Positions 1 to 64,000 of a stretch of DNA of 64,000 nt are shown one piece after another. Within the stretch, counting starts at the first letter, position 1; every line of letters starts with the position of its first letter. The DNA lies in assembly GCA_964605735.1 (NCBI GenBank), contig CAZSDS010000001.1, positions 573,864 to 637,863 on the forward strand. The letters run 5' to 3'. The translations under genes were made by a program, and so were the position numbers. Below the pieces are notes generated by a model. That model was not told the DNA's origin and did no database searches. It saw only the letters and a list, made by a program, of their open reading frames with translations. Source of the DNA: an uncultured Candidatus Saccharibacteria bacterium. Its GTDB lineage: Bacteria; Patescibacteriota; Doudnabacteria; UBA920; O2-02-FULL-48-8.

Positions 1-559
1 TTGAAAGCGGGATGCCTACTCCTCCGCCTCGGGACATGATCTCAGCCATTTGCGACAAAGTCTCAAAAATCCCATGCCTGGAATCTTTCGGCCCTGGAAT
101 CACATAGCAGTTATAAAAAGTCAGGTTCTGACCTGTGCCCGCACCAGTGAAAATTCGTCCGCCCGGCACATACTTCCAATCATCCATCAAATCGCGAAAA
201 TTCTGCTCCCATTCGCTGCGCAGTTCTTCTGTCTGCTCAACACTGGCAATATGCTTGGCAATGCGTGCAAACATTTGCTCCGGCAAGGTTTCCAGCGGCT
301 TGTCTACGTGCTCAATGGAGCGTTTCTCAATTGTTCCGTCGCGCAATCTTACCGTGACTTCCCGGGTCTGTGCATCGAAAGCATCAACCGTACCAATTTC
401 CCTTTGACCAGTCTTTAAGTTTACGCAAACAACAACTGTATCACCTGCTGAGACAGTTTCCTTTTTGGCGTCCTTTACTGCGTACCTGTCGAGGAAGATT
501 TTCTCCCCCAGTTCGCTTAAAGCGTTATGTGGTCTGTTTTGCAAATTGGTCGGTTCCAT
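1..559 (-). CDS. nrdJ: Adenosylcobalamin-dependent (class II) ribonucleotide reductase, N-terminal part (partial; runs off the left edge of the window)
   Basis: Open-ended minus-strand ORF, absent from the ORF track. My translation from the ATG at 557-559 reads MEPTNLQNRPHNALSELGEKIFLDRYAVKD...GGRIFTGAGTGQNLTFYNCYVIPGPKDS...SRGGGVGIPLS. This matches the N-terminal motifs of class II RNR. It lies immediately downstream of nrdR on the same strand. Confidence 0.8.
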   Translation of the reverse strand, partial: MEPTNLQNRPHNALSELGEKIFLDRYAVKDAKKETVSAGDTVVVCVNLKTGQREIGTVDAFDAQTREVTVRLRDGTIEKRSIEHVDKPLETLPEQMFARIAKHIASVEQTEELRSEWEQNFRDLMDDWKYVPGGRIFTGAGTGQNLTFYNCYVIPGPKDSRHGIFETLSQMAEIMSRGGGVGIPLS

Positions 560-597
560 GTTTAGATTTTCCTTTGGATTTCAATGGTTAATGATTT

Positions 598-1041
598 TTA
601 AAGTTTTTTGGCTTCGCGGACGAATTCTTCCACGTCTGCAAATTGTCTATAAACGGAGGCGAACCTGATATATGCCACTTGGTCTTTCTTTTTTATGTGC
701 CTCATAACGATACTGCCAATTTCCTTAGTCGAGACTTCTTCTTTCCCAAGCTTTTGAATATCCTGTTCCACTTTGGAGATGATTTCCTGGAAGTCTTCCC
801 TGTCCAAGGGGCGCTTTTCAAACGCTTTCCTGATTCCGGATTCAATTTTTTCCCTCATGTAGGGTTGGGTTCGGCCATCCCGCTTGATGACTTTCTGGTC
901 CAGGATTTCCATTTCTTCGTGGGTAGAGAAACGAAAACCGCATTCGTTGCACTCACGCCTTCTTCTGATGGCCAGGCCATCATTGACCGGACGGGAGTCA
1001 CAGACCTTTGTGTCCTCATGGGAGCAGTTTGGACATCTCAT
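598..1041 (-). CDS. nrdR: Transcriptional repressor NrdR (zinc ribbon plus ATP-cone)
   Basis: 147 aa. MRCPNCSHEDTKVCDSR...CNECGFRFSTHE is the NrdR zinc ribbon, and it is followed by an ATP-cone. The gene precedes an RNR gene. Confidence 0.93.
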   Translation of the reverse strand: MRCPNCSHEDTKVCDSRPVNDGLAIRRRRECNECGFRFSTHEEMEILDQKVIKRDGRTQPYMREKIESGIRKAFEKRPLDREDFQEIISKVEQDIQKLGKEEVSTKEIGSIVMRHIKKKDQVAYIRFASVYRQFADVEEFVREAKKL

Positions 1042-1224
1042 TTGGTGGAAATTTGCCTCTTAAGGGTAAACAAAAACGAGGTGACACTTAGTCTGGTTTT
1101 TAGACCAAGAAGCCTCTCGATATAACTTGAAACAATGAACTGTGTGCATTTAAAGCACAATCACACTAAATTTTGGTTTATTTCTGGCATTTTGCGTTTG
1201 GATCCGGTAAACTTTCGCCGCCAA

Positions 1225-1240
1225 ACACAATATGTAGTAT
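1225..1240. promoter_or_regulatory. Putative NrdR box 1 (acacaatatgtagtat)
   Basis: 16-nt near-palindrome matching the NrdR-box consensus (acaCwAtATaTwGtgt). It lies about 185 bp upstream of nrdR in an AT-rich intergenic region. Confidence 0.55.
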
Positions 1241-1258
1241 TTACCATAGATAGAATAA

Positions 1259-1274
1259 CCCCATATATAGTGTT
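1259..1274. promoter_or_regulatory. Putative NrdR box 2 (ccccatatatagtgtt)
   Basis: Second imperfect NrdR-box-like palindrome about 34 bp from box 1. A tandem arrangement is typical of NrdR operators. Confidence 0.5.
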
Positions 1275-1388
1275 AGTCAAAAAAGGCGTTTTTATTAAGT
1301 TTTTTAAAAATTGCACATTTTACGACAACCTTTATCAACAATTTTTCCTCTGAAAACTAACATTGGTGTCAAATTAAAAAGTTGGCTC

Positions 1389-1805
1389 TCAAGGAGAGCC
1401 AACTGGTCTGGAAACGGTGCGCTGGACGAGCCAGGACCCGGGGTGATAGAGCCTGGCGACATACGGTTTCCCGTTCACCACGATGGAGAGGATGAAGTGA
1501 GATTCGGAAATGGCTATCCGCAATCTACTGCGGCGCATCGCGAACTCCACCTCGTCAGTGTGTGCCGAACGCGCAAGGGGGATGATTTGGTAGATCGGTA
1601 CGACCCTCCTATCCTCCCCGCCGCGCTGAACAAACTCGATCGCCACATTGACGTGCGAATCGCCTGACTCATCAACTATCAAGAAATAGTCGAAGCTGCC
1701 AGGAACGCACCCGTAAAATGAAATACCCGCCGGTATAAACCTTCGATTCCAACCACCTTCCGGAGAAAATCGTCGATTCCGATCTTTGTCGCATTCGTCC
1801 AACAA
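1389..1805 (-). CDS. DUF559-like (Vsr/PD-(D/E)XK-fold endonuclease-like) domain protein, compositionally atypical
   Basis: 138 aa; TTG start at 1805 preceded by GGAGG. The motifs SFYGCVPGSFDYFLIVDESGDSH and RRVVPIYQII resemble the DUF559 core (yivDF...LivElDGgqH...yrVlRf). GC is visibly higher than in flanking DNA. An upstream TTGCAT-N16-TATAAT promoter is present on the minus strand. Confidence 0.4.
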   Translation of the reverse strand: MLDECDKDRNRRFSPEGGWNRRFIPAGISFYGCVPGSFDYFLIVDESGDSHVNVAIEFVQRGGEDRRVVPIYQIIPLARSAHTDEVEFAMRRSRLRIAISESHFILSIVVNGKPYVARLYHPGSWLVQRTVSRPVGSP

Positions 1806-1891
1806 ACCAACCTCCTATGAATACACTCAACGCCTTACTTACAGCTAAGATTATAAGCTAATGAAGAATTTATGCAAGTCATATTGAGGCA

Positions 1892-1918
1892 ACAAAAAAG
1901 CCACCTTTTTGGCGGCTT
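1892..1918 (-). terminator. Rho-independent terminator after ftsZ
   Basis: On the minus strand, the hairpin agccgccaaaaaggtggct is followed by a T-run. Confidence 0.6.
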
Positions 1919-1927
1919 ATGTAAGTC

Positions 1928-3079
1928 TTATTTAATCTTCTTCCGGATAAAGGCTGGGATTTCCAATTCATCCTGATCTGCGGCTTCTTCCCGCTCTTCT
2001 TCCCGTTCAGGTTCTTCTTCCAACACCTTAGGGGCATAAACTGGTTTGCGGACAGGTTCTGCAGGAGCTGCTGGCTCTTCAATTCTAACCACCGGACTTG
2101 CAGGCTTGTTCATGGCTTCATCAAAACCAGTGGCAATAACTGTGATCTTGACCTCTTCTTCCATTTCCTCGTCAATCACGGCACCAAAGATGATTCGGGC
2201 TTCCGGATCAGCGGCCTTGGTGATGTATTTTGCCGCGTCATCGACTTCATACATGCCCAAGTCGCGTCCGCCAGTGATGTTGAACAAAACTCCGCGTGCG
2301 CCATCAATACTCATTTCAAGCAGTGGCGAGTCAATTGCACTGCGTGCCGCATCCAATGCTCTGTTCTCCCCTGTCCCTCGGCCAATACCCATCAAAGCGC
2401 TGCCCGCATTTTGCATAATTGCTTTCACGTCAGCAAAGTCAACGTTGATCATACCAGGAGTGGTAATCAAATCAGAAATACCGGCAACACCCTGGCGCAG
2501 GACTTCATCCACGGTCTTGAACGCGTCGAGCAGTGAAGTCTTTTTGTCTATGATCTGCAAAATTCGGTCATTAGGGATCATGATGATGGTATCAACATGT
2601 GCCTTTAAGGCTTCCAAACCTTTGTCAGCAATTTCCCGGCGCTTGGCGCCTTCAAAAGCAAATGGCTTGGTGGTCACTGCAACAGTCAAAATTCCTACCT
2701 TTTTGGCAAGCTCAGCCACAACCGGCGCAGCCCCTGTCCCTGTTCCGCCACCCAAACCGCAGGTAATGAAAACCATATCTGCGTTCTTGATGACTTCCAG
2801 AATTTCGTCCTTGCTTTCTTCCGCGGCAGCCCGGCCAATGTCCGGGTTCATGCCCGCGCCCAACCCTCTGGTAATGGTCTTCCCGATGTGGATTTTGTGG
2901 TCAGCCTGCGAGCTGTGCAAAGCCTGAGCATCAGTGTTAATGGCCACGAATTCCACACCACGAATGCCGTTCTCCATCATTCGGTGAATGGCGTTGTTAC
3001 CTGAACCACCAACACCAATAACCTTGATGCGGGCGAAAGTTTCGATCTTCGGTTTGACTTCAAAAGACTTAAGTTTCAT
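1928..3079 (-). CDS. ftsZ: Cell division GTPase FtsZ
   Basis: 383 aa with GGGTGTG tubulin signature, the [23 protein letters not shown] segment and an acidic C-terminal tail. Confidence 0.97.
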
Positions 3080-3147
3080 ATATAGCTTACCTATTATATA
3101 AGGTTAAGGGATTGGGGTCTAGTTCTTCACCAGACAGAATTCCTGAT

Positions 3148-4401
3148 TTACGGCAGGAACGATTTAAACCATTTTCGCATACGGTTGACCGTATCATTTT
3201 CCAGGACTTTTTTGGCAAATTTGTTAACTGAATGGGACGAACCCAACAGATACTCATTAGCCCAAAGAACAAGGCCTACAGCAGTGGCAAAAGCCGGATC
3301 ATTTACGCGGTCAATAACCGTGGTAACCTGACCTGGGGTGCCTAATGTCACTGGCAGGCGCAGCTGCTTTTTGGCTAATTCTACCACACCTGGAAGTTTC
3401 GCACCGCCCCCGGTCAAAATAACTCCGGCTGGCAATTGTCCGTCCTTGCCCACGCGCTTGAGTTCCTTGTTAACCAGGTCAAAAATTTCTTCTAACCTTG
3501 CTTCGACAATTTCAGCAATGTGCTTGGTGGAGACTTTGCCGTCTTCCTGCTTGTCTATCTTGGACAAATCAACATCCAGATCTTTTTTTACTTCTTTGGC
3601 TTCCGCGTAAGCGTACTGCAGTTTCAGTTTCTCAGCTGTGTCCACAGAAGTGCGCAAACCAATAGCCAAGTCATTGGTGATGTGAGTTGAACCGACTGGC
3701 AGGATGGTGCTCATGACCAAATCGCTTTCCTCAAACACAACCATGCCGGTTGTGCCGCCGCCCAAATCAATCACGGCAACACCCAGCTCTTTCTGTTTCT
3801 TGTTCAAAACAGCTTGCGCTCCGGCCAGTGGCGCCAAGACCAGATCATCGATTTCAATGCCTGCCTGCATGATGCATTTGGTCAGGTTCTTGATAAACGG
3901 AACAGAAGCCTGGATGATTTGAGAATCAACTTCCAGGCGGATGCCGGACATGCCAACCGGATCTTTAATCCCCTTTTGGCCGTCCACAGTAAAGGTTTTT
4001 GGAATGACGTGCAGAATTTCGCGGTTTGAAGGGATTGAGATAGCCTGCGAGGCATCCACTACCCGGACCACATCATTTTCTGTGACTTCCCCGTCAGCAC
4101 GGGCAACTGCCACAACTCCATGGCTTTCCTGGGAAGAAATATGAGCCCCGCCCACTGAAACCACAGCATGATCAATGGAAAGCCCTGTCATGCGCTCAGC
4201 TTTTTCCAAGGCCTCAGAAATGGAAGACACCGCTTCGTCTATATCAACTATGACTCCGCGGCGTATGCCAAGAGACTGGGCTTCACCCACGCCAATAATG
4301 CTTGGATGACCGATCTCAGATTCCTGTTTTCCAATTACCACTCGGATTGTGCTTGACCCAACATCCAATCCGACAAAGATTTGTTCTTTAGCCATGGACA
4401 A
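3148..4401 (-). CDS. ftsA: Cell division protein FtsA (actin-like ATPase)
   Basis: 417 aa. The sequence IFVGLDVGSSTIRVVIG and the DLGGGTTG motif match FtsA. It lies immediately upstream of ftsZ. Confidence 0.95.
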   Translation of the reverse strand: MSMAKEQIFVGLDVGSSTIRVVIGKQESEIGHPSIIGVGEAQSLGIRRGVIVDIDEAVSSISEALEKAERMTGLSIDHAVVSVGGAHISSQESHGVVAVARADGEVTENDVVRVVDASQAISIPSNREILHVIPKTFTVDGQKGIKDPVGMSGIRLEVDSQIIQASVPFIKNLTKCIMQAGIEIDDLVLAPLAGAQAVLNKKQKELGVAVIDLGGGTTGMVVFEESDLVMSTILPVGSTHITNDLAIGLRTSVDTAEKLKLQYAYAEAKEVKKDLDVDLSKIDKQEDGKVSTKHIAEIVEARLEEIFDLVNKELKRVGKDGQLPAGVILTGGGAKLPGVVELAKKQLRLPVTLGTPGQVTTVIDRVNDPAFATAVGLVLWANEYLLGSSHSVNKFAKKVLENDTVNRMRKWFKSFLP

Positions 4402-4437
4402 CCCCCAATTTTTGTTTCTTATTTTTTTTCAAAAGCA

Positions 4438-4881
4438 TTATTTTCCGGATAATTCTTCTTTTGCGATTTTGGAAACCACAGAACCGTCAGTCTGGCCTTT
4501 TGCGCGCGCCAAAACTTCCTTCATGACTTTGCCAAAATCAGCCGTCGTCGCGTTGGTTTCCGAAACAACTGCGCGCACCAGTTCCCTGACCTGGTCTTCA
4601 CCCATCTGTTGCGGCAAGTATTTGACCAAAACAGCCATTTGCTTCTCTTCGTGCTCAACTAAATCTTGTCGGCCGCCGGATTTGAAGCTGTCGATTGAAT
4701 CCTTATGCTGTTTTACTTTTTTGGCGATGACCTTAAGAGCTTCTGCTTCATCAAGGGCGCTTCCCTTTTCTATCTCAGCGTTCTTGATTTCAGATTTGAT
4801 GCTGCGCAAAGCGCTCAGGCTGACTTCGTCCTTGGAGCGCATTGCGGTTTTAAAGTCTTCGTTTATTTGATCGAGTATCAT
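4438..4881 (-). CDS. yqeY: GatB/YqeY domain protein
   Basis: 147 aa. The N-terminus MILDQINEDFKTAMRSKD... matches the YqeY family. The rpsU-yqeY pairing is a conserved arrangement. Confidence 0.85.
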   Translation of the reverse strand: MILDQINEDFKTAMRSKDEVSLSALRSIKSEIKNAEIEKGSALDEAEALKVIAKKVKQHKDSIDSFKSGGRQDLVEHEEKQMAVLVKYLPQQMGEDQVRELVRAVVSETNATTADFGKVMKEVLARAKGQTDGSVVSKIAKEELSGK

Positions 4882-4890
4882 TGAGAAATG

Positions 4891-5133
4891 TTAGCGTCTC
4901 TTGAAACGTGACCCGAATGCCGGCAGTTTGCCGAGCTTCTTGAGTTCTTCTCGCTTTTCACGGTTAATGTTTCGTCTTAAAGCGTCTTCGCGCAAAAGAT
5001 TGCGTGATTTGCCAGGCTCATAGAACCTGATCTTTCTGGCACGAACCAAAACACCGCTCTGTTGGATTTTGCGGTTGAATCTGCGGAGCAAACTTTCAAA
5101 GGATTCTCCATCTTTCTTTTTCACTTCTACCAT
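4891..5133 (-). CDS. rpsU: 30S ribosomal protein S21
   Basis: MVEVKKKDGESFESLLRRFNRKIQQSGVL... matches S21. I trimmed the start to the internal ATG at 5133, which is preceded by agagaggtga (Shine-Dalgarno). The track ORF extends to 5187. Confidence 0.9.
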   Translation of the reverse strand: MVEVKKKDGESFESLLRRFNRKIQQSGVLVRARKIRFYEPGKSRNLLREDALRRNINREKREELKKLGKLPAFGSRFKRR

Positions 5134-5579
5134 CGTGCTCACCTCTCTTTCAAGATAACGCCTTAAACTAAAAACTAAACCGACCAATGATTAACTGGCA
5201 TCCACGATCCGCAAATATTGCGGATTCTCTCGGGGCTGCCAGCTTTAGGCTGTAATATGTATAACATATTTTGGCCAAATACGCAAGGACTGATGCGTCA
5301 AATAGCTGGCGTAATGGCAATAAAAAAGCGCCCCTGGTTAAGGAACGCATAACGTAAGGCGGGTTGTCGCCTAGACGTCGTGTGTGTTGAGTACCGGATC
5401 CGCAGCCGGAGTTAAACCCCTACTGTGCTCCTGTTCAAACCTGCGTCCAGCATTCCCGATCCGAGCCATGGCCGTCAAAACCATGGGAGTGGCCTCATTG
5501 AAAGGTTTTTCTTTCAGGTAATCACTTCCAGGTAAAACCGCAAGTACGCGGTGCTTGATGCTCGCCTCAATATGTAAAG

Positions 5580-6860
5580 CTAACGGCCCAATCTTTTCTT
5601 CACCTCATCAATAATGCGCTCAGTGGTGAACAACTCCTGCATGCCTGAGCGGACATCGCGCAGAATGACGGTCCCGTCACGCGCTTCCTTCTGTCCTATG
5701 ATCAGCGCAATGCTAACTTTGTTTGACTCAGCCAGCTTCAGTTGGGTTTTGATTGAACCAGGGCCGATAAATTCCGAAGCCACTATGTTCTGTGCCCACA
5801 GCTCGCTGAACAGCCGCAAGGTTTTCTTGGCAGCCAAATCTCCAAGCGGCACCAGATACACGTCAACTTTATTTTTGGATGCGAATTTAATGTTCCCGGC
5901 CTCAAAAGCAGTCAGGACATTTTCCATCGCCCCGTTAAAGCCCAAAGCAGTGGCCGGTTGTCCGCCAAAACTCTGCACCAAATCATCCGCATGCCCGCCG
6001 GCTCCCAGCACAATATCCTGTCCGTTCCCGCGGTATCTGATTTCAAAAACAGTCTTGCGTGACCACGGCGCACCAATAATCTTTTGATTTAAGTTATAGA
6101 CCAATCCAAGCTCATCCAATCCCTCCAGCACGCCAATAAAATGCCTGCGGCAGTTTTCGTCCAAATAATCAATCAAAGCCGGAGCCTCATTCGCCACCGC
6201 ACTGCAAGACAAATTGGTGCAGGCTAAAATCTTAACCGGATAAGTGTCAATGGCCTCCACGCAGTTCTCGCATAGATCATACTTCTTGTCCTTAAAGTAG
6301 TTGCGCAAAACTTCCTGGTAAGCAGGCAGACATTCCAGACAGCCAATGTTATTGATCTCCAAAGACAAATCCTGCAAACCAATTTCAGAAAAGAGACGGT
6401 ACAAAAGGTTTATGACCTGTGCATCTGCGATAGGCGCGGTTTCGCCAAAAATCTGCAAACCGAATTCGGTGCCTTGCTTGATCTGCCCTTGCCTGCTGTA
6501 TGTGTAAGGCGAAAGATAATACCACTTGCTGACCTTCTCCCGCTCAGGGAATTGGTACTCAAGGTAAGCACGCACCAGCCCAAACAAACTGTTCGGCTTC
6601 AGGGCAAGCCGGTTGTTTCCCTTTTCATCCGGAATCCGCACCAGTTCGCCAACCCCAAGCTGTTCCCAGTTTTTGAACAAACGGGCATCTTCCAGCATCG
6701 GCGTTTCGATTCTTGAATAGCCAAAGGTATGGGCCAGGCTGGTAAACTTTTCCGCAAAAAAATCAAAGCTCAAATGCTGGTCAGGCAGAAGATCATAGGA
6801 GCCTGGCAATCTTGCCGGGGCTTTTTCGACTGTTGGAGTAATTTTCTTTGGTCTACCCAT
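5580..6860 (-). CDS. hisS: Histidyl-tRNA synthetase (class II)
   Basis: 426 aa. HisS N-terminal motifs are present, along with a class II motif-3-like GGQP...GF..G segment. Confidence 0.93.
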   Translation of the reverse strand: MGRPKKITPTVEKAPARLPGSYDLLPDQHLSFDFFAEKFTSLAHTFGYSRIETPMLEDARLFKNWEQLGVGELVRIPDEKGNNRLALKPNSLFGLVRAYLEYQFPEREKVSKWYYLSPYTYSRQGQIKQGTEFGLQIFGETAPIADAQVINLLYRLFSEIGLQDLSLEINNIGCLECLPAYQEVLRNYFKDKKYDLCENCVEAIDTYPVKILACTNLSCSAVANEAPALIDYLDENCRRHFIGVLEGLDELGLVYNLNQKIIGAPWSRKTVFEIRYRGNGQDIVLGAGGHADDLVQSFGGQPATALGFNGAMENVLTAFEAGNIKFASKNKVDVYLVPLGDLAAKKTLRLFSELWAQNIVASEFIGPGSIKTQLKLAESNKVSIALIIGQKEARDGTVILRDVRSGMQELFTTERIIDEVKKRLGR

Positions 6861-6946
6861 AATTTTTGCAGGAAAATTAAAAAGTCTAAGTTAGTTGCCT
6901 TTAACCGCACTTTTTCACTTAAACTTTTGTTTTTTGGACCTTTATT

Positions 6947-7645
6947 TTAGAAAGTATATTCGGGAGTGGAAAACTTGGCAAATTCTGACAGCGGCAATAC
7001 TCTGACAAACACTTTTCCGATCATGTCTTTTCTGTTCAAAGGACCCCAATCGCGCGAATCTGATGATGCCAGACGGTTGTCCCCCATCATGAAGTATTCA
7101 TCATCTTTGAGTGTCAGCGTTTTTCTGCCCCCGACCACTGAAGTGTTATGCGGGAAAGTCAAACCCTGGCTTGGCAAATATACCTCGGAAAGTGTTACGC
7201 CGTTCGGGTGTTCATCGTTTACTATAGTGATACGGCCATTGTCCACGGTTATCTGCTCTCCTGGAAGGCCGATTACGCGCTTGATGAAGAACTGCTTCCG
7301 GTCTTTAGGGTATCTGATGACGACGACATCCCCTCTTTGCGGATCATTCATGCGGTAACTTATCTCATCAATAATCAGGTACTGGCCATTTGAGTAGTTA
7401 GGCTCCATGGACGAACCGGAAACTATAAACGGCTGAAAAACAAAGTATCGGATCGGCAGGATAATCGCCAAAGCAATGACAATGACCTTCACAAAGTCCC
7501 ATACAAAGTACATTGTACTTGCAAAACCTGATGGCTTTGGCCGATCAAATGATGACGGCGGCTGTGCAGGTGGCTGTGGCGGAGTAACCGGCTGGACTTC
7601 GGAATTTGGATCTATTGTGTTTGTTGGTCTTTTAAGATCATCCAT
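6947..7645 (-). CDS. lepB: Signal peptidase I
   Basis: 232 aa with an N-terminal TM helix, a SGSSMEP serine box, a RGDVVVIRYP box and a GDNRLASSDSRDWG box. Confidence 0.93.
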   Translation of the reverse strand: MDDLKRPTNTIDPNSEVQPVTPPQPPAQPPSSFDRPKPSGFASTMYFVWDFVKVIVIALAIILPIRYFVFQPFIVSGSSMEPNYSNGQYLIIDEISYRMNDPQRGDVVVIRYPKDRKQFFIKRVIGLPGEQITVDNGRITIVNDEHPNGVTLSEVYLPSQGLTFPHNTSVVGGRKTLTLKDDEYFMMGDNRLASSDSRDWGPLNRKDMIGKVFVRVLPLSEFAKFSTPEYTF

Positions 7646-7678
7646 GAGTTTAAGTAATAATTATTTTGTAGGCTATTC

Positions 7679-7755
7679 TGGTGGTCGCAGCTGGATTCGA
7701 ACCAGCGACCTCACCGATGTGAACGGTGCGCTCTAACCAACTGAGCTATGCGACC
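7679..7755 (-). tRNA. tRNA-Val (anticodon CAC)
   Basis: Hand-folded cloverleaf: GGTCGCA/TGCGACC acceptor, GCTC-AGTTGGTTA-GAGC D arm, CACCG-TTCACAT-CGGTG anticodon arm, GCTGG-TTCGAAT-CCAGC T arm, and an encoded CCA. Confidence 0.9.
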
Positions 7756-7769
7756 GTACGGCGGACAGG

Positions 7770-7791
7770 TAACCAGCTGAGCTAATCGTCC
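7770..7791 (-). pseudogene. Orphan tRNA 5' fragment (acceptor 5' strand plus D arm only) immediately upstream of tRNA-Val
   Basis: The minus strand reads GGACGATTAGCTCAGCTGGTTA and then continues CCTGTCCGCC instead of GAGC plus an anticodon arm. No complete cloverleaf can be folded. Confidence 0.4.
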
Positions 7792-7976
7792 TTGATTTAT
7801 TCTTGATTACTGAGATTTAGCTTTTTAAGCTTAACAGATTCCGGATGCGGATTCAACCCCTGATTTATCAGTAAACTCAAAAAAATTTATTGTAGATTAA
7901 AATTCTGTATTAAGATATAATTTAGTTGACCGCAGACAACGGTTTATGTTGTTAGAAAGGACAAAAATAACTTACG

Positions 7977-9440
7977 ATGAGAAACTTTGATGGTATAAAC
8001 AACCACTTGGCAGAACGAACCAGCCTTGAACTACAGCCCAGAAGGAAAAAGAGGCGTTTTTGGAAATGGCTCTTGTTTTTTGTCATCATACTCGGCGGAG
8101 TAGGCGTATTTTATGGCTCAACAATCCTGAACAAAACCAACCAGATCTTCACCAACAAGACAAACATCTTCAAACGGGTTGGACAACTGATTGTTTCCGA
8201 TGACAAACCCCTGAAAGGTGAGGAAGAAACCGGCAAAGTCAGCGTCCTGCTGTTGGGAATTGGCGGACAAGGCCATGAAGGACCAAATCTAACCGACACC
8301 ATGATTGTGGCAACCATCGATATCAAGACCAAAGAAGTGTTGTTTACATCCATTCCGCGCGATTTCCTGGTTCAAATTCCGGGACGCGGCTACAACAAAA
8401 TTAACGCGGTCTATGCTTATGCAGAACTGGATAACGCAGGACGCGGCGGAGATGCTGCCATTGCCGCCGCTGAAAAAGTCACGGGACTTAAGATTCCGTA
8501 TTTCGCTGTGGTTGACTTTAAAGGGTTCGTGAAAGCGGTTGACCGGGTTGGCGGCCTGGATATTACAATCGACAGAACATTCACTGACAGCTCCTACCCT
8601 AATTACAATTACGGATATCTGCCGCCGCAGACCTTCACTAAAGGCAATGAACACATGAATGGCGAACGCGCCCTGATCTTTGCCCGCTCGCGCAAAGGCA
8701 ATAATGGCGAAGGCTCTGACTTTGCCCGTTCTGAGCGCCAAAAGAAAATTATGGTCGCGATGCGCGACAAGCTTCTCCAGCTTAACATCACAGATTTGGG
8801 AACCATCAACAACCTGCTCAGCGACTTTACTGAAAACTTCCGCACCAACTTTGAGCCTTATGAATTAAAGCGGCTGGCAAACATTGCCAAAGACATTAAC
8901 GGCGACAACACCTACTCGGTGTCTTTGGAACCGGACAACGTTCTGATCTGCGATGGCATGGTGGACATGGCTACCGGACGCCCTGCTCCCCCTCCTGTTC
9001 CAAAAACCGAAATAATCATCAATGAAGATGGCGAAGAAGAGGAAGTTATTGTGGAGGAAGCACCGGCCATAACCAGAATCTACGTGGTCCAACCATGTTC
9101 CGGTGTGACCCTGTCGCAAATCACCAATCACTTGATGATGGTTATGAGCGTAGCCAGCCTGCAAAAAGAAGCGGCTACAATTGAAGTAATCAATACCACA
9201 GGCAAGTCCACAGCCACACAGCGCTGGCGCGATCTGTCCTCCTCAGCAGCCGGCGTCACCATAAAATTCAGCAACAGTAAGACACCTGTGGACAGAAGCA
9301 TTTTGTACGACAACTCTAGCGGCAAGATGCCAAAGACCCTTGATTACTTAAATATGAATTTTGGTTTGGGTAAATCTGACCTTCCCTACACTCAGTCCAC
9401 GGCAGACTTTGTCATCATTCTAGGAAACGACTCCCTGTAA
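7977..9440 (+). CDS. LytR-CpsA-Psr (LCP) family protein
   Basis: 487 aa with an N-terminal TM anchor. It contains the core LCP motifs SVLLLGIGGQGHEGPNLTDTMIVATID and SIPRD. Confidence 0.85.
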   Translation: MRNFDGINNHLAERTSLELQPRRKKRRFWKWLLFFVIILGGVGVFYGSTILNKTNQIFTNKTNIFKRVGQLIVSDDKPLKGEEETGKVSVLLLGIGGQGHEGPNLTDTMIVATIDIKTKEVLFTSIPRDFLVQIPGRGYNKINAVYAYAELDNAGRGGDAAIAAAEKVTGLKIPYFAVVDFKGFVKAVDRVGGLDITIDRTFTDSSYPNYNYGYLPPQTFTKGNEHMNGERALIFARSRKGNNGEGSDFARSERQKKIMVAMRDKLLQLNITDLGTINNLLSDFTENFRTNFEPYELKRLANIAKDINGDNTYSVSLEPDNVLICDGMVDMATGRPAPPPVPKTEIIINEDGEEEEVIVEEAPAITRIYVVQPCSGVTLSQITNHLMMVMSVASLQKEAATIEVINTTGKSTATQRWRDLSSSAAGVTIKFSNSKTPVDRSILYDNSSGKMPKTLDYLNMNFGLGKSDLPYTQSTADFVIILGNDSL

Positions 9441-9454
9441 ATTCCACTACTTAG

Positions 9455-9482
9455 AAACGCCAGCTTGAAGCTGGCGTTTTGA
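9455..9482 (+). terminator. Rho-independent terminator after the LCP gene
   Basis: Hairpin aacgccagcttgaagctggcgtt followed by tttt. Confidence 0.7.
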
Positions 9483-9543
9483 TTTTCCAAAGTATGGCTT
9501 AAAGCTGCAATTTTTGCTATAGTTAAGGTCGTAAACTAAATTT

Positions 9544-10866
9544 ATGCGCTTACCTTTAGTAGCAATCATTGGTTTGCCCAACAGCGGCAAATCAACATTT
9601 TTTAACAAGGTCCTTGGACGGCGAACTGCTCTGACACATGACGAAGCAGGAACCACCAGAGACCGAGCCTACGGCCAGACTGAATGGAATGGCCTGGGTT
9701 TTTATTTGATTGATACCGCGGGCATCATCCCCCGCCCTGATTCGCCTCTTGAAAAAAACATCCAAAGGCAAACAACGATCGCCATTAATGAAGCTGATTT
9801 GATCGTATTAATGGTGGACGGAAAATCAAACCCATCCACTGAGAGCATCAACGTGGCAAAAAAACTGCAGCGCTCAAAGAAGCCGGTAATTTTGGTGGCA
9901 AACAAAATTGACGTACACAGCCCTAAACACGTTGCCGCTGCCGAGAACTTCCGCAAGCTTGGACTGGGCGCCCCGTTTACAACTTCCGCAATCAGCGGGT
10001 CCGGCGTGGGCGATGTCCTGGACCAGATTACGGAAATTTTGAGAAAAGACTTCTCTGCAAAGAAAGATGAATTTGAAGGACGCTTGCGCGTGGCATTCGT
10101 GGGCAAACCAAACGTCGGTAAATCGTCTCTCATCAATAAACTGCTTGGCGAAGACCGTTTGGTGGTGGACTCAAAAGCCGGAACTACCCGCTCCACAGTG
10201 GAAATCCCTTTTGAGCGCGGCGACAAAGAATTTGTTTTGATCGACACAGCAGGCATAAAGAAAAAATACAAGCAGGATTTTGACGTTGATGCCGCGGCCA
10301 TGATGCAGTCTTTGCGCACCATCAGCCAGATTGACGTGGCTCTGTTTGTGATTGATGCCAAGGAACGGATTACTGTTCAGGACCAGATTATTGCCCAGCG
10401 CATCATTGAACAAAAAAAGCCGGTCATAGTTTTGCTCAACAAGGTTGACCAGCTGGACGAAGACGAACAGCAGAAGCGGCTGGATATTCTTCCTGACTAT
10501 TTCCCCCAAATCTGGTGGGCGCCGGTAGTATTCACCTCAAGCGTAAGCGGCATGGGTCTGGAAAAAGCACTGGAACTTGCCCACGCAGCGTACCAAACCG
10601 CCAACCGGGAAATTGACGTGGTGGAACTGGACGCTTTCCTTGATAAAATTTTGAAAGAACACATGCCCGGCAAAATGGATGACCAGCGCAAGCCTAAAAT
10701 TTACAACATCAAACAAACTGCAGTGAGGCCGCCAACTTTTAAAGTTACCGTCAACTTTCCTAACGCTATCGCTCCGTCCTGGAGAAAGTTTCTGGAAAAA
10801 CGGTTCAGGTTAAAATTCGGGTTTGAAGGCACTCCAATTGTCTTTACATATATAAGGAAACAATAA
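9544..10866 (+). CDS. der: GTPase Der (EngA), with two GTPase domains plus a KH-like C-terminal domain
   Basis: 440 aa. The P-loops GLPNSGKSTFFN and GKPNVGKSSLIN are in tandem. Confidence 0.93.
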   Translation: MRLPLVAIIGLPNSGKSTFFNKVLGRRTALTHDEAGTTRDRAYGQTEWNGLGFYLIDTAGIIPRPDSPLEKNIQRQTTIAINEADLIVLMVDGKSNPSTESINVAKKLQRSKKPVILVANKIDVHSPKHVAAAENFRKLGLGAPFTTSAISGSGVGDVLDQITEILRKDFSAKKDEFEGRLRVAFVGKPNVGKSSLINKLLGEDRLVVDSKAGTTRSTVEIPFERGDKEFVLIDTAGIKKKYKQDFDVDAAAMMQSLRTISQIDVALFVIDAKERITVQDQIIAQRIIEQKKPVIVLLNKVDQLDEDEQQKRLDILPDYFPQIWWAPVVFTSSVSGMGLEKALELAHAAYQTANREIDVVELDAFLDKILKEHMPGKMDDQRKPKIYNIKQTAVRPPTFKVTVNFPNAIAPSWRKFLEKRFRLKFGFEGTPIVFTYIRKQ

Positions 10867-10870
10867 CGCC

Positions 10871-11410
10871 ATGTATTTAATCGTCGGCCTGGGTAATCCA
10901 GGAAAACAATATGAATTGACCAGGCACAATGTCGGGTTCAGGGTCTTGGATTTGCTTGCTGGATCAGGGCAGTGGGAAAACAAATACGACGCGCAATTCA
11001 TCAAAACCATGGATGTCTTGCTGGCCAAGCCGCAAACTTTCATGAACCTCAGCGGCAAATCAGTGGCGCAGATTCTAAAATACTATCCTGACGCCCAGCT
11101 GGTAGTCATTCACGATGAGCTTGATCTGCCGCTTGGGTCCATCAAAATAATGAAGGGTGCCAGCTCAGCCGGGCATAATGGTGTGCAGTCAATTATTGAC
11201 GAACTTGGCACCAAAGATTTTATCCGCATCCGCGTTGGCGTGAACAATGCTGAAACAAGACAGCAAACCCCGGGAGACGCCTACGTTCTGCAAAAGTTCA
11301 CCCAGGAAGAAGAAAATATTCTGAACGAAGTCCTGGTTAAAGCCAAGGATGCGGCAGATACAATCCAGACTGATGGCCTTGAAATGGCTCAGTCAAAATT
11401 CAACGGATAG
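10871..11410 (+). CDS. pth: Peptidyl-tRNA hydrolase
   Basis: 179 aa. MYLIVGLGNPGKQYELTRHNVGF is the canonical Pth N-terminus. Confidence 0.93.
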   Translation: MYLIVGLGNPGKQYELTRHNVGFRVLDLLAGSGQWENKYDAQFIKTMDVLLAKPQTFMNLSGKSVAQILKYYPDAQLVVIHDELDLPLGSIKIMKGASSAGHNGVQSIIDELGTKDFIRIRVGVNNAETRQQTPGDAYVLQKFTQEEENILNEVLVKAKDAADTIQTDGLEMAQSKFNG

Positions 11411-11436
11411 CCAAAAACTTAAACCGACTTAAAAGA

Positions 11437-11467
11437 AAACCGGACTGCGAAAGTCCGGTTTTCTTTG
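11437..11467 (+). terminator. Rho-independent terminator after pth
   Basis: Hairpin aaccggactgcgaaagtccggtt followed by ttctttg. Confidence 0.7.
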
Positions 11468-11624
11468 ATGTTCTAAACCCTACCCACGAGCCTAAGGCAA
11501 GAAAGGAAAACCTGACCGGCCTTAAATTGATGGCTACTTGCGAACAATAGGAGGGATGCTGCTCACGTTTGCCACTCGCAAGGTAGGATCTAAAACACCA
11601 TTGAAGTTATAAACAGCTTGGGTA

Positions 11625-11654
11625 TTGCCAGGTTATCAGGTGTTTTCGTATAAT
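11625..11654 (+). promoter_or_regulatory. Sigma70-like promoter for dprA
   Basis: TTGCCA-N18-TATAAT, about 75 nt upstream of the dprA ATG. Confidence 0.5.
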
Positions 11655-11730
11655 CACCTCTTGCCTAAGCAAGCCTGTTCAACCCACATATTCTAATACG
11701 AACAGTGCATATTAGCAAAAACCGACCAAA

Positions 11731-12816
11731 ATGTCAACCCCTAACCACATTTACTGGCATGCACTTAATACCCTGATTTTCGAAGGTTTATGCCAATTTC
11801 TCCCTGCAGCAAGACAGCTTGGAGGGCCGGAAAATCTTTACCACGCGAGCGAAAACCGTCTGGTTAAAGCCGGCTTAAACCCCGCGCTTATCAAAAAAAT
11901 TATACCAAAGAGAATAAATATCAATCCAGCAGTTGAGTTTGGAAAACTAACCAAATCAGGGATCATTACTGTTTGTATTGAAGATAAGAATTATCCAAAA
12001 CCTTTGCGGGAAATTCCCTGCCCTCCCCCAATACTATATGTAAGAGGAAACCCAGACTTGCTTTTGGAAGATTCACTGGGCGTGGTGGGTAGCCGGAAAA
12101 TTTCAGGCTACGGAAAAGATGCAGTCAAACAGCTCGTACCGGATATGGTCAGCTATGGTTTGGCCATAGTTTCCGGAATGGCTTTTGGCGTGGATGCGGC
12201 CGCCTTAAACAGCTGTATAGAGAGCGGCGGACGCCCAGTAAGCGTCCTGGCCAGCAGTTTGGATTTTCGCGAGATCTCACCTCGCTCGCATCTCCCTTTG
12301 GCAAAGCGGATAATTGAAAAAGGTTGTCTGATTTCTGAAAATCCGCCGGGCAAACCACCACACAAGTTACTTTATCCACTGCGCAATCGTATTATTTCAG
12401 GACTGAGCAAAGGCGTGGTGCTTATCGAAGCAGCCATGGAAAGCGGCTCGCTCATCACCGCCAAATACGCCTTGGAACAGAATCGGGAGATTTTTTGCGT
12501 ACCCGGCCCGATCTTTTCCGGAAACTCATCCGGCACAAACGAATTGATCAAGCAGGGCGCCAAGTGCGTTACTTCGTTCCATGACATTGCCAGAGAGTTT
12601 GGCTGGGACCTGAAGCCTGTTCAACAAATTTTGGAGTTTGACAATGAACTGCATCAAAACATTTGCTCGCATTTGGCGCAAACACCACTGAGCATAAACG
12701 ACCTGGTTTCCAGAACAGGATTTCCCCCTGACGAAATCCTGGCAGCCGCAACAGAACTTGAAATCAAAGGCATCCTGCGGCGCTCCTTTGACGGAATGTA
12801 TGCTAAGATTAAGTAA
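11731..12816 (+). CDS. dprA: DNA processing protein DprA (Smf)
   Basis: 361 aa with a Rossmann-like DprA core (GVVGSRKIS...GLAIVSGMAFGVDAAA...GGRPVSVLASSLD) plus a C-terminal DprA_WH-like extension. Confidence 0.9.
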   Translation: MSTPNHIYWHALNTLIFEGLCQFLPAARQLGGPENLYHASENRLVKAGLNPALIKKIIPKRININPAVEFGKLTKSGIITVCIEDKNYPKPLREIPCPPPILYVRGNPDLLLEDSLGVVGSRKISGYGKDAVKQLVPDMVSYGLAIVSGMAFGVDAAALNSCIESGGRPVSVLASSLDFREISPRSHLPLAKRIIEKGCLISENPPGKPPHKLLYPLRNRIISGLSKGVVLIEAAMESGSLITAKYALEQNREIFCVPGPIFSGNSSGTNELIKQGAKCVTSFHDIAREFGWDLKPVQQILEFDNELHQNICSHLAQTPLSINDLVSRTGFPPDEILAAATELEIKGILRRSFDGMYAKIK

Positions 12817-13956
12817 ATGGACTACCCCCGATTCAACAAAATTTTGATTGTTCTGGTTTTAATTGCCGTTGCCGCCGGTGCGTCTTTGGCTCTGAACAAT
12901 TTGATTGCACCTGAGAAACTGAATGAAACCAACCCTCCGGCTTACCAGCTGGAAGAGGAGATAAAACCAAAAGAGACCTCCCTGTTCTTTGCGGGTGACA
13001 TCATGTTGTCCAGGAACGTCGGGACTAAAATTTTCCAAGCCAATGACCCAAATCTTCCTTACAATAATGTAAAAGGGTGGATCGGACGCGCAGACCTAAG
13101 CTTTGCCAACCTGGAATCCCCTTTCAATACTACAGGCTCGCGTGTAACCCAAGGCTTGGTGTTCAAGGCAGAACCAAACACCATAACAGGACTGGTTGAT
13201 TCAGGCTTTGATATCCTTTCAACGGCAAACAACCATACCTTCGACCAAGGCAGGGCAGGGCTTAACTACACCCTCACCTGGCTGAGGGAAAACAACCTGA
13301 CTCCTGTGGGCACCGGCGCTGACTGTCATGAGGGTGTAATAAAAGAAGTAAATGGAATCAAGTTCGGATATCTTGCGTACTCTTATGCCGCGTACAATGA
13401 CGGCGGCAGAATCCCTGACCCTCTGGTCTGTGACTGGAATGATTTGGAGCAAATCACAACCGACGTTATCGCACTTAAAGCCAAAACAGATGTGGTCATT
13501 GTTTCCAGTCATATGGGCGCAGAATACAGGCGATCCCCTGAGCCAGCCAATGCCGCAGCCGCGCGCACAGTGATAGATGCCGGGGCAGACTTGTTCATTG
13601 GCCACCACCCTCACTGGGTCCAAACAATCGAAGAGTATAAAGGAAAATATATTTTCTACTCGCTGGGCAATTTCGTCTTTGACCAAATGTGGAGCGAAGA
13701 CACAATGGAAGGTTTGGCCTTAGAAGTGTTGTTTAAAGACAAAAACTTGGATAAAATTACTTTATTGCCGGTGGTAATTGAAAACTACTGCTGTCCGCGC
13801 CCTGCAGACACTGCTGAAACAAAAAGAATTTTGCAAAAAATAAACCCTCTGGTGCAAACAACCACCCTTGTTTCCAATGGCGTTATCGCCGCTGATTGGC
13901 ATGCCGCACTGTCCAACAAAGGGCAGGTTCTTAAAGCCCAGCAACTTGACAACTAG
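12817..13956 (+). CDS. CapA/PGA_cap family metallophosphatase-like protein (poly-gamma-glutamate capsule biosynthesis-like)
   Basis: 379 aa with an N-terminal TM anchor. It carries the PGA_cap-type motifs SLFFAGDIMLSRNVG and LSFANLESPF. Confidence 0.75.
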   Translation: MDYPRFNKILIVLVLIAVAAGASLALNNLIAPEKLNETNPPAYQLEEEIKPKETSLFFAGDIMLSRNVGTKIFQANDPNLPYNNVKGWIGRADLSFANLESPFNTTGSRVTQGLVFKAEPNTITGLVDSGFDILSTANNHTFDQGRAGLNYTLTWLRENNLTPVGTGADCHEGVIKEVNGIKFGYLAYSYAAYNDGGRIPDPLVCDWNDLEQITTDVIALKAKTDVVIVSSHMGAEYRRSPEPANAAAARTVIDAGADLFIGHHPHWVQTIEEYKGKYIFYSLGNFVFDQMWSEDTMEGLALEVLFKDKNLDKITLLPVVIENYCCPRPADTAETKRILQKINPLVQTTTLVSNGVIAADWHAALSNKGQVLKAQQLDN

Positions 13957-14007
13957 AGGATTGTCGAATAAGAATGATAAAAGTTAATTGACCCAAGACG
14001 AGAAAAC

Positions 14008-16257
14008 ATGAGCAAATCAAAGACATTAGTCATAGTAGAGTCACCAACCAAAGCAAAAACCATTTCAAAATTCCTCGACGGCAAATATAAAGTCGAGGCG
14101 TCTTTTGGTCATATCCGGGACTTGCCGTCCAGCAAGATGGGCGTTGACATTGAAAACAATTTTGAACCGAAATACCTTGTTCCGCCAAAAGCAAAAAAGC
14201 GGGTGGCTGAACTGAAGAAACTTGCAAAAGACGCTCCTGAAGTAATCCTTGCTCCCGATGAAGACCGTGAAGGAGAGGCTATTGCCTGGCACTTGATAGA
14301 AGCCCTTGGTTTAAAAAAGGATAAGATCAAGCGCATCGCGTTCCATGAAATTACCAAAACTGCCATCCAGAATGCCCTGGAAAATCCACGCGACATCGAC
14401 ACCAACCTGGTAGATGCACAACAGGCGCGCCGCGTATTGGACCGCTTGGTTGGATATGAACTGTCACCTTTCTTATGGAAGAAAGTCAGGCGCGGACTTT
14501 CTGCCGGACGCGTACAGAGTGTTGCCGTCAGGCTGATTGTTGAGAGAGAGCAGGAAATCAGAAAATTCGTTCCTCAGGAATACTGGAGCATTACGGCTTT
14601 CTTCGAGAAAGACGGCAAATTCAGCGGCAAGCTGTTTAAGATCGACGGCAAGAGTTTGGATAAATTCGAAGTTAAGGATGAAGCACACGCCAAGAAAATC
14701 CTGTCCGACTTGAAACATAACCCGGCAATAGTCACGGAAGTCGTCAAAAAAGAAGTGAAGCGCTCCCCTGCTGCGCCATTCATCACCTCAACTCTTCAGC
14801 AGGAAGCTGCGCGCAAGCTTGGCTACTCCGCCAAACAGACCATGATGTACGCCCAACAGCTCTATGAAGGCGTTGAGCTTGGCGACGGCACAGCCACAGG
14901 CTTAATCACCTACATGCGTACCGACTCTGTAAACCTCTCTGAGTTTGCACTTGATTCGGCGCGCACTACCATCTCCCAGAAATTCGGCAAGGACTACCTG
15001 CTGGACACTCCGCGCAAATATTCCTCCAAGTCAAAAAACGCGCAGGAAGCCCATGAAGCCATTCGCCCAACTGACCTGACCCGCGACCCTGAAAGCGTCA
15101 AGGAACATTTGGACCGCAACCAATATCGTCTGTATGATTTGATTTGGAAACGAACCATTGCCACCCAGATGCCAGAAGCTGTATTTGACGCGACAAGCGT
15201 TGATATTGAAATCAAAGGCGACAAGAAGCAGTACATTTTCCGCGCCACCGGACAGACCATCAAGTTCGACGGCTTCATGAAAGTGTACTTGGAAGGCACT
15301 GACGACGAAGAACAGGAAGAGGAAGGAATTTTGCCTGACCTGAAAAAAGGTGATGAGCCAAAAGTCTTGCGGGTTGAACCAAAACAGCACTTTACCCAAC
15401 CGCCGCCTCGCTACACTGATGCCACACTGATCAAAGCTTTGGAAGAGCATGGCATTGGCCGCCCTTCCACCTATGCGCCAACAATTTCCACTATCCAGGA
15501 CCGCGGGTATGTGGAGAAAATCGACAAAAAATTCCACCCAACGGAAATCGGTTTTATTGTTAACGATATCCTGGTGGAACACTTCCCTAAAGTAGTTGAT
15601 CTGGCTTTTACCGCAAACATGGAAGACTCCTTGGATGAAATTGCGGAGGGCAAAAAAGAATGGGTTCCGGTGATCCGCGAATTTTACGAACCATTCCACG
15701 AGAACCTCAAAACCAAAGAAAAGGAAGTGGAAAAACACGTTGAACAACTGGATGAAAAATGCCCGGAATCCGGACATCCGCTGATTGTTAAGTTCGGCCG
15801 GTTTGGCAAGTTTATCGCCTGCTCCAACTATCCTGAGTGCAAGTACACCCGGCCAATGCCGGAAGAGCAGAAACTGATTGAGGAAAACAGCGGAGAGATC
15901 TGCGAAAAATGCGGCAAGCCTATGGTAGTCAAGTTCGGCCGGTTTGGCTCGTTCCTGGGCTGTTCCGGATACCCAGACTGCAAGAACATCAAAAAGATTC
16001 TAAAAACCACTGGCGTGGAATGTCCGCAGTGCGGCAAAGGTGAACTGGTTGAAAAGAAAAGCAAGCGCGGCACTTTTTATTCCTGCTCCAAATACCCGGA
16101 ATGCAAATTCATACTGCCAACCAAACCGACTGGCGAAAAATGCCCGCGTTGCAGATCACTGCTGATCTATGCCAAAGACGGTATGGTCAAGTGCAGCCAG
16201 AAAGGCTGTGAATTCGAAAAAGAACAGCAACCCCAAACCGAGGAAGTAAAAAATTAA
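14008..16257 (+). CDS. topA: DNA topoisomerase I with C-terminal zinc-ribbon repeats
   Basis: 749 aa. TLVIVESPTKAKTISKFLG is the Toprim domain. The C-terminus has four Cys4 ribbons (CPESGHPLIVKFGRFGKFIACSNYPECKY and repeats). Confidence 0.95.
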   Translation: MSKSKTLVIVESPTKAKTISKFLDGKYKVEASFGHIRDLPSSKMGVDIENNFEPKYLVPPKAKKRVAELKKLAKDAPEVILAPDEDREGEAIAWHLIEALGLKKDKIKRIAFHEITKTAIQNALENPRDIDTNLVDAQQARRVLDRLVGYELSPFLWKKVRRGLSAGRVQSVAVRLIVEREQEIRKFVPQEYWSITAFFEKDGKFSGKLFKIDGKSLDKFEVKDEAHAKKILSDLKHNPAIVTEVVKKEVKRSPAAPFITSTLQQEAARKLGYSAKQTMMYAQQLYEGVELGDGTATGLITYMRTDSVNLSEFALDSARTTISQKFGKDYLLDTPRKYSSKSKNAQEAHEAIRPTDLTRDPESVKEHLDRNQYRLYDLIWKRTIATQMPEAVFDATSVDIEIKGDKKQYIFRATGQTIKFDGFMKVYLEGTDDEEQEEEGILPDLKKGDEPKVLRVEPKQHFTQPPPRYTDATLIKALEEHGIGRPSTYAPTISTIQDRGYVEKIDKKFHPTEIGFIVNDILVEHFPKVVDLAFTANMEDSLDEIAEGKKEWVPVIREFYEPFHENLKTKEKEVEKHVEQLDEKCPESGHPLIVKFGRFGKFIACSNYPECKYTRPMPEEQKLIEENSGEICEKCGKPMVVKFGRFGSFLGCSGYPDCKNIKKILKTTGVECPQCGKGELVEKKSKRGTFYSCSKYPECKFILPTKPTGEKCPRCRSLLIYAKDGMVKCSQKGCEFEKEQQPQTEEVKN

Positions 16258-16276
16258 ACACAATTAAGGGAAAACA

Positions 16277-16480
16277 ATGGACACAGAACAAGGAAGGTCA
16301 TTGGAGGAATTAAAGGCGATCGAGGAATCCCTGCGAAACGAGATTGCTCAGTTGGACGCCAAAGGCGACCACGGAGAAGAATGGAACGCCAAAAATCTCC
16401 AATACGATCAGATCCAGGAAGAACTTAAAAGATTCGAGCACTCTGGCATGGGCAGCCAGGATGCAGACCAAGCCGCTTAA
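16277..16480 (+). CDS. Small acidic hypothetical protein (67 aa)
   Basis: ORF immediately after topA. A terminator follows directly. Coding status is unverified. Confidence 0.4.
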   Translation: MDTEQGRSLEELKAIEESLRNEIAQLDAKGDHGEEWNAKNLQYDQIQEELKRFEHSGMGSQDADQAA

Positions 16481-16483
16481 CAA

Positions 16484-16512
16484 AAAAACCGCTGTTAGGC
16501 GGTTTTTTTCAA
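16484..16512. terminator. Bidirectional rho-independent terminator
   Basis: Hairpin aaaccgctgttaggcggttt flanked by an A-run and a T-run. It serves both the plus-strand sORF and the minus-strand LOG gene. Confidence 0.7.
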
Positions 16513-17166
16513 AATTTCTTTAACCTCTTCCACAGTGTCTGCAAACTGAACCAGTTTCAGGTCACGCTTCTGGTCTATGTAGTAACCGTGTTTTCGCGGC
16601 ACTGTGTTGAGCCATTTAAACAAACCCTCCCAGTACTTGCGGTCAACGCAGATGATCGGCACCTGGTCAATATAGTTAATCTGCATTAGCACAATGTATT
16701 CGAACAATTCATTAAGAGTACCGTATCCCCCAGGATAGAAAATTAAGGCATCGCTTTTCAAGGACAGGATGAAACGGCGGACAAACAAAAAATGGTAAGT
16801 GCTCTGGTCAGTATAAATTTTGCTGGTCACGCGCTCGTTATGTATCACAGCTTTGATGCCGATGGATGTCCCTTTGGCATCATAAGCTCCCAAATTTCCC
16901 GCATGCATGATCCCAGGACCGCCCCCTGTGACAATGGCATAACCTTCTTGAGCCAGTTCCTTGCCCAGACGGTAAGCGTGTTTGTAATGCTTGCTTGAAG
17001 GCTTTGACTTATGGGAACCCAAAAACGAAATGATTGGCTGGTGTATTTTGTTAAGAAGTTTCAATCCAACGTCTATTTCCTTTTTCACTCTCCCTGTAGT
17101 CCACTTGCTGTTAAGGTACTTGCTGTTTACTGTCTTCTTCTTCATTTTCCTATAAGTTCCTTTCAT
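16495..17166 (-). CDS. LOG family protein (TIGR00730 Rossmann-fold nucleotide-binding / cytokinin riboside 5'-monophosphate phosphoribohydrolase-like)
   Basis: 223 aa with the LOG-family motifs GGGPGIMHAGNLGAYDAKGTSIGI and PGGYGTLNELFE. The true start may be the second or third Met. Confidence 0.85.
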   Translation of the reverse strand: MKGTYRKMKKKTVNSKYLNSKWTTGRVKKEIDVGLKLLNKIHQPIISFLGSHKSKPSSKHYKHAYRLGKELAQEGYAIVTGGGPGIMHAGNLGAYDAKGTSIGIKAVIHNERVTSKIYTDQSTYHFLFVRRFILSLKSDALIFYPGGYGTLNELFEYIVLMQINYIDQVPIICVDRKYWEGLFKWLNTVPRKHGYYIDQKRDLKLVQFADTVEEVKEILKKTA

Positions 17167-18414
17167 TTAATCATTCTTTATAAAAATGCTGTTTCCAAAT
17201 AACCAGTAGGTAAAGGCTTTCCACGGGTTCATTATTGACAGGAAATATCGCAAATCAGCAAATTTCCTAATGATCCAGCCCGGAAAACCGGAAATGATGA
17301 CGTTCTTAGTATATAGGATAGCAAATTTTCCTGCTGCAGGGATGACATATCTTGTTGGGCCAGGAAAATACGGCTGAAGCTCCTTCTCCGAAGCCATGCG
17401 GAATACATTTTTGGCAACGTGACCGCCCTGCCTGATGGCCTCCTGTGCGGTCTGGGGAACCAGTTTTTTGGTCGCAGGGTCAGTATAACAAAGATTGTCC
17501 CCGGCAATGAATACCCTGGGGTATTTTTTCAGGTTCAAAAAATCAGTGGTTGGGGTTCGGTCTTTTTTGTCCCGTTCCAAGTCGTTGGAAGCCGGCAAAC
17601 GGCAGGACCTGACTCCTCCGGTCCAGACCAGAAGATCACACGGAACACGTTCTTTGTTGTTTAAGACCACATAATCCTTGCCTGCCTCTGTGATCAAAGT
17701 GGAAAATCTCATTTCAATCTTCCTGCTGGCAAGCCTTTCCTGCAAAATTGCCGCCACTCGTTCAGACAAACCCGGCAAAAGCGTAGGCGCACCCTCAACC
17801 AGCATGAGCTTGAAATTATCCATGTTCTTGCCGTGCGTTTCGCATTCGTGCCTGATAAGGTTATGCAACTCACCGGCAAACTCTGAGCCAGCAAACCCGC
17901 CTCCCCCAATAACCAACTGGCCACTGTCTTTCTTTGACATGATTTCTTCCACGCGGTTCCTGATCATGACAGCGTCCTCCAGGCTTTTTAAGGAGAATCC
18001 GTATTTTTCAAGGTTAGGGATGCCGTAGTAATCAGCTATGCTGCCCATGGCCACCACCAAATAATCATAGTGCAAAACGCGGCTGTCAGTAGTGACCAAC
18101 CCATTCTCCATATCGATATTTTCAATGTACGCTTTGTGGACTTTAACTTTTGAACGCTTGAACACAAGGTCAAAAGGGATGGTTACGGATCGTTTTATGT
18201 TTTTTGCTTCCACCATACCGCTCTCAGCAGTTGCAGCCTCATACAGGGCCGAATAATACGTCTGATAGTCCTTCCTGTCGATGACAATAACCTGATATTC
18301 CGGCTTATGCTTGAAATATTCTGCCAAATCCAGTGCGGCGCGGATGCCGGCGAAGCCACCTCCTAGCACTATGATATTTTTTTGTTCTGAAATGTTTGAT
18401 TTTGGTGTCGACAT
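17167..18414 (-). CDS. ndh: Type II NADH dehydrogenase / FAD-dependent pyridine nucleotide-disulfide oxidoreductase
   Basis: 415 aa. It has two dinucleotide-binding GxGxxG motifs (IVLGGGFAGI and IGGGGFAGSEFA) and an overall NDH-2 architecture. Confidence 0.8.
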   Translation of the reverse strand: MSTPKSNISEQKNIIVLGGGFAGIRAALDLAEYFKHKPEYQVIVIDRKDYQTYYSALYEAATAESGMVEAKNIKRSVTIPFDLVFKRSKVKVHKAYIENIDMENGLVTTDSRVLHYDYLVVAMGSIADYYGIPNLEKYGFSLKSLEDAVMIRNRVEEIMSKKDSGQLVIGGGGFAGSEFAGELHNLIRHECETHGKNMDNFKLMLVEGAPTLLPGLSERVAAILQERLASRKIEMRFSTLITEAGKDYVVLNNKERVPCDLLVWTGGVRSCRLPASNDLERDKKDRTPTTDFLNLKKYPRVFIAGDNLCYTDPATKKLVPQTAQEAIRQGGHVAKNVFRMASEKELQPYFPGPTRYVIPAAGKFAILYTKNVIISGFPGWIIRKFADLRYFLSIMNPWKAFTYWLFGNSIFIKND

Positions 18415-18430
18415 GAATAAAAAAGCGAAT

Positions 18431-18472
18431 AAAAAAGCACTTTGATTATATCACATTCCAAGTGCTTTTTTG
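18431..18472. terminator. Bidirectional terminator between the copper operon and ndh
   Basis: Hairpin gcactttgattatatcacattccaagtgc with A/T runs on both sides. Confidence 0.6.
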
Positions 18473-18512
18473 AGAATTTTCCGATAAATAAATTTTTGTG
18501 GCTGGTTTTTGT

Positions 18513-18779
18513 TTAGCCTTTAAGCAATTCTTCCACTTTATTTATTAATTTTGCCTTATCCAGGCCCCCTGTAGAAAACAACTCGTTGTTTATGATGATT
18601 CCGGGGGAGGCAAAAATCATGTATTTTTGCACCATTTCCTGACCTGCAGGATCCATGACTGAAACATACTCGACTTTAACTTGAGGGTATTTGGGTTTGA
18701 ATTCCTCTTCCAGGAATTTTTTGGCTTCAGCGCAATGGCTGCAACCAGGAGTTGAAAGTTCGGTTATTTTTACATCCAT
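18513..18779 (-). CDS. Thioredoxin-like (glutaredoxin-like) small protein
   Basis: 88 aa. It has a CSHC redox motif in a thioredoxin-fold context and is the last gene of the copper operon. Confidence 0.75.
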   Translation of the reverse strand: MDVKITELSTPGCSHCAEAKKFLEEEFKPKYPQVKVEYVSVMDPAGQEMVQKYMIFASPGIIINNELFSTGGLDKAKLINKVEELLKG

Positions 18780-18826
18780 ATAATTTACGTTAGCGCTTCC
18801 GGCTGTCCTACAAAGGACCGCATGCT

Positions 18827-19042
18827 CTAGGCGGCTGGCGATGAGCTGTAGCCCATATCTTTAATTGCATTATTGAAATCTTCTGGCTTCAATTTGGATT
18901 CGTCGTAAGTGACTTCGCCCAATTTGGAGTCTAAATCCACTGAGGCGGCGCTCACGCCGTCCAGATTCTGCCAGATCATTGTAATGCCAGTTGCGCAGGC
19001 ACCGCAATGCATGCCTGTGATGTTAAATTTTTGGTGTGTCAT
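18827..19042 (-). CDS. copZ: Copper chaperone CopZ (heavy-metal-associated domain)
   Basis: 71 aa with the HMA motif MHCGACA and a ferredoxin-like fold length. Confidence 0.9.
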   Translation of the reverse strand: MTHQKFNITGMHCGACATGITMIWQNLDGVSAASVDLDSKLGEVTYDESKLKPEDFNNAIKDMGYSSSPAA

Positions 19043-19331
19043 ATCTTCTTCCTGAATTTAATAGTTTTGAAATAATTTTTGAGATTATCCAAATAATCAA
19101 TAAGTCCACAATTATCACTACTGCGTATCCAAATGTGGTTGGTGTGCCGAAAATAATATCGGGTTGTGGAATAAACAAATTATTGATTCCTGCTGCCGTG
19201 AGCAGAACCAGAGGCATCATTGTAACCATAATGGCTGCAGATTCAGCCCAAACCATACCCATGGCACCTAATAACCACAAAAGCCCTAGAATCACTACCA
19301 AACTGACAAAAACTCTTTTTGCTGAAAACAT
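19023..19331 (-). CDS. Small hypothetical membrane protein (3 predicted TM helices)
   Basis: 102 aa and hydrophobic. It lies between copA and copZ and overlaps copZ by 20 nt. Confidence 0.5.
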   Translation of the reverse strand: MFSAKRVFVSLVVILGLLWLLGAMGMVWAESAAIMVTMMPLVLLTAAGINNLFIPQPDIIFGTPTTFGYAVVIIVDLLIIWIISKIISKLLNSGRRYDTPKI

Positions 19332-19332
19332 A

Positions 19333-21624
19333 TTAGTTACTCCCCTCTTTTTCCTGCATCTTTTCCATGGCAGGTTTGTACAATCTCAGCATCATAGCTG
19401 AAAGCACCACTGAAACGGACGAGAAAGCCATGGCAAATCCTGCAACTTCCGGACGCAAACTGCGCAATAATTGCGGCGCCCACTCAACAGCAAACAGAGC
19501 GCCGGCTGCCACTGGAATCGAAATGATGTTGTAGATAAATGCCCAGAACAAGTTTTGCTTAACTTTAGAGATAGTTTTACGAGCCAACTGAATGGCTGAA
19601 ACCACATCACGCAAATCGTCTTTGATCAAAACAAAGCTTCCGGTTTCAATGGCCACATCAGTGCCGGACCCAATGGCAATACCCACGTCAGCTTGAGCCA
19701 GCGCAGGGGAATCGTTGATTCCATCCCCTACCATAGCCACAACCTTGCCTTCAGACTGCAGCTGTTTAACAACCTCTGCTTTCTTTTCCGGCAAAACTTT
19801 CGCCATGACGCGGTCAATCCCCACTGTGCGAGCAATCGCTTCTGCGGTGTTTTGGTTGTCACCTGTGATCATGACCATCTCTATGCCCATTTTCTTAAGC
19901 TCAGCAATAGCCTCTTTTGCATACGGCTTCAAAGTGTCGGCCATGGCGACCAGGGCCTGTACCTTGCCGTCTACCGCTGCAAAAATAACTGTCTTAGCCT
20001 CACTGGCGAGCCTGCTCAATTGCGGAGCAAGACTGGCGTGTTCAACACCTGCCTTGTCCATCATAGCTTCGTTCCCAACCACAATATGCAGTTTCTTGAT
20101 GTCCCCTTCCGCACCCATACCAGCTGTTGCTTTGAAATTTTTCAGCTCCTCCACTTTAGCTCCCTTGCTTTGCGCGTATTTAACAATTGCCTGAGCCAGC
20201 GGGTGTTCTGAGCCTTTTTCCACTGCGGCAATTAAAGGCAGTAACTCGGCCTCGCTGTAATTTCCAGTCAGGACAATGTCAGTCACAGCGGGCTCACCCT
20301 TGGTCAGGGTTCCAGTCTTGTCAAAAGCAATGGCGTTCAAATGCTTTGCGCGTTCAATTGCTTCACCTCCTTTGGCCAAAATCCCATACTCAGCACTTTT
20401 CCCGATGCCAACGATCAAAGCCATAGGAGTGGCCAAACCCAAAGCACACGGACAGGAAATAACCAGCACAGCAATTCCTTTTATCAAGGCCTCGCGGAAC
20501 GGGAAATCGCCCACAAAATACCAGGCTCCGAACACAAGCACTGCCAGAACAATGATAAACGGCACAAAATATTCAGCAATTTTGTCGGCTAAGCCCTGGA
20601 TAGGGGCCTTGGTCGCCTGTGCATCCTCAACCATGCGCACAATCTGGTTAAGCAAAGTGTCCTTGCCGACTTTCTCAGCTTTGAATTTGAACAAACCGTA
20701 GGAGTTAACCGTGGCACCAATCACCTTGTCCCCTGCTTTCTTGTTCACCGGCATACTTTCGCCGGTAACGACTTTTTCGTCTATCGCAGTTTCTCCTTCA
20801 ATCATTGTTCCGTCCACCGGAACTTTTTCACCCGGCTTGACTATGACTGTGTCGCCAACCTTAACCTGATCAACAGGAACTTTCATTTCTGACCCATCTC
20901 GGACCACAGTCGCTTCTTTCGCTTCCAGTTTCAAAAGTTTTTTCACTGCATCAGAAGCTTTGGCGCGGGCGGTAATTTCCAAATATCTTCCTAGCAAAAT
21001 AAACGACATCAAAGCCGCGGATGATTCCCAATATGGGTGGTCGATATTAAAGAATAAAAATCCGATCATGGAATACAGGTATGCGGCGGTGGTACCCAAA
21101 ACAACCAGCACGTCCATATTCGCACTGCCTGCGCGCAAAGCAGACCAGGCATTGCGGTAAAACGGCCACCCTACTCCAAACTGCACCCACGTGGACATGA
21201 TCCAGTAAATGTAGTTCAAATCAATGCCGCCGATGGCATGCACGTGCTTCAAGTTGAAAATGTGCACGGCCATGTAGTAAACGATAATCGGCGTGGAAAT
21301 TGCAAATGCCAGCCAAACGCGGCGCTTGGCAGAAATCATTTCCTGTTTGCGATGCTTTTCCACTTCGCCTGAATGGTCTTTTTCCTCATCTGGACGGACA
21401 AGGTCATAACCTAATTTATGTAAAAACTCGTCCATCTGGACCAGGGTGATTTTGGCCGGATCAAAAGTCAGTTTTACGCGTTCTGCGCCGAAGCTGGCTT
21501 CCGCCTGCAAAATCCCCGGCTGTTTGGCCAACAACTTGTTAATCAAAAGCGCGCACGCAGCACAATGCATGCCGCGCACGCGCAGGACCAAAGATTCTGT
21601 TTTCGCCACTACTGCTTCTGGCAT
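19333..21624 (-). CDS. copA: Copper-translocating P1B-type ATPase
   Basis: 763 aa. It has an N-terminal HMA domain (MHCAACA), the CPC metal-translocation motif (CPCALGLATP) and the DKTGTLT phosphorylation site. Confidence 0.95.
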   Translation of the reverse strand: MPEAVVAKTESLVLRVRGMHCAACALLINKLLAKQPGILQAEASFGAERVKLTFDPAKITLVQMDEFLHKLGYDLVRPDEEKDHSGEVEKHRKQEMISAKRRVWLAFAISTPIIVYYMAVHIFNLKHVHAIGGIDLNYIYWIMSTWVQFGVGWPFYRNAWSALRAGSANMDVLVVLGTTAAYLYSMIGFLFFNIDHPYWESSAALMSFILLGRYLEITARAKASDAVKKLLKLEAKEATVVRDGSEMKVPVDQVKVGDTVIVKPGEKVPVDGTMIEGETAIDEKVVTGESMPVNKKAGDKVIGATVNSYGLFKFKAEKVGKDTLLNQIVRMVEDAQATKAPIQGLADKIAEYFVPFIIVLAVLVFGAWYFVGDFPFREALIKGIAVLVISCPCALGLATPMALIVGIGKSAEYGILAKGGEAIERAKHLNAIAFDKTGTLTKGEPAVTDIVLTGNYSEAELLPLIAAVEKGSEHPLAQAIVKYAQSKGAKVEELKNFKATAGMGAEGDIKKLHIVVGNEAMMDKAGVEHASLAPQLSRLASEAKTVIFAAVDGKVQALVAMADTLKPYAKEAIAELKKMGIEMVMITGDNQNTAEAIARTVGIDRVMAKVLPEKKAEVVKQLQSEGKVVAMVGDGINDSPALAQADVGIAIGSGTDVAIETGSFVLIKDDLRDVVSAIQLARKTISKVKQNLFWAFIYNIISIPVAAGALFAVEWAPQLLRSLRPEVAGFAMAFSSVSVVLSAMMLRLYKPAMEKMQEKEGSN

Positions 21625-22040
21625 TAGATTACCTCAAGCGTCCCGATCATATCGAAATGATCCCGGGTTTCGCCATTAACCTCGCCCTTGCCGCATGGAA
21701 CTGAACAATAAAAATTAAATTTACCTTTTCTGGTTGCCACCACGCTTCTTGTCACGGTTTTGTTCGCTGGCATTTTCTCGTTAACCCCGTAACCGTCAAT
21801 ACCAATACCGTGGTCGTAATCATCCTCGTTGATGAAAGTAAAATTTATTTTGTCTCCGGCGTTTACCTGGACGTTTGTCACATCCCAGCGCCATTCGTCC
21901 TTAACTGCCCTGATGGTTATGTTTACTTCTTTGCCAGTCGCCTCAACCACCTTATCACTTTGCCCTTTCATGTTTTTAAAGATAACTCCGCCTACCAGGA
22001 ACACCGCAACAACAATTCCGATAATAACGTACTTGTTCAT
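21624..22040 (-). CDS. Cupredoxin-like copper-binding protein (signal anchor)
   Basis: 138 aa with an N-terminal TM helix. C-terminal residues C..C..H..M are arranged as in cupredoxins (FYCSVPCGKGEVNGETRDHFDM). Confidence 0.55.
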   Translation of the reverse strand: MNKYVIIGIVVAVFLVGGVIFKNMKGQSDKVVEATGKEVNITIRAVKDEWRWDVTNVQVNAGDKINFTFINEDDYDHGIGIDGYGVNEKMPANKTVTRSVVATRKGKFNFYCSVPCGKGEVNGETRDHFDMIGTLEVI

Positions 22041-22042
22041 AT

Positions 22043-24613
22043 TTAAACCTTAATCCTTTCTTCGTTTAAGTATCTAAAGATAAATGGCATAACTGCCGCA
22101 ATCAACAAGATCGAGACCAGAGCCAGCAACCATTTAGGCAGGCCCTGGGACGGCAAAGGTTCTCCTACATTGACCCAGAATTCCGCCAGCCTGACCTCGC
22201 TTGGATTGTCTTGCGTGACGAATTCGGTGAAAATTTTGTAGCGGCCCGGTTCAGGGAAAGCAAAAGCAATTCGCATATCCTTTTCGTTGAAGCTTATTAT
22301 TTCCTCGCCGGGGGCAGTGCCGTGCATATGACCTGCACCTTCATCAGCCTGCGCCTTGGGAATCAAGGACCAACTCAGCGAAGATGGAGCTGAACCGTGC
22401 ATATGCGCCCCTCCCCCATGGCCGTCAGTTCCTATCATGCCGTAATTGGTATGCAAATGATGATAGTGCCTTACGTCAGGAGAAATAATGTTAATGTGCA
22501 TGTTCTCTTCCAGATATTTGCCAAGAGGGATATCGAACCCGCCGGCATCAGTGACGGCAAAACCAATGTTGTGTTCAGTGCCTGCATACAATTGTGTTGC
22601 GGCTTTCATCGTCACCACCAGGTTATCTTCCAATTCTTGGACTCTGGAAAAGTCAGGTTCATAGTTTGCCACAACTGCGCCGCCCTGAACCGTCAGGTCA
22701 GCCATTTTTTGCGTAACATGCGCGCCGTTATAAACTATTCCCGGCCAGATTGAATAGACTCCTGGCTGGTCAAACACATGATCAACCACAAATTTTCCGT
22801 TCACCACTTTCGGGTGGATGTGGAAGAATTCGTTTAAGTCTCCCTGGCGGGCACCAACCACGTGCATTGGTTCGCCATGTGAAATCTCCAGATTTGTCTG
22901 AGCCTGTCCGGTTTTGATATCGATTACCTCAAACGACAAAGTGGTAATAGTGTTGCCGCGAACCGTCCTGTCCGCGGTAGTCATTTTTATTTCCACCCCG
23001 GATTCTGCCGGGGTCATGGCGCCGTGGGCGTGGTCGTCAGGCGTGCCAGGAGCATGAGCATGATCGTCCATCATATCCATATGCCCCCCGTGCATTGGCG
23101 CCACCTGATACTTGTACCAATTTGGGATTGTTATAGCAAAGAGCAGGTAAAGGAAAAGCACGGCTGTTATGGTATATGCACCAAACCATTTGAAGGCACG
23201 AACTGCCTCCGGGTTATTGGCGTCAACATCCTTTTTCTTTCGGCGCCAATTCCAGATCATTGGAATGGCAATTAAAGTCACCATCAGCCAACTGCCGTAT
23301 TTAAGGTAAGGACCGGTTGGCATTTCATGAGTGTGGGCAATGCCGCCGAACTGGTTGGCATATTGAGTCATGAAAGAAGCCTCCTGGGTGATCTGTTCCA
23401 GCAATGAATGCAGGCCGGAGTAAACATACCAATCGTGGCCAAGCAAACCGAAGGTCAAAATAAACGCGCCTACGCCAACTACGCCCCAGGCAGTGGCTCG
23501 AGTCAGCGCTTCGCGGCGCTTCATCAACACCGTCAGGGCATCAACGCCAAGTACTGCCAAAATTGCCAACAGCAACAGCGGCGTTACACGGCCAACGGCA
23601 TGGATGAAGGTCAAAAACCATCCCTGGCTCATGCTCCCCACAGTGGCAATGTGCGCGAGCAAAACATAAAAAGCCGGGTTCGGGCAGCCAAGCCCCACAT
23701 TACCCAGCAACAAACCTAGTAAAAATCCCTTTGCTGCGTCTTTTCTGTCCTGAATAAATTTTGGAAACGCACCTGCGTAAGTTGGGACGCGCATTTTGAT
23801 CAGACCGAGTTCGCCAAATCCGAATACCACAGCAAACACACCTGCAATCAGATACATAGTGTCTTTGGCGCGGTCCAGACCAACCACTTCACCAAGCTTG
23901 GCAATCAAGGCGCCGTACATACTGAGAGTCAGCGTAACTCCAAGTGCAAAAGCAAAAGCAATAGTTAATCCTTTTTTAGGATCTTTGCCCATGGCCAGCG
24001 GAACAATCACGAATGCCAGCGGCAAAGTACAAGGCAGAACAATCATGGACAAACCCGTGGCATATGAAAATGCCAGCCAACCTGTCTGATCTTTGGTTGT
24101 GCTGGACAACCAGAACAACCCAATCAAAATTATCGAAAACAAAACAAAAGCAGAAACTACCAGTGCAATGCGGAAACGTTTCTGCTTGTCGCTTAAGGTC
24201 AGCTTAGGGCCAGCCGGAGTGCTTGTTGAGGATACAATCTCAGTTTTTGCCGGCTGGTTTTTAGGGGAAAATGTGCTGAAGAATACTGCCAGCGATCCGC
24301 CAAGGATGGCCAAGTCCCGAAAAGTCACTGCATCAATGCCATATAAGAGCAAAATCGCGACCATTTCCAGGGCTGAAATAAAAGCCGCTGGCCTCAAAAA
24401 GAATCCTGAAATGAATGCCAGCGCCAAAAGTATTTCCACCCCGCCCTGGATTTGGATAAACGTCAGGACGTCCACTGGCAACAGGTTTTTGACCCAGAAT
24501 GGGACGAAATTTGACCAGGACGCCGGACTCGTCATTAAATCAAAGCCGGAGAAAATATAAGTAAAAGCCAAACCAAAACGAAGAATTAGGTTCGATACTT
24601 TTGAATAATTCAT
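22043..24613 (-). CDS. Large multidomain membrane protein. Domains: an N-terminal DoxX-like TM domain, a DsbD/CcdA-type thiol-disulfide transporter core, and His/Met-rich periplasmic metal-binding segments with a C-terminal TM anchor.
   Basis: 856 aa. The N-terminus (FTYIFSGFDLM...) is DoxX-like. The LPCTLP motif sits in a multi-TM core typical of CcdA/DsbD. The soluble part carries His clusters (HGGHMDMMDDHAHAPGTPDDHAHGAM, HYHHLHTNYGMIGTDGHGGGAHMHG and GAGHMHGTAPG). Confidence 0.6.
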   Translation of the reverse strand: MNYSKVSNLILRFGLAFTYIFSGFDLMTSPASWSNFVPFWVKNLLPVDVLTFIQIQGGVEILLALAFISGFFLRPAAFISALEMVAILLLYGIDAVTFRDLAILGGSLAVFFSTFSPKNQPAKTEIVSSTSTPAGPKLTLSDKQKRFRIALVVSAFVLFSIILIGLFWLSSTTKDQTGWLAFSYATGLSMIVLPCTLPLAFVIVPLAMGKDPKKGLTIAFAFALGVTLTLSMYGALIAKLGEVVGLDRAKDTMYLIAGVFAVVFGFGELGLIKMRVPTYAGAFPKFIQDRKDAAKGFLLGLLLGNVGLGCPNPAFYVLLAHIATVGSMSQGWFLTFIHAVGRVTPLLLLAILAVLGVDALTVLMKRREALTRATAWGVVGVGAFILTFGLLGHDWYVYSGLHSLLEQITQEASFMTQYANQFGGIAHTHEMPTGPYLKYGSWLMVTLIAIPMIWNWRRKKKDVDANNPEAVRAFKWFGAYTITAVLFLYLLFAITIPNWYKYQVAPMHGGHMDMMDDHAHAPGTPDDHAHGAMTPAESGVEIKMTTADRTVRGNTITTLSFEVIDIKTGQAQTNLEISHGEPMHVVGARQGDLNEFFHIHPKVVNGKFVVDHVFDQPGVYSIWPGIVYNGAHVTQKMADLTVQGGAVVANYEPDFSRVQELEDNLVVTMKAATQLYAGTEHNIGFAVTDAGGFDIPLGKYLEENMHINIISPDVRHYHHLHTNYGMIGTDGHGGGAHMHGSAPSSLSWSLIPKAQADEGAGHMHGTAPGEEIISFNEKDMRIAFAFPEPGRYKIFTEFVTQDNPSEVRLAEFWVNVGEPLPSQGLPKWLLALVSILLIAAVMPFIFRYLNEERIKV

Positions 24614-24712
24614 TATATGTTTATTTTAGATTTCTGGGGACGAACTTTTATGTACACTAATTATAGCACAAATATGCGTTTTTGTAAAAAATTTGCGCTT
24701 AGCTCAGTTATG

Positions 24713-25399
24713 TTAAACAACATCTTTTGGGTTGAACGGTTTAGTCTTCCCCGGAGCCAAATCACCCAGTTTGAGCTTCCCAATCCTTATTCTTTTTAAA
24801 TTTCTGACTGAATAACCCAGCTCCCCGAACATTTTCCTGACTTGGCGGTTCATTCCTTCGTGGATTGTCAGATAAACAGTGGTCCCTGCAGTGCGCAATT
24901 TTGCCGGGGCAGTTTTTTTGCCGTCAATAATCATCCCACTTTCAATTTTTTCTATCCGACCCGCGGAAAGCTCTTTGTCCAGTTGGACTTCGTATTCTTT
25001 TTCATGCTCAAAAGACGGATGAGTCAGCTTTTGGGTCAGGTCGCCGTCATTGGTAAACAGCAAAAGCCCTTCAGTGCTGAAATCAAGCCGCCCGATTGGC
25101 CAGACAACATTTTTCAATTCCGGCGGCAGGAGCTGAAACACAGTTTTTCGCGCGCGCGGATCATCCCGCGTAGTCATGTAACGCTTGGGTTTGTTCATGG
25201 CCAAATACAAAAACTCGCGGCGAGGCTCAATTTTCCGCCCGTTCACGACTACACTGTCCTTGTCAGGGTCAACCTTGGTTCCCAACTCCCTGACAATTTT
25301 TCCGTTAACCCGAACTTTTCCGGCCTTGATCATCTCTTCCGCATGTCTTCTTGAAGCAACACCGGCTGATGACATGAATTTTTGCAAGCGTTCCAGCAT
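24713..25399 (-). CDS. rluB: Pseudouridine synthase, RsuA/RluB family (S4 domain plus catalytic domain)
   Basis: 228 aa. AGVASRRHAEEMIKAGKVRVNG is the S4 domain. The catalytic-Asp region reads YLAMNKPKRYMTTRDD. Confidence 0.88.
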   Translation of the reverse strand: MLERLQKFMSSAGVASRRHAEEMIKAGKVRVNGKIVRELGTKVDPDKDSVVVNGRKIEPRREFLYLAMNKPKRYMTTRDDPRARKTVFQLLPPELKNVVWPIGRLDFSTEGLLLFTNDGDLTQKLTHPSFEHEKEYEVQLDKELSAGRIEKIESGMIIDGKKTAPAKLRTAGTTVYLTIHEGMNRQVRKMFGELGYSVRNLKRIRIGKLKLGDLAPGKTKPFNPKDVV

Positions 25400-25454
25400 T
25401 TATGTAGAATTACTTTGTTGGTTAATTACCCTTACTCTGTAGAGTTCACATCCA

Positions 25455-25487
25455 CAGTTATCACTGATATTTATCAGTTATCACTGA
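25455..25487. repeat. 13-nt direct repeat cagttatcactga x2 (20-nt period) in the divergent rluB/25513 promoter region
   Basis: Exact copies at 25455-25467 and 25475-25487. Confidence 0.6.
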
Positions 25488-25512
25488 CGTTCGAACAATA
25501 ACCTATTATTCT

Positions 25513-26004
25513 ATGAAAAACAAGAGATTTTCCTTTTGGGATTGGTATCAAAAACATTTTACCATTAATGTGACTATTGCGTCTTTTTTGTTCGCCCTTC
25601 AGCTGTTTCACTTATACTGGCTGTTCACTGACGTGGTTTTGGAAAGGCTTACGGGGCGCAGTTATTTTTTCTTGGATTCAGTCTGGGGCCGGTACTCAAT
25701 TTTTTTCGACTATACTGAAGTGCCAGCTTTGGTGACTACCAGCTTTGTCTATATTCACCGCTTGCGGGAAAAATTTTCCTACAAAAACCTGCTATACCTT
25801 TTAATGGTCAACTCTCAATGGCTGCACATTTTGTGGATCACTGACGAATTTGTCCTCGACCAATTCGCCGGCCGTGACATCTTCATCTGGGGCAGTGCCC
25901 TGGCCTGGATTGCAATTTTAATCGATTTCCTGGAACTGCCGGTGATTTACGACACCATCAAGCAAACCGCCCAAGAATGGCAAAAGAAAAAAGCCGGAGC
26001 CTGA
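25513..26004 (+). CDS. Hypothetical membrane protein (about 4 TM helices)
   Basis: 163 aa and Trp/Phe-rich hydrophobic. I recognise no family. Confidence 0.5.
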   Translation: MKNKRFSFWDWYQKHFTINVTIASFLFALQLFHLYWLFTDVVLERLTGRSYFFLDSVWGRYSIFFDYTEVPALVTTSFVYIHRLREKFSYKNLLYLLMVNSQWLHILWITDEFVLDQFAGRDIFIWGSALAWIAILIDFLELPVIYDTIKQTAQEWQKKKAGA

Positions 26005-26011
26005 CCAAAAG

Positions 26012-26368
26012 TCATGCGACGGCTGTGGACTGTTTCCTTGCGGAAGCGGTCTTTTTTTGTTTTGAGGTTGTTTTGGGAACGGGTTCTGAAATGACAGGCG
26101 TGTTGACGAGAACGTCCAACAGCTTGAACTTGTCCTCAATAATCTCAAAATGGACATGTACGGTGATTTCTCCGTTTCGGCGGAGTTTTCTGCACTTGTA
26201 CTGAGCTGTCACTTGGCAGGTGTACTGCAGGTGTGACTGCGGCAAATCCTTTACAATCGGTTTGGTGATTTCACACCCCACCTCGCCAAGCTTTCGTTGT
26301 GCAGCATGGATTGCAAAACTTTCCATTGAAAGGTGCTTTCCCAAGTCTTCGCACAGGTAGCGAACCAC
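26012..26368 (-). CDS. Hypothetical protein with a Lys-rich C-terminal tail
   Basis: 118 aa. GTG start at 26368 with GGAGG 7 nt upstream. It has its own minus-strand promoter (TTGTCA-N17-TAGAAT at 26405-26433). I recognise no family. Confidence 0.5.
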   Translation of the reverse strand: MVRYLCEDLGKHLSMESFAIHAAQRKLGEVGCEITKPIVKDLPQSHLQYTCQVTAQYKCRKLRRNGEITVHVHFEIIEDKFKLLDVLVNTPVISEPVPKTTSKQKKTASARKQSTAVA

Positions 26369-26438
26369 AAAGCCTCCGTTTAAACTAACTCGAAACTAAA
26401 TACTATTCTACTCCCGTAAAATCTAACTGACAAGGGCA

Positions 26439-26470
26439 GAAAAAAGCCGCCAATAAGGTATCGGCGGCTG
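26439..26470 (-). terminator. Rho-independent terminator after gene 26501..27049
   Basis: On the minus strand, hairpin agccgccgataccttattggcggct followed by tttttctg. Confidence 0.7.
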
Positions 26471-26500
26471 AAAAATTCCCGCACAGGCCACTCGCACGGC

Positions 26501-27049
26501 TCAATGGACTCCCGACTTGCTGTCATCCTCGTCAGGGCGGGAAGAGCCCTTGAGATAACCGGCAGGCCCCGGGGTTTCTGAGCTGACCACCACCCCATCT
26601 TGCACTGGCTCCGTGTTGGCTAAAGTGCGGACGAATGATTTGGTTCCGGGCCTTTGGTATTTGTATTCATAAAGGGGTAGGCCTTCGAACTTGATTTCGA
26701 TGACCTCCGGTTCCCAATCTTCATTTCGGATGCAGAACAGCCGGCACTTGGCCTTCAGTTTCTTGCCGTCGTGCAGTTCAATCTCCGCCTCGATCTTCCG
26801 GATCAGGCAGTGACTGTGGGCATCCGCCTGCTCGCTGGAGAGCATATCCTTTCTCTTGAGCGTGGTGCTCGTACTGCCGATGTAAAAGGTTGCACGAATC
26901 CAGCGGCCGCACTCATTGAAAGGATCGCCGCGAAGAATTTCGCGGATCATTTCCTCTGCCCTGATCAAGCCTGGGTCACGGTACTCTTTTCTGCCAAACC
27001 TGCTGACCCATTGCGTTCTAACCCATCTGCTCACTGCCAGAAAGCCCAT
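26501..27049 (-). CDS. Hypothetical protein (182 aa)
   Basis: I trimmed the start to ATG 27049, which is preceded by aagggggg (SD). The longer track ORF would overlap the tRNA-Lys terminator. It has its own minus-strand promoter (TTGACT-N17-TAATTT). I recognise no family. Confidence 0.5.
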   Translation of the reverse strand: MGFLAVSRWVRTQWVSRFGRKEYRDPGLIRAEEMIREILRGDPFNECGRWIRATFYIGSTSTTLKRKDMLSSEQADAHSHCLIRKIEAEIELHDGKKLKAKCRLFCIRNEDWEPEVIEIKFEGLPLYEYKYQRPGTKSFVRTLANTEPVQDGVVVSSETPGPAGYLKGSSRPDEDDSKSGVH

Positions 27050-27121
27050 ATACCCCCCTTGGTAAAATGCTCGGATGCAAATATCCTGAGCATGAAAATT
27101 ACCATAAATAGCTTTTTCAGT

Positions 27122-27153
27122 CAAAAGAAAAAACCCGACCATCAAGGTCAGGT
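27122..27153 (-). terminator. Rho-independent terminator directly after tRNA-Lys
   Basis: On the minus strand, hairpin cctgaccttgatggtcagg followed by a T-run. Confidence 0.65.
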
Positions 27154-27161
27154 ATTTTCTT

Positions 27162-27236
27162 TGGTGGGTGTGGAGCGGATCGAACGCTCGACCCTCTGCT
27201 TAAAAGGCAGGTGCTCTACCACTGAGCTACACACCC
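27162..27236 (-). tRNA. tRNA-Lys (anticodon UUU)
   Basis: Hand-folded: GGGTGTG acceptor, GCTC-AGTGGTA-GAGC D arm, CCTGC-CTTTTAA-GCAGA anticodon arm (one C.A mismatch at 27-43), GAGCG-TTCGATC-CGCTC T arm, encoded CCA. Confidence 0.88.
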
Positions 27237-27263
27237 CCTTGTCACGCATACAAACGCCTCAAT

Positions 27264-27291
27264 ATTATACAGATTTCACGGTTTTTATCAA
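27264..27291 (-). promoter_or_regulatory. Sigma70-like promoter for tRNA-Lys
   Basis: Minus strand TTGATA-N16-TATAAT ending about 25 nt upstream of the tRNA 5' end. Confidence 0.6.
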
Positions 27292-27308
27292 GTCCGTGCA
27301 TGAGGATA

Positions 27309-27337
27309 TTGACAGGCAGACCATTGCGCTCTAGAAT
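27309..27337 (+). promoter_or_regulatory. Near-consensus sigma70 promoter (divergent from the tRNA-Lys promoter)
   Basis: TTGACA-N17-TAGAAT. It drives the 27366..27593 small ORF/transcript. Confidence 0.65.
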
Positions 27338-27365
27338 GTTGTTCGTGCATCAAGCAGGAGGAAGT

Positions 27366-27593
27366 GTGTCTGAATTCGAGCTTCGAGCCTGGAAAGTTCA
27401 TCCTCATAGCCAGTCATTTGATTGGGAGAAAACGCTCAGGGCCTACAGATCCAGCCTAGAGATCATCAGAACGGACGGCAACAGAGCTCTGGTCAAAGGC
27501 AGTGAAGCAGAGGTTAGGCGCCTCAACAAAATCAGCAAAGGCAGAATTCTTTTCTCGCCCGTCACGCCCCACCCCAGGGAAAAAGTCAAATAG
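27366..27593 (+). CDS. Small hypothetical protein (about 75 aa, GTG start), or alternatively the body of a roughly 300-nt sRNA
   Basis: Framed by a near-consensus promoter and an intrinsic terminator. AGGAGG lies 4 nt before the GTG. The frame matches track ORF 27300..27593, trimmed to be downstream of the promoter. I recognise no family. Confidence 0.4.
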   Translation: MSEFELRAWKVHPHSQSFDWEKTLRAYRSSLEIIRTDGNRALVKGSEAEVRRLNKISKGRILFSPVTPHPREKVK

Positions 27594-27611
27594 ATTTTCA
27601 GTCCCTCACCG

Positions 27612-27639
27612 AAAGTGTCTCTGACACTTTCTTTTTTAT
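27612..27639 (+). terminator. Rho-independent terminator
   Basis: Hairpin aaagtgtctctgacacttt followed by cttttttat. It overlaps the dnaJ stop codon on the opposite strand. Confidence 0.7.
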
Positions 27640-28787
27640 CCGGTAAATCTGCTCCAAAAACCTTCGTCCACTTCCACGGACTCACCTTTTTCTTCAGCCA
27701 GTTTTTTAAACAAATCTTTTTCTTTCTTTGTCAGCTTGGTTGGCGTGACCACACGCACCGTCACAAATTGGTCGCCGCGGCCCGAACTGTTGATGACAGG
27801 CACTCCCTTACCTTTTAACCTGAAAACTTTTCCTGACTGGGTTCCTGCTGGAATTTTCAGCTTTACTTCCCCATCAATAGTTTCCACGTCAACGGATGTC
27901 CCTAGTGCTGCCTGATAAAAACTCACTGGGATTTCGGAAAATATATTGGACCCTTCCCGTTTCAGAGTAGGATGAGGGGCAACGTTAAGCCGCAGATACA
28001 AATCCCCTGCCCCGGATCCGCGGTAACCAACTTCACCTTCACCGCTGACGCGCACGCGAGAACCATCATCAACGCCGGCAGGTATGTTCACCTTTAATGT
28101 CTTCATGCGGCGCAATTGGCCCGTGCCTCCGCAGGTCTTACAGGCAATTTCTGGAATTTTACCGGTGCCTGAACATTGATCACATGTAGTGACTGTGGCC
28201 ATGTTCCCCAAGATTGTCCGCCTTGTGGTCCGAATCTGACCTTGGCCATGACACTTTGGACAAGTAATAACCTTGCTGCCAGGTTCTGCTCCGCTTCCGG
28301 AACACACAGTACAGGCATCTTTCTTTTCAATCTTAATTTCCTTTTCTGCGCCGAATACCGCTTCCTGAAAAGTCAGATCAATCTCTATTTCCAAATCAAT
28401 GCCGCGGGTCCTGCTCTGCCTGCGGCCGCCGCCAAAAATATCAGAAAAAATATCATAGGCATCCTCAAAGCCGCCAGCTGATGCGCCGCTAAATCCAAAG
28501 CCTTGCGCAAAATCGCCGAAATCAAAGCCTTCAAAACCGCCAAAACCAGAGCCGCCTGCTCCGCCTCCAGGCATATTCTGGTAAGCTGAGCCAAACCGGT
28601 CATATCTGGCCCGCTTATCCGGATCTGACAGCACTTGGTATGCTTCGTTTATCTGCTTGAATTTCTCAGCATTGCCATTGCCTTTGTCAGGATGGTGCTC
28701 ATGAGCCAAACGCCGGTAGGCTTTTTTGATTTCCTCCGGCGTTGCGGTTTTTGATACCCCTAATGTTTGATAAAAATCCTGTGCCAT
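27636..28787 (-). CDS. dnaJ: Chaperone DnaJ (Hsp40)
   Basis: 383 aa. It has a J-domain with HPD, a Gly/Phe-rich linker, four CxxCxGxG zinc-finger repeats and a C-terminal substrate-binding domain. Confidence 0.95.
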
Positions 28788-28788
28788 T

Positions 28789-29763
28789 TTAGATTGCTAA
28801 TTTCTCAACCTCCACTGTTTCCTTTTCTATCCTGATAAAACCGGCTATTCTTAATACTTTAAATATCGCCCAGCTTAAGAGTAATACAACCCAATTAAAG
28901 ACAAAAGCAAAGGTGCGCATCAGTGCCAGAACCAGGACCGTGAAGAACAACGGGAAAAAATCCTCATACCTCCCCAAGCCTTCCCGCAGTCTTTGCGTCG
29001 CGACCTCGGTTAGAGCCACTCTCAGAGTGACATTGTCGTCCGCGTCCACGCCGAACTGCTCTGCAAAATTCTGCCTGATCTGGTCAAGGAGCTCTCTTTG
29101 CTGGCTGGCGGAAACCTGATTGAATTCCGGATACTGCTGTTCAGCCTGCTTTCTGAAGAATTCGCTCATTCGTTGACTGAGATTGTATTGGGAGCGGTCT
29201 TGCGCCAGCAGTGGGACGCCGCTCACTGCCGTCTCGCCCAATTTTCTGTAGTACTGATCGCGGTCGCGGTTAAAGTCTTCGCTGACACTGGAATAAACCA
29301 CGAATCCCAACAGAATCAAGAACGCATATGTGATGATTATCTGGCTGTTGCCAAGCGTTCGCCTGATGGAAAAGTTCAACTGGTTCGTTTCCTCCCCCTG
29401 CACGCGTCCCTGGAAAAACAAATTTAACAGGAAGAATATTACCCCGCCGATAAAAACGTAAATGTCCCTCGGCATGATCACTAAATATGTAATCAGCCCG
29501 ATGGCGTTGAAGATGAAAAAGGTGAATTTATCCGGCCTGGTTAAGGCAAAGATGCTGACCACCGCCACCCAGACTGCAGAAACCCCGGCGGTGTAAGCCC
29601 AGAAACTGGGATGCCTGCCGCCGAACATGGATTCGCTCAACATCCACCAGTTTAAAACCAGCAGAGCAGAAGACAACAACCCCAAACTAATTTGCTTGAA
29701 ATGCTTTCTGGCTTCAGATCTGTTCGCCTGCGCCTGCCTAATGCTCTCGCCGATTTGTTCCAT
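28789..29763 (-). CDS. Hypothetical polytopic membrane protein inserted between dnaK and dnaJ
   Basis: About 324 aa from the internal ATG at 29763. The track ORF to 29874 would overlap the upstream gene by 95 nt, so the start is ambiguous. It has at least four TM helices and a Q-rich soluble segment. I recognise no family. Confidence 0.5.
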
Positions 29764-29779
29764 ATTTGTTTTATGAAGG

Positions 29780-30085
29780 TTAAGATTGGGTTTTAAAGCC
29801 GAAGTCCGATTTTGACTGCGACTCACCTTCATTAATTGTACCAAATTGTTGCTCGTAGCGGCCGAGATTTTCATTCAGTGCCGCCAGGATGCGCTTGAAG
29901 TGCCCTGGACTGACAATCACCCTTGAGCCAACAATCCCCTGCTGGCCCACAACGTTCATGAAGTCAAAAATGAACTCTTCTTTGGTATGTATGACCTGCA
30001 TCAGGTTTGAATAGAAACCTTGAAGCTTGTCATCATTAATCTTGATTTGGATCTGCTGGCCCTGGTTTGGTGGTTGTTGTGACAT
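29780..30085 (-). CDS. DUF3467-like small protein
   Basis: 101 aa. FYSNLMQVIHTKEEFIFDFMNV...SRVIVSPGHFKRILAALNENLGRYE matches the DUF3467 pattern as I recall it (ysNl..i.hs..EF.lDF...sRii.sP.haKrll.aL.eNi..YE). Confidence 0.55.
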   Translation of the reverse strand: MSQQPPNQGQQIQIKINDDKLQGFYSNLMQVIHTKEEFIFDFMNVVGQQGIVGSRVIVSPGHFKRILAALNENLGRYEQQFGTINEGESQSKSDFGFKTQS

Positions 30086-30107
30086 GTATGTTCAGCCTTT
30101 TTGTTAA

Positions 30108-31985
30108 TTACTCTTTTTTATTTTTTTCTGTGAATTCGGCATCAACAGGTCCGTCTTCTTTGTTTCCTGAACTGGAGTTGCCGGACTTGTCAGCGCCTGG
30201 TTGTGGATTTGATGACTGGTTTTGTTGATACATGGCCGCTCCCACTTTCTGTACAGCATTAGAGAGCTCATCCATTGCTTTCTTGATTGCCTCGACATCA
30301 TCCTTATCCTTAACTTCCTTCAGGGCTGTAATCTTGTCTTCCACCGCTTTCTTGTCATCCGCATTAGCCTTATCTCCCGCATCTTTCAGGGTGCGTTCAG
30401 AAACAGAAATCATGGTATCTGCCTGGTTGCGCATTTCAATGGTCTCCTTGCGCTTGCGGTCCTCCTCAGCATGAGCCTCCGCTTCCTTCTTCATGCGCTC
30501 AATTTCATCTTTGGAAAGGTTTGAAGAACCGGTAATGGTAATGTCTTGAGATTTTCCGGTTGCCTTGTCTTTGGCCGTTACCTTCAAAATACCGCTGGCA
30601 TCAATGTCAAAAGTCACTTCAACTTGCGGTACGCCACGCGGGGCTGGCGGAATGCCATCCAAATGAAATCTTCCCAGAGACTTGTTGTCATGAACCATCG
30701 GACGCTCGCCCTGGACTACGTGAATTTCCACGGAAGTCTGGTTGTCAGCGGCGGTTGAGAACACCTGAGACCTGGAGGTGGGAATTGTGGTGTTGCGTTC
30801 AATCAACGGAGTTGCCACTCCGCCCAAAGTCTCCAATCCAAGCGTCAAAGGGGTAACGTCCAAAAGCAGAATATCCTTCCCTGCGGCATCCCCGGACAAA
30901 ACTCCGGCCTGCACTGCAGCGCCCTTAGCCACGGCTTCCATAGGGTCAATGCCGCGCTCCACCTGCTTGCCAACATAATTTTCCACGAATTTCTGGACTA
31001 CAGGCATGCGGGTCGGACCGCCAATCAAAATAATCCGGTCAATGTCCTGGGGTGTCAGTTTGGCGTCGTTGAGGGCCTGTTCAACCGGGTGTTTCATCCG
31101 ATCTATGATAGGTTTGACCAATTCCTCAAGCTTGGCTCGGGTCAATTTCAGCTCTAAAGTTTTGGAACCGCCGGCTGGATCCGGAGCAATAAACGGCAAG
31201 ATAATGTCGGTTTCGAAAACTGTTGAAAGTTCAATTTTAGCCTTCTCAACTGCTTCGCGGACGCGGTTCATTGCCATTGGATCTGAAGCCAGATCAATTC
31301 CGGTCTTTGATTTGAAATCAGCAATAACGTAATCAATCAAAGCCTGGTCCATGTCTTTGCCGCCCAGCTGTGTGTCGCCTGAAGTTGCCTTAACTTCGAA
31401 TGTCGCCTTACCTCCCTCTTCCGCAAACTCCATGATAGTCACATCCAGCGTTCCGCCGCCTAGGTCGAACACCAAAATCTTCTGTTCCTTGCCGGCCTTA
31501 TCCAAACCGTAGGCGAAAGCCGCAGCTGTTGGCTCGTTGATTACGCGAACCACTTCCAAGCCTGCAATTTCTCCTGCGTTTTTAGTGGCCAAACGCTGAG
31601 AGTCATCAAAATATGCCGGCACGGTAATGACAGCCTTAGTCACGGGTTCGCCGATAAAAGCCTCTGCGTCCTTTTTAATTTTCTGCAGGATGAAAGCTGA
31701 AATCTGTTCTGGGCTGTATTCCTTACCATTGAGTTTAAACCTATGGTTTGTGCCCATTTTCCTTTTTGCTTCGAACACTGTCCCATCCGGATTTGTCACG
31801 GCCTGGCGCCTGGCAGGCTCACCAACCAGCAACTGCCCCTCTTTTGTAAATGCAACGTATGACGGGAACGCTTTACCGGCTACGGTCATACCTTCCGCAG
31901 AAGGGATTATAACCGGCTTGCCGCCTTCCATCACTGACGCTGCCGAGTTGGAAGTACCCAAATCAATTCCGATAATTTTTGGCAT
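30108..31985 (-). CDS. dnaK: Chaperone DnaK (Hsp70)
   Basis: 625 aa. [18 protein letters not shown] and the other Hsp70 signatures are present, along with an acidic C-terminal tail. Confidence 0.97.
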
Positions 31986-32043
31986 AACTATTTCCTTTAG
32001 TGCTTAATACTGATAAAATTAACCCAACCAATAAGGAGGTGCG

Positions 32044-32235
32044 ATGCGCAAATCGTTTGCTAAAATCGCCAAGTTCCTTTTTCTGTTTGTAAGTGCAGTA
32101 GCTGTTTTGTTTTTGCTCGTGATCTCCCCTTGCTACCGCCTGCTGAATGCGTACCTTACGCGGAAGCTGCGCAGGAGCCAGGCCAACCAACGACCAATAA
32201 ACCAAGTAGTCGCAAGCTCGCCTCGCCGCCCGTGA
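32044..32235 (+). CDS. Small hydrophobic/basic protein (63 aa) transcribed divergently from dnaK inside the heat-shock locus
   Basis: AAGGAGG lies 5 nt before the ATG. An extended -10 (TGaTAAAAT) is upstream. The stop codon sits inside an intrinsic terminator hairpin. The N-terminus is a TM helix and the C-terminus is Arg/Lys-rich. Confidence 0.45.
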   Translation: MRKSFAKIAKFLFLFVSAVAVLFLLVISPCYRLLNAYLTRKLRRSQANQRPINQVVASSPRRP

Positions 32236-32271
32236 AATTTACTGATGCGTTTTTCACGGGCTTTTTGTTTT
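32229..32271 (+). terminator. Rho-independent terminator (plus strand) between the sORF and the hsp20 3' end
   Basis: Hairpin cccgtgaaatttactgatgcgtttttcacggg followed by ctttttgtttt. Confidence 0.65.
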
Positions 32272-32686
32272 ATCCCTTAACCTCAATTTCAACTTTGCGA
32301 GGCTTGACCTTTTCGCTTTTTGGCATGGTAACCTTCAGAACGCCGCGTTCACAAACGGCTGAGATTCCTTCAGCGTCAACTTCCGTAGGAAGGGCAATGC
32401 TTCGGGCGAAACTTCCACGTCTGACTTCCTTGCGGTAGTAATCGCGGTTCTTGTCTTCAGTCACCTGCTCATCCCCGCCTTTGATGTGCAACACATTGTT
32501 CTCAATTTCCACGTTTATTTTCTTTGGATCAAGACCTGGAATGCTAATCTCAGCAACGACCTCATTATCAGTTTCATAAAGGTCGACTTCGGGTGACTGC
32601 ATTCGGCCGACTATCGGCATGAAGAAATCATCTTCAAAAAATCTGTCGAGTTCCCTGAAAGGGGTAAACCTAACTAAATTTGCCAT
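32270..32686 (-). CDS. Small heat shock protein (Hsp20/alpha-crystallin family)
   Basis: 138 aa with an alpha-crystallin domain (DLYETDNEVVAEISIPGLDPKKINVEIENNVLHIKG...GVLKVTMPK). Confidence 0.9.
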   Translation of the reverse strand: MANLVRFTPFRELDRFFEDDFFMPIVGRMQSPEVDLYETDNEVVAEISIPGLDPKKINVEIENNVLHIKGGDEQVTEDKNRDYYRKEVRRGSFARSIALPTEVDAEGISAVCERGVLKVTMPKSEKVKPRKVEIEVKG

Positions 32687-32742
32687 AGGTAATTCTCCTT
32701 AATTAATTATTCAAATTGCTTTGACTTTGCTGGCTAAGTGGG

Positions 32743-33294
32743 TCAGCCAACAATTTTATTTTTCCTGGCAACCACTACTTTTGCTGGGATGATGACCCTG
32801 CCATTGAGCGTAAAGCCCGGCTGAATCTCCTTAACAATCCCCTCACCGTCAGACTCCTCTTCCTGTACTGCCTCATGGAGATCAGGGTTGAATTTCTCGC
32901 CGACCGTTTTGATTTTGGCCAGGCCCAGCTCTTCCATTGTTTTCTCCAACTGAATTATTGTGGCCTTCAGGCCCAACAGCCAGTCCTTGTACTTGTCGTC
33001 ATTGGGCGCGTACTTTAAAACCTGCTCCAGGCTCTGCAACGAAGGCATTAACTTCATCACTGTCATTTCCTTGCTGTACTCAAGCAGCTCCCTGCTTTCC
33101 GTCTCTTTGCGGCGTTTGAAATTTTCAAAATCTGCGGCCGCCCGTTTCCAGTTGTTCAAATATTCTTCGTTCTCAGCCCTCAACTTATCCAGTTCACTCC
33201 GCAATTTGCCCTCTGTTTGCTCGCTTGCTTCATCGCCGTTTGAAACGGGACCGTCGTTTTGCGTCATTTCATCTTGCATATCTTCGTTAGACAT
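32743..33294 (-). CDS. grpE: Nucleotide exchange factor GrpE
   Basis: 183 aa. It has a coiled-coil N-terminus and the GrpE motif NWKRAAADFENFKRR. Confidence 0.9.
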   Translation of the reverse strand: MSNEDMQDEMTQNDGPVSNGDEASEQTEGKLRSELDKLRAENEEYLNNWKRAAADFENFKRRKETESRELLEYSKEMTVMKLMPSLQSLEQVLKYAPNDDKYKDWLLGLKATIIQLEKTMEELGLAKIKTVGEKFNPDLHEAVQEEESDGEGIVKEIQPGFTLNGRVIIPAKVVVARKNKIVG

Positions 33295-34030
33295 AAACCA
33301 CCATAATCAGAACAGCGGAACCGGAAATCAGTTTAGACAAAAACTCAAGAATAGACATATTTTTGGCATATGACATCCTCTTTGGCCCAACAATCCCAAT
33401 CAGCCCTTTCTTGCCGTTCTTTAACTTAATTTTAGAAACCATCAAACTCATGTTTTTGGGCATAGGCACCGGCACTTCAGTCCCTATGAATGTTTCTGTT
33501 TTGTACTCGGCATGCTTCATGAGCTTGTCGGCATGCTGGTCAATCTGGTCAAAAAGCTCTGCCACGCCCTGGATAGTCCTTGAATCGGACAAGTCAGGCT
33601 CAGTAATGATCCTGGAAAGTCCGGCGGCTGATGTGTCATGGGGCAGGAGCGTGAAAGCGGCTTGGCCTGAAACCTCGGCCACCAATTTTGAAATAGATCG
33701 GCCCAATTGCTCATGGGCAGCCTGCAATTTGACCAATTCCGCACGGAGCATTTTGCGCTCGCGCTCTGAAAGCTCAAACCTCTGCATCAGCTCATTAACG
33801 AAGAACCTGTAGCCTTTGTCTGTCGGCACCCTGCCCGCAGATTTGTGCGGCTGGGAGATATAACCCTTCTTTTCCAGAACAGCCATTTCATTTCTTATGG
33901 TTGCAGGGCTGACGCTGAGGTTATATTTTTCCACCAATTCTTGCGACCCAACAGGCTGTGCCGCTTCTGAGTATTCCTTAACGATAGCAGCCAGTATTTT
34001 CTGCTGTCTTATGTTTATTTCTCTTTCCAT
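33287..34030 (-). CDS. hrcA: Heat-inducible transcription repressor HrcA
   Basis: 247 aa. Its N-terminal winged HTH (RQQKILAAIVKEY...PVGSQEL...SPATIRNEMAVLEKKGYISQPH) is typical of HrcA. It overlaps grpE by 8 nt. Confidence 0.9.
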   Translation of the reverse strand: MEREINIRQQKILAAIVKEYSEAAQPVGSQELVEKYNLSVSPATIRNEMAVLEKKGYISQPHKSAGRVPTDKGYRFFVNELMQRFELSERERKMLRAELVKLQAAHEQLGRSISKLVAEVSGQAAFTLLPHDTSAAGLSRIITEPDLSDSRTIQGVAELFDQIDQHADKLMKHAEYKTETFIGTEVPVPMPKNMSLMVSKIKLKNGKKGLIGIVGPKRMSYAKNMSILEFLSKLISGSAVLIMVVYV

Positions 34031-34092
34031 TAGAGTTATACCTCATGCCCTCTGGGGCCATTATCTAACGCTAAATCCATTAGTTGCTTTAT

Positions 34093-34119
34093 TTAGCACT
34101 CGCTTCTTAAGAGTGCTAA
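34093..34119. promoter_or_regulatory. CIRCE operator 1 (TTAGCACTC-N9-GAGTGCTAA), a perfect consensus
   Basis: ttagcactcgcttcttaagagtgctaa lies just downstream of the predicted hrcA -10. Confidence 0.9.
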
Positions 34120-34138
34120 TCGCCTAATAATAATAAAT

Positions 34139-34165
34139 TTAGCACTCAACGTTGTCAAGTGCTAA
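34139..34165. promoter_or_regulatory. CIRCE operator 2 (TTAGCACTC-N9-aAGTGCTAA), with one mismatch
   Basis: ttagcactcaacgttgtcaagtgctaa. The embedded TTGACA on the minus strand is the likely hrcA -35 (TTGACA-N17-TATTAT). Confidence 0.8.
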
Positions 34166-34175
34166 AAGCAACAGA

Positions 34176-34207
34176 AAATAAAAAAACCGCAGGGGTGTTC
34201 CTGCGGC
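34176..34207 (-). terminator. Rho-independent terminator after the NUDIX gene
   Basis: On the minus strand, hairpin ccgcaggaacacccctgcgg followed by ttttttt. Confidence 0.7.
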
Positions 34208-34211
34208 GCAA

Positions 34212-34622
34212 TCAGTCCGAAAACATGCGGTTGCTTTGGATGGCTTGGAGGAGCTTCCGGTGCCCGAAAAAAAGCGGCTGTGGCAGATTTTCAAAGGAGA
34301 ACCACCCCCAGCCAGAAAAGCTGTCAGGTTCGGTCAGCTTGGGGTCTTTGTCCGTATTCGCAAAGAACGTCACCTGTATGTAATGTTCATTGCACTCTTG
34401 GCGCGGATCATTCGTAAGGTTTACGAAGACCAGATCCACAAGCTCAATCCCCGTCTCCTCACGCACTTCCCTGATGGCGCCTGAAACCAGGGATTCAAAA
34501 GCGTCAAGCTTGCCCCCGGGCAGGCACCATTCCCCCTGTCCAACACCTCCTTTCCTTTGACCAAAAAGGACTCTGCCGTTCTTGCGCACGACGACGTTGA
34601 CGCCGATTTTTGGTGCACTCAT
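34212..34622 (-). CDS. NUDIX hydrolase
   Basis: 136 aa with the Nudix box GKLDAFESLVSGAIREVREETGIE. Confidence 0.88.
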   Translation of the reverse strand: MSAPKIGVNVVVRKNGRVLFGQRKGGVGQGEWCLPGGKLDAFESLVSGAIREVREETGIELVDLVFVNLTNDPRQECNEHYIQVTFFANTDKDPKLTEPDSFSGWGWFSFENLPQPLFFGHRKLLQAIQSNRMFSD

Positions 34623-34803
34623 AGCAGTGAGTATACCAGAAAATCACCCTCCCTCCCACGGAACCAATAGCTATCAAGAAACACCAAAATATTCACAGCC
34701 TTTGCGCATATCCCCTCAAATGCATATTTTGCCTAAAACTTTTCGGCGTTCAGTTGTAGAATCAGCCAATGACACAAGACCACAGCTCGACTATCATTAG
34801 ACC

Positions 34804-35343
34804 ATGAAAATATCAAACCATCTCCCGCATTTCAGCGAACCCAACCTGCTGGTCGTTGCGGGAAAACAAGAAGCGGCTTTTTTCAAAGCCAGAAACGACC
34901 AAATACACCAGGTATATCATTTTAAAGTCGAAAAACCGGAGTACTCTGACAACGAGAGCAGAAGAGAAAGGAGAGGAAGTGGCGGCGCTTCAAGGTTCGG
35001 AGGGGGCTCGCCCTTTAAGCACAATGAAAACGAACTTTTGAGAGGCTTCTTAAAACAGCTAACAGACGAGGTCATTGCGCTTGATACAAGAAAAGAGGTC
35101 GACAAGCTGTACCTATTCTGCCCGACATACTTATCCAGCCCAATCGAGGACAACCTCCCGAATGACATACGGAACAAGATTGAATTTATTTTTTTCGGGA
35201 ATTACCTTAACCAACATCCGTTTGTTCTGTTGTCAAAGATCCAGGAATTTCAGAGAATAGAAAAAGACAAAAAAATCGTTGAACCTATAAAACTTGAGGC
35301 TCTTGAAATTTTAAAAAAGACCGGATCTGGGTTGAGTGCATAG
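34804..35343 (+). CDS. Hypothetical protein, possibly host-attachment/baeRF (eRF1-like) family
   Basis: 179 aa. The N-terminal LLVVAGKQEAAFFKA resembles the wVlvaDg.rARlf start of Host_attach-type proteins. This assignment is tentative. Confidence 0.35.
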   Translation: MKISNHLPHFSEPNLLVVAGKQEAAFFKARNDQIHQVYHFKVEKPEYSDNESRRERRGSGGASRFGGGSPFKHNENELLRGFLKQLTDEVIALDTRKEVDKLYLFCPTYLSSPIEDNLPNDIRNKIEFIFFGNYLNQHPFVLLSKIQEFQRIEKDKKIVEPIKLEALEILKKTGSGLSA

Positions 35344-35382
35344 TTTGCAATCTAAAACACCTGCAAAATAAAACGGCAAAAA

Positions 35383-35412
35383 TAAAACACCGCTCGTCAG
35401 CGGTGTTTTTAA
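35383..35412. terminator. Bidirectional rho-independent terminator
   Basis: Hairpin acaccgctcgtcagcggtgt flanked by A/T runs. Confidence 0.65.
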
Positions 35413-35422
35413 TTTCAAACGG

Positions 35423-35626
35423 TCATTTTTGCGAATTTTTTCTGTCTTTGCGCCATTTATCAAATGAATATGCCAGCAACCCCAGGCTTATCACTCCAAT
35501 GCCAATGACTTGGATATAGTCCATAGCCCCCAGATGCCCGTCATTATTGAATCCATGGGCTTTTGCAATGCTGGCGGATCCCAAAAATCCGGCCATGAAC
35601 AATAAAATGAATTTCGCTACCACCAT
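35423..35626 (-). CDS. Small membrane protein (67 aa, 2 TM helices)
   Basis: Hydrophobic ORF overlapping the upstream DoxX gene stop by 10 nt, which makes an operon likely. Confidence 0.45.
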   Translation of the reverse strand: MVVAKFILLFMAGFLGSASIAKAHGFNNDGHLGAMDYIQVIGIGVISLGLLAYSFDKWRKDRKNSQK

Positions 35627-36048
35627 CTTGATTTCACCTCATAGCCTCCAATAACAAGGCTGGCCGCGACCAGGACCAGATTCTTCATGACGAATTCGCC
35701 TTCAGTTGTTAAAAGCAAGAAACTTCCGTTGAAAAACAAATCAGGATTAAGCACCAGTGAAGCAAACGTTCCTAACATCTGCATCCAAAGCAGAGCCAGG
35801 ATAACGCGCAGGTAAAATTTCAAAAGCAAGCCTGCACCAATGACGATTTCCAACCAGCCAAGCGCTGGGATAAACTGTGGGTGGTCAATAAACGTGAAAG
35901 TTGATTCAATTAGTTCAACCACCGGGCTTTGTCCGATTACCTTCAGATAACCGAACCAAATAAAGACGATGGCAAGCGATATGCGGAGCACCGGAATCCC
36001 GTAACGGGACAGTGTGTGGATAAAAATTTCATCAAAAGTTCTAAACAT
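35617..36048 (-). CDS. DoxX-family membrane protein
   Basis: 143 aa with 4 TM helices and a DoxX-like pattern (LRISLAIVFIWFGYLK...). Confidence 0.6.
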   Translation of the reverse strand: MFRTFDEIFIHTLSRYGIPVLRISLAIVFIWFGYLKVIGQSPVVELIESTFTFIDHPQFIPALGWLEIVIGAGLLLKFYLRVILALLWMQMLGTFASLVLNPDLFFNGSFLLLTTEGEFVMKNLVLVAASLVIGGYEVKSRWW

Positions 36049-36134
36049 ATGTAAATTTTAGCATTAAAAAACTTTTCCCTGAAATCAGCAAACAAAAAAA
36101 GCGGAATATCCGCTTTTATCTTTTGCGCTGGAAT

Positions 36135-38957
36135 TTATTTCAGCATCTTCTTTAAGTATTGGCCAGTATAGCTGCGTTTAACCTTAGCCACTTCTTCTGG
36201 CGTGCCTGCCGCCACAATCTCCCCACCTTTGTTTCCGCCTTCCGGACCCAAATCAATAATCCAGTCAGCGCTTTTAATGATGTCGAGGTTGTGCTCGATA
36301 ACCAAAACAGTGTTACCCTTCTCCACCAGCTTATTCAAAACGCCGAGCAGGCGCTTCACGTCATCAAAGTGCAAGCCAGTGGTAGGCTCATCCAGGATGT
36401 AAAGCGTGCGGCCAGTTGACGAGCGGGACAATTCAGTGGCCAGCTTGATGCGCTGGGCTTCACCGCCGGACAAAGTCGTGGCTTGCTGGCCCAAATGCAT
36501 GTAACCCAAGCCCACCAAAGACAATGTTTCCAGTTTGCGGGCAATCATTGGCACGGATCGGAAGAATATATGCGCCTCATCCACAGTCATTTCCAGAATC
36601 TCAGAAATGGTTTTACCTTTGTAGTGGATAGCCAAAGCTTCTTTGTTGTAGCGTTTGCCCTTACACTCTTCACAAACAACGTACACATCAGGCAGGAAGT
36701 GCATTTCTATCTTAATCACGCCATCTCCGCCGCAAACCTCACAGCGTCCACCCTTGACGTTAAAGGAGAATCGGCCGGCTTTGTAACCGCGCATCTTGGC
36801 TTCCGGAGTCGCGGCGAACAAATCTCGGATATATGTAAACACTCCAGTGTAAGTGGCAGGGTTTGATCTAGGAGTACGGCCAATCGGCGACTGATCAATC
36901 GCAATGACTTTATCAATGTTTTCAATGCCCAGGATTTTCTTGTGCTCTCCCGGAGCCTCCTTGGCATTGTAAAAATAGGAAGACAGGGACTTGGCCAGGA
37001 TATCGTTCATTAACGTGGATTTACCTGAACCTGAAACGCCGGTCAGACAAACAAATTTACCCAAAGGTATATCCACGTCCACATTCTGCAGGTTGTTTTC
37101 TTTTGCGCCGACTATGCGCAGGGTTTTGCCATTCCCCTTTTTGCGCGTTTTAGGCACGGCAATTTCTTCCCGGCCGGATAAATATTTTCCGGTCATGGAA
37201 TTTTTATCTTTGGCGATCTGCGCTGGCGTGCCTTCAGCCACCAGTTCTCCGCCGTGCTTGCCTGCGCCCGGCCCGATATCAATCACCCAGTCTGCGGCTT
37301 CAATGGTTTCCTGGTCATGTTCAACGACAATCACGGTATTGCCCAAATCGCGCAGATGGCGAAGGGTTTTCAGCAAACGGTCATTGTCTCTTTGGTGCAG
37401 ACCAATGGAAGGCTCGTCCAAAATATACAGCACCCCGGTCAGACCTGAGCCTATTTGAGTGGCCAAACGGATACGCTGAGCCTCCCCGCCGGACAAAGTG
37501 TCCGCGGAACGGTCCAGAGTTAAATAATTTAAACCAACGTCCTGTAAGAACTGCAGTCTTGCGCAGATTTCCTTCAAAATCTGATGCGCGATTTTCATGT
37601 CTTTTTCTGACAAAGTCTTGGGAAGCGCGCTGGCAAACTTGAAGCTTTCGTCGATATCAGTATTGGCGACGTCTACGATTGATTTGCCTTGAATAGTCAC
37701 AGCCAAGAATTCCGGCTTCAATCTTTTACCCTTGCAGGTTGGACAGGTTTTTACGCGCATGTACTGCTCAATTTCTGACCGCATATAATCTGAGTCAGTT
37801 TCCTTGTACTTGCGGTTGAGGTTTGGGATCACTCCTTCAAAAGTCGCGTATCGTTCATACCCGCCTTCATCCTGGATCCTGACCTTCTGGTCCCCTGTTC
37901 CGTAAAGGATAACATCCAAAAATTTTTTCGGCAGGTCACGGACTTGCGCGTTGAGGGAAAAACCATATTCCTCAGCCAAAGCAGACAGCACGCGGCCGTA
38001 CCAGGACAGCCGTGAAGTGGTTTTGCTCCAAGGACGGATGGCGCCTTCGGCTAAGGTGAGTTTGGGATTTGGAATAACCAGATCAGGATCAACTTCCAAG
38101 CGGGTGCCCAGACCAGTACAGTCAGGGCAAGCGCCATGCGGCGAGTTAAATGAAAAATTTCGAGGGTTAAGTTCAGGCAAATTCATGTGCCCGTCCGGAC
38201 AGGCAAAATTTGAAGAGAGCAAAATCTCTTCTTTTTCGTTTTTCTGGACCAAAACTGTGTCATTCCCCAGATCAAGCGCGGTTTCCAAAGAATCAGCCAC
38301 CCGAGCCCGGTCACCAGCATCAAGGGAGATGCGGTCAACCACGACTTCAATGGTGTGCTTTTTCTTTTTATCGAGGGTCAGATTCAGCGCTTCGTTCAAA
38401 TCCATAATCGTACCATCCACGCGCACGCGCTGGTAACCGGACTTTTTAACCTCCTCAAGCAAGTGCCGGTGTTCCCCTTTTTGGTCTCGGATCATGGGGG
38501 CCATTATGATAATCTTGGTGGCTTCCGGCCAACTGACAATCTGGTCCACCATTTGGGTGACGCTCTGGCCGGAAATCCTTTTGCCGCAAACAGCACAATG
38601 CGGTTCCCCAACTCTGGCAAAAAGCAAACGCAGGTAATCGTAGATTTCCGTGACAGTCCCCACTGTTGAGCGCGGATTATGTGAAGCTGATTTTTGGTCA
38701 ATTGAAATTGCCGGCGACAAACCTTCAATCTTGTCCACGTCAGGCTTATCCATTAACCCCAAAAATTGCCTTGCGTAAGCTGAGAGAGATTCCACATAAC
38801 GGCGCTGGCCTTCGGCGTAAATGGTGTCAAAAGCCAAAGAGGATTTTCCGCTGCCGGACAAACCCGTGACAACCACCAGCTTATTACGCGGTATATCAAT
38901 GTTTAGATTTTTTAAATTATGGACGCGAGCGCCGCGGACAATGATTTTATCAGCCAT
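36135..38957 (-). CDS. uvrA: Excinuclease ABC subunit A
   Basis: 940 aa. It has two ABC ATPase modules ([14 protein letters not shown] and [13 protein letters not shown]), zinc-finger CxxC pairs and LSGGE signature motifs. Confidence 0.97.
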
Positions 38958-39200
38958 TTTTTTCTCTCTAGTCCTAACAAGAGCCAGGATCGTTAATTAC
39001 TCTAAGGGGTTACTTTTGGAAAGTGAAAATAGATAAGCAGATACACGCCGTTCAACCCCGGAGAGCGACGGCTATAACCGCCAGAGGCGGCCTGCCAACT
39101 GGCAGGAAAGCCAGAATAGTATATATAAAAAAAAGACCCATGTCCAGATATGGAGCTAATGGGTGCGAGGTTTTGTGCGGCACCTGCATGCCAGACGTTT

Positions 39201-39536
39201 TCAGGGGTAATAGTGTTCGCGAACTTTTGACCGCAAACAATACGTAATCAGATATGAACTTGAAACGACAAGCCCGGCAGGAACCGACCTGGCCAGTGCA
39301 ACCAACCAATCCTGACCCGTACGGAGGCCGATCATAAAGGACAGGACAACGAGGAAGGTTTGGCACACAAAAACAAAGAAAAACAGTGCAACCAACCTCA
39401 TCCAGTACCACTGCCGGCGTGTGAATTGGTACTGCAGGATTTTGAGGGTGATCCCGGTCAGCAAGGCCAGCATTATCACATCTGACACAAGCAACCAAAT
39501 CGGATTATTTGAAAGAACACCTGTAACGCCAAACAT
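39201..39536 (-). CDS. Hypothetical membrane protein (3 TM helices)
   Basis: 111 aa. I prefer it over the overlapping GC-rich frame 39052..39498 because of its clean TM helices and its ordinary composition. Confidence 0.45.
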   Translation of the reverse strand: MFGVTGVLSNNPIWLLVSDVIMLALLTGITLKILQYQFTRRQWYWMRLVALFFFVFVCQTFLVVLSFMIGLRTGQDWLVALARSVPAGLVVSSSYLITYCLRSKVREHYYP

Positions 39537-39615
39537 ATGTACCTCCTTGGAACTAGCGAAAAAAATCGCCCAGGCAAGGGCCCAGGCGACCAGAGTACAG
39601 TAGTTTTGAAACGTC

Positions 39616-40116
39616 TTACAGCCGCACGCTCACAGGATTGTGGGCGGGTTTGGGAGAAACCCAGGAGCTGAAGGTTTTCCGTTCCAGGAACCGGGTCCGG
39701 CGGCGCGACCGCTTCTTCCGTTTGGTGACACACTGGCGAACTGCTTCGCGCCGCAATTTCTCGCGGAGCCTGAGCAACTCGGTAGGACTGTGATCATGCC
39801 CCCATCTGCGCCCGACAGGAAAAACAGTGCTCGTCCACCGGCCGCTGATTTCGTTGCGGCGGCAAATGACAATGTGACGCAGATTCACGCCATTGTTAAG
39901 TGGAACCGTACGTCCCACCGCCTCCAACAGAGTAACAAGGCCAAGCCGCGCCAGCCTGACTTGGTAGAGCTTGCAATGGCCTCCAAGTTTGAAATGCACA
40001 TGGACTTCGCACTCGGAGGGCAATACATCTCCCCATTTCAGAGCTGAAATACGACCCCAGCGAACCTCGTCTCCCCGCTTCTTGAAGTGAACAGCCAACT
40101 GTCCGCGACGTTTCAT
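39616..40116 (-). CDS. Arg-rich GC-rich ORF, tentatively a degenerate DUF559-like endonuclease-fold protein
   Basis: 166 aa. ECEVHVHFKLGGH and NLRHIVICRRNEI loosely match the DUF559 core. It lies at the left end of the GC-rich island. An antisense ORF (39640..40047) is equally long, so the coding strand is uncertain. Confidence 0.3.
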   Translation of the reverse strand: MKRRGQLAVHFKKRGDEVRWGRISALKWGDVLPSECEVHVHFKLGGHCKLYQVRLARLGLVTLLEAVGRTVPLNNGVNLRHIVICRRNEISGRWTSTVFPVGRRWGHDHSPTELLRLREKLRREAVRQCVTKRKKRSRRRTRFLERKTFSSWVSPKPAHNPVSVRL

Positions 40117-40239
40117 TCAACCCCCTACGGTTTGTGGGAACGAACTGTGATAACCCAAGCATAAAGAAAAAATGGATTTCGTGCAAATAAAAAACGGGGC
40201 TCCACAGAGGAGACCCCGCAAAACTTACTTGAACAAAAC

Positions 40240-41151
40240 TTACCTGAGGCGGCGAAGCCTTGTTGCCCCGCCGATCAGCGCCACCCCGAACAACAGCAGC
40301 GATGCTGGTTCCGGCACGCTCTTCCCCTGGATGACCCGGTCATGTCCGCCATAGTACTCGCCCGGCTGGAGCACGAGCGGCGTCCTGAGGTTGAAGACCA
40401 CCCGCCCGATCGGGTCGGTTGACCCGTCCTGGAAAACGCGATTCACACCGGTGTAGGAGGTGGGATTGTCCCCGCCCCAGACAATGGTGGAAAACACGTC
40501 GCCGTTGAAGCTCCCGGTGTTGACCGGCAGACATCCGACGTTCGGCTCCGTGCAGTTGCCCGTAACCGACCAGATGTTGAACCGGTAGCTCAACTCCGGG
40601 TTGTTCGGGTCAGTGATCGTGTTGTAATAGCCGTCGTAGTTGAAGTACCCGATGATCTGGTCGATGACCGTAACCTCGGTGATCTTGAAGTAACTGGCGT
40701 ACATCCAATCCCAGTTGTTGGCCTCGGCGTAGTTCTGGTAGAGCCCAGGTGTACTGGCGTTCGCCGTACCCTGCGCCTGCGCGTTGTAGAAATCGCCGTA
40801 GGTGCCGTCCTCGATGCCGTTGTTGTCGTAAACGATATTGCCGTCATTGAGGAAGGTCATGGCCTGACCGGCAGTTTCCGGAAACCATGTGTCCCGGTGC
40901 CAGATCTGCCCGGCGTAGCCCCAGGTTGTGGGATCATCCGTGATGAAAGCCATGTTGCCGCCGCTGGCGCGCGTTCCGTTTGGCTGGTTGCCGGTCGGGA
41001 ACTTGCCGCCAGTGATGGCGTAATGGTAATCGTAGATATCCGCCTGGTTGTCTGCCCCGCCGTTGAACGGAAAAATCGGACCAGCCACGGCCGCGGCCGG
41101 AACGAACGCAACCATGCACGCCAGAGCCAGGGCAGTTTTCTTGAGACTCAT
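40240..41151 (-). CDS. Secreted PEP-CTERM domain protein (exosortase substrate)
   Basis: About 303 aa from ATGATG at 41151-41154. AAGGAG is just upstream. The N-terminal signal peptide is MSLKKTALALACMVAFVPAAAVAG. The C-terminus VPEPASLLLFGVALIGGATRLRRLR is the canonical PEP motif plus TM helix plus Arg cluster. The body is Gly/Asn/Tyr-rich. Local GC is clearly above background. The 519-aa track ORF is a spurious N-terminal extension that overlaps the next gene. Confidence 0.8.
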   Translation of the reverse strand: MSLKKTALALACMVAFVPAAAVAGPIFPFNGGADNQADIYDYHYAITGGKFPTGNQPNGTRASGGNMAFITDDPTTWGYAGQIWHRDTWFPETAGQAMTFLNDGNIVYDNNGIEDGTYGDFYNAQAQGTANASTPGLYQNYAEANNWDWMYASYFKITEVTVIDQIIGYFNYDGYYNTITDPNNPELSYRFNIWSVTGNCTEPNVGCLPVNTGSFNGDVFSTIVWGGDNPTSYTGVNRVFQDGSTDPIGRVVFNLRTPLVLQPGEYYGGHDRVIQGKSVPEPASLLLFGVALIGGATRLRRLR

Positions 41152-41305
41152 CATCGCTCCTTGGAAAAAATTGTCACAACACTTTTTTCGCACTGCTTTG
41201 TTGTTCTTACTCACACCTCCTTTATTTGTATTGTGGAATGTACAATAGAAAAAGATACTAAATTTCTGAGGTTTTGTCAACGCCGGCAAAGCAATAAACA
41301 AGGCC

Positions 41306-41341
41306 AAAGAAAAAAGCGGAGCCCCAAGAAGGAACTCCGCC
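41306..41341 (-). terminator. Rho-independent terminator after PEP-CTERM gene 2
   Basis: On the minus strand, hairpin gcggagttccttcttggggctccgc followed by ttttttctttgg. Confidence 0.65.
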
Positions 41342-41381
41342 CAAAAACTGGCAGATGATATTGTGCGGACGAACCGGTGAA

Positions 41382-42107
41382 CTAGCGGCGGCGCCGGCGA
41401 TACGCCCGTGCCCCGCCGATCAGCGCCATCCCGACCAGCAACACGGACGCTGGTTCGGGCACGTTGCCTGTGGTATCCACCATGATTGCGGACCGTCCCA
41501 GCTCCTGCTGACCGTTGTACGCGACCAGGGCAAACGTGTACTGCCCAGGTGCGTTCGGATCCCAGGATCCGGGAGGTGCCACTCCGCCAAAGAGCCCGGG
41601 GAAACCCCAGTCCGTTGACAGAAACCCAAAGCCGAGGTTGTTGGAGCTTTCGGCCAGAGCCGGGAGCGCCACCCCGCCCAGCGAGGTATAGCCATGGTTT
41701 GAGGAATCCGTCCCCGAACCCGGATCGAAATCGTAGTACAGCCGAAGTTCGGTCACGGGTGCAGTGCCGGTGTACGAGTAGAAGGCGTTGAAGTTCCACG
41801 TGGCGTAGGTTGGATTGCCGTTGAGGATGTCACCGCCGGCCTGAGCGTAAAAAATTCCCGCGCCGTTGTCGGTCACCGCCAGGTTTGCGAAGCGCTGTGC
41901 CGCACTCATCCCGAGGATGATCTCGCCGCCGCCGAAGTCGACCGTGGTGATCGCCACGCTTGTGTTGGGAATTCCGCTGCCGCCAAACGTTGCCTGGGGC
42001 AGCGCACCGAACGTATCGAACATCGGAACGATCGGTGAGGCGTGAGCCGTGTCGGCCATGGCAAAGATAGCCAAGGCCACGAGGGTCGAAAGCACACTTC
42101 TTTTCAT
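41382..42107 (-). CDS. Secreted PEP-CTERM domain protein (exosortase substrate), paralogous in architecture to 40240..41151
   Basis: About 241 aa from ATG 42107. AGGAGG is 6 nt upstream. The signal peptide is MKRSVLSTLVALAIFAMADTAHA. The C-terminus is VPEPASVLLVGMALIGGARAYRRRRR. The gene is GC-rich. Confidence 0.8.
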   Translation of the reverse strand: MKRSVLSTLVALAIFAMADTAHASPIVPMFDTFGALPQATFGGSGIPNTSVAITTVDFGGGEIILGMSAAQRFANLAVTDNGAGIFYAQAGGDILNGNPTYATWNFNAFYSYTGTAPVTELRLYYDFDPGSGTDSSNHGYTSLGGVALPALAESSNNLGFGFLSTDWGFPGLFGGVAPPGSWDPNAPGQYTFALVAYNGQQELGRSAIMVDTTGNVPEPASVLLVGMALIGGARAYRRRRR

Positions 42108-42203
42108 CTGCATCCTCCTGCGGTTGTAGAAACTGCCTGAAACACTGTGAACACTTTGCATAGCATACTCTTTTTGGTCCCGTTTGTCAACGCTTTAAGG
42201 GCT

Positions 42204-42230
42204 TTGACTCGACGCACTTTCAGGTATAAT
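42204..42230 (+). promoter_or_regulatory. Sigma70-like promoter for uvrC (TTGACT-N15-TATAAT)
   Basis: The -10 ends 9 nt before the uvrC ATG and there is no SD, which implies a leaderless or near-leaderless mRNA. Confidence 0.5.
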
Positions 42231-42239
42231 ACCGTATAT

Positions 42240-44051
42240 ATGAGCAAGCTTTTGTCGCAAAAAATTTCTGAACTTCCATCAAAGCCGGGTGTTTACATCT
42301 TTAAGGATGAAACAGGCGGCGCTTTGTACGTTGGCAAGGCGGTGAAGCTTAAAAACCGCGTTTCGTCATACTTCAAAAAAGGCGCCGGTGATGGATCTGC
42401 CCGCATCCAAAGCATGATTTCAAAAATCAGGGACCTTGATTACGTGGTCACTGACAATGAAGTCGAAAGCCTGGTTTTGGAAAACAACTTCATCAAACAA
42501 CTCCACCCAAAATACAACGTCTTGATGCGCGACGACAAAAATTATTTGTTCGTCAAAATAAATTTGCAGGATGAAATCCCAACCATTAGCTACGAACGAA
42601 AAATTACCGACAAAAAAGCCAGGTACTTCGGACCATACACCAGCGGCTATGAAGTTAAGCAAACCCTGCGCATGCTCCGGAACATCTTTCCTTATTGCGC
42701 CAATTCTAAAGTCGGAACCAAACCTTGCTTTTATTACCACCTCCAAAAATGTCCCGGCGTCTGTATCGGCAAAATTTCACTGGACGAGTACCGCGAGACA
42801 ATCAACAAAATAATGAGGTTTTTGGAGGGTCGGCAAACAGAAGTTCTCAAAGAGCTTCAAGGGCAGATGAAGTTTCTGGCCAGGCACAGGCAGTTTGAAA
42901 AGGCGGCCCGGACGCGCGACCAGATCTTTGCGCTTAACCGGGTAATGGAACGGCAAAAACTAGTTTACGCAAAGAAAATCGATCAGGATGTTTTCAGCCT
43001 GCACATGGAACCAACAGTTGCTTCATTGAATTTGTTCCGCATTCGCGAAGGCAAACTGATCGGAAAGGAAAATTTTATTATTGAAAACACCAGGCAGACT
43101 TCAGACCAGGAAATTCTCGAAAGCTTCCTTCCTACCTACTACATGGATGCCACCAGCCTGCCGCAGGAAATCCTGGTTCCGCGCGAAATCAATGTTTCGG
43201 ATCTGATTCCCCTGCTGGCGGAAAGAGCGCGCGAACTGAATCATAGGAAAAAAATCAGATTTTTCACCCCATCGAGCGGAACAAAAAAAGAATTAATTAA
43301 GATGGGAGAAAACAACGCCAAGCAGTACCTGGAAGCGCAGTCGGATAAAACCCTGTTGGAGGAAGCGCGCCTGCTTGCGGCCCTGAAAGAATTGCAAAGG
43401 GTGCTTGGACTGGAGCAAATGCCCGGAAGAATGGAATGTTTTGACATTTCCAACATACAAGGGACGAATGCCGTTGGCTCTATGGTTGTTTTCGATTTCG
43501 CACGACCAAAGAAAGATGAGTACCGCAAGTTCAAGATCAGAAAAAAACGAACTCCGGATGACTTCGCCATGATGAAAGAAATGCTGGAACGCCGTTTCCA
43601 AAGATCCTTGTCCAGTGACGACGCAAAAAGATGGCCCTTGCCGGATCTTGTTATCATAGACGGCGGAAAAGGACAGCTCTCCACTGCAGTCACAGTCCTG
43701 CAAAGCCATGGATTGAATATACCTGTCATGGGCCTGGCAAAAAGAATCGAAGAAATATTTTTACCGGGCAAACCTGATCCCATTCTTTTGCCCCACAACT
43801 CCATTGCGCTTTACTTGCTCCAGCGCATCCGGGATGAAGCCCATCGCTTTGCCATTACTTATCACCGCAAACTAAGGTCAAAAGGAACGCTCTCTTCGGC
43901 ACTGGACCAAATCTCGGGAATCGGTCCGGCAAAAAAGAAAAGATTGCTTGAACGCTTCGGCTCCGTATCGCGTATGAGAGAATCCAGCCTGACGGAAATT
44001 GCTGAAATCGTCGGATCAAGACTGGCTGAAAAAATAAAGGCTTCCCTTTAG
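42240..44051 (+). CDS. uvrC: Excinuclease ABC subunit C
   Basis: About 603 aa from ATG 42240. It has an N-terminal GIY-YIG domain (PGVYIFKDETGGALYVGKAVKLKNRVSSY), a UvrBC-interaction region, an RNase H-like endonuclease domain and a C-terminal (HhH)2 domain. The 31-aa N-terminal extension in the track ORF is spurious. Confidence 0.95.
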   Translation: MSKLLSQKISELPSKPGVYIFKDETGGALYVGKAVKLKNRVSSYFKKGAGDGSARIQSMISKIRDLDYVVTDNEVESLVLENNFIKQLHPKYNVLMRDDKNYLFVKINLQDEIPTISYERKITDKKARYFGPYTSGYEVKQTLRMLRNIFPYCANSKVGTKPCFYYHLQKCPGVCIGKISLDEYRETINKIMRFLEGRQTEVLKELQGQMKFLARHRQFEKAARTRDQIFALNRVMERQKLVYAKKIDQDVFSLHMEPTVASLNLFRIREGKLIGKENFIIENTRQTSDQEILESFLPTYYMDATSLPQEILVPREINVSDLIPLLAERARELNHRKKIRFFTPSSGTKKELIKMGENNAKQYLEAQSDKTLLEEARLLAALKELQRVLGLEQMPGRMECFDISNIQGTNAVGSMVVFDFARPKKDEYRKFKIRKKRTPDDFAMMKEMLERRFQRSLSSDDAKRWPLPDLVIIDGGKGQLSTAVTVLQSHGLNIPVMGLAKRIEEIFLPGKPDPILLPHNSIALYLLQRIRDEAHRFAITYHRKLRSKGTLSSALDQISGIGPAKKKRLLERFGSVSRMRESSLTEIAEIVGSRLAEKIKASL

Positions 44052-44120
44052 GTCAACCTTGACTGAGGGAAGTCTTTTTTGTATAAAACAAAAAGCAAGA
44101 TCAAACTATTAGGAGGTTTG

Positions 44121-44576
44121 ATGCAAACACACGTTCACGAAGAAAGCGGAGATGTTGTCGAAGGATTGCAGCTCGCCCCGGGCGCAATCGTCCGACCGGG
44201 CGATGTATTCGCCGCCGCGGATGGCAACTGGAGGTTCTTGCCTTGCAGTTTCGTACTCGGCAACTCTCTGGTCAAATGGGTTCGGCCGCGTGGCGACCTG
44301 TCCCAATCCGCCCGGGAAGTCCTGCTCCTGCTCACGGACCGCGAAAAGCGCCCCAAGTTCATTCACGTTTTTCAGCACACGTTCGCGATCGCGTGCCATA
44401 ACGATTTCAACAGCATCGATTGGCCGCGAACCAAGTATCCGCTCATCCTCAACCCGGACACGCTCCGGGAACTGATCGATTACGGGTACATCGAACAGCA
44501 GCAGGTTTTCGGCAGTGTCTACGGCGTCACTGAACTCGGGCACCAGCGCGCCGCGCAGCTGCGTCAGCAGAACTGA
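44121..44576 (+). CDS. Hypothetical protein, GC-rich orphan (152 aa)
   Basis: AGGAGG lies 5 nt before the ATG at 44121. A terminator follows. Composition is visibly GC-richer than in neighbouring genes. I recognise no family. Confidence 0.5.
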   Translation: MQTHVHEESGDVVEGLQLAPGAIVRPGDVFAAADGNWRFLPCSFVLGNSLVKWVRPRGDLSQSAREVLLLLTDREKRPKFIHVFQHTFAIACHNDFNSIDWPRTKYPLILNPDTLRELIDYGYIEQQQVFGSVYGVTELGHQRAAQLRQQN

Positions 44577-44589
44577 ACATGCCTCTTTC

Positions 44590-44625
44590 GGCGGGACTTC
44601 TCCAGAAGTCCCGCCTTTTCTATTT
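44590..44625 (+). terminator. Rho-independent terminator
   Basis: Hairpin ggcgggacttctccagaagtcccgcc followed by ttttctattt. Confidence 0.75.
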
Positions 44626-44808
44626 GCAAGCACCTCAAGGCACAATTGCAATTACGGAGTGGCACAGCAGCGGTGAGCGTTTGTTTATCCTCTATTCAAC
44701 TTGGCGACAGAACTGGGAGCGGGGCCTGCCCCTTTCTTTAGGAAGCTGAATTGACTTATAATTACCATTATGGCAAAATATCAAAGTTAAAATTACTTAA
44801 CCACAGAT

Positions 44809-45036
44809 ATGGAAAATCTTAGAAATATCTTAACATTTGCACTGATTGCAATAGACGTATTGCTCGTCATTCTGATTTTGATGCAACAGCGCGAAGGCGG
44901 CCTCTCCACTGTTTTCGGCGGTGAGGGAAATGTTTACAGATCACGCCGCGGACTCGCAAAGGGCATTCATTACATGACAGTCATCCTGGCCGTCTTGTTT
45001 ATTGGCCTGAGCGTTGCCGTCTTGTTCCTCGTTTAA
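44809..45036 (+). CDS. secG: Preprotein translocase subunit SecG
   Basis: 75 aa with two TM helices. The LLVILILMQQ.EGGLSTVFGG region is the SecG signature. Confidence 0.85.
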   Translation: MENLRNILTFALIAIDVLLVILILMQQREGGLSTVFGGEGNVYRSRRGLAKGIHYMTVILAVLFIGLSVAVLFLV

Positions 45037-45042
45037 AGCTTC

Positions 45043-46788
45043 ATGCTCAACTTCCTTACCAACACCAAAAGTTATTTGTCTCGCGTCTGGCAAGGCTTCA
45101 GGCTATTGCCCAATCTTAAACGCAGCCAGATTCCGTTGGTTTTGGACAGCATGACAAAAAAAGATTTCTACACGATATCCGCATTCGCGGCAATCCTGAT
45201 TGCCTCGGGCGGATTTTTGATTTCCCATTATTCATCCGCCGGCACAGGAACCGAACCCGATTTTGGCGGTGAAATAGTGGAAGGCTTGGTGGGCCAACCG
45301 CAGTTCATCAACCCAATTCTCGCCCCAGCCAGCTCAGTGGATTCTGATATTTCCAAAATCGTCTATTCCCAGCTTTTGAAATTCAACAAAGACCTGGAGC
45401 TTGTTCCTGATATGGCCGAAAGCCTGCCGCAAATCTCAGATGACCAAAAAATCTACACGCTCAAACTCAAACCAAACTTAAAATGGCACGACGGAAAGCC
45501 AATCCAGGCGGATGACGTTGTCTTCACAATCGAAACAATCCAAAATTCCGACTTTGAATCCCCGCTCCGCGCCAACTGGAGCCGCGTGCGGGTAACAAAA
45601 CAAGATGATTTAACTTTGGTCTTTACTCTGCGAGAAGTTTCCGCCTCATTTATCACCAACTTCACCCTGCAAATCATCCCTAAGCATGTTTGGAAAGATC
45701 TAAGCCCAAGCAGTTTCCGCCTGAACGCGGCAAACTTGAGCCCTGTTGGTTCCGGACCGTACATTTTCCGAGAAATCAAAAAAACCTCTGACGGCACCAT
45801 CCGCTCAATGTCTTTCCGGTCCAACCAAACATTCCACGAAGGCCAGCCTTACATTGACCGCGTCACGTTCAAGTTCTACAACGACTACGACAGTCTGATC
45901 AACGCCTTCCAGGGCAAAGAAGTAAACAGCATGGGCTATCTGCCGTTTGACCGCAAAGCAGTTGAGAGCAACGGAAAATTCGCCCAGCACAAATTTAATC
46001 TGCCGCAGTACCAAGCCGTGTTCTTCAACCTGCCTAAATCCCCTGTTCTGGCGGACAAGGCAGTAAGACAAGCCCTCTGGCTGACCACCAACCGCCAGGC
46101 AATTATTGATGAAGTCTATTTAGGGTTCGCCAAACCGGCTTACGGACCGATTTTGGAAGGAAACCTTGGGTATAACCCCGAGATTGAAGCCAAAACTCAT
46201 ACCAATTTAGTGGAGGCTGCTGAGTTATTGGACAAAGCCGGATGGGTTTTGGACCCGGAAACCAACCTCAGAAAAAAAGGAACCAGACAGCTGGAGTTCA
46301 ACCTGGCTACGAATAATTTCGTAGTCAACGTCAAGACAGCGCAAATCCTGCAAAGCGCCTGGCAACAGATTGGGGCCGTGGTAAACCTCGTCATTGTGTC
46401 CCCTCAGGAACTACAACAGGACTATATCAGGTCCAGGAATTTTGACGCCTTGCTGTTCTTTGAAAACACTGGCGCAGACCCTGACCCATATCCGTTCTGG
46501 CACTCCTCACAGGCCCGTGACCCGGGACTTAACCTTTCAAGTTTCAGCAACGCTGAAGCTGATCGCCTCCTGACTACTGCCAGGCAGACCATTGACGTAA
46601 ACGTCAGGACGCAAAACTACATGCAGTTCCAAAACATTATTTACACGGAAATCCCGGCCATCTTCCTGAACAACGTGGTTTATGTTTACAATGTCCCACA
46701 GGATTTAAGGGGCATTAACCTAACAACTGCAATCCAGCCATTCGAACGATTCACTAATATAGCAAAATGGTATCTGGAAACTAAATAA
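45043..46788 (+). CDS. ABC transporter substrate-binding protein, family 5 (OppA/DppA/NikA-like)
   Basis: 581 aa. The SBP_bac_5 core includes KWHDGKPIQADDVVFTIE. The N-terminus is a TM/signal anchor. The start may instead be the ATG at 45151. Confidence 0.85.
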   Translation: MLNFLTNTKSYLSRVWQGFRLLPNLKRSQIPLVLDSMTKKDFYTISAFAAILIASGGFLISHYSSAGTGTEPDFGGEIVEGLVGQPQFINPILAPASSVDSDISKIVYSQLLKFNKDLELVPDMAESLPQISDDQKIYTLKLKPNLKWHDGKPIQADDVVFTIETIQNSDFESPLRANWSRVRVTKQDDLTLVFTLREVSASFITNFTLQIIPKHVWKDLSPSSFRLNAANLSPVGSGPYIFREIKKTSDGTIRSMSFRSNQTFHEGQPYIDRVTFKFYNDYDSLINAFQGKEVNSMGYLPFDRKAVESNGKFAQHKFNLPQYQAVFFNLPKSPVLADKAVRQALWLTTNRQAIIDEVYLGFAKPAYGPILEGNLGYNPEIEAKTHTNLVEAAELLDKAGWVLDPETNLRKKGTRQLEFNLATNNFVVNVKTAQILQSAWQQIGAVVNLVIVSPQELQQDYIRSRNFDALLFFENTGADPDPYPFWHSSQARDPGLNLSSFSNAEADRLLTTARQTIDVNVRTQNYMQFQNIIYTEIPAIFLNNVVYVYNVPQDLRGINLTTAIQPFERFTNIAKWYLETK

Positions 46789-47228
46789 GACCATCATCCA
46801 GCCGTACTCCGCAAAGGAACGGTTGTTTTAAGGAGGATTAAAGTGGCGAAGGATGTCGGCTATTCTGGGCCTGGCGCATTCGAGGGTTCCTTGGGCTGCG
46901 GCAAATACAGCAGAGCGCGTTCATTCTCAAGCTGACAGTTTCCAAGCCGCCCAATTTCCGGATGGGGTTTCGCGGGCCAATAAAGGAACACTTGAGAAAA
47001 TGTCCGCTTTGCAGAAAGGACACCAAACAGCTCAAGCTCGAAATTCGCCAGAAGTTAATTTCCAGTTTCAACAAATCAATCCGGATGTTTTTGGCTGAGC
47101 AGGCGGCAAAGGAAGCCAGAAGCAAATTCGCTTTGGTGGTTAACAATGACTAGGACAAACAAACCTGGTCATTTTTTTATGGCAAAAAATCCAAAACAAA
47201 AAAACGCCTCCTATCAGAGGTGCTCTTT

Positions 47229-47315
47229 TGGTGGGCACGGAGAGAGTCGAACTCTCACGGGATTGCTCCCGCACGCACCTGAAGCGTGTGCGTCTGCCAG
47301 TTCCGCCACGTGCCC
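47229..47315 (-). tRNA. tRNA-Leu (anticodon CAG), type II with a long variable arm
   Basis: Hand-folded: GGGCACG acceptor, D arm, CACGC-TTCAGGT-GCGTG anticodon arm, variable hairpin CGGGAGCAATCCCG, GAGAG-TTCGACT-CTCTC T arm, encoded CCA. Confidence 0.85.
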
Positions 47316-47396
47316 ATATTCATTTGTGCAACATTGAAAATTTACGCTATTTTTTTAGTTTTGTAAAGTAACCAAAGCCAGCTACAAGGAGGGTTC

Positions 47397-47759
47397 ATGA
47401 AAGACAATGAGAAATTTCTCACTGCGGCGCAGGCCGGCAAGGAAGTTGGCGTAAGCAAACGGGCTATTTATGCCTGGCTTCATGCGGGCAAAATAACAGC
47501 GGTTGAGCGGACCCGGGGGCACATAATCATTCCCAGGTCTTCCCTCTACAGACTTACCAACACCAGGACCATTCCCGGCACTGATGGTCAGAAATGGGCT
47601 GGGATTAATAAAGCCAGCGCGTACGCAAAAATCCACAAGAACACCCTGTTCAAATGGCTTCGGTCCGGAGAAATCGAATATGCCCACACCGCCGGAGGCA
47701 GCCCGCTGATCCGATTGAATTCCCTTCTCAGATACAGACGCCAACGCATGGGAAATTGA
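47397..47759 (+). CDS. Tandem helix-turn-helix (excisionase/Xis-type HTH_17 x2) DNA-binding protein
   Basis: 120 aa. CAAGGAGGG is the SD. Two repeats of the excisionase-family HTH are present (LTAAQAGKEVGVSKRAIYAWLHAGKITAVE and INKASAYAKIHKNTLFKWLRSGEIEYAH). It lies 82 bp from the tRNA-Leu 5' end. Confidence 0.65.
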   Translation: MKDNEKFLTAAQAGKEVGVSKRAIYAWLHAGKITAVERTRGHIIIPRSSLYRLTNTRTIPGTDGQKWAGINKASAYAKIHKNTLFKWLRSGEIEYAHTAGGSPLIRLNSLLRYRRQRMGN

Positions 47760-47772
47760 CTCGCAAGTCTCG

Positions 47773-47799
47773 GCGCTTTCGCGGAAAGCGCTTTTTTTA
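47773..47799 (+). terminator. Rho-independent terminator
   Basis: Hairpin gcgctttcgcggaaagcgc followed by ttttttt. Confidence 0.8.
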
Positions 47800-47867
47800 T
47801 GGCCAAGCTGTAACTTTTCCGGCAATCCATCGTTAATAACATTAATATGGGGTAATCAGGACCCCTC

Positions 47868-47896
47868 TTGACTTGCCTCAAACTTTCGTATATACT
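47868..47896 (+). promoter_or_regulatory. Sigma70-like promoter for the RNase J gene
   Basis: TTGACT-N17-TATACT. A roughly 190-nt leader follows, containing the hairpin ccccgcaacacacggggg. Confidence 0.5.
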
Positions 47897-48090
47897 ATCC
47901 ATGCTTAAGTTTGACCCTTACAGAAATAAAAACAATCAAATAGGCTTTAGTTAATAGAAAATAGCCAATTTCCCGTTGTTTATTTTGTGTTAATTAAGCC
48001 TCTGATGCCGCAAGGATTGCCTTGCCTCAAGCTTACTATTCAATAATTTATTAATTCCCCGCAACACACGGGGGAAAGGTTTAGTTTTTC

Positions 48091-49842
48091 ATGCCAACAC
48101 AAGGCAATATGCGTAGCCGATCGGCTGTGGCCGCTCGTCAGCAGGAAAAATCCCAATCCGCTCCTACCCGCTCCAAGGATGTCTTGAAAGTCATTCCTTT
48201 GGGTGGTATCGAAGAAGTCGGTGAAAACATGACTATCTTGGAGTACGGCGATGACATTCTGGTCATTGACATGGGCTTGGGCTTCCCTGACGAAACCATG
48301 CCTGGAATCGACTACATCATTCCAAACACCAAGTATCTGGAAGATAACAAAAAGCGCATTAAAGGCGTAATTGTTACTCACGGCCACTTGGACCACATTG
48401 GGGCAGTCCCATACATTCTGCCCAAAATCGGTGATCCGCCAATCTACACCATGAAACTCACCGGCGAACTTATCAAAAAGCGCCTGGAGGAGTTCCACTT
48501 GCTTGGCCGATCCCAAATCCATGAATTGAACAAGGATGACATCCTTACATTGGGGAACTTCCGAATTCGATTCTTCCGCATCAACCACAACATTCCTGAT
48601 GGCGTTGGTCTGGCGATCAACACCCCAGCAGGCCTGATGGTTTATGCAACTGACTGGAAATTCGACCACACTCCTGTGGACGGAAGACCAACCGAGTTTG
48701 ATAAACTCGCCAAATTCGGCGGCGAAGGCGTTGCTCTGCTTTTGAGCGACTCCACAAACGCCGAGGTCCCTGGTTACTCCATTTCTGAAAAAACTTTGGG
48801 GGAAACCATTGACCGCATCATGCAGGACGCAAAAGGACGCGTTATCTTTGCAACATTCTCAACCCTGATCTCACGCGTGCAGCAAGTCATAGACGCTGCA
48901 TATAAGACAAACAGAAAGATCGTGGTTACAGGGCGTTCACTCGTGAACAATATTGAGATCTGTCTGGCAACCAATTATCTGAGGATGCCAGCCAAAAACA
49001 TGATCATTAAGACTGAGCAGGCTAAAAAACTTCCTGACAACCAAGTGGTAATTTTGACCACGGGTTCACAGGGAGAAGAAGCCGCTGCTCTGGCCAGGAT
49101 GGCCAGAGGCGAACACAAGACCATCGAAATCAAACGCGGTGACACAGTTGTTGTTTCTGCCTCCCCTATCCCTGGCAACGAACGCGCAGTTTCTGGAATT
49201 CTTTCCAGCTTGGCCCGCCAAGGCGCAAAAGTCCTTTACCAAAAAATCTTGGATGTTCACACTTCCGGTCACGCCCGTCAGGAAGACTTGAAGCTGATGA
49301 TCTCCTTAACAAAACCTAAATTCTTCATGCCTATTCACGGCGAACATCACATGTTGCTCGCCCACGCAGATTTAGCGAAAGGCGTTGGCGTTCCAGAACA
49401 GAACATCTTTACATTGGACAACGGCCAACAGCTTGAGCTTTCTGCCAATGGCGTGAAAGTTGCAGAAGCGAAAATCCCAACCGGTTACGTCTTTGTTGAC
49501 GGCGCTGGCGTGGGTGACGTAGGCGAAGTTGTGTTGCGCGACCGTACGGTCATGAGCAAAGACGGCATGTTCGTCATCATCATGGTGGTGGACAAGAAAA
49601 CCGGCAAGCTCACACAGCAACCAGACATTATCTCCCGCGGTTTCATTTACATGAAAGGATCGGAAGATCTTTTGAAAGAAGTGAAGCACGAAGTGAGAAA
49701 AGCCGTGGAAAGCAAGAGCAAAGTAAAAGCTGAGGCCAACTGGTCTTATATCCGCTCTGAAGTCCGCGACCAAATCGGCGAATTCCTGTTCCAAAGAACA
49801 GAACGCAGACCAATGATACTTCCAGTTGTAATTGAAGTTTAA
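48091..49842 (+). CDS. rnj: Ribonuclease J (beta-CASP metallo-beta-lactamase RNase)
   Basis: 583 aa. HGHLDHIG is the metallo-beta-lactamase motif II. Beta-CASP and C-terminal domains are present. The N-terminus is typical of RNase J. Confidence 0.93.
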   Translation: MPTQGNMRSRSAVAARQQEKSQSAPTRSKDVLKVIPLGGIEEVGENMTILEYGDDILVIDMGLGFPDETMPGIDYIIPNTKYLEDNKKRIKGVIVTHGHLDHIGAVPYILPKIGDPPIYTMKLTGELIKKRLEEFHLLGRSQIHELNKDDILTLGNFRIRFFRINHNIPDGVGLAINTPAGLMVYATDWKFDHTPVDGRPTEFDKLAKFGGEGVALLLSDSTNAEVPGYSISEKTLGETIDRIMQDAKGRVIFATFSTLISRVQQVIDAAYKTNRKIVVTGRSLVNNIEICLATNYLRMPAKNMIIKTEQAKKLPDNQVVILTTGSQGEEAAALARMARGEHKTIEIKRGDTVVVSASPIPGNERAVSGILSSLARQGAKVLYQKILDVHTSGHARQEDLKLMISLTKPKFFMPIHGEHHMLLAHADLAKGVGVPEQNIFTLDNGQQLELSANGVKVAEAKIPTGYVFVDGAGVGDVGEVVLRDRTVMSKDGMFVIIMVVDKKTGKLTQQPDIISRGFIYMKGSEDLLKEVKHEVRKAVESKSKVKAEANWSYIRSEVRDQIGEFLFQRTERRPMILPVVIEV

Positions 49843-49872
49843 AATCAGATTTTGTTAAGAATTCCCGATAAA

Positions 49873-49900
49873 CCCCGCTCAAAAATGAGCGGGGTTTTGA
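49873..49900 (+). terminator. Rho-independent terminator after rnj
   Basis: Hairpin ccccgctcaaaaatgagcgggg followed by tttt. Confidence 0.75.
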
Positions 49901-49916
49901 TATCCACAACCTTGCG

Positions 49917-49945
49917 TTGACGACATAGTTTTGACTCTTTAAAAT
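49917..49945 (+). promoter_or_regulatory. Sigma70-like promoter (TTGACG-N17-TAAAAT)
   Basis: Upstream of the 49973 coiled-coil gene and trpS. Confidence 0.5.
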
Positions 49946-49972
49946 TCATTCTTATCCATTAAGAAATATCTC

Positions 49973-50308
49973 ATGGCCAAAATCACTCTAAAATCGGTTA
50001 ATGATTCAATACTTAGTCTCAAAGATGACATTAATAATACTATCCTTGATCTGAGGAATGAGATGCTAAAAGGTTTTGAAGAATTGGCCAAGATGGTCAA
50101 AAGAGGTTTCGATGAAACTGCAACTAAAAAGGAATTCGCTGACGTTCAAACTGGTCTGAATTCAAGAATCGACAACCTTGAACGTGGGCAAGATGACATT
50201 CTATTAAAGATGGATAATTTTGCTTACAAATTTGAGGTTAACGAGCTTAAAAAGCGAGCCACCAAAACCGAAGGCCGGCTAAACAGGCTTGAGGAAGCCA
50301 AAAAATAG
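49973..50308 (+). CDS. Hypothetical coiled-coil protein (111 aa)
   Basis: Heptad-rich and charged. I recognise no family. Confidence 0.45.
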   Translation: MAKITLKSVNDSILSLKDDINNTILDLRNEMLKGFEELAKMVKRGFDETATKKEFADVQTGLNSRIDNLERGQDDILLKMDNFAYKFEVNELKKRATKTEGRLNRLEEAKK

Positions 50309-50351
50309 CATAAATTTCCGAAATTCAATAAAAAGGAATATAATATGCTAT

Positions 50352-51326
50352 ATGAAAGACATTATTGTATCTGGCATCAGAGCCACGGGAAAACTGCACA
50401 TCGGTAATTACCTGGGCGCATTGAAACAGTTTGTTGATATTCAGAACGCGGGCAACACCACCAGCTTTGTGTTTATTGCAGACCTTCACGCACTGACCAC
50501 CCCTTTTGAACCAAAAGAGCTCACTCAAAACACCTATGAGGTGGTTGCTGAGTACCTTGCCGCAGGAATTGACCCCAAAAAATCCGTATTTTTTTTACAG
50601 AACCACGTCCAGGAACATGCAGAGCTGGCGTGGATTTTTAATTGCATCACCCCGCTAGGCGAACTGGAACGCATGACGCAATTCAAAGATAAATCCAAAC
50701 AGCATAAAACCAATATCAACGCCGGCCTGCTCACCTATCCTACACTGATGGCTGCGGACATTTTGATTTATAAACCAAATACTGTGCCTGTGGGAGAAGA
50801 TCAGGTACAGCATGTGGAGCTGGCCCGAATTGTTGCCCGCAAATTTAATGCACGATTCGGTGAAACCTTCCCCGAGCCAAAAACTCATTTGCACAAACCG
50901 TTGCGCATCATGAGCCTAAAAGATCCAAATAAAAAAATGAGCAAAACCGGAGATGAAGCTTTGATGCTTTCGGATGAGCCAGAAGTTATTTTGAAAAAAA
51001 TGAAGAAGGCTGTGACTGCCACAGAAGGTAAAGACCAATCACCTGGCACTGATAATTTATTCCAACTGCTTGGGTTCTTTGGTACAGCTGAACAGCAAAA
51101 ATATTTCAAAGACCAGCGCGCCAGCAACTCCCTGAAATTCAGCGAGTTGAAAGAAACTCTAGCAAAGGAAATTTCCCAGCACTTTGCTGAATTCAGAGAC
51201 AAAAAGAACAAATTATTGGCAGACAAAAAGCAACTTGACGAATTACTTGCTGAAGGTGCAGGGAAAGCACGAAAGATCGCACAACAGACGTTAAAAGAAG
51301 TCAAAAACAAAATAGGCCTAATCTAA
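50352..51326 (+). CDS. trpS: Tryptophanyl-tRNA synthetase (class I)
   Basis: About 324 aa from ATG 50352. SGIRATGKLHIGNYLGA is the HIGH motif, and KMSKT is also present. The track ORF starts 21 codons earlier; I regard that extension as spurious. Confidence 0.93.
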   Translation: MKDIIVSGIRATGKLHIGNYLGALKQFVDIQNAGNTTSFVFIADLHALTTPFEPKELTQNTYEVVAEYLAAGIDPKKSVFFLQNHVQEHAELAWIFNCITPLGELERMTQFKDKSKQHKTNINAGLLTYPTLMAADILIYKPNTVPVGEDQVQHVELARIVARKFNARFGETFPEPKTHLHKPLRIMSLKDPNKKMSKTGDEALMLSDEPEVILKKMKKAVTATEGKDQSPGTDNLFQLLGFFGTAEQQKYFKDQRASNSLKFSELKETLAKEISQHFAEFRDKKNKLLADKKQLDELLAEGAGKARKIAQQTLKEVKNKIGLI

Positions 51327-51415
51327 CGCAGACACAAACCCTGCGCTAGGTCAGGCTTGTTTGCACACCGCATACAAGTCCTGGAGTCATACAGCAGAAC
51401 CATACGGAGGGCGTC

Positions 51416-51754
51416 ATGACCACGGTAGTCGAAATCAAATTCGACGACAGGCCTACTTATATCAATCGCGGGCTGGACCGGACCAACGAACTGCTCAGCT
51501 CTGTTCGCGATCAGAAACTGTTCGAAAGCCGGTTCCCCCACATCAACGGCGGATGCAGCATTTTTCCGCGGCTGGTAGCTGTAGGGAGATCAGCGAACAT
51601 GAAAGACGGCACTACCACAGCCTACCTGGAAATCAATCAATTCCAGGAAAGCGACCTGGATGCGCTCAGGCAAATCCGCGACGCAATTGAGTGCCGCGTC
51701 ATTCAGTCCCAGCCGAACGAAATCCCCTGTTTCTGGATGGCTTGCAACAACTGA
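51416..51754 (+). CDS. Hypothetical protein, moderately GC-rich orphan (112 aa)
   Basis: GGAGGG SD. A terminator follows. I recognise no family. Confidence 0.45.
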   Translation: MTTVVEIKFDDRPTYINRGLDRTNELLSSVRDQKLFESRFPHINGGCSIFPRLVAVGRSANMKDGTTTAYLEINQFQESDLDALRQIRDAIECRVIQSQPNEIPCFWMACNN

Positions 51755-51764
51755 CTAACGGCAA

Positions 51765-51802
51765 AACGAAAGGCGCCTTCTCACGAAGGCGCCGTTTTTT
51801 TA
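51765..51802. terminator. Bidirectional rho-independent terminator
   Basis: Hairpin ggcgccttctcacgaaggcgcc flanked by an A-run and a T-run. Confidence 0.75.
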
Positions 51803-51821
51803 TCCTTGAGAAATTATTCGC

Positions 51822-53171
51822 CTAAAACCGGATCATTTCCCTCAACTCCTTGGTTTTCTGCTGCAACTTTTCTGCATTTTTGGCTTCCACGTTCAACCGG
51901 ATTAACGGTTCCGTATTCGATCCCCTGACGTTTGCGCGCCAGTGCGGGAACTCGATGGACAAGCCGTCCACTTTTTCCATTTTAGCGGCATCGTGAAACT
52001 TTTCTTCAAACTTTTCCAGGATTGGCTTGACATGGTTCTGGTCAGGAAGCTTGATGTTTATCTCGCCAGAAATCGGGTAGTGCTCAAAATAACGGTCAAA
52101 AATTTCTGAAACCTTTTTTCCTGATTCGCTGATCAGTTGGAGCATGACTAGAAACGGAATAATGCCGTTGTCTGCGTAGTAGTAATCTTTAAAATAGTAA
52201 TGCCCGCTGGACTCTCCAGCAAAAACCGCTTGCTCTTTCCGCATGCGTTCTTTAAAAAAACTGTGTCCGGCTTTGTTGATCAAAGGAATTCCGCCATTGC
52301 TCACCACTTCGTCAACAATTGCCCAGGTCAGCCTTGGGTCACAGATGATCCTTGCACCCGGGTGTTTTTGGCAATAGTATTTTCCCATAAACGCAGTCAG
52401 ATAATAACCTGGAATAAATCGTCCGTTTTCATCAAACATAAAAAAGCGGTCCGCATCCCCATCCCACGCTACTCCAAAATCTGCTTTTTCTTTTAATATG
52501 GCCTCGACTGTTTCTTTTCTGTTCTCTTCCTGCAACGGATCTGGTTGGCCCTTTGGAAAAGTCCCGTCCGGCACTTCGTTAAGCATTACCAGGTCAATTG
52601 GCAAATCCATCTTAATGACGTTCTGCAGTGCCGGCCCAAACATGGCGTTAGCAACCACTTTAAGTTTTTTGATTTTGCCGAGGTCAATAAAAGTCAGGCA
52701 TTTCTTTATATAATCATTTAATATATCCACTTTGCTGACCGCCCCTGGCTCTTCGGCCGTATAAACATATCCTTCCTCAACCAGAGTTTGGATAACCTTA
52801 ATCCCTGTGTCTCCTGAAACTGGAATGGCGTCTGCCCTAACCATTTTCATGCCATTATATTCAGCCGGATTATGGGAAGCTGAAATTGTGATCCCTCCAT
52901 CATATCCGTTATGGGCAACGGCAAAGTAAAGCATGTCTGTGGAAACCACGCCAATGTCAACAACGTTAACCCCGTGATCAACCAATCCCTTTTTTGCGGC
53001 TTCCCAAAGGCTCTCCCCCGACGTCCTGACGTCTCTGCCCAAGGCCACTGTCTTCGGGTCTAGAAATTTGGCATAAGCCTGCGCAATTTTATAAACAGCG
53101 TTCTCGTCTATTTGGGAAGGGTAAATCCCGCGAATATCGTATGCTTTGAAAATAGAGTTATCGATTGCCAT
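51822..53171 (-). CDS. Phosphomannomutase/phosphoglucomutase (alpha-D-phosphohexomutase family)
   Basis: 449 aa. GITISASHNPAEYNGMK is the active-site Ser loop, in a four-domain PGM/PMM architecture. Confidence 0.9.
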   Translation of the reverse strand: MAIDNSIFKAYDIRGIYPSQIDENAVYKIAQAYAKFLDPKTVALGRDVRTSGESLWEAAKKGLVDHGVNVVDIGVVSTDMLYFAVAHNGYDGGITISASHNPAEYNGMKMVRADAIPVSGDTGIKVIQTLVEEGYVYTAEEPGAVSKVDILNDYIKKCLTFIDLGKIKKLKVVANAMFGPALQNVIKMDLPIDLVMLNEVPDGTFPKGQPDPLQEENRKETVEAILKEKADFGVAWDGDADRFFMFDENGRFIPGYYLTAFMGKYYCQKHPGARIICDPRLTWAIVDEVVSNGGIPLINKAGHSFFKERMRKEQAVFAGESSGHYYFKDYYYADNGIIPFLVMLQLISESGKKVSEIFDRYFEHYPISGEINIKLPDQNHVKPILEKFEEKFHDAAKMEKVDGLSIEFPHWRANVRGSNTEPLIRLNVEAKNAEKLQQKTKELREMIRF

Positions 53172-53278
53172 AGTTTCCTGAAATTCTTTGCTTAATTCTA
53201 TCCTTAGTATATGTCAGGAGCCGGTTTTTTGCTACCGCCTCGCTTGTGGTATAATGAGTGTCGACTTAATCACAAAAG

Positions 53279-53818
53279 ATGAAACTAGTTAAAGACATTT
53301 TGCTAATTGATTTCGAAACTACTGACATAGATCCATTGAAAGCCAAGCCCGTTCAATTGGCAGCAGTCCTCCTGGATAAATCTGATTTACAGGAAAAGGC
53401 CAATTTTGCAACATTTATCAAGCAAGACTTATCAGATGCCAACCCTCAAGCTTTGGCTATAAATGGAATAACCGAAAAACATCTTGAATCAGCACCTTCA
53501 CAGGATGAGGTAATTAAAAAATTCATCGAAAAATTTGGCTCAAATATTATGCTTTGTTCATGGGTCCAATTTTTGGATAGGGCCATGTTGTTCAAAATGC
53601 TGGCAGATGCAAAACTTGATTACAGGATTTACGATTACTACCACTATTTGGATCTTTGGCCTGTAAGCTACATTTATTTGGCCAAACAGGGTTACGCTGG
53701 AGAAATAAACTCTGAATCAATGTTCAAAGCGTTTGGGCTCGCTTCAAGAAAACAGCATGACGCACTTGAAGATTGCCGAATGGCTGCAGAAATTCTAAGA
53801 AAAATTTTAAGCACATAA
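53279..53818 (+). CDS. DEDD-family 3'-5' exonuclease (DnaQ/epsilon-like)
   Basis: 179 aa. It has the ExoI motif ILLIDFETTD and the ExoIII motif HDALEDCRMAAEIL. Confidence 0.8.
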   Translation: MKLVKDILLIDFETTDIDPLKAKPVQLAAVLLDKSDLQEKANFATFIKQDLSDANPQALAINGITEKHLESAPSQDEVIKKFIEKFGSNIMLCSWVQFLDRAMLFKMLADAKLDYRIYDYYHYLDLWPVSYIYLAKQGYAGEINSESMFKAFGLASRKQHDALEDCRMAAEILRKILST

Positions 53819-53825
53819 TAATCAA

Positions 53826-54881
53826 ATGTCACTAAAAGTCGGAATTGTTGGCTTACCTAACGTGGGGAAATCAACATTATTTAACGCAATTACCAAACAA
53901 TCCATTCCTGCCTCTAACTTCCCCTTTACCACCATCGAGCCAAACGTTGGGATCATTAACGTGCCTGACGAGCGCATTCCCAAGCTTGCCGCTTTGGAAA
54001 AGTCTGAAAAGCAAGTGCCAGCCACCATTGAGTTCGTGGATATTGCCGGGCTGGTTAAAGGCGCTTCAGAAGGCGCAGGGCTTGGGAATAAATTTTTATC
54101 TCACATCAGAGAAGTGGATGCCATTATTCAGGTTGTCCGGTTTTTCCAGAATAAGGATATTGTCCACGTTGACGGCACGGTTGACCCTGCCCGGGATATT
54201 GAAGTTATAAACCTTGAGCTGATGCTCGCTGATTTGAATACCGTAACCAAGCGTTTGGAAGGTTTGGCAAGAGAAATAAAATCAGGCAGCAAAGAAGCCG
54301 TTGTGAACAAAGCCGCGCTGGAACGAATCCAATCTGCGCTGGAAGAAGGAAAACCAGCTCAGTCTGTTGAACTCAGCGAAGAAGAGTTCAAGCTGGTCAA
54401 ACAACTGCAACTTCTGACCATGAAGCCGATATTATACGTGGCTAACACCAACGAACAGACTGCGCCAAGCATAAATGGACTTGAGCTGTTGCCTATTGAT
54501 ATAAAAGTTGAATCAGAACTAGCGGAACTTAATGATGAAGATAAAATAGAATACATGAGAGAATTCGGAATTTCTGAATCAGGCTTGGACCGGCTGGCGC
54601 GAGCCGCATACAAACTGCTTGACCTGATCACCTATTTCACAGCCGGACCTATGGAAACCAAAGCCTGGACTATCATGCGCGGGACCAAAGCCCCTCAGGC
54701 TGCGGGCGTCATCCATACTGATTTTGAAAAAGGATTTATCAAGGCTGAAGTTATTGCCTGGGATAAGCTTTTGGATGCCGGGTCTTACGCCACAGCTCGC
54801 GAAAAGGGCTGGTTGCGCCTGGAAGGAAAGGAGTATATAGTCCAGGACGGTGATGTCTGTCATTTCCGTTTCAACAATTAG
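53826..54881 (+). CDS. ychF: Ribosome-binding ATPase YchF (Obg-family)
   Basis: 351 aa. The P-loop is GIVGLPNVGKSTLFNAIT. It has a coiled-coil insert and a C-terminal TGS domain. Confidence 0.93.
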   Translation: MSLKVGIVGLPNVGKSTLFNAITKQSIPASNFPFTTIEPNVGIINVPDERIPKLAALEKSEKQVPATIEFVDIAGLVKGASEGAGLGNKFLSHIREVDAIIQVVRFFQNKDIVHVDGTVDPARDIEVINLELMLADLNTVTKRLEGLAREIKSGSKEAVVNKAALERIQSALEEGKPAQSVELSEEEFKLVKQLQLLTMKPILYVANTNEQTAPSINGLELLPIDIKVESELAELNDEDKIEYMREFGISESGLDRLARAAYKLLDLITYFTAGPMETKAWTIMRGTKAPQAAGVIHTDFEKGFIKAEVIAWDKLLDAGSYATAREKGWLRLEGKEYIVQDGDVCHFRFNN

Positions 54882-54905
54882 CGCAAAAGGGAAAGGAGCA
54901 GGAGG

Positions 54906-55046
54906 ATGATAAAAACAGCAACAGACCGTTGGAAGTCACTCTCTTCGAATTGGGAGTCACTCCCCTCAGAAACGAAGGTAACCTGCGTATCCTTCGCAAT
55001 CATGTTCGCAGTCCTCGTCTATGCCGTACTGGACCTGAAATTCTGA
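54906..55046 (+). CDS. Small membrane-anchored peptide (46 aa) downstream of ychF
   Basis: Below the track size cut-off. AGGAGCAGGAGG is a strong SD. My translation is MIKTATDRWKSLSSNWESLPSETKVTCVSFAIMFAVLVYAVLDLKF. An intrinsic terminator follows. Confidence 0.4.
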   Translation: MIKTATDRWKSLSSNWESLPSETKVTCVSFAIMFAVLVYAVLDLKF

Positions 55047-55060
55047 CGTTTGACTGCTCT

Positions 55061-55088
55061 GCCATCCGCTTTGGATGGCATTTTTTAT
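55061..55088 (+). terminator. Rho-independent terminator
   Basis: Hairpin gccatccgctttggatggc followed by atttttta. Confidence 0.75.
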
Positions 55089-55114
55089 TGCCTCCCTGAT
55101 ACTTGCCCTGATAC

Positions 55115-55143
55115 TTGCCAAAACCACTTGTATTTGCTAGAAT
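55115..55143 (+). promoter_or_regulatory. Sigma70-like promoter for rpsF-ssb-rpsR (TTGCCA-N17-TAGAAT)
   Basis: Near-consensus promoter about 130 nt upstream of the rpsF ATG. Confidence 0.6.
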
Positions 55144-55176
55144 ATGCGAGCCTTCAAAAAGGCCGAACAATTGAAT

Positions 55177-55203
55177 CCTCCACCGCACTTCGTGCTACGG
55201 AGG
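55177..55203 (+). promoter_or_regulatory. Hairpin in the rpsF 5'-UTR (CCTCC...GGAGG), a candidate S6:S18 autoregulatory leader
   Basis: cctccaccgcacttcgtgctacggagg inside a roughly 130-nt leader. The S6:S18 complex is known to bind a leader in the rpsF operon. Confidence 0.4.
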
Positions 55204-55274
55204 ACGAATAATTAACTCACACTCGGTCCGCCAAATACAAGTCGAGCGGGCTGATAAGACCAGAAAGGATTCTT

Positions 55275-55727
55275 ATGCCAAAGTATGAGCTGATGTATAT
55301 ATTATCTTCAGCCGTTTCCGATAATGATGTGCCTGCAGTCGTTGCAGAGGTCGACAAATACCTCTCTTCACAAGGCGGCACGCTTCTTACCCAAGAAATG
55401 TTGGGCAAAAAGAAGTTGGCTTATCCGATCAAAAAAACCAGGAACGGTTTTTATGTTGTCCAAACTTTCAACATGGATTCAAGAAAGTTGCAGGATTTAG
55501 ACAACAAACTGCGCTCAATCGAAGCGATAATCCGCTACCTCGTCATCAATGTTGATGAACAGGAACGACGCGCAGCCAAAGACCGCGTGGTTCGCGAAGC
55601 CATGCAAGCAAACCGCAAGCCTCAAACTGCCCCAGCGGAAGAAGGCTCCCCTGCTGCTCCAATCACCGACACGGAATTGGAACAGAAGATCGAAAAAGCG
55701 CTTGAATCAGAAGATCTGACCAAATAA
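55275..55727 (+). CDS. rpsF: 30S ribosomal protein S6 (with an acidic C-terminal extension)
   Basis: 150 aa. MPKYELMYIL... matches the S6 fold. Confidence 0.9.
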   Translation: MPKYELMYILSSAVSDNDVPAVVAEVDKYLSSQGGTLLTQEMLGKKKLAYPIKKTRNGFYVVQTFNMDSRKLQDLDNKLRSIEAIIRYLVINVDEQERRAAKDRVVREAMQANRKPQTAPAEEGSPAAPITDTELEQKIEKALESEDLTK

Positions 55728-55784
55728 ATTTTCGGCAACAAAGCACCGCTTAAACTGGTGCAGTAAAAAATTAACCACAAACAT

Positions 55785-56240
55785 ATGGACTTGAACAAAG
55801 TCATGATAATCGGCCGGTTGACCCGTGATCCTGAACTCAGGAGCACCGGCAACGGCACAAATGTCGCCTCTTTCTCCGTAGCCACAGGTTTTACCTGGAC
55901 TGACCAGTCTGGACAGAAGAAAGAGCAGACCGAATTTCACAATGTAGTAGCTTGGAGAAAACTGGCAGAGATTGTCGGCCAGTATCTTAAAAAGGGTTCG
56001 CAAGTTTACATTGAAGGACGATTGCAGACAAGGTCATGGGAAGGCCAGGACGGCAAGAAAAACTACCGAACTGAAATTATTGCCGACAATATGATTATGC
56101 TGGGCGGCCGGCCAAGCGGAACCCCTGCAGCAGCTCCTATTGCCGACCAAAGCAACACGGGAAGCTCGATCCCTCCCTCATCTGCAACTGCAGACTCCAC
56201 CCCTGAAATTCAAATAGACGATTCCGATATCCCGTTTTAA
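55785..56240 (+). CDS. ssb: Single-stranded DNA-binding protein
   Basis: 151 aa with an OB fold (MIIGRLTRDPELR...) and the acidic C-terminal tip DDSDIPF. Confidence 0.93.
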   Translation: MDLNKVMIIGRLTRDPELRSTGNGTNVASFSVATGFTWTDQSGQKKEQTEFHNVVAWRKLAEIVGQYLKKGSQVYIEGRLQTRSWEGQDGKKNYRTEIIADNMIMLGGRPSGTPAAAPIADQSNTGSSIPPSSATADSTPEIQIDDSDIPF

Positions 56241-56263
56241 GCAATTAACTAAACAATTACACT

Positions 56264-56482
56264 ATGCCACAGGCTCCAACCAAGAAACCTTGCCTGTTCT
56301 GCACGGAAAAAATTTCCTACATTGATTACAAGGATACTCAGTTCCTGCGCAGATTCATGTCTCCGCACGCCAAGATCCTGTCCTCAACCAAAACAGGCAC
56401 TTGCGGCAAGCACCAAAGAATGGTGTCACAGGCCCTGAAGAGGGCACGACACATGGCCTTGCTGCCATTTGTAGCAAGTTAA
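56264..56482 (+). CDS. rpsR: 30S ribosomal protein S18
   Basis: 72 aa. CLFCTEKISYIDYKDTQFLRRFMS matches S18. Confidence 0.9.
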   Translation: MPQAPTKKPCLFCTEKISYIDYKDTQFLRRFMSPHAKILSSTKTGTCGKHQRMVSQALKRARHMALLPFVAS

Positions 56483-56491
56483 AAGCTGCAT

Positions 56492-56598
56492 GGTTTGTCC
56501 GTCTGAGGTACGTAGTCAAATTTAACTCGCGTTAAATTTGCTACTCAGGCCTCAACCGTCTCAGCGACGGTTTCCGGCAGCCCTCATCCGGACAAACC
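56492..56598 (+). ncRNA. Conspicuously structured roughly 107-nt element between rpsR and efp (nested hairpins closed by a 10-bp outer stem); function unknown
   Basis: The outer stem is ggtttgtccg/cggacaaacc. Inside are a long imperfect hairpin (ctgagg-tacg-tagtcaaatttaac-tcgc-gttaaatttgcta-ctcagg) and the hairpin ccgtctcagcgacgg. No T-run follows, so it does not look like a simple terminator. Confidence 0.35.
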
Positions 56599-56637
56599 AA
56601 TTCCGCTTGTACTTGCAACAATTATTAAATACACAAT

Positions 56638-57210
56638 ATGTCAGTATTAGACTTTTCGGATTTGAAAGGGACAGGCCAGGTTATCAAATACAACGGCGAA
56701 CCTTATCAAATCATCTGGTCCAACTTCATGCGTACCGCCCAGAGAAAGCCGGTTATCCAAACCAAAATGCGCAACCTCATCAGCGGTAAAGTCATGGAAT
56801 ACTCCTTTAAATACGGAGAAAAGATTGAGGGTGCGGACGTCACCAGAAAGAAAATGCAATATCTTTACTCGGATGACAGCGGCGCATCATTCATGGACCC
56901 GGTCAGCTACGAGACCGTAATCCTCCCCCGCGAACTGGTCGAAGACCAAATCAAGTTCTTGAAAGAAGGTACAGACACAACTGTTGTTTTCTTTGAAGAA
57001 CGTGCCATTGGTCTGGACCTTCCCATCAAGATTGACCTCAAGGTGGTGGAAACTGCTCCGGGCATCAAGGGCGACACTGCCACCGGCGGCACCAAGCCCG
57101 CCACTCTGGAAACTGGACACGTCGTCAATGTCCCTCTTTTCATAAAAGAAGGCGACATGGTCCGGGTGGACAGCAGAGACGGTTCTTACGTAGAACGCGC
57201 CAGCCAGTAA
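56638..57210 (+). CDS. efp: Elongation factor P
   Basis: 190 aa with the three-domain EF-P pattern (KPVIQTKMRNL.SG...). Confidence 0.93.
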   Translation: MSVLDFSDLKGTGQVIKYNGEPYQIIWSNFMRTAQRKPVIQTKMRNLISGKVMEYSFKYGEKIEGADVTRKKMQYLYSDDSGASFMDPVSYETVILPRELVEDQIKFLKEGTDTTVVFFEERAIGLDLPIKIDLKVVETAPGIKGDTATGGTKPATLETGHVVNVPLFIKEGDMVRVDSRDGSYVERASQ

Positions 57211-57315
57211 TTTATAAACATCCAATCAAGACTCGACACTCGACGTTCAGGACCAAATCGAAATTTTGAACAATCCGCGCTTGAGTATGGACTAATCAAA
57301 GTCACATAGAAGCAT

Positions 57316-57345
57316 TAAAAAATCACCTGTTCAGGTGATTTTTTG
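57316..57345. terminator. Bidirectional rho-independent terminator
   Basis: Hairpin atcacctgttcaggtgat flanked by A/T runs. Confidence 0.75.
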
Positions 57346-57355
57346 TGGCTGAAAT

Positions 57356-57832
57356 TTATTCAGTAACCCTAACTGAGCCGGTGCGGGTTGGATTTAGGTG
57401 GTCATGGAACCTCCAGTTGCCAACCCGGTCAAAAGTGAACGACCAGGATTCGCCAACCGCCACCCCTTGCTTTGGGTCAAAGGCAGGATAATCAGTGTGG
57501 CTTGGATGAGGAGCAGATGCAGGCCAGATATCTTTGGTTCCGTTGTTGATGAAAGTTACGGTGTCGCCTCTTTTAACTGTCAGGTCTTTTGGAGTATAAC
57601 CTGAATCAGTCATGCTGACCTGGTACTCCTGTGGCTCTTGTGGCTCGCCTGTATTTTGGTCAGGGTTTTCCCCTTCATTTGCAGAAGGAGTTGGAGTAGG
57701 GGTTGGATTTGTGGTCTCATTTTGCATTTCATTCCCATTGTCTGCAGGCGCAGATGCATCCTGGTTCATAAGCAAAACCGCACCCACGACCACAATAACC
57801 ACTACTATAACGCCCAATAAAGTTCTATTCAT
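57356..57832 (-). CDS. Cupredoxin-like domain protein with an N-terminal TM anchor and a Pro/Thr/Asn-rich linker
   Basis: 158 aa. The C-terminal domain (KRGDTVTFINNGTKDIWPASAPHPSH...WRFHDHLNP) resembles cupredoxin/EfeO-type copper sites. Confidence 0.5.
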   Translation of the reverse strand: MNRTLLGVIVVVIVVVGAVLLMNQDASAPADNGNEMQNETTNPTPTPTPSANEGENPDQNTGEPQEPQEYQVSMTDSGYTPKDLTVKRGDTVTFINNGTKDIWPASAPHPSHTDYPAFDPKQGVAVGESWSFTFDRVGNWRFHDHLNPTRTGSVRVTE

Positions 57833-57852
57833 AGAAGATACGTCCTTTCTAA

Positions 57853-58827
57853 TTATATTTTATGCGCGTCCACAACAGGTTTTGCGTGGACCTCACATAC
57901 TTCGCTGCCGTGCAAACCCAGATCTTTAAAGGCTGAAGTTGCAGCCATAGCGCCTGTGGCCGCGGCAGTTATGTCCTGTTTGAACGCCCCAAAGTGATTA
58001 GTAGTATCACCTGCGGCAAACACCCCGTCAATGTTCGTTTGCATGAAATTATCAACCTTAATGTACCCCCTTTCATCCAATTCCACGCCAATTGACTTCG
58101 CTAATTCAACATTTGGCACCGCTCCAATCTCAACAAACAGTCCGTCAATTTTTAATTCACCTGATTTGCCGCCGGTATTAAGCACAATCTTTTCCAGTCC
58201 TAAGCCGCTGGATTTTGAAACGATTTCCTCAACTTGGCTGTCGTAAATGACATCCACTTTATCTCCCAACTTTTTCATCATGTCGTAATTAATTGGCTCA
58301 GCATGCAGTTCTTTTTCCCTGGTAATGAGATAAACTTTTTTAGCGTACACACCAGCCAAGTTTGCCCCCTTAACGGAAGCATCTCCGCCACCGACAATCG
58401 CAATTGTCTTTCCGGTATATAACGGGCCGTCGCAGGTCACGCAGTAATGAACCCCCTTCCCCACTAAACTCTTTTCATTTGATAGGCCAAGTTTTCTTCT
58501 TTCTGTTCCCAGGGCGAAAATCAAAGTCTTGCCTTGATATTCATTTTCACCCACAAAAACCGAAATACAGTGTCCTTGTTTTACAATCCTGGATACCTCC
58601 CCCTCCAGGATTTCTGCGCCAGTGGTTTTGGCCTGGTCGCGCATCCGAGTCATCAGCTCATACCCGTCAATTTCAGGCAGTCCGGGGTAGTTGGAAATGA
58701 TCCAGGCTGTTGAGGTTTCGCCGCCGAACTCCTTGCCTATAACCAAGGTTTTCATTTTATACCGCCCCGCGTAAATGGCGGCTGACAAGCCGGAAGCACC
58801 TGTCCCTATGATTATCAAATCGTACAT
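57853..58827 (-). CDS. Thioredoxin-reductase-like FAD/NAD(P)-binding oxidoreductase (CVTC redox motif)
   Basis: 324 aa. It has the TrxB-like architecture with GxGxxG x2 and CVTCDG in place of the canonical CATCDG. Confidence 0.7.
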   Translation of the reverse strand: MYDLIIIGTGASGLSAAIYAGRYKMKTLVIGKEFGGETSTAWIISNYPGLPEIDGYELMTRMRDQAKTTGAEILEGEVSRIVKQGHCISVFVGENEYQGKTLIFALGTERRKLGLSNEKSLVGKGVHYCVTCDGPLYTGKTIAIVGGGDASVKGANLAGVYAKKVYLITREKELHAEPINYDMMKKLGDKVDVIYDSQVEEIVSKSSGLGLEKIVLNTGGKSGELKIDGLFVEIGAVPNVELAKSIGVELDERGYIKVDNFMQTNIDGVFAAGDTTNHFGAFKQDITAAATGAMAATSAFKDLGLHGSEVCEVHAKPVVDAHKI

Positions 58828-58873
58828 TTTTGTTTCAATTAAAGTTAGATATATTTTAGCAAAATTTTATTGT

Positions 58874-59560
58874 TTAGGTCAGGTTTTGGGTTGCTTCTTT
58901 AACCCACTCCACAAGGCTGGCCATAAACTCGGGATTGTTGTCGAAAATTTGCGTGCCGTGCCCGCCAGTTCTGAAAATCTGGATGGATTTTTTCTGGCTT
59001 GAGCAGGCATTGTACAAAGTTTCCGTCTGGGCGGCGTTCCCCTCCACTCTGTCATCATCCAAAGCCGAAACAAAATACACCGGCAAAACCTCAGGCAATG
59101 AAGTGGTAAGCCGGCCAGCCTCAATCCCGTAATAATTGAGCCCTGGAGATAGGAATATGGCAAACGCCGCAGGGTTAGCAGCCGCATATTGCATGGATAA
59201 ATTCGCCCCTATGCTCGCCCCCACAAACCCAATCGCCATGTCAGGATTCTGCTTGAGCAAGTAGTCAACTGACGCCTTCAGGTCAAAAATTGATTTTTGG
59301 TGCTGTTCCGCGGAAAAGTTTTGGTAATCCCCGCCTGAAGATTCGCCATGTCCCCGCAGGTCTATTGCCAGCGTGTGAAATCCGGCCCGTGACAACTGCT
59401 CGGCAAATTTCGCGTAAGATTCCTTTGTTGCCGGCATCATATGCACCAAAACCACCCCAAAAGGCAAAGAGCCGGGTATGTAAGTCCCGGCTATTTCGAA
59501 ATCATCAACCGTATTCAGTTTCACATCAAGACTTTTCATAACCGTACCCCAATCTGCCAC
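58874..59560 (-). CDS. Alpha/beta hydrolase (dienelactone hydrolase / prolyl oligopeptidase-like)
   Basis: 228 aa. It has a HG oxyanion motif and the nucleophile elbow GASIGA. Confidence 0.7.
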   Translation of the reverse strand: MADWGTVMKSLDVKLNTVDDFEIAGTYIPGSLPFGVVLVHMMPATKESYAKFAEQLSRAGFHTLAIDLRGHGESSGGDYQNFSAEQHQKSIFDLKASVDYLLKQNPDMAIGFVGASIGANLSMQYAAANPAAFAIFLSPGLNYYGIEAGRLTTSLPEVLPVYFVSALDDDRVEGNAAQTETLYNACSSQKKSIQIFRTGGHGTQIFDNNPEFMASLVEWVKEATQNLT

Positions 59561-59568
59561 TGTTAAGT

Positions 59569-60078
59569 TTAAGGCACTTTTTCAGGACCCTGGTCATAAT
59601 GAGCTTCAATAAACCTCAAAATGGTAGTCTCATCAAAAGCATCCAATTTCTGCAAACGGGTCCACGCAGCCAATGCAATGTTCGAGTCATTAGCTTCCCT
59701 TGGCGTGACAATAACTTTGCGGTATCTCTGGGCAAAATCTTTCAGCCTGGAAATATCTTCCGCGCTCACAACTGATGGTTTGTAAGAGATCCAGATGCCG
59801 CCATGCTCAAGATTGTGCACGTATCTTTCATCAGCCTCCGGGTTGTCATGGATCCCCCACGGCGCGGCCTCCGGCCAATGCCAGCCTGACGTCGGCGGGT
59901 TGGAATTGTATGGAGGGTGTTCTTTGCTCCCATCAGCAATATGCTCTGCCCCCTGGTTTTCCAACAGCTCGCCTGGCTTGGTGGAAGAATCAGGTGCGCT
60001 GTTAGAGGAAGTGAACAAGTAATACCCCAAACCAACAACTGCAATCACAACCCCGAAGATACCTATGAATGCTTTCAT
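59569..60078 (-). CDS. DUF3105 domain protein (signal-anchored)
   Basis: 169 aa with an N-terminal TM helix. The HNLEHGGIWISY core is typical of DUF3105. Confidence 0.6.
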   Translation of the reverse strand: MKAFIGIFGVVIAVVGLGYYLFTSSNSAPDSSTKPGELLENQGAEHIADGSKEHPPYNSNPPTSGWHWPEAAPWGIHDNPEADERYVHNLEHGGIWISYKPSVVSAEDISRLKDFAQRYRKVIVTPREANDSNIALAAWTRLQKLDAFDETTILRFIEAHYDQGPEKVP

Positions 60079-60114
60079 GTATTTATTTTTAAGAATAAAT
60101 TATTTTTGTGTCAA

Positions 60115-61053
60115 TTAGCCATGGTCCAATCCAAGATATCTTTCAGCATCAATAGCGGCCATGCACCCCATTCCGGCTGCAGTGACTGCCTGACGGTAAT
60201 GGTGGTCATGTACGTCCCCTGCCACAAACACACCGGGAACGGAAGTTGCCATTGGGAAATGGGAGTCCTTGCCGCTCTTTAAAACATAACCTTTCTCATC
60301 CGTCTCTACCTGACCCTTGAACAAAGCAGTGTTTGGGTTATGGCCAATGGCAATAAAAGCGCCATCAATTTTCATTTCCCTGGCTTCGCCGGTATTCACG
60401 TCCTTAAGCTTTACCCCTGTCAGCTTTTCATCGCCAAAAAAGTCCTCAACAACAGTGTTGTACATGACCGAAATTTTTGGGTTATTCAGCGCGCGCTCCT
60501 GCATGATCTTAGAGGCACGGAAAGCATCCCTTCTGTGGACGATTGTAACTTTCGAAGCAAACTTGGTCAGGTACGAAGCTTCTTCCATAGCCGAATCCCC
60601 GCCGCCAACTACAATTATTTCTTTGTCTTTGAAGAAAAAACCATCGCAAGTCGCGCATGACGAAACACCCTTGCCACGGAATTTTTCCTCGGAAGGAAGA
60701 CCAAGCCAAATTGATGAGGCGCCAGTGGCAATGATTACGGAATCAGCTGTGTAAGTTTCTTTTCCGATTTCCAAAGTGAACGGCTTTTTAGAAAAATCAA
60801 CTTTTGTGACATCATCATAAACCAACTCAGCGCCGAATCTTTCCGCCTGCTGAATCATTCCCTGCATCAGCTCAGGACCCATGATGCCTTTTGGGAACCC
60901 AGGGAAATTTTCAACTTCCGTGGTAAGCATCAGCTGGCCACCAAAAGTCAACCCAGCGACTATTAAAGGTTTTAAATCTGCACGGGCAGTATAAATACCA
61001 GCAGTTAAACCTGCTGGCCCTGACCCGATAATTATTACTTTATGATGCTTCAT
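60115..61053 (-). CDS. trxB: Thioredoxin-disulfide reductase
   Basis: 312 aa with GSGPAG, the CATCDG redox-active disulfide and a second GGGDSA NADPH motif. Confidence 0.9.
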   Translation of the reverse strand: MKHHKVIIIGSGPAGLTAGIYTARADLKPLIVAGLTFGGQLMLTTEVENFPGFPKGIMGPELMQGMIQQAERFGAELVYDDVTKVDFSKKPFTLEIGKETYTADSVIIATGASSIWLGLPSEEKFRGKGVSSCATCDGFFFKDKEIIVVGGGDSAMEEASYLTKFASKVTIVHRRDAFRASKIMQERALNNPKISVMYNTVVEDFFGDEKLTGVKLKDVNTGEAREMKIDGAFIAIGHNPNTALFKGQVETDEKGYVLKSGKDSHFPMATSVPGVFVAGDVHDHHYRQAVTAAGMGCMAAIDAERYLGLDHG

Positions 61054-61063
61054 ATTACACCTG

Positions 61064-62017
61064 CTATATTTTCTTAATTTGCGTCCAGTCTGAGGTCATT
61101 CCGGCTCCGCCCCGCTGTTTCATTATATGGTCGTGGGCTGCAAGCGCTGCGGCTGCACCCTCACCAGCGGAAATTACTGCCTGCTTGTATGGCCGGTTAG
61201 TCACATCTCCTGCCGCAAACACCCCCGGCACAGACGTTTCCTGGTTGGCGTCTATAACCACCTGCCCCAACTCATCCAATTCGCAGAAACCTTCCAGCCA
61301 TTTTGAGTTTACCATATATCCGATTTCCACGAACAACCCTTCCGTCTCATACTTTACTTGCTGACCAGTCAATAAATTGTGGCATTTAAGATGCTGGAGG
61401 TATTTCTCTCCGCAGACCTCCTGAATCTGGGTATGCGGGACCAGTTCGATTTTTTTATGCTTCAAAACCTTTTTGACCAGCGCCGGATGCCCAATCAGTT
61501 TATCAGTTTTTGACAATGTGTAAACCTTTTTGGCGAATTTGGCGCAAATCAGCGCCGCCTCCAGTCCTATATCGCCATAGCCGGCAACAATAACGGTTCG
61601 GCCCTTGAAAAGAGGGGCATCGCAAGTGGCGCAGTAAGAGACTCCCCTGCCCTTAAGCTCATGCTCACCCGGCACATTCAGATCCATGGGACTTTTTCCA
61701 AAAGCCAGAATAACAGTCTTGGATTTGTATTGTTTGCCGTAAGCCTGAACCACAAAACCATCAGGCGCGGTTTTTAATTTACTCGCTTCCGCTATCTCAG
61801 TTTTTACACCCCAACCTTCAGCCTGTTTCTTTATTTTGCTGACAAGCTCATAGCCGCCAGTCAAAGCTATCCCTGGGAAATTCTCTATGACGTCAGTGCT
61901 GTTGGCCTGCCCGCCAATGTCTTTGGCCAAAACCGAAACCTCCAGACCCCGTCTGGCTGCAAACAAAGCGCTGCTGTAGGCCGCAATGCCTCCACCAATT
62001 ATTAACACATCGGTCAT
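61064..62017 (-). CDS. Thioredoxin-reductase paralogue (CATC motif present, divergent)
   Basis: 317 aa with a YCATCDAP motif. It has the TrxB-like fold but divergent N/C-terminal regions. Confidence 0.7.
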   Translation of the reverse strand: MTDVLIIGGGIAAYSSALFAARRGLEVSVLAKDIGGQANSTDVIENFPGIALTGGYELVSKIKKQAEGWGVKTEIAEASKLKTAPDGFVVQAYGKQYKSKTVILAFGKSPMDLNVPGEHELKGRGVSYCATCDAPLFKGRTVIVAGYGDIGLEAALICAKFAKKVYTLSKTDKLIGHPALVKKVLKHKKIELVPHTQIQEVCGEKYLQHLKCHNLLTGQQVKYETEGLFVEIGYMVNSKWLEGFCELDELGQVVIDANQETSVPGVFAAGDVTNRPYKQAVISAGEGAAAALAAHDHIMKQRGGAGMTSDWTQIKKI

Positions 62018-62093
62018 ATTCTTTGTTTTTTCACTCGCGTTTGCCCGCTATCAGACAAACCGCCGCGTGACAAGATTATAAGTTATTCGATAA

Positions 62094-62951
62094 TTACTTT
62101 TCGGCTAATATAACCACATTCTCCAATAGCTTAGCGACTGTAATGGGGCCAACTCCGCCTGGCACAGGCGTAATCAAACTTGCTTTTTTTGCCACCCTTT
62201 CAAAATCTACGTCACCCTGCAAAGCCCCATCCACGGAACTGGTTCCCGCATCAATAACGGTTGCGCCTTTCTTTACCATGTCTGCCTTGATCAATCCAGG
62301 CTGACCAGTGCCGCTGATCAAAATATCTGCTTTTTTTGTATGGTCTGAAAGTTTCTTTGTACCGAGTCCGCACACTGTCATGGTCACAGGGTGATTGAGC
62401 ATTACAGCAGCAACCGCCTTCCCAACCAACTCTCCCTGCCCAACCACCACCACATGCGTCCCTTCCAATTCAATGTCAGACAAAATTTCCATCACAGCTC
62501 CGGCTGTTGGAGGAATAATCTTCATATGCCCCCGCGCTACCCTTCCTATTGCCGCAGAAGACAAACAGTCCGCATCTTTGTCAGGATCAATGGCATCCAG
62601 AATTTCCTGAGTATCAATTTGCTTAGGCAGAGGCAGTTGGACCATAACCGCGTCATTGCGCAGCTGTAAGCGCACAAGCTCTTCATTCAGCTGTTCCTGG
62701 TCAACATTAGCCGGAAACCGGATTAAGGAAAAATCAATGCCAACGTATTCCGCAGCTTTGGCTTTTTTCTCAACATACTTTTTTGAAGCCGGATTATCCC
62801 CGACCATAACCACTGCCAAAGTCGGCTGGCGGCGCAATTTGGAAACGCGAGCCTTCACAGAGTCAAGGATTTTTTGGGCAATCAATTTTCCTTCTATTTC
62901 TGCCATGATTTTGGGATTAAAATGCTTCTCTATTTTAGCATTTTCAGACAT
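62094..62951 (-). CDS. folD: Bifunctional methylenetetrahydrofolate dehydrogenase/cyclohydrolase
   Basis: About 285 aa from ATG 62951. It has the FolD motifs (VGDNPASKKYV, HVVVVGQGELVGKAV and PVPGGVGPITVA). The track ORF's N-terminal extension is spurious. Confidence 0.92.
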   Translation of the reverse strand: MSENAKIEKHFNPKIMAEIEGKLIAQKILDSVKARVSKLRRQPTLAVVMVGDNPASKKYVEKKAKAAEYVGIDFSLIRFPANVDQEQLNEELVRLQLRNDAVMVQLPLPKQIDTQEILDAIDPDKDADCLSSAAIGRVARGHMKIIPPTAGAVMEILSDIELEGTHVVVVGQGELVGKAVAAVMLNHPVTMTVCGLGTKKLSDHTKKADILISGTGQPGLIKADMVKKGATVIDAGTSSVDGALQGDVDFERVAKKASLITPVPGGVGPITVAKLLENVVILAEK

Positions 62952-63113
62952 AAAAAAACAGTAGCGCAAAACTACTGATAATCGACAAGATCGACAAAAT
63001 TGAACGATTCTATCCTTAGTTGTAGCCGGGCATGTCACGAACGGCCCGGCAAACCAGTCAATGCTATAATACCCTTGTGCCAGCTGTAACAAAATAATGA
63101 TTTTATCGATACA

Positions 63114-63662
63114 ATGTTAGACGAAACAGACGTTCAAAAGCTGGTCTCAGAAGCTGCCAAAGGCAACAGTGATTCATTCGGCAAGCTTTACGATCTCTAC
63201 TCCGCCCGTATCTTCAACTTCATTTTCTCCCGCGTCAGAAACAAGCAAACCGCAGAAGACATCCTCCACACCGTATTCATGAAGGCCTGGAACAATCTCC
63301 CCAAGTACCGCCCGACCAAGTCCGCAAAATTCTCAACCTGGCTGTTCCAGATCGCAAACTTCACGGTGATTGATTACTGGAGGACACAAAAGGAGACTGT
63401 TGAAATTGATAAGCTGGAAAACCTCGCGGCCTTCGCCAAAGAACCCAAGCTTTACGAAGACTACAGTTTTTTATGGAAGGCGCTGGAGGAGCTTCCGGAA
63501 GACTACCGAACAGTCCTCCGCCTGCGGTTCGTGGATGATCTGACGGTTTCTGAGACTGCTTTTGCCATGCAAAAAAGCGAAGTCGGAATCAGAGTGCTTC
63601 AGCACCGCGCTTTGAAAGCGCTCCGCAATTTTTTAATTAAGAACGGTTACGAAAATGTTTAA
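63114..63662 (+). CDS. ECF-subfamily RNA polymerase sigma-70 factor
   Basis: 182 aa with a sigma-70 region 2 (FNFIFSRVRNKQTAEDILHTVFMKAW) and a region 4 HTH. Confidence 0.9.
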   Translation: MLDETDVQKLVSEAAKGNSDSFGKLYDLYSARIFNFIFSRVRNKQTAEDILHTVFMKAWNNLPKYRPTKSAKFSTWLFQIANFTVIDYWRTQKETVEIDKLENLAAFAKEPKLYEDYSFLWKALEELPEDYRTVLRLRFVDDLTVSETAFAMQKSEVGIRVLQHRALKALRNFLIKNGYENV

Positions 63663-64000
63663 CCTCTTTGGCTCAAAAAAGAATGAAAAAGCAATAAACC
63701 TGCTGCAAAAGGCGCAGGCGGATTTTGCTTTTGACCAAACAAGTGTTAAACGAAGGCTGTTAATCTCCATTGAAGAACACCAGCTCTCCACTGCGGAAAA
63801 ACTGGTCCGAGAACGCACGCATAAAACGTTCCTCAGGCGGCACAGACTGGCCACTGCCTCCACCCTGCTGTTGCTGGTGATAGTCGGCACTGGCGCAACC
63901 CTGGCCCAGGCTGACATTTCAAACCCCGGCGACAGATTCCATACGCTGGACCAATGGGGAGAAAAATTCCTTTTGATACTTCCGCTATCCGAAAAAATGA
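63658..64000 (+). CDS. Putative anti-sigma factor (partial; continues past the right edge of the window)
   Basis: Open-ended ORF overlapping the sigma-factor stop by 4 nt. It has a predicted TM helix (LLLLVIVGTGATLA). The call is by position only. Confidence 0.4.

Follow-up and report, generated by a model that had tools for sequence, protein, structure and literature searches.

LPXTG/sortase is a surface display system of monoderm bacteria, and archaeosortase A is said to process PGF-CTERM proteins in archaea, as Haft in 2012 and Abdul Halim in 2013 reportedly described. Exosortases (EpsH/Xrt) have at least 8 transmembrane (TM) helices and carry Cys-Arg-His residues. To our knowledge, cells of the CPR lack an outer membrane. 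By its original rule, the PEP-CTERM tag belonged to bacteria that possess an outer membrane as well as EPS loci, and its presence correlated perfectly with EpsH in complete genomes (Haft et al. 2006, PMC1569441). As defined, PEP-CTERM is confined to bacteria in which an outer membrane is accompanied by EPS genes and an exosortase; here it occurs in a CPR lineage thought to be single-membraned.

We analysed a 64-kb stretch of DNA (the window) from a genome of about 797 kb. The host is an ultra-small member of Candidatus Doudnabacteria (CPR), as judged by UvrA (72–83% identity) and conserved synteny, in agreement with the reduced genome suspected in an earlier note on this DNA. Between the divergent uvrA and uvrC genes lies a GC-rich island encoding two predicted secreted proteins, here called PEPA and PEPB. 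The features of the locus are the following.

36135–38957, minus strand: uvrA, flanking core gene, 72–83% amino acid identity to Doudnabacteria MAGs.
39201–39536, minus strand: small membrane ORF of 111 aa (TM helices by eye), between the GC-rich block and uvrA; GC 0.48, host-like.
39616–40116, minus strand: orphan Arg-rich ORF of 166 aa, coding status uncertain; GC 0.573.
40199–40224, minus strand: intrinsic-terminator-like hairpin 3′ of PEPB, 11-bp stem and trailing T run.
40240–41151, minus strand: PEPB, predicted secreted PEP-CTERM protein of 303 aa (304 aa from the alternative ATG 41154).
40243–40320, minus strand: PEP-CTERM tail of PEPB, VPEPASLLLFGVALIGGATRLRRLR; HMM match to residues 279–303.
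41083–41151, minus strand: PEPB signal peptide by eye, MSLKKTALALACMVAFVPAAAVA, followed by GP (site AVA/G); homologues have the same start.
41252–41280, minus strand: sigma-70-like promoter of PEPB, TTGACA-17-TATCTT, 10/12 consensus, within a 227-nt spacer of 42% GC.
41314–41342, minus strand: intrinsic-terminator-like hairpin 3′ of PEPA, 12-bp stem and trailing T run.
41382–42107, minus strand: PEPA, predicted secreted PEP-CTERM protein of 241 aa (243 aa from the alternative ATG 42113).
41385–41462, minus strand: PEP-CTERM tail of PEPA, VPEPASVLLVGMALIGGARAYRRRRR; HMM match to residues 218–242, modelled as one helix.
42039–42107, minus strand: PEPA signal peptide by eye, MKRSVLSTLVALAIFAMADTAHA, followed by SP; basic N-terminus, hydrophobic core and AxA site (AHA/S).
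42162–42190, minus strand: sigma-70-like promoter of PEPA, TTGACA-17-TATGCT, 10/12 consensus positions.
42240–44051, plus strand: uvrC, core gene on the other flank and divergent to uvrA; start at ATG 42240, or 42252 in Logan data.

Each protein has at its C-terminus a Pro-Glu-Pro motif, a single hydrophobic helix and a cluster of basic residues, and the HMM check upheld the assignment of both to PEP-CTERM. PEPA scored 24.9 bits with PF07589 (gathering score 20.7) and 18.3 bits with TIGR02595 (cut-off 16), and PEPB 27.0 and 21.5 bits with the same two models, respectively. The DNA encoding the two tails is also similar, a 55-nt stretch of PEPB being 85% identical to its PEPA counterpart. Read by eye, both N-termini are K/R-rich with a hydrophobic core as in signal peptides, and homologues align from the same start. 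For PEPA, AGGAGG is located 6 nt 5′ of ATG 42107 and the public protein P0121 is called with this start; its N-terminus forms a low-confidence helix in the AlphaFold model. That model (pLDDT 89.9) shows an Ig-like beta-sandwich and a C-terminal helix, and the model of PEPB (pLDDT 90.8), a protein identical to public P0001, likewise shows a beta-sandwich and a C-terminal helix.

The locus shares with the PEP-CTERM/exosortase system (EpsH, XrtA) the tripartite tag scoring above the TIGR02595 and PF07589 cut-offs, the signal peptide, ectodomains without known family, Gly/Asn/Thr-rich proteins and an organization in single-gene units after a large spacer: PEPA and PEPB each possess their own promoter and terminator, and 227 nt precede PEPB. 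It differs by its CPR host, in which an outer membrane is not expected, by the lack of an exosortase or EPS locus in the 64-kb window, and by the number of tagged genes, exactly two in the window by regex scan against a median of eight per genome (PMC1569441). Promoters are also of sigma-70 type, and as no sigma-54 site was found near either gene, sigma-54 control as in Proteobacteria was rejected. With LPXTG/sortase, the two proteins have in common their layout, from a signal peptide through ectodomain and motif to a helix and basic tail, as well as the outcome that would be expected, namely surface display where there is no outer membrane; the motif here is nevertheless PEP, LPXTG is absent and the enzyme class is unrelated. 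In the PGF-CTERM/archaeosortase A pair, an exosortase-family enzyme acts on a C-terminal tag likewise made up of motif, helix and basic tail, and does so in single-membraned cells, indicating that such sorting needs no outer membrane, but its motif is PGF rather than PEP, its domain is archaeal and no archaeosortase-like gene was detected here. Finally, weak matches (E 1e-4 to 1e-2) to named PEP-CTERM families, flocculation-associated PepA among them (NF033554, NF041538, NF038125), did not extend beyond the C-terminal tag; membership was rejected, with about 20 bits against cut-offs of 80–125 and unrelated ectodomains.

Windowed GC and tetranucleotide analyses marked the island as foreign in composition. 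GC of region 39600–42150 was 0.574 against a background of 0.471 ± 0.014 in 2.5-kb windows (z 7.2), the tetranucleotide-distance z reached 11.7, and nowhere else in the 64 kb were these values approached. The GC contrast described in the earlier note is thus real, although its estimate of low 60s against mid 40s was too large and fits the PEPA coding sequence alone (0.623; PEPB 0.598 and the Arg-rich ORF 0.573). GC3 amounts to 0.745 for PEPA and 0.806 for PEPB against 0.524 ± 0.041 for 31 host genes, that is 5–7 SD above the host mean. Spacers within the island, at GC 0.42–0.44, are AT-richer than the host. Overlapping ORFs occupy many frames, including a 519-aa read-through ORF, in line with the spurious ORFs that the earlier note had ascribed to high GC. 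A second GC-rich patch lies close to 44595.

The surroundings of uvrA and uvrC show that the island was inserted. In eight related loci (UvrA 72–83% identical), uvrC and uvrA are divergent, 0.15–1.1 kb apart and without PEP-CTERM gene; the 3.3 kb spacer of the window therefore holds an insertion. The syntenic site is empty in these eight relatives, and the nearest homologues lie in distant taxa: those of PEPB (70–75% aa) are on contigs of 64–68% GC with COX1/COX2, molybdopterin oxidoreductase and MutL, and that of PEPA (77% aa over residues 27–125) on contigs of 66% GC. At the nucleotide level these near homologues, on respiratory, non-CPR contigs, are 74% identical. A PEPA-like locus (L085) and PEPB-like loci (L082/L100) have flanking M29-peptidase and ATP-grasp genes in common at 77–80% nt identity; PEPA-like and PEPB-like genes thus share one slot within a single lineage. 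More distant named homologues belong to Vicinamibacterales, Sedimentisphaerales, Armatimonadota, Limisphaera and Burkholderiaceae, and the wider families, which extend across phyla bearing an outer membrane, have no further CPR representative among the 240 matches listed. A protein-based scan of metagenome contigs added a single donor-type contig, and an exact-pattern scan of metagenome contigs retrieved none with the PEPB promoter spacer. Horizontal acquisition, one of the readings proposed earlier, is well supported by the empty site in the relatives and by the high-GC respiratory contigs that bear the nearest homologues. A precedent in the same candidate phylum is the cyo (ubiquinol oxidase) operon of soil Doudnabacteria, acquired laterally from non-CPR bacteria (PMC8407418); it differs in encoding respiratory enzymes rather than surface proteins and carries no sorting tag.

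Among island ORFs, the PEP-CTERM tag alone matched Pfam or NCBIfam, with no integrase or transposase, and the long leaders of the island genes gave no Rfam match (riboswitch or other known RNA) at E ≤ 1. Direct repeats flanking the island were not found, nor was a tRNA at the island, the nearest being at 27.2 and 47.2 kb; this lack of mobility gene, tRNA and flanking repeat is a point against the reading of a horizontal insertion. The Arg-rich ORF at 39616–40116 had been called DUF559-like. DUF559 (PF04480) was rejected, the ORF having no Pfam or NCBIfam match at E ≤ 1 and none in PHROG or PADLOC. Among 1.84 billion representative proteins it retrieved only itself at E<1e-10 and one other at E 6.7e-4, through a short repeated motif; GC1/2/3 failed to distinguish it from the opposite-strand ORF, and it is followed by a terminator-like hairpin at 39564–39591. 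The 111-aa ORF at 39201–39536, with a strong AGGAGG 5′ of its ATG, has no homologue in the eight related loci and is probably outside the foreign block; relatives carry other small, lineage-specific membrane ORFs in this uvrC/uvrA spacer. On the other side, the PEPA promoter is back to back with the upstream region of uvrC, for which the public gene call gives Pfam UvrC domains.

We consider it somewhat more probable than its opposite that PEPA and PEPB are acquired, functional, Sec-exported beta-sandwich surface proteins held by the helix of the tag. On this reading, a block of about 2.6 kb with two independent single-gene units entered the variable spacer of the divergent uvrC/uvrA pair by horizontal transfer, coming from a high-GC, respiratory, non-CPR lineage with PEPA-like and PEPB-like genes in one chromosomal slot. 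The analysis shows the insertion, its foreign origin and the tag, and that both genes are intact, under selection and present in two strains, whereas export, anchoring and an adhesive role are inferred. The signal peptide would direct each product to Sec and be removed by signal peptidase I (a gene for which is present at 6947–7645 of the window, which also encodes an LCP-family protein). The beta-sandwich ectodomain would then fold outside the cell, and the tail, with its PEP motif, single hydrophobic helix and Arg cluster, would serve as a stop-transfer anchor without exosortase cleavage. Since no outer membrane is expected in the host, the proteins would be displayed directly on the cell surface, where adhesion or binding of matrix or glycan toward a partner organism is their probable role.

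Other explanations were weighed against this one. That the GC-rich genes are native to Doudnabacteria, with a composition due to Gly/Ala/Pro/Thr-rich proteins and codon preference, is very improbable. PEP-CTERM genes on four further Doudnabacteria-like contigs (L007, L098, L095, L099) are also GC-rich (0.55–0.60 in genomes of 0.39–0.42 GC) though syntenic and probably vertical, and GC alone is therefore no proof of recent transfer here; PEPA and PEPB are however missing at the same locus in the eight relatives, the near homologues sit in a conserved slot on respiratory contigs, the wider families lie as described across outer-membrane-bearing phyla, and amino acid composition leaves the GC3 excess unexplained. 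An assembly chimera or binning contamination, with a high-GC fragment mis-joined between uvrA and uvrC, finds an argument in the sharp compositional contrast, and the end of Logan contig SRR7082976_971 at 44595, near the second GC-rich patch, could be read in the same sense. Yet this 36.9 kb contig, from an independent assembly by a second assembler, is 100% identical to the window over 30240–44595, both junctions included, and the junctions lack any repeat able to cause a mis-join. In addition, only coding sequence aligns with the high-GC contigs, whereas the AT-rich island spacers with their sigma-70-type promoters do not resemble the sequences that flank the homologues. The same PEPA-spacer-PEPB pair recurs at 97.6% nt identity in a sister strain of another run (SRR26389779), whose core contig is 99.0% identical to the window. 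A chimera is accordingly very unlikely, the least credible of the explanations considered. Very unlikely, too, is recently acquired, functionless passenger DNA in decay, an explanation that would suit the orphan neighbour of doubtful coding status, the unseen cognate exosortase and GC3 values (0.75–0.81) still near those of the nearest foreign homologues (0.85–0.89), indicating little amelioration so far. Against it, two strains 1–2.4% apart in nucleotides each carry the two ORFs intact, and 34.5/42 coding changes between these strains are synonymous. With dN/dS of 0.10 for PEPA (binomial p 1.7e-3) and 0.05 for PEPB (p 9e-14), the two genes are kept under purifying selection; these values and the presence of canonical promoters, ribosome-binding sites and terminators argue that they are functional. 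The PEPB promoter spacer is also nearly invariant, with 2/227 positions differing between the strains.

A stronger contender, which we regard as a tentative but serious possibility, accepts the same acquired genes and adds a working PEP-CTERM pathway: an exosortase-family or other intramembrane enzyme, with its gene at another place in the genome, would cleave the tail. Such an enzyme would read the PEP motif and then attach or release the proteins without an outer membrane, in the way that PGF-CTERM proteins are handled by archaeosortase A; to this step we give the same tentative weight. In the window, as the earlier note had it, no exosortase was found. Five ORFs of at least 100 aa with at least 4 TM segments (Kyte-Doolittle scan) were compared with Pfam, and the two largest with NCBIfam as well, none matching an exosortase. 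Of these membrane proteins, the one of 856 aa fuses DsbD and DoxX, that of 763 aa is a P-type ATPase and that of 143 aa a DoxX; a 361-aa six-TM protein beside dnaK has no family match. Nor was an exosortase found in the ±10 kb flanks of the other Doudnabacteria PEP-CTERM genes; the multi-TM ORFs of L001, L004, L095 and L096 matched an Nramp transporter, resembled DUF6 weakly or had no match. The literature searched links neither exosortase nor PEP-CTERM to CPR taxa, CPR genomes are small, only one or two tagged proteins were found per locus, and the original rule of outer membrane and EPS loci also stands against a working pathway; the perfect correlation with EpsH, on the other hand, favours it.

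The tag itself recurs in the group. The four further contigs encode PEP-CTERM proteins of another family: that of L007 scores 23 bits with TIGR02595, L098 has a pair of these genes immediately 3′ of uvrA (of which one encodes a 69-aa mini-protein), and the L095 protein, encoded 4 kb from a cyo-like operon, is named by NCBI as a PEP-CTERM protein of Candidatus Doudnabacteria. Synteny of L007 with L098 and of L099 with L095 argues for vertical inheritance. In this second family the membrane helix drifts, but (V/I/T)PEP-x-T stays invariant throughout a 9-member clade with identities as low as about 53%; a plain anchor would not need this, which implies a recognition partner and counts against anchoring alone. 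The sister clade, which has this ectodomain too, ends in another tail that is rich in Cys, and L096 has a sortase gene near a tail-less relative. In the PEPA family, Verrucomicrobia members bear VPDSG-CTERM in place of PEP-CTERM, the tail thus tracking the sorting system of the host. In view of the four further contigs, the premise that PEP-CTERM is alien to such a host needs revision, and the ‘unusual cell-surface system’ mentioned previously is kept as an alternative. The tagged proteins of related Doudnabacteria hint at an unrecognised surface-protein route in the group.

It is thus conceivable, though we hold it for now as the lesser prospect, that Doudnabacteria run a PEP-CTERM pathway with an unrecognised exosortase-type or analogous enzyme, with tagged proteins both inherited vertically and captured from outer-membrane-bearing neighbours, possibly hosts. 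If so, the island would be a fresh gain of cargo, and its donor lineage would point to a partner organism. Should an exosortase be present, exosortase-type sorting would extend to CPR cells; should there be none, the locus would show the tag working in nature simply to anchor proteins at the surface, and the invariant PEP motif would then need another explanation. The uvrC/uvrA spacer appears as a hotspot of gene gain in Doudnabacteria, and the clear donor signal, which points to a single slot of a respiratory lineage with high GC, is a lead to the partner or host of this episymbiont-like organism.

Every gene of the uvrA-uvrC interval lies on the minus strand. Both PEP-CTERM secreted proteins proposed from the sequence alone scored above the curated thresholds: PEPA reached 24.9 bits and PEPB 27.0 bits with PF07589 (gathering score 20.7), and 18.3 and 21.5 bits respectively with TIGR02595 (cut-off 16).

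Features of the uvrA-uvrC interval (window positions)
41382-42107, minus strand: PEPA, 241 aa
40240-41151, minus strand: PEPB, 303 aa
39616-40116, minus strand: Arg-rich ORF, 166 aa
39201-39536, minus strand: small membrane ORF, 111 aa, TM helices judged by eye; GC 0.48, host-like
42190-42162, minus strand: sigma-70-like promoter of PEPA, TTGACA-17-TATGCT, 10/12 consensus
41280-41252, minus strand: sigma-70-like promoter of PEPB, TTGACA-17-TATCTT, 10/12 consensus
41342-41314, minus strand: terminator-like hairpin 3′ of PEPA
40224-40199, minus strand: terminator-like hairpin 3′ of PEPB

Named PEP-CTERM families such as PepA and EDSAP-1 matched PEPA and PEPB in the tail only, far under the family cut-offs. 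Both N-termini are basic and hydrophobic, resembling signal peptides, with putative ends AHA|S (PEPA) and AVA|G (PEPB) read from the sequence. The two genes share the layout known for PEP-CTERM genes, single-gene units with large spacers upstream (PMC1569441); no sigma-54 site was found for either, and no Rfam match. Together with the selection analysis below, these data show that PEPA and PEPB are intact, selected and separately transcribable genes with a genuine PEP-CTERM tag. The tail-coding DNA of PEPB (40264-40318) and PEPA (41409-41463) is 85% identical over 55 nt, the remainder of the genes being unrelated. The PEPA promoter stands back to back with the TATAAT box of uvrC (42195-42240); because this box ends ~8 nt upstream of the apparent start (ATG 42240), uvrC mRNA may be leaderless or very short-leadered.

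The Arg-rich ORF had been described as DUF559-like, an identity that we rejected since no match to any family was found in Pfam, NCBIfam, PHROG or PADLOC. A search of 1.84 billion representative proteins with this ORF gave the ORF itself and one short repeated-motif match only. By codon-position GC it cannot be told apart from the opposite-strand ORF, and it is therefore only a candidate coding sequence.

The GC background of the window is even (0.471 ± 0.014 in 2.5-kb windows), and the segment 39501-42000 is the strongest outlier of the 64 kb, both in GC (z = 7.2) and in strand-symmetric tetranucleotide distance (z = 11.7). The island was thus clearly GC-richer, as the earlier note had it; its contrast of low 60s against mid 40s % was too strong for the whole of 39600-42150 (0.574 against 0.471) and fits the PEPA coding sequence only (0.623). 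Coding GC is 0.598 for PEPB and 0.573 for the Arg-rich ORF, while spacers within the island, at 0.42-0.44, are AT-richer than the host. GC3 reaches 0.745 in PEPA and 0.806 in PEPB, against 0.524 ± 0.041 in 31 host genes. The long spurious ORFs reported there are also present: many overlap, and one read-through ORF extends to 519 aa.

An assembly chimera, raised earlier as one explanation of this contrast, is contradicted by two public data sets and is the least credible of all readings considered. A 36.9-kb Logan contig from a different assembler (SRR7082976_971) is 100% identical to window 30240-44595, both junctions included. In SRR26389779, a run with a sister strain whose core-genome contig is 99.0% identical to window 58921-64000, a 1.8-kb contig carries PEPA, spacer and PEPB gap-free at 97.6% identity. 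Between the two strains, the island accumulated 34.5 synonymous and 7.5 non-synonymous changes, corresponding to dN/dS of 0.10 for PEPA (binomial p 1.7e-3) and 0.05 for PEPB (binomial p 9e-14), and the 227-nt promoter spacer before PEPB differs at 2 positions. These low ratios and the near-constant spacer indicate that both genes are maintained by selection, and that PEPA and PEPB are neutral passenger DNA is accordingly highly improbable. Of the 44 inter-strain differences, 18 fall within 130 nt of PEPB (40800-40930; ~14% divergence against 1-2% elsewhere), which suggests a patch from recombination with another allele.

That PEPA and PEPB are native GC-rich genes is also improbable, if slightly less so, given the insertion site and the relatives of the genes. 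In 8/8 related loci uvrC and uvrA stand next to each other in divergent orientation, 0.15-1.1 kb apart, against a 3.3-kb spacer in the window, and a PEP-CTERM gene occurs between them in 0/8. The longer spacers of relatives carry unrelated, lineage-specific small ORFs, often membrane proteins. Thus, to judge by these comparisons, the site is variable and its GC-rich block was gained specifically by the lineage of the window. No integrase, tRNA or flanking repeat was found marking the insertion.

A search with PEPB gave 151 homologues at E <= 1e-3. Apart from the identical entry, the nearest share 66-73% aa identity, and those at ~50% belong to Vicinamibacterales, Sedimentisphaerales, Armatimonadota, Phycisphaeraceae and Rhodospirillales. 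Contigs with the closest homologues have 64-68% GC and carry COX1/COX2, molybdopterin oxidoreductase, MutL and CorA, and are therefore not CPR; the gene alone aligns between them and the island (74% nt identity). The closest relative of PEPA, a frameshifted gene call on 66% GC contigs, is 77% identical over residues 27-125. M29-aminopeptidase and ATP-grasp genes, 77-80% identical in nucleotides, flank both a PEPA-like gene (contig L085) and PEPB-like genes (contigs L082 and L100); one slot in one high-GC lineage therefore holds either type of gene. This provides strong evidence that both island genes derive from that lineage. Since the GC3 of the island is only slightly lower than that of the foreign homologues (0.85-0.89), little amelioration has taken place. 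Horizontal acquisition, one of the origins first envisaged, is thereby borne out, and these results show that the insertion is real, that it came from a foreign source and that it is stable at the level of strains. Soil Doudnabacteria offer a precedent for lateral gene gain in the cyo operon (PMC8407418).

A second GC-rich insert (44079-44576, plus strand, GC 0.56) follows uvrC directly, with a 165-aa ORF that has no Pfam, PHROG or PADLOC match; the corresponding stretch in the closest relative (L008) is just ~310 bp long. The SRR7082976 contig from Logan stops at 44595, within the terminator at 44590-44615.

The host, earlier described as reduced and monoderm-like, is a CPR bacterium according to UvrA identity with Candidatus Doudnabacteria and closely related Patescibacteria MAGs (83%, 78% and 72-73%), the gene order dnaK-grpE-hrcA ... 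uvrA / uvrC-SBP-RNase J-like kept in their loci, and the 797,183-bp contig on which a protein identical to PEPB is recorded, a size typical of a CPR genome. Signal peptidase I and an LCP-family protein are encoded in the window. Elsewhere in it, an 856-aa protein (22043-24613, minus strand) fuses DoxX-like and DsbD-type TM domains to a C-terminal part that is long, His-rich and extracytoplasmic; its neighbours are a heavy-metal P-type ATPase (19333-21624) and a small ORF resembling cupredoxins. A 361-aa six-TM protein without family match lies between dnaJ and dnaK (28789-29874, minus strand), with a ~32% identity counterpart in L008 and a nine-TM ORF at its position in the related contig L001. 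A 179-aa ORF (34804-35343, plus strand) matched bacterial eRF1-like (baeRF) families and the 'Host_attach' family, in each case weakly and below threshold.

A motif scan over all retrieved loci yielded another PEP-CTERM protein, on contig L007; with the relatives of this protein, four further Doudnabacteria-like contigs carry PEP-CTERM genes.

PEP-CTERM genes on Doudnabacteria-like contigs (contig positions)
L007 (40% GC), 15896-16642, minus strand: 248-aa protein, TIGR02595 23 bits; downstream of uvrA, just upstream of pilM/N/O/B
L095 (GCA_016788665.1), 10001-10678, plus strand: P0259, named by NCBI 'PEP-CTERM sorting domain-containing protein [Candidatus Doudnabacteria bacterium]'
L098, 192-962, plus strand: P0258, directly downstream of uvrA on a contig with uvrA/uvrC/SBP synteny
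L098, 1296-1505, plus strand: mini PEP-CTERM ORF, 69 aa, adjoining P0258
L099, 4746-5498, plus strand: P0260, on a contig syntenic with L095

The L007 protein, P0258, P0259 and P0260 belong to one family, different from PEPA and PEPB, and these genes have a GC of 0.55-0.60 in 39-42% GC genomes. L007 and L098 carry them at syntenic positions near uvrA, L095 and L099 at syntenic positions flanked by msrB and the 6PGD gene; together with the family alignment, this indicates that PEP-CTERM proteins are established, and apparently inherited, in part of Doudnabacteria. A sister clade of the same ectodomain (P0262, P0263, P0265, P0279) ends in a Cys-rich tail, PPTSKDQCKxGGW...FKNQGxCVS, and not in PEP-CTERM; the member on L096, a contig with a recorded length of up to 785 kb, lies ~7.4 kb from a sortase gene. 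Convergent to the PEP-CTERM genes of L095 and L099 is a conserved soluble protein of 207-208 aa with Cys/His motifs (10729-11352 and 5549-6175, both minus strand); the L095 copy has no NCBIfam match at E <= 0.01.

As stated earlier, no exosortase was found among the window genes; none resembling one occurs within ±10 kb of the other Doudnabacteria-like PEP-CTERM genes either, and the literature searched held no link between exosortase and CPR. The original definition of PEP-CTERM left out genomes that had one or two copies, treating them as possible cases of degeneration (PMC1569441), and the envelope of this host falls outside that definition. Verrucomicrobia members of the PEPA family end in VPDSG-CTERM instead; the tail thus normally fits the sorting enzyme of its host. 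It is quite possible, if not our preferred reading, that other parts of the Doudnabacteria genome encode a cognate enzyme. The main argument is the (V/I/T)PEP-x-T motif, invariant among nine aligned PEP-CTERM members of the L007 family (down to ~53% identity): because it is constant while the helix varies freely, something would appear to recognise it.

We nevertheless lean, with modest confidence, towards acquired surface proteins that undergo no exosortase processing. PEPA and PEPB would be exported via Sec and their signal peptides cleaved, and the helix and Arg cluster of the tag would then hold them in the single membrane. Such retention, where no outer membrane exists, would amount to surface display. 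Each protein has a beta-sandwich ectodomain in its predicted structure, with no enzyme fold indicated; once displayed, PEPA and PEPB may serve this bacterium in adhesion or matrix binding.

Follow-up and report, generated by a model that had tools for sequence, protein, structure and literature searches.

The analysed window is a 64,000-nt stretch of DNA whose host belongs to Candidatus Doudnabacteria (Patescibacteria); its best RNase J relatives are Doudnabacteria MAGs. In it, the resident tRNA-Leu(CAG) gene is embedded in approximately 1.07 kb of lineage-specific DNA (46789 to ~47867) with two small genes, which we refer to as orf103 and HTH120 (Table 1). Conserved genes anchor the segment on either side. 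On the left, an SBP_bac_5 solute-binding protein gene (SBP), with secG upstream, is syntenic in around 20 relatives; on the right stands the RNase J gene (rnj), whose promoter and 5′ leader, judged by nucleotide conservation, form the right border of the lineage-specific DNA. Approximately 25 loci in Doudnabacteria and in more distantly related Patescibacteria share the order secG-SBP-tRNA-Leu(CAG)-rnj-trpS, but HTH120 and orf103 are absent from them.

Table 1 Features of the locus between the SBP and RNase J genes, in window coordinates
Feature	Position	Strand	Description
SBP_bac_5 solute-binding protein gene (SBP)	45043-46788	+	Conserved left anchor; Pfam, E = 1.6 × 10^-71
orf103 Shine-Dalgarno sequence	46830-46836	+	AAGGAGG, 6 nt ahead of GTG; read from sequence
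orf103	46843-47153	+	103 codons; GTG at 46843, stop at 47153; HxxxCxxC motif; intact in sister strain
81-aa ORF	46853-47098		Picked by gene callers; -0.23 bits per codon
102-aa ORF		-	-0.29 bits per codon
63-codon CPLC ORF	46962-47153	+	+0.02 bits per codon (borderline)
Intrinsic-terminator-like hairpin	47145-47178	+	10-bp stem, 9-nt loop, then T7; fold of 47130-47190: -14.6 kcal/mol, z = -2.6
Direct repeat, left copy TTTTTTTATGGCAAA	47172-47186	+	Only two matches in the 64-kb window
Terminator-like hairpin and T-run	47197-47220	-	Directly 3′ of tRNA-Leu; site 47220-47207, then T tail
tRNA-Leu(CAG)	47229-47315	-	Encoded CCA end; ARAGORN
tRNA-Leu promoter-like site	47339-47367	-	TTTACA, 17-nt spacer, TAAATT; consensus match only
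HTH120 Shine-Dalgarno sequence	47386-47392	+	AAGGAGG, 4 nt ahead of ATG
HTH120	47397-47759	+	120 aa; two Xis/BldC-type winged-helix domains (residues ~7-56 and 67-118), flexible linker
HTH120 intrinsic terminator	47772-47798	+	9-bp G+C-rich hairpin, then T7
Direct repeat, right copy TTTTTTTATGGCCAA	47792-47806	+	From the same two-match search of the 64-kb window
rnj promoter and conserved 5′ leader	47868-48090	+	TTGACT, 17-nt spacer, TATACT; consensus scan; nucleotide conservation with L002, L003, L005, L006 and L038
RNase J gene (rnj)	48091-49842	+	Conserved right anchor; Pfam; 80 related loci

Because tRNA-Leu is encoded on the minus strand, its 5′ end faces HTH120, whose start codon is 81 nt upstream of that end; 440 nt separate the SBP stop codon from the tRNA 3′ end. 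These spacings agree with those given in the initial annotation of this DNA, and the strong Shine-Dalgarno sequence and dedicated terminator that it had assigned to the HTH gene are both present. The promoter-like site of the tRNA falls within the 81-nt region that it has in common with the divergent HTH120 gene; for HTH120 itself, no promoter passed the consensus scan.

A 15-nt direct repeat, TTTTTTTATGGC(A/C)AA, flanks the tRNA and HTH120 segment, leaves orf103 outside and occurs nowhere else in the window. As both copies coincide with the tails of terminators, it is uncertain whether the repeat has any significance; with orf103 also excluded, we treat it as unexplained rather than as evidence.

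A putative single frameshifted gene in the 440-nt stretch

The initial annotation had described the stretch between SBP and the tRNA as degenerate, with only weak ORFs, one carrying a CPLC motif and one initiated by GTG behind a Shine-Dalgarno sequence. Both ORFs exist: a GTG ORF of 30 codons (46843-46935) and the ATG-initiated CPLC ORF of 63 codons. When the whole open frame (46842-47150) was used as the query, however, a single 103-aa protein was returned (P0080), whose N terminus corresponds to the product of the Shine-Dalgarno/GTG ORF and whose remainder corresponds to the CPLC ORF. P0080 is encoded on L085, a contig from a sister strain (SRR26389779) with 98.9% identity to the window over 4,210 nt and an unchanged gene order. 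The sole indel between the two over this length is an A that is missing in the window between 46918 and 46919. Aligned with the sister strain, the two ORFs read as halves of a single gene, orf103, split here by a 1-nt deletion, so that diffuse degeneration does not describe this stretch. The inactivation of orf103 in this genome appears to be recent, and the sister strain retains an intact copy.

The orf103 stop codon is overlapped by a hairpin followed by a T7 tract, and orf103 therefore closes the SBP transcription unit, the end of which converges on the tRNA-Leu terminator. Codon usage was scored with a model trained on the long genes of the window itself. Two further ORFs, one of 81 aa and one of 102 aa on the minus strand, were rejected as genes with scores in the range of non-coding shadow ORFs.

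Searches of Pfam, PHROGs, NCBIfam, PADLOC, JGI metagenomes, viral contigs and other protein libraries returned no family match or homologue for orf103, and its single-sequence structure model was poor (pLDDT of 54), with only a long C-terminal helix. With an ambiguous to poor coding score, no homologues, this low model confidence and no substitutions on which selection could be assessed, orf103 may not be a real gene; if genuine, it is an orphan. Two assignments were considered and discarded. As a zf-HC2 anti-sigma factor, orf103 found no Pfam match even at E ≤ 10, and its neighbours do not include a sigma-factor gene. As a bS18 paralogue, it showed a weak match to mitochondrial bS18 (E ~0.2) and no similarity to the S18 of this genome (56264-56482). 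Nor was there convincing evidence of a structured RNA in the 440-bp stretch, with no Rfam match at E ≤ 1 and fold z-scores of only -1.9 (plus strand) and -0.2 (minus strand). To read this junk-looking DNA as an orphan gene with a recent frameshift, together with the reading of HTH120 below, is by itself a modest advance in annotation.

HTH120, a selected tandem winged-helix protein without close relatives

The initial annotation of HTH120 as a 120-aa protein of two HTH_17 repeats was borne out by profile searches. HTH_17 (PF12728; 54.9 bits, cut-off of 27) and the excisionase family DNA-binding domain TIGR01764 'excise' (44.3 bits, cut-off of 28.8) each matched over two stretches. An AlphaFold2 model (pLDDT of 85) consists of two beta-alpha-alpha-beta-beta-alpha winged-helix units of the Xis/MerR N-terminal type, joined by a linker that is disordered at residues 57-63; in structural comparisons it came closest to Pukovnik Xis, BldC, RdfS and the GIsul2 excisionase. 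Identity between the two domains is only 25%, and the duplication that gave rise to them is therefore old.

Close homologues of HTH120 were not found by phmmer among 1.84 × 10^9 protein representatives, where all matches were at most 36% identical, nor were close homologues of HTH120 or orf103 found in JGI metagenomes or viral contigs. In a word-index search of 5.8 × 10^9 proteins, the only close relative returned was HTH120 itself. The phmmer matches were tandem HTH_17 proteins of 120-140 aa, plus some giant multi-repeat proteins. The metagenomic tandem proteins of this size (P0008, P0009, P0011, P0013, P0015, P0025 and others) have the same two-repeat layout and align with HTH120 from end to end, but they are unannotated singletons with 24-36% identity to it. 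Three of these distant proteins could be placed in a genomic context: two lie among small unknown genes, in surroundings that look like mobile elements or viruses, and one lies between tgt and uvrB-uvrA-uvrC. As the contexts are mixed, some mobile-element-like and some plainly chromosomal, a stand-alone role is plausible.

The sole other genome with HTH120 is the sister strain, and comparison of the two copies allowed us to ask whether the gene is maintained. They differ by 10 substitutions, 9 of which are synonymous and 1 non-synonymous, giving a dS of 0.114, a dN of 0.0036 and a dN/dS of 0.032 by the Nei-Gojobori method; the corresponding dN/dS for rnj is 0.043. Under neutrality, one or fewer non-synonymous changes among 10 would be expected with a probability of 2 × 10^-5. 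On the strength of these 10 substitutions between two strains, HTH120 appears to be under purifying selection, and the low dN/dS and probability therefore indicate a gene that selection maintains. SBP differs from its sister copy in 9 synonymous and 3 non-synonymous codons. Divergence is patchy over the 4.2 kb compared, with 1 substitution in 45805-47401 and 10 in 47402-47738, which is probably due to recombination among strains.

HTH120 has a codon-usage score of 0.08 bits per codon compared with a native mean of 0.27, which fits a foreign origin. Neither 46789-47228 nor 47316-47920 showed similarity to the relatives at the nucleotide or protein level by blastn or tblastn. A profile search of all six-frame ORFs found no HTH_17-like ORF within 6 kb of rnj in 80 rnj loci, and none elsewhere in the window. 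The contig of the closest relative, L002, stops within 240 nt of the rnj promoter on its upstream side, in an unrelated gene, and is therefore uninformative on context. Missing from approximately 25 syntenic relatives and atypical in codon usage, the DNA on both sides of tRNA-Leu is, by these comparisons, foreign to the lineage.

The same comparisons bear on the suggestion that HTH120 is a local regulator, controlling either the divergent tRNA-Leu(CAG) or the downstream rnj. The 81-nt region that HTH120 and the tRNA have in common is AT-rich and divergent, and small winged-helix regulators commonly act on adjacent promoters, as TraN does on the promoter of its own operon (PMC10877727). However, all relatives have the same tRNA and rnj without HTH120, and no repeated operator-like motif stands out. 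The initial annotation had offered regulation of the adjacent rnj as an alternative, which finds no support: rnj has its own promoter and ~190-nt leader, which are conserved in relatives that lack HTH120, so HTH120 is not a conserved rnj regulator, and a terminator shields rnj from HTH120 transcription. We therefore regard local control of either gene as quite improbable.

The tRNA-Leu locus in relatives and the question of an integrative element

Among relatives, the gap between SBP and rnj ranges from 335 to 3,748 nt and is filled with unrelated cargo. L022, for example, carries an ATPase together with an SNF2/SWIM helicase, L012 has one Mur-ligase-like and one TrmB-like gene, and L010 and L024 encode secreted proteins. 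Comparison of these loci identifies the tRNA-Leu(CAG) locus between SBP and rnj as an apparent insertion hot spot with recurrent gene gain.

The orientation of the tRNA varies as well. The SBP-rnj interval contains tRNA-Leu(CAG) in 23 relatives. Only L003, L007 and L010 among these have it on the minus strand, as in the window; the others, like the outgroups, have it on the plus strand. The minus-strand genomes are interspersed with plus-strand genomes in the RNase J tree, which therefore implies several flips. The sequence types of the tRNA likewise disagree with this tree, with the window tRNA being 79% identical to that of L003 and 90% identical to that of L011.

We also observed that 10 out of 25 loci contain tRNA-Leu fragments arranged around an intact gene, with a 5′ fragment upstream and a 3′ fragment downstream in the same orientation. 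The flanking fragments derive from another tRNA-Leu with a different acceptor-stem type. As read from the sequences, an older tRNA-Leu has been split by the insertion of an intact one, in most cases where the D-loop ends, and the inserts of ~150-200 nt start with TTTACCCCGCAC and end with GTGCGGGG. In L006 and L024, there are up to three nested levels. Viral contigs contained only four chance matches to the TTTACCCCGCAC motif, none near a tRNA. Full-text literature searches, and a term search of a recent paper on Patescibacteria tRNA introns, yielded no description of such tRNA-in-tRNA nesting. The flips and nesting in relatives are more unusual than the HTH120 and orf103 finding itself.

For the window, the initial annotation had proposed a decayed integrative element. 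On that account, HTH120 is the surviving recombination directionality factor (RDF) of an element that lost its integrase, with orf103 as decaying cargo. Several observations are consistent with it: the HTH120 domains belong to the excisionase family, the gene adjoins a tRNA at an insertion hot spot, its codon usage is foreign and orf103 is frameshifted. In relatives, moreover, partial tRNA copies bound inserted DNA, as in L022, where a copy 4 kb away flanks the ATPase and SNF2 helicase genes. The search for an integrase, recombinase or phage remnant that the annotation had recommended was nevertheless negative. The genes called between SBP and EF-P did not include one, nor did the six-frame segments 46760-47240 and 47740-48110 or 10 further window ORFs, and all six-frame segments of the flanks lacked an integrase or phage remnant when compared with Pfam, PHROGs and NCBIfam. 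In blastn and tblastn searches against phages and plasmids, the tRNA alone matched, and no similarity to viral contigs was seen.

A direct repeat of the tRNA-Leu 3′ end, also suggested as a check, was equally lacking: the only match in the window to the 3′ 26-mer at up to 3 mismatches was the tRNA itself, and blastn-short with this tRNA-Leu and 23 variant tRNA-Leu sequences found no fragment in the window, hence no copy of any part of it nearby. Integrated elements sit 3′ of their target tRNA, and HTH120, on the 5′ side, is on the wrong side for classical integration. Its two domains further contrast with the single domain of typical RDFs, and purifying selection would be unexpected for an orphaned RDF. 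The initial annotation had counted against a mobile element a tandem-HTH protein conserved beside rnj in relatives with no integrase remnant detectable; the protein is not conserved there, being absent from the 80 rnj loci, and no integrase remnant was detected. All that survives of the proposal is its general premise, the presence of foreign DNA at a hot spot beside a tRNA, and we consider a remnant of an integrative element unlikely.

A second possibility is that a single unit of ~1.1 kb brought in orf103, HTH120 and the inverted tRNA-Leu and ousted the ancestral plus-strand tRNA-Leu, as the small tRNA-carrying inserts in relatives appear to do. The inverted window tRNA among flips that are scattered through the clade, the discordance of tRNA types with the RNase J phylogeny and the lineage-specific flanks on both sides would all be accommodated, as would the precedent of an intact tRNA-Leu within an older one in 10 out of 25 relatives and the 15-nt direct repeat around the tRNA and HTH120. 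However, the window contains neither an older tRNA fragment nor the TTTACCCCGCAC terminal motif, the direct repeat is made up of the T-tails of terminators and may be due to chance, and orf103 lies outside it. L003 and L007, furthermore, carry the inverted tRNA with neither gene, so inversion and gene gain are separable. Arrival as a single replacement cassette is, in our judgement, very doubtful.

More speculative still in kind is the idea that the segment exemplifies an undescribed process in Patescibacteria, in which incoming DNA brings its own tRNA-Leu(CAG) and either enters the resident single-copy tRNA-Leu gene or takes its place. Relatives would record this as nested tRNA-Leu genes inside split older ones, in inserts bounded by TTTACCCCGCAC...GTGCGGGG inverted repeats, and HTH120 would serve in DNA targeting, or as an architectural factor, in a larger version of such an element that also encodes protein. 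We hold this to be highly improbable for the window. A dedicated tRNA-replacing element, if real, would represent a new way for selfish DNA to safely invade an essential single-copy gene.

The wider value of these data lies in the locus, as the SBP-rnj interval in these reduced genomes combines recurrent gene gain, flips in tRNA orientation and tRNA-in-tRNA nesting.

HTH120 compared with known tandem and single-domain proteins

Our preferred reading, to which we give somewhat more credence than doubt, is that HTH120 was acquired horizontally and is functional as a stand-alone DNA-binding protein of the tandem Xis/BldC type, located at a tRNA-Leu hot spot beside the orphan orf103, which is frameshifted in this genome. 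The protein probably came from a mobile element and is now kept by selection without a recombinase; its associations with PHROGs and PADLOC families suggest such an origin, with no mobile gene linked to it. By analogy with BldC, Xis/RDF proteins and TraN, HTH120 would bind two adjacent half-sites on the same face of the DNA as a covalently linked pair and may act as a transcriptional or architectural regulator. The nearest candidate target would be the 81-nt region that is divergent with the tRNA promoter.

Two other family assignments were rejected. HTH120 is not a classical MerR protein, as PF00376 scored 26.7 against a cut-off of 28.2 and the model has neither a coiled coil nor an effector domain. 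It is also not MAD1 of the MADS defence system: the NCBIfam score was 18.8 against a cut-off of 80, PADLOC mad1 matched the N-terminal domain only and no defence genes are adjacent.

Among well-studied proteins, excisionases and other RDFs (Pukovnik Xis, 4J2N; RdfS, 8DGL; Tn916 Xis, 1Y6U) are single-domain proteins, whereas HTH120 is a tandem. It further differs from them in having no partner integrase and no att sites, in its position 5′ of the tRNA and in being under selection without a recombinase. BldC of Streptomyces (PDB 6AMA and 6AMK) is likewise a single domain, of 68 aa, in contrast to the two domains of HTH120 in one chain, and BldC protomers form head-to-tail multimers on direct repeats (PMC5859096). 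HTH120 is not a member of the BldC family as defined by NCBIfam (NF033787; 19.7 bits, cut-off of 77), and BldC is an actinobacterial developmental regulator whose host and context are unrelated to those of HTH120.

The closest parallel in overall architecture is TraN of pIP501 (PDB 4P0Y), as both proteins place two winged-helix motifs in a chain of ~120 aa. The likeness does not extend to detectable homology or to the setting of TraN in a conjugative T4SS operon: phmmer against PDB sequences gave no match to TraN at E ≤ 1, no plasmid match was found and the neighbours of HTH120 are housekeeping genes. Each half of the TraN chain of ~120 aa carries an excisionase-like winged-helix-turn-helix motif, and the protein acts as a monomer that recognizes specific DNA sequences and represses transcription (PMC10877727). 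What looked like an Xis without an integrase would accordingly be read as a selected, stand-alone tandem winged-helix protein, and as an example from Patescibacteria of the poorly studied two-domain architecture of the Xis/BldC/TraN-like kind.

Nested and inverted tRNA-Leu genes in relatives

Analysing the interval between the SBP_bac_5 solute-binding gene and the RNase J gene (the SBP-rnj locus) in related genomes, we observed nested tRNA-Leu(CAG) genes at 10 out of 25 loci. At these loci, an older tRNA-Leu is split into 5′ and 3′ pieces, usually where the D-loop ends, with an intact tRNA-Leu between them that differs from the outer gene in acceptor-stem type. The inserts are approximately 150–200 nt long, contain no protein gene and are bounded by terminal inverted repeats, TTTACCCCGCAC at the start and GTGCGGGG at the end. 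Nesting reaches up to three levels in relatives, and their loci also contain 'empty' hairpins that consist of the two repeat arms alone. The nested pattern is absent from the window, and no description of such an arrangement was found in the literature searched.

Four genomes of a single clade, including that of the window, carry the tRNA-Leu(CAG) gene in inverted orientation relative to all other relatives. As inverted-gene genomes are interspersed with plus-strand ones in the RNase J tree, several reversals of orientation must have taken place. The tRNA-Leu sequence types do not match the RNase J phylogeny.

One relative, L022, carries a 4-kb segment with an intact tRNA-Leu on one side and a partial 3′ copy on the other. 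Judged by reading the sequence, its cargo comprises a gene for a 396-aa ATPase-like protein and one for an SNF2-like helicase of 794 aa whose N terminus is SWIM-like. The segment resembles an islet with tRNA repeats at its borders and no integrase.

Coordinates of features in the window and in contigs of related genomes (L-numbers)
Feature	Sequence	Positions	Detail
Nested tRNA-Leu	L004	3930-4140
Nested tRNA-Leu	L006	5190-5530
Nested tRNA-Leu	L010	2455-2715
Nested tRNA-Leu	L015	5070-5420
Nested tRNA-Leu	L016	5355-5400
Nested tRNA-Leu	L019	2195-2420
Nested tRNA-Leu	L022	135-385 and 4230-4276
Nested tRNA-Leu	L024	2510-2790
Nested tRNA-Leu	L029	5365-5575
Nested tRNA-Leu	L032	5650-5735
Inverted tRNA-Leu(CAG)	window	47229-47315
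Inverted tRNA-Leu(CAG)	L003	5593-5679
Inverted tRNA-Leu(CAG)	L007	4804-4890
Inverted tRNA-Leu(CAG)	L010	2549-2635
tRNA-bounded segment	L022	298-4276
Direct repeat, copy 1	window	47172-47186
Direct repeat, copy 2	window	47792-47806
Compared with L085	window	45265-49473
Compared with L085	window	45345-45804	11 differences
Compared with L085	window	45805-47401	1 substitution
Compared with L085	window	47402-47738	10
Compared with L085	window	48276-49458	22
rnj promoter and 5′ leader	window	47868-48090
PEP-CTERM island	window	39600-42161	minus strand
55-nt repeat	window	40264 and 41409
165-aa ORF	window	44079-44576

Direct repeat and strain divergence in the window

In the window, tRNA-Leu and HTH120, the neighbouring 120-aa tandem helix-turn-helix protein, are enclosed by two copies of a direct repeat, TTTTTTTATGGC(A/C)AA, which lie 620 nt apart; the 64-kb window contains no further copy. 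A terminator hairpin precedes each. Each copy is a terminator tail, so the match between them could be coincidental; alternatively, the two could form a junction repeat.

Divergence between the window and the sister-strain contig L085 is strongly patchy, suggesting recombination tracts within the population.

High-GC stretches elsewhere in the window

Between uvrA and uvrC lies an island with a GC content of 0.55–0.62, compared with approximately 0.47–0.49 in the surrounding genes. Its two encoded proteins each carry a C-terminal PEP-CTERM sorting domain (TIGR02595 scores of 18.2 and 21.1 bits; cut-off, 16), and a 55-nt repeat is common to both genes. The island, unexpected for a Patescibacteria genome, looks horizontally acquired. 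Another small foreign insert may lie between uvrC and secG, where a 165-aa ORF is located in a stretch with a GC content of approximately 0.59. This ORF matches nothing in Pfam or NCBIfam and its coding score is low; an overlapping ORF of equal length occupies the opposite strand.

The rnj leader and relatives of HTH120

The rnj promoter is conserved (TTGACT, 17-nt spacer, TATACT) and is followed by a 5′ leader of approximately 190 nt that is conserved at the nucleotide level with L002–L011 and L024. The leader contains two invariant, mutually complementary heptamers, TTGTGTT and AACACA, hairpins with apparent covariation and a stem-loop immediately 5′ of the Shine–Dalgarno sequence. It had no match in Rfam at E ≤ 1 and may serve in the autoregulation of RNase J.

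Some very large proteins of 2,122–3,926 aa with 9–13 HTH_17-like repeats (P0002, P0003 and P0004) rank with the top-scoring relatives of HTH120; one such giant protein, XP_071811412.1, is annotated from an assembly of the sea cucumber Apostichopus japonicus.

Follow-up and report, generated by a model that had tools for sequence, protein, structure and literature searches.

A putative recent palindromic hairpin insertion between rpsR and efp in a Doudnabacteria genome

What occupies the 155 nt (56483-56637, + strand) that separate the co-directional genes rpsR and efp, and does it serve either of them? The window, by which we mean the whole 64-kb stretch of DNA analysed here, comes from a Candidatus Doudnabacteria (CPR/Patescibacteria) genome; within the GTDB species set, its EF-P was closest to that of MAGs of Doudnabacteria/Patescibacteria. 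According to the ORF map and Pfam, rpsF (Ribosomal_S6, 55275-55727), ssb (SSB, 55785-56240), rpsR (Ribosomal_S18, encoding ribosomal protein S18, 56264-56482) and efp (elongation factor P with EFP_N/EFP/Elong-fact-P_C, 56638-57210) follow one another on the + strand, an order that is kept in 33 relatives. A preliminary description of the locus had placed a structured element between the S6-SSB-S18 genes and efp, with which Pfam agrees, and had offered several readings of it, namely a cis-regulatory leader of efp, an attenuation or processing site within the operon, and a small ncRNA. We know of no RNA biology done in Doudnabacteria-type CPR organisms.

Within 4 kb downstream of efp, the window also encodes three thioredoxin-reductase-like Pyr_redox_2 paralogues (57856-58827, 60118-61053 and 61067-62017 (-)), with genes for an alpha/beta hydrolase and for a DUF3105 protein among them, and a fourth Pyr_redox_2 gene is located at 17170-18414 (-).

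Structure of the element

The element spans 109 nt (56491-56599, + strand) in the MFE fold, starting about 8-9 nt after the rpsR stop codon and ending 38 nt before the efp start. It had been described as a roughly 107-nt structure in which a 10-bp outer helix encloses a long imperfect hairpin and a second, short one, and folding reproduced this architecture while extending the helix by one pair. The helix core GGTTTGTCCG (56492-56501) pairs with CGGACAAACC (56589-56598) and T56491-A56599 forms the eleventh pair, generating the perfectly pairing, TIR-like 5' arm TGGTTTGTCCG (56491-56501) and the 3' arm CGGACAAACCA (56589-56599). A 2x2 internal loop, which reads TC/TC on the + strand and GA/GA on the - strand, separates this outer helix from an inner extension of 5 bp formed by TGAGG (56504-56508) and CCTCA (56582-56586). 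The junction inside the helix holds two hairpins, thus forming a three-way junction in the MFE structure. Hairpin A (56512-56544), seen both in the MFE fold and as a self-complementary BLAST match, has the layout GTAG-T-CAAATTTAAC / TCGC loop / GTTAAATTTG-CTAC, that is, 4+10 bp (14 bp) with one bulged T, and hairpin B (56549-56578) combines a 3-bp base (GCC/GGC) with a 7-bp stem (AACCGTC/GACGGTT) below a TCAGC loop. In the MFE of the whole spacer, AAGC (56483-56486) is also paired with GCTT (56605-56608). The A/T-rich tail that leads to the efp ATG (56600-56637) is unstructured, positions 56609-56637 being unpaired.

As RNA, the 155-nt spacer folded at -54.8 kcal/mol on the + strand (z -6.96), and none of 200 dinucleotide shuffles was as good; the - strand was 10 kcal/mol more stable (-64.7 kcal/mol, z -8.26). 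The 109-nt element folded as DNA reached -31.7 kcal/mol (z -8.86), and when the approximately 43 intergenic spacers of the window that measure 40 nt or more were compared, the rpsR-efp spacer had the most negative z-score. The 40 predicted pairs are Watson-Crick throughout, with no G·U among them. Some G·U pairs are normal in long-lived structured RNAs and are absent from young inverted repeats; hence, the exclusive use of A-T and G-C pairs points to a young DNA palindrome, not to an old RNA structure. The three helices represent three separate near-perfect palindromes, which is compatible with an origin by nested insertion or template switching. Furthermore, the motif CTCA/TGAG occurs five times within the element (shuffle p ~0.0015, for a motif chosen post hoc), a mere hint at arms built from motif repeats as found in relatives.

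Other spacers of the window were found to be structured or seemed so. A non-coding stretch of 392 nt (5188-5579) between hisS (5583-6860, -) and rpsU/S21 (4894-5187, -) folded at -134 and -131 kcal/mol on the two strands (z about -3) and matched no Rfam family; a long leader and an ncRNA not yet recognised are both conceivable. At 35343-35444, in the convergent spacer after the gene 34804-35343, two interleaved inverted-repeat pairs (35343-61/35402-20 and 35364-83/35425-44) constitute a direct duplication of a palindromic unit of about 60 nt. A seemingly structured spacer at 41800-42146 falls inside the ORF 41382-42161. Two G+C-rich ORFs at 40240-42161 (-) (0.58-0.62 compared with a window mean of 0.476) possess signal peptides and C-terminal VPEPAS...hydrophobic...RRRR tails resembling PEP-CTERM, had no Pfam match at 1e-8, and were possibly acquired horizontally.

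Orthologous spacers and further copies

If the element were a conserved regulator, it should accompany its flanking genes in close relatives. The only other copy was found in the Logan contig L081/L082, which is 98.5 % identical over 5.7 kb of DNA and carries the same 155-nt spacer with one mismatch in the unstructured tail, the structured part in L082 being identical to that of the window. In two JGI contigs with a 100 % identical S18 the spacer measures 24 nt, in the closest GTDB relative (L001; EF-P 91 %, S18 95 %) 11 nt, and in contig P0003 (EF-P 91.6 %) 21 nt. Longer spacers occur in P0002 (EF-P 87.9 %; 85 nt), P0016 (S18 70/72; 82 nt), L103 (S18 70/72; 129 nt) and P0006 (S18 71/72; at least 157 nt). 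The nested hairpin into which the L103 spacer folds (-33 kcal/mol) shows no resemblance to the element of the window, while the flanking efp DNA is 84 % identical. Compared with L001, the spacer of the window contains about 144 nt of extra DNA, and since the tail 56600-56637 is missing from this short-spacer relative, it probably belongs to the inserted or expanded DNA as well. Judged from these alignments, with the polarity of insertion versus deletion set by parsimony, the element appears to be a recent, lineage-specific gain at a junction of fast turnover. CPR genomes are small and streamlined, and yet the contents of the rpsR-efp spacer differ completely where S18 differs at no more than 2 of 72 residues.

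The wider comparison comprised 33 Doudnabacteria/Patescibacteria with the rpsF-ssb-rpsR-efp order, in which rpsR and efp are separated by 1 to 120 nt (26 nt or less in 13, 49 nt or more in 20). In 15 of the 20 long spacers the fold had a z-score of -3.4 or lower; the sequences of these structures are mutually unrelated and most lack a T-run. In several genomes, successive spacers of the ribosomal-protein cluster are occupied by repeated palindromic hairpins: L022 carries the same hairpin of about 90 nt in its rpsF-ssb, ssb-rpsR and rpsR-efp spacers (1993-2059, 2557-2644 and 2897-2991; 100 % and 91 % identity), L031 and L046 have a hairpin in two spacers each (~2611-2673 and ~2929-2989), and the rpsR-efp hairpin of L028 (2884-2991) recurs in the rpsF-ssb spacer of L031 (2045-2117). 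Many of the hairpin arms in relatives are built from repeats of short degenerate motifs. Thus, as far as sequence comparison can tell, the rpsF-ssb-rpsR-efp cluster offers, in its spacers, a hot spot at which unrelated, genome-specific, U-less palindromic hairpins are repeatedly gained, lost and swapped. These hypervariable hairpins could serve as strain-level markers.

Known RNA families were searched for as well. With Rfam 15 at the gathering threshold, the whole window yielded two tRNAs only; a permissive scan of the whole window placed nothing at the element, and a permissive scan of 56200-56900 returned only two chance-level lncRNA matches (E 0.38 and 1.7). ARAGORN predicted a tRNA-Leu(CAG) at 47229-47315 (-) whose variable arm is long and whose CCA is encoded; it stayed below the Rfam tRNA gathering score and appeared as a weak tRNA-Sec match of 27 bits.

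The absence of the element from the closest relatives, together with the absence of an Rfam match at either threshold, lends no support to a conserved efp leader, riboswitch or ncRNA gene. Where the cis-regulatory leader of the preliminary description would be expected, the nearest genomes have only 11, 21 and 24 nt and others have unrelated hairpins, and the comparison of orthologous rpsR-efp spacers by which it was to be judged revealed no conserved structure; likewise, its small ncRNA is not sustained as a conserved gene. For annotation, this means that the element should not be called an efp leader, a riboswitch or a conserved sRNA.

Is the element, instead, one member of a dispersed family? 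A blastn-short search with the spacer against the 64-kb window returned the self-match only, and a scan of viral contigs with one arm gave 6 chance matches inside coding-like sequence. Both 11-mer arms with a gap of 31-91 nt were found 14 times in the JGI metagenomes, a collection outside which the host genome lies, and no interior was common to these matches and the element. Three of them, perfect palindromes at the very end of contigs (L092 5236-5325, L099 1155-1218 and L102 2763-2848), are most likely fold-back assembly artefacts, and the remaining ones are unrelated palindromes or chance matches. Such artefacts at contig ends inflate the matches of any inverted-repeat pattern search in the JGI collection. 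A hairpin of about 103 nt, found solely through the 11-mer that it has in common with the outer helix of the window, lies in opposite orientations in L091 (Ga0268386_10039729, 2900-3002) and L100 (Ga0214472_10019426, 4534-4636), both of about 60 % G+C, and has arms made of tandem repeats of GGTTTGTCC/GGTTTGT.

As to hallmarks of mobility, the element has terminal inverted repeats as MITEs do, with 11-bp perfect arms and 16 of 18 positions matching when the extension is included. No target-site duplication was found, as the flanks AAGCTGCA and ATTCCGCT contain no common direct repeat, and Pfam detected no transposase, Y1_Tnp/RAYT, reverse transcriptase or Nop-domain protein among the 69 ORFs of the 64-kb window. 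With one copy in the window, the element is an unproven candidate for membership in a repeat family.

Transcription context and competing explanations

Upstream of rpsF, the scans called a terminator-like hairpin with T-run (55060-55080, +) and a promoter-like site, TTGCCA-17-TAGAAT (55115-55143, +), so that 55060-55143 likely marks the start of the transcription unit; its end likely coincides with a bidirectional terminator-like A6-hairpin-T6, AAAAAATCACCTGTTCAGGTGATTTTTT, located after efp (57317-57344, both strands). Because the cluster has a terminator-like hairpin with T-run on either side and none was found inside it, the element is probably co-transcribed within an rpsF-ssb-rpsR-efp mRNA. 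The relatives also have U-less hairpins in the internal spacers and hairpin+T-run structures after efp, and the layout across the clade is one of U-less, genome-specific palindromes inside the cluster and a hairpin with T-run at its end.

No Shine-Dalgarno motif is present in the tail (56600-56637), nor is there a Shine-Dalgarno-like purine run 5' of efp (56620-56637) or of rpsR (56250-56263). Gene starts of this kind, preceded by A/T-rich regions such as AAATACACAAT-ATG, suggest SD-independent initiation for the host genome. Regulatory DNA of a familiar type was noticed at 34031-34211, in the spacer that precedes a minus-strand gene cluster recognised by Pfam, hrcA-grpE-hsp20-dnaK-...-dnaJ (27639-34030). 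This spacer contains two CIRCE-like operators, one reading TTAGCACTC-N9-GAGTGCTAA and the second an imperfect copy, as well as a canonical-looking terminator at its far end.

We regard it as probable, on balance, that the element is a recent, lineage-specific, hairpin-forming palindromic insertion of REP/MITE-like character, for which an intercistronic RNA barrier or processing effect seems likely. According to this model, palindromic DNA of about 109 nt would have entered the rpsR-efp spacer recently and in one lineage; once transcribed, it would form a very stable three-way junction within the polycistronic mRNA, which, by analogy with known systems, may act as a barrier to 3'-5' exonucleases and/or as a site for double-strand-specific processing, and the stability of the S6-SSB-S18 segment would thereby be uncoupled from that of efp. 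As RNase J is encoded in the window (48091-49839), the structure could, at a 5' end, also shield the downstream fragment. Moreover, a helix that begins 9 nt past the rpsR stop codon may perturb the termination of S18 translation. In 2015, Liang, Rudd and Deutscher reportedly found that a REP no more than about 15 nt away from a stop codon can make terminating ribosomes stall and reduce the expression of the gene before it, and by analogy the spacing of the element to the rpsR stop would allow such REP-type stalling. Direct occlusion of efp initiation is unlikely, since the fold leaves the start of efp unpaired. The fitness effect of the element may be close to neutral. The processing or attenuation site that the preliminary description envisaged inside the operon likely survives only as an incidental RNA-level effect of a recent insertion.

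The main rival to a palindromic insertion with such RNA-level effects is a U-less or partial terminator or attenuator, at which most rpsF-ssb-rpsR transcripts would end while a fraction reads into efp. The very stable structure directly 3' of the last ribosomal-protein gene speaks for it, and some relatives (e.g. L033, L012 and L020) carry a canonical hairpin plus T-run at the same junction, which implies that transcriptional separation of efp does occur in the clade. However, an intrinsic terminator consists of a G+C-rich hairpin with an immediate U-tract, and here the 3' flank AATTCCGCTTGTAC offers no U-tract next to the outer helix, just as had been noted beforehand, nor is there a T-run beside hairpin B; the terminator scan called no terminator-like site at the element, whereas clear hairpin+T-run sites are numerous elsewhere in the host window. 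In addition, the promoter scan detected no promoter-like site between the element and efp, and inspection of the 38-nt tail by hand revealed poor hexamers only, so that efficient termination would silence efp. Given also that rpsR and efp are only 11-24 nt apart in the nearest relatives, we consider a terminator function unlikely. We likewise give little credence to the view that the element is purely selfish or neutral palindromic DNA, be it a MITE/REP-like insertion or a palindrome made de novo by template switching, with no consequence for the RNA. Its strain specificity, its perfect Watson-Crick arms free of G·U, the analogous hairpins repeated in relatives and the fast turnover of spacer contents would all fit such an origin, but the mRNA of an operon that is presumably expressed at a high level is unlikely to be unaffected by a structure of -55 kcal/mol about 9 nt beyond a stop codon, and neither a second copy (window and JGI scan) nor a target-site duplication or transposase (window) accompanies it. 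Furthermore, strong hairpins recur at rpsR-efp in 15 of the 33 relatives, which could mean selection for structure, i.e. functional convergence, over tolerated selfish DNA.

Two readings that would make the element a regulatory or independent RNA are very improbable. One is a conserved cis-regulatory leader of efp, such as a riboswitch or a protein-binding site for feedback by S6:S18 or EF-P, for which one might cite the location in the 5' region of efp and the three-way junction, an architecture typical of many regulatory RNAs; it is at odds with the missing element in genomes with identical S18 and in relatives with ~91 % EF-P identity, with the lack of a matching Rfam family, with the efp start region (56609-56650), which is unpaired in the fold, and with pairs that contain no G·U or other sign of evolution at the RNA level. 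Orthologous spacers that lack the element already largely refute such a leader, an autoregulatory S6:S18 or EF-P binding site included. The other, to which we attach hardly any probability either, is a small RNA gene in its own right. The minus strand, a possible location, folds more stably (MFE -64.7 versus -54.8 kcal/mol on +), and its 2x2 loop reads as a tandem G·A (GA/GA). There is a small chance that this stronger fold and the tandem G·A are relevant to an antisense RNA, but no promoter-like site adjoins the element on either strand, an adjacent terminator T-run is missing (on the minus strand, the helix and the closest T4 are 7 nt apart), Rfam has no match, and the element is not conserved.

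Beyond the single locus, one may imagine that Doudnabacteria, and perhaps other CPR, possess fast-evolving, genome-specific, U-less hairpins that home to, or are selected in, the S6-SSB-S18-EF-P spacers and divide the polycistronic mRNA into segments that are processed or differ in stability, in the manner of chloroplast intercistronic elements; the three-way junction of the window would then be an unusual member, possibly a nested insertion of three palindromes. We put this forward tentatively and hold it to be rather doubtful. If the hairpins did shape mRNA processing or stoichiometry, they would offer a simple and evolvable tuning of operon output. The hypervariable, sometimes repeated hairpins across the clade are, as a mildly interesting remainder, of more interest than the element of the window itself.

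Comparison with known elements

Several known RNAs were considered as counterparts. A string CGGAUGAG...GGAAAC on the minus strand is reminiscent of a hammerhead, but it has G for the conserved U4 and a poor stem II, and no such family appeared among the permissive Rfam matches up to E = 10. A box C/D RNA or K-turn was rejected as well, for the GA/GA loop is symmetric and lacks a 3-nt bulge, one strand carries the C-like motif and the other the D-like motif, and no Nop protein is encoded in the window. A TIGR array is defined as a tandem series of units adjoining the gene for a Nop-domain Tas protein, in which one RNA carries both box C and box D (PMC12045711). Like the stem-loop units of TIGR-Tas systems, which are present in CPR and have variable palindromic stems in CPR genomes (PMC12045711), the element shows a CUGA (box D-like) beside the outer stem on the + strand and a GAUGA (box C-like) on the - strand. 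Unlike them, it is a single unit and forms no array, its box C-like and D-like motifs are split between strands, and no Nop-domain Tas is encoded in the 64-kb window.

A closer parallel is provided by the REP/BIME sequences of enterobacteria and pseudomonads. REPs are palindromes of 20-40 bp in high copy number with an unpaired GTAG or CGTC tag and a link to RAYT, a Y1 transposase; they sit 3' of ORFs, with neighbouring genes that are either unidirectional or convergent, and in the unidirectional case their transcription is plausible (PMC3733652). At the RNA level, they block 3'-5' exonucleases and stabilise the upstream mRNA segment after endonucleolytic cleavage, and a protective 3' structure is known from malE-malF along with other intra-operon protective hairpins (PMC5927463). 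The element is similarly palindromic, hairpin-forming, extragenic and strain-variable, and it shares the location of REPs, just 3' of a stop codon between co-directional genes and probably co-transcribed. It differs from them in measuring 109 nt and being branched, with only hairpin A (33 nt) in the REP size range, and in occurring only once in 64 kb. Whereas the tag of REPs is unpaired, the GTAG of the element (56512-56515) pairs with CTAC (56541-56544) and its CGTC (56557-56560) is inside the stem of hairpin B, and the 64-kb window holds no RAYT.

Some bacterial MITEs are transcribed together with their neighbouring genes and form long hairpins, among them the Correia elements of Neisseria, ERIC/IRU and the pneumococcal RUP/BOX; as RNA, the hairpins of such MITEs can be substrates of RNase III or change mRNA stability. 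With these, the element has in common the 100-150 bp class, terminal inverted repeats, a place in an intergenic operon spacer and strain-specific presence. On the other hand, it shows no target-site duplication, neither the window nor the JGI scan yielded a second copy or a family consensus, and its interior consists of two independent palindromes and not of one long foldback. Since its size, the pairing of its tag-like motifs and its flanks free of a target-site duplication depart from these classes, we file the element beside REP/BIME, the ERIC/Correia-type MITEs and the hairpin repeats of small genomes, as an intergenic palindromic hairpin insertion and not as a REP or MITE. The repetitive hairpin-forming elements (RHEs) of sponge mitochondria, which invade intergenic regions, belong to a host from a different domain of life; they nevertheless resemble the present case in forming genome-specific hairpin repeat families in the spacers of compact genomes by repeated independent gain (PMC2800124). 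RHE-like multi-copy behaviour is indeed seen in the relatives L022, L031 and L046.
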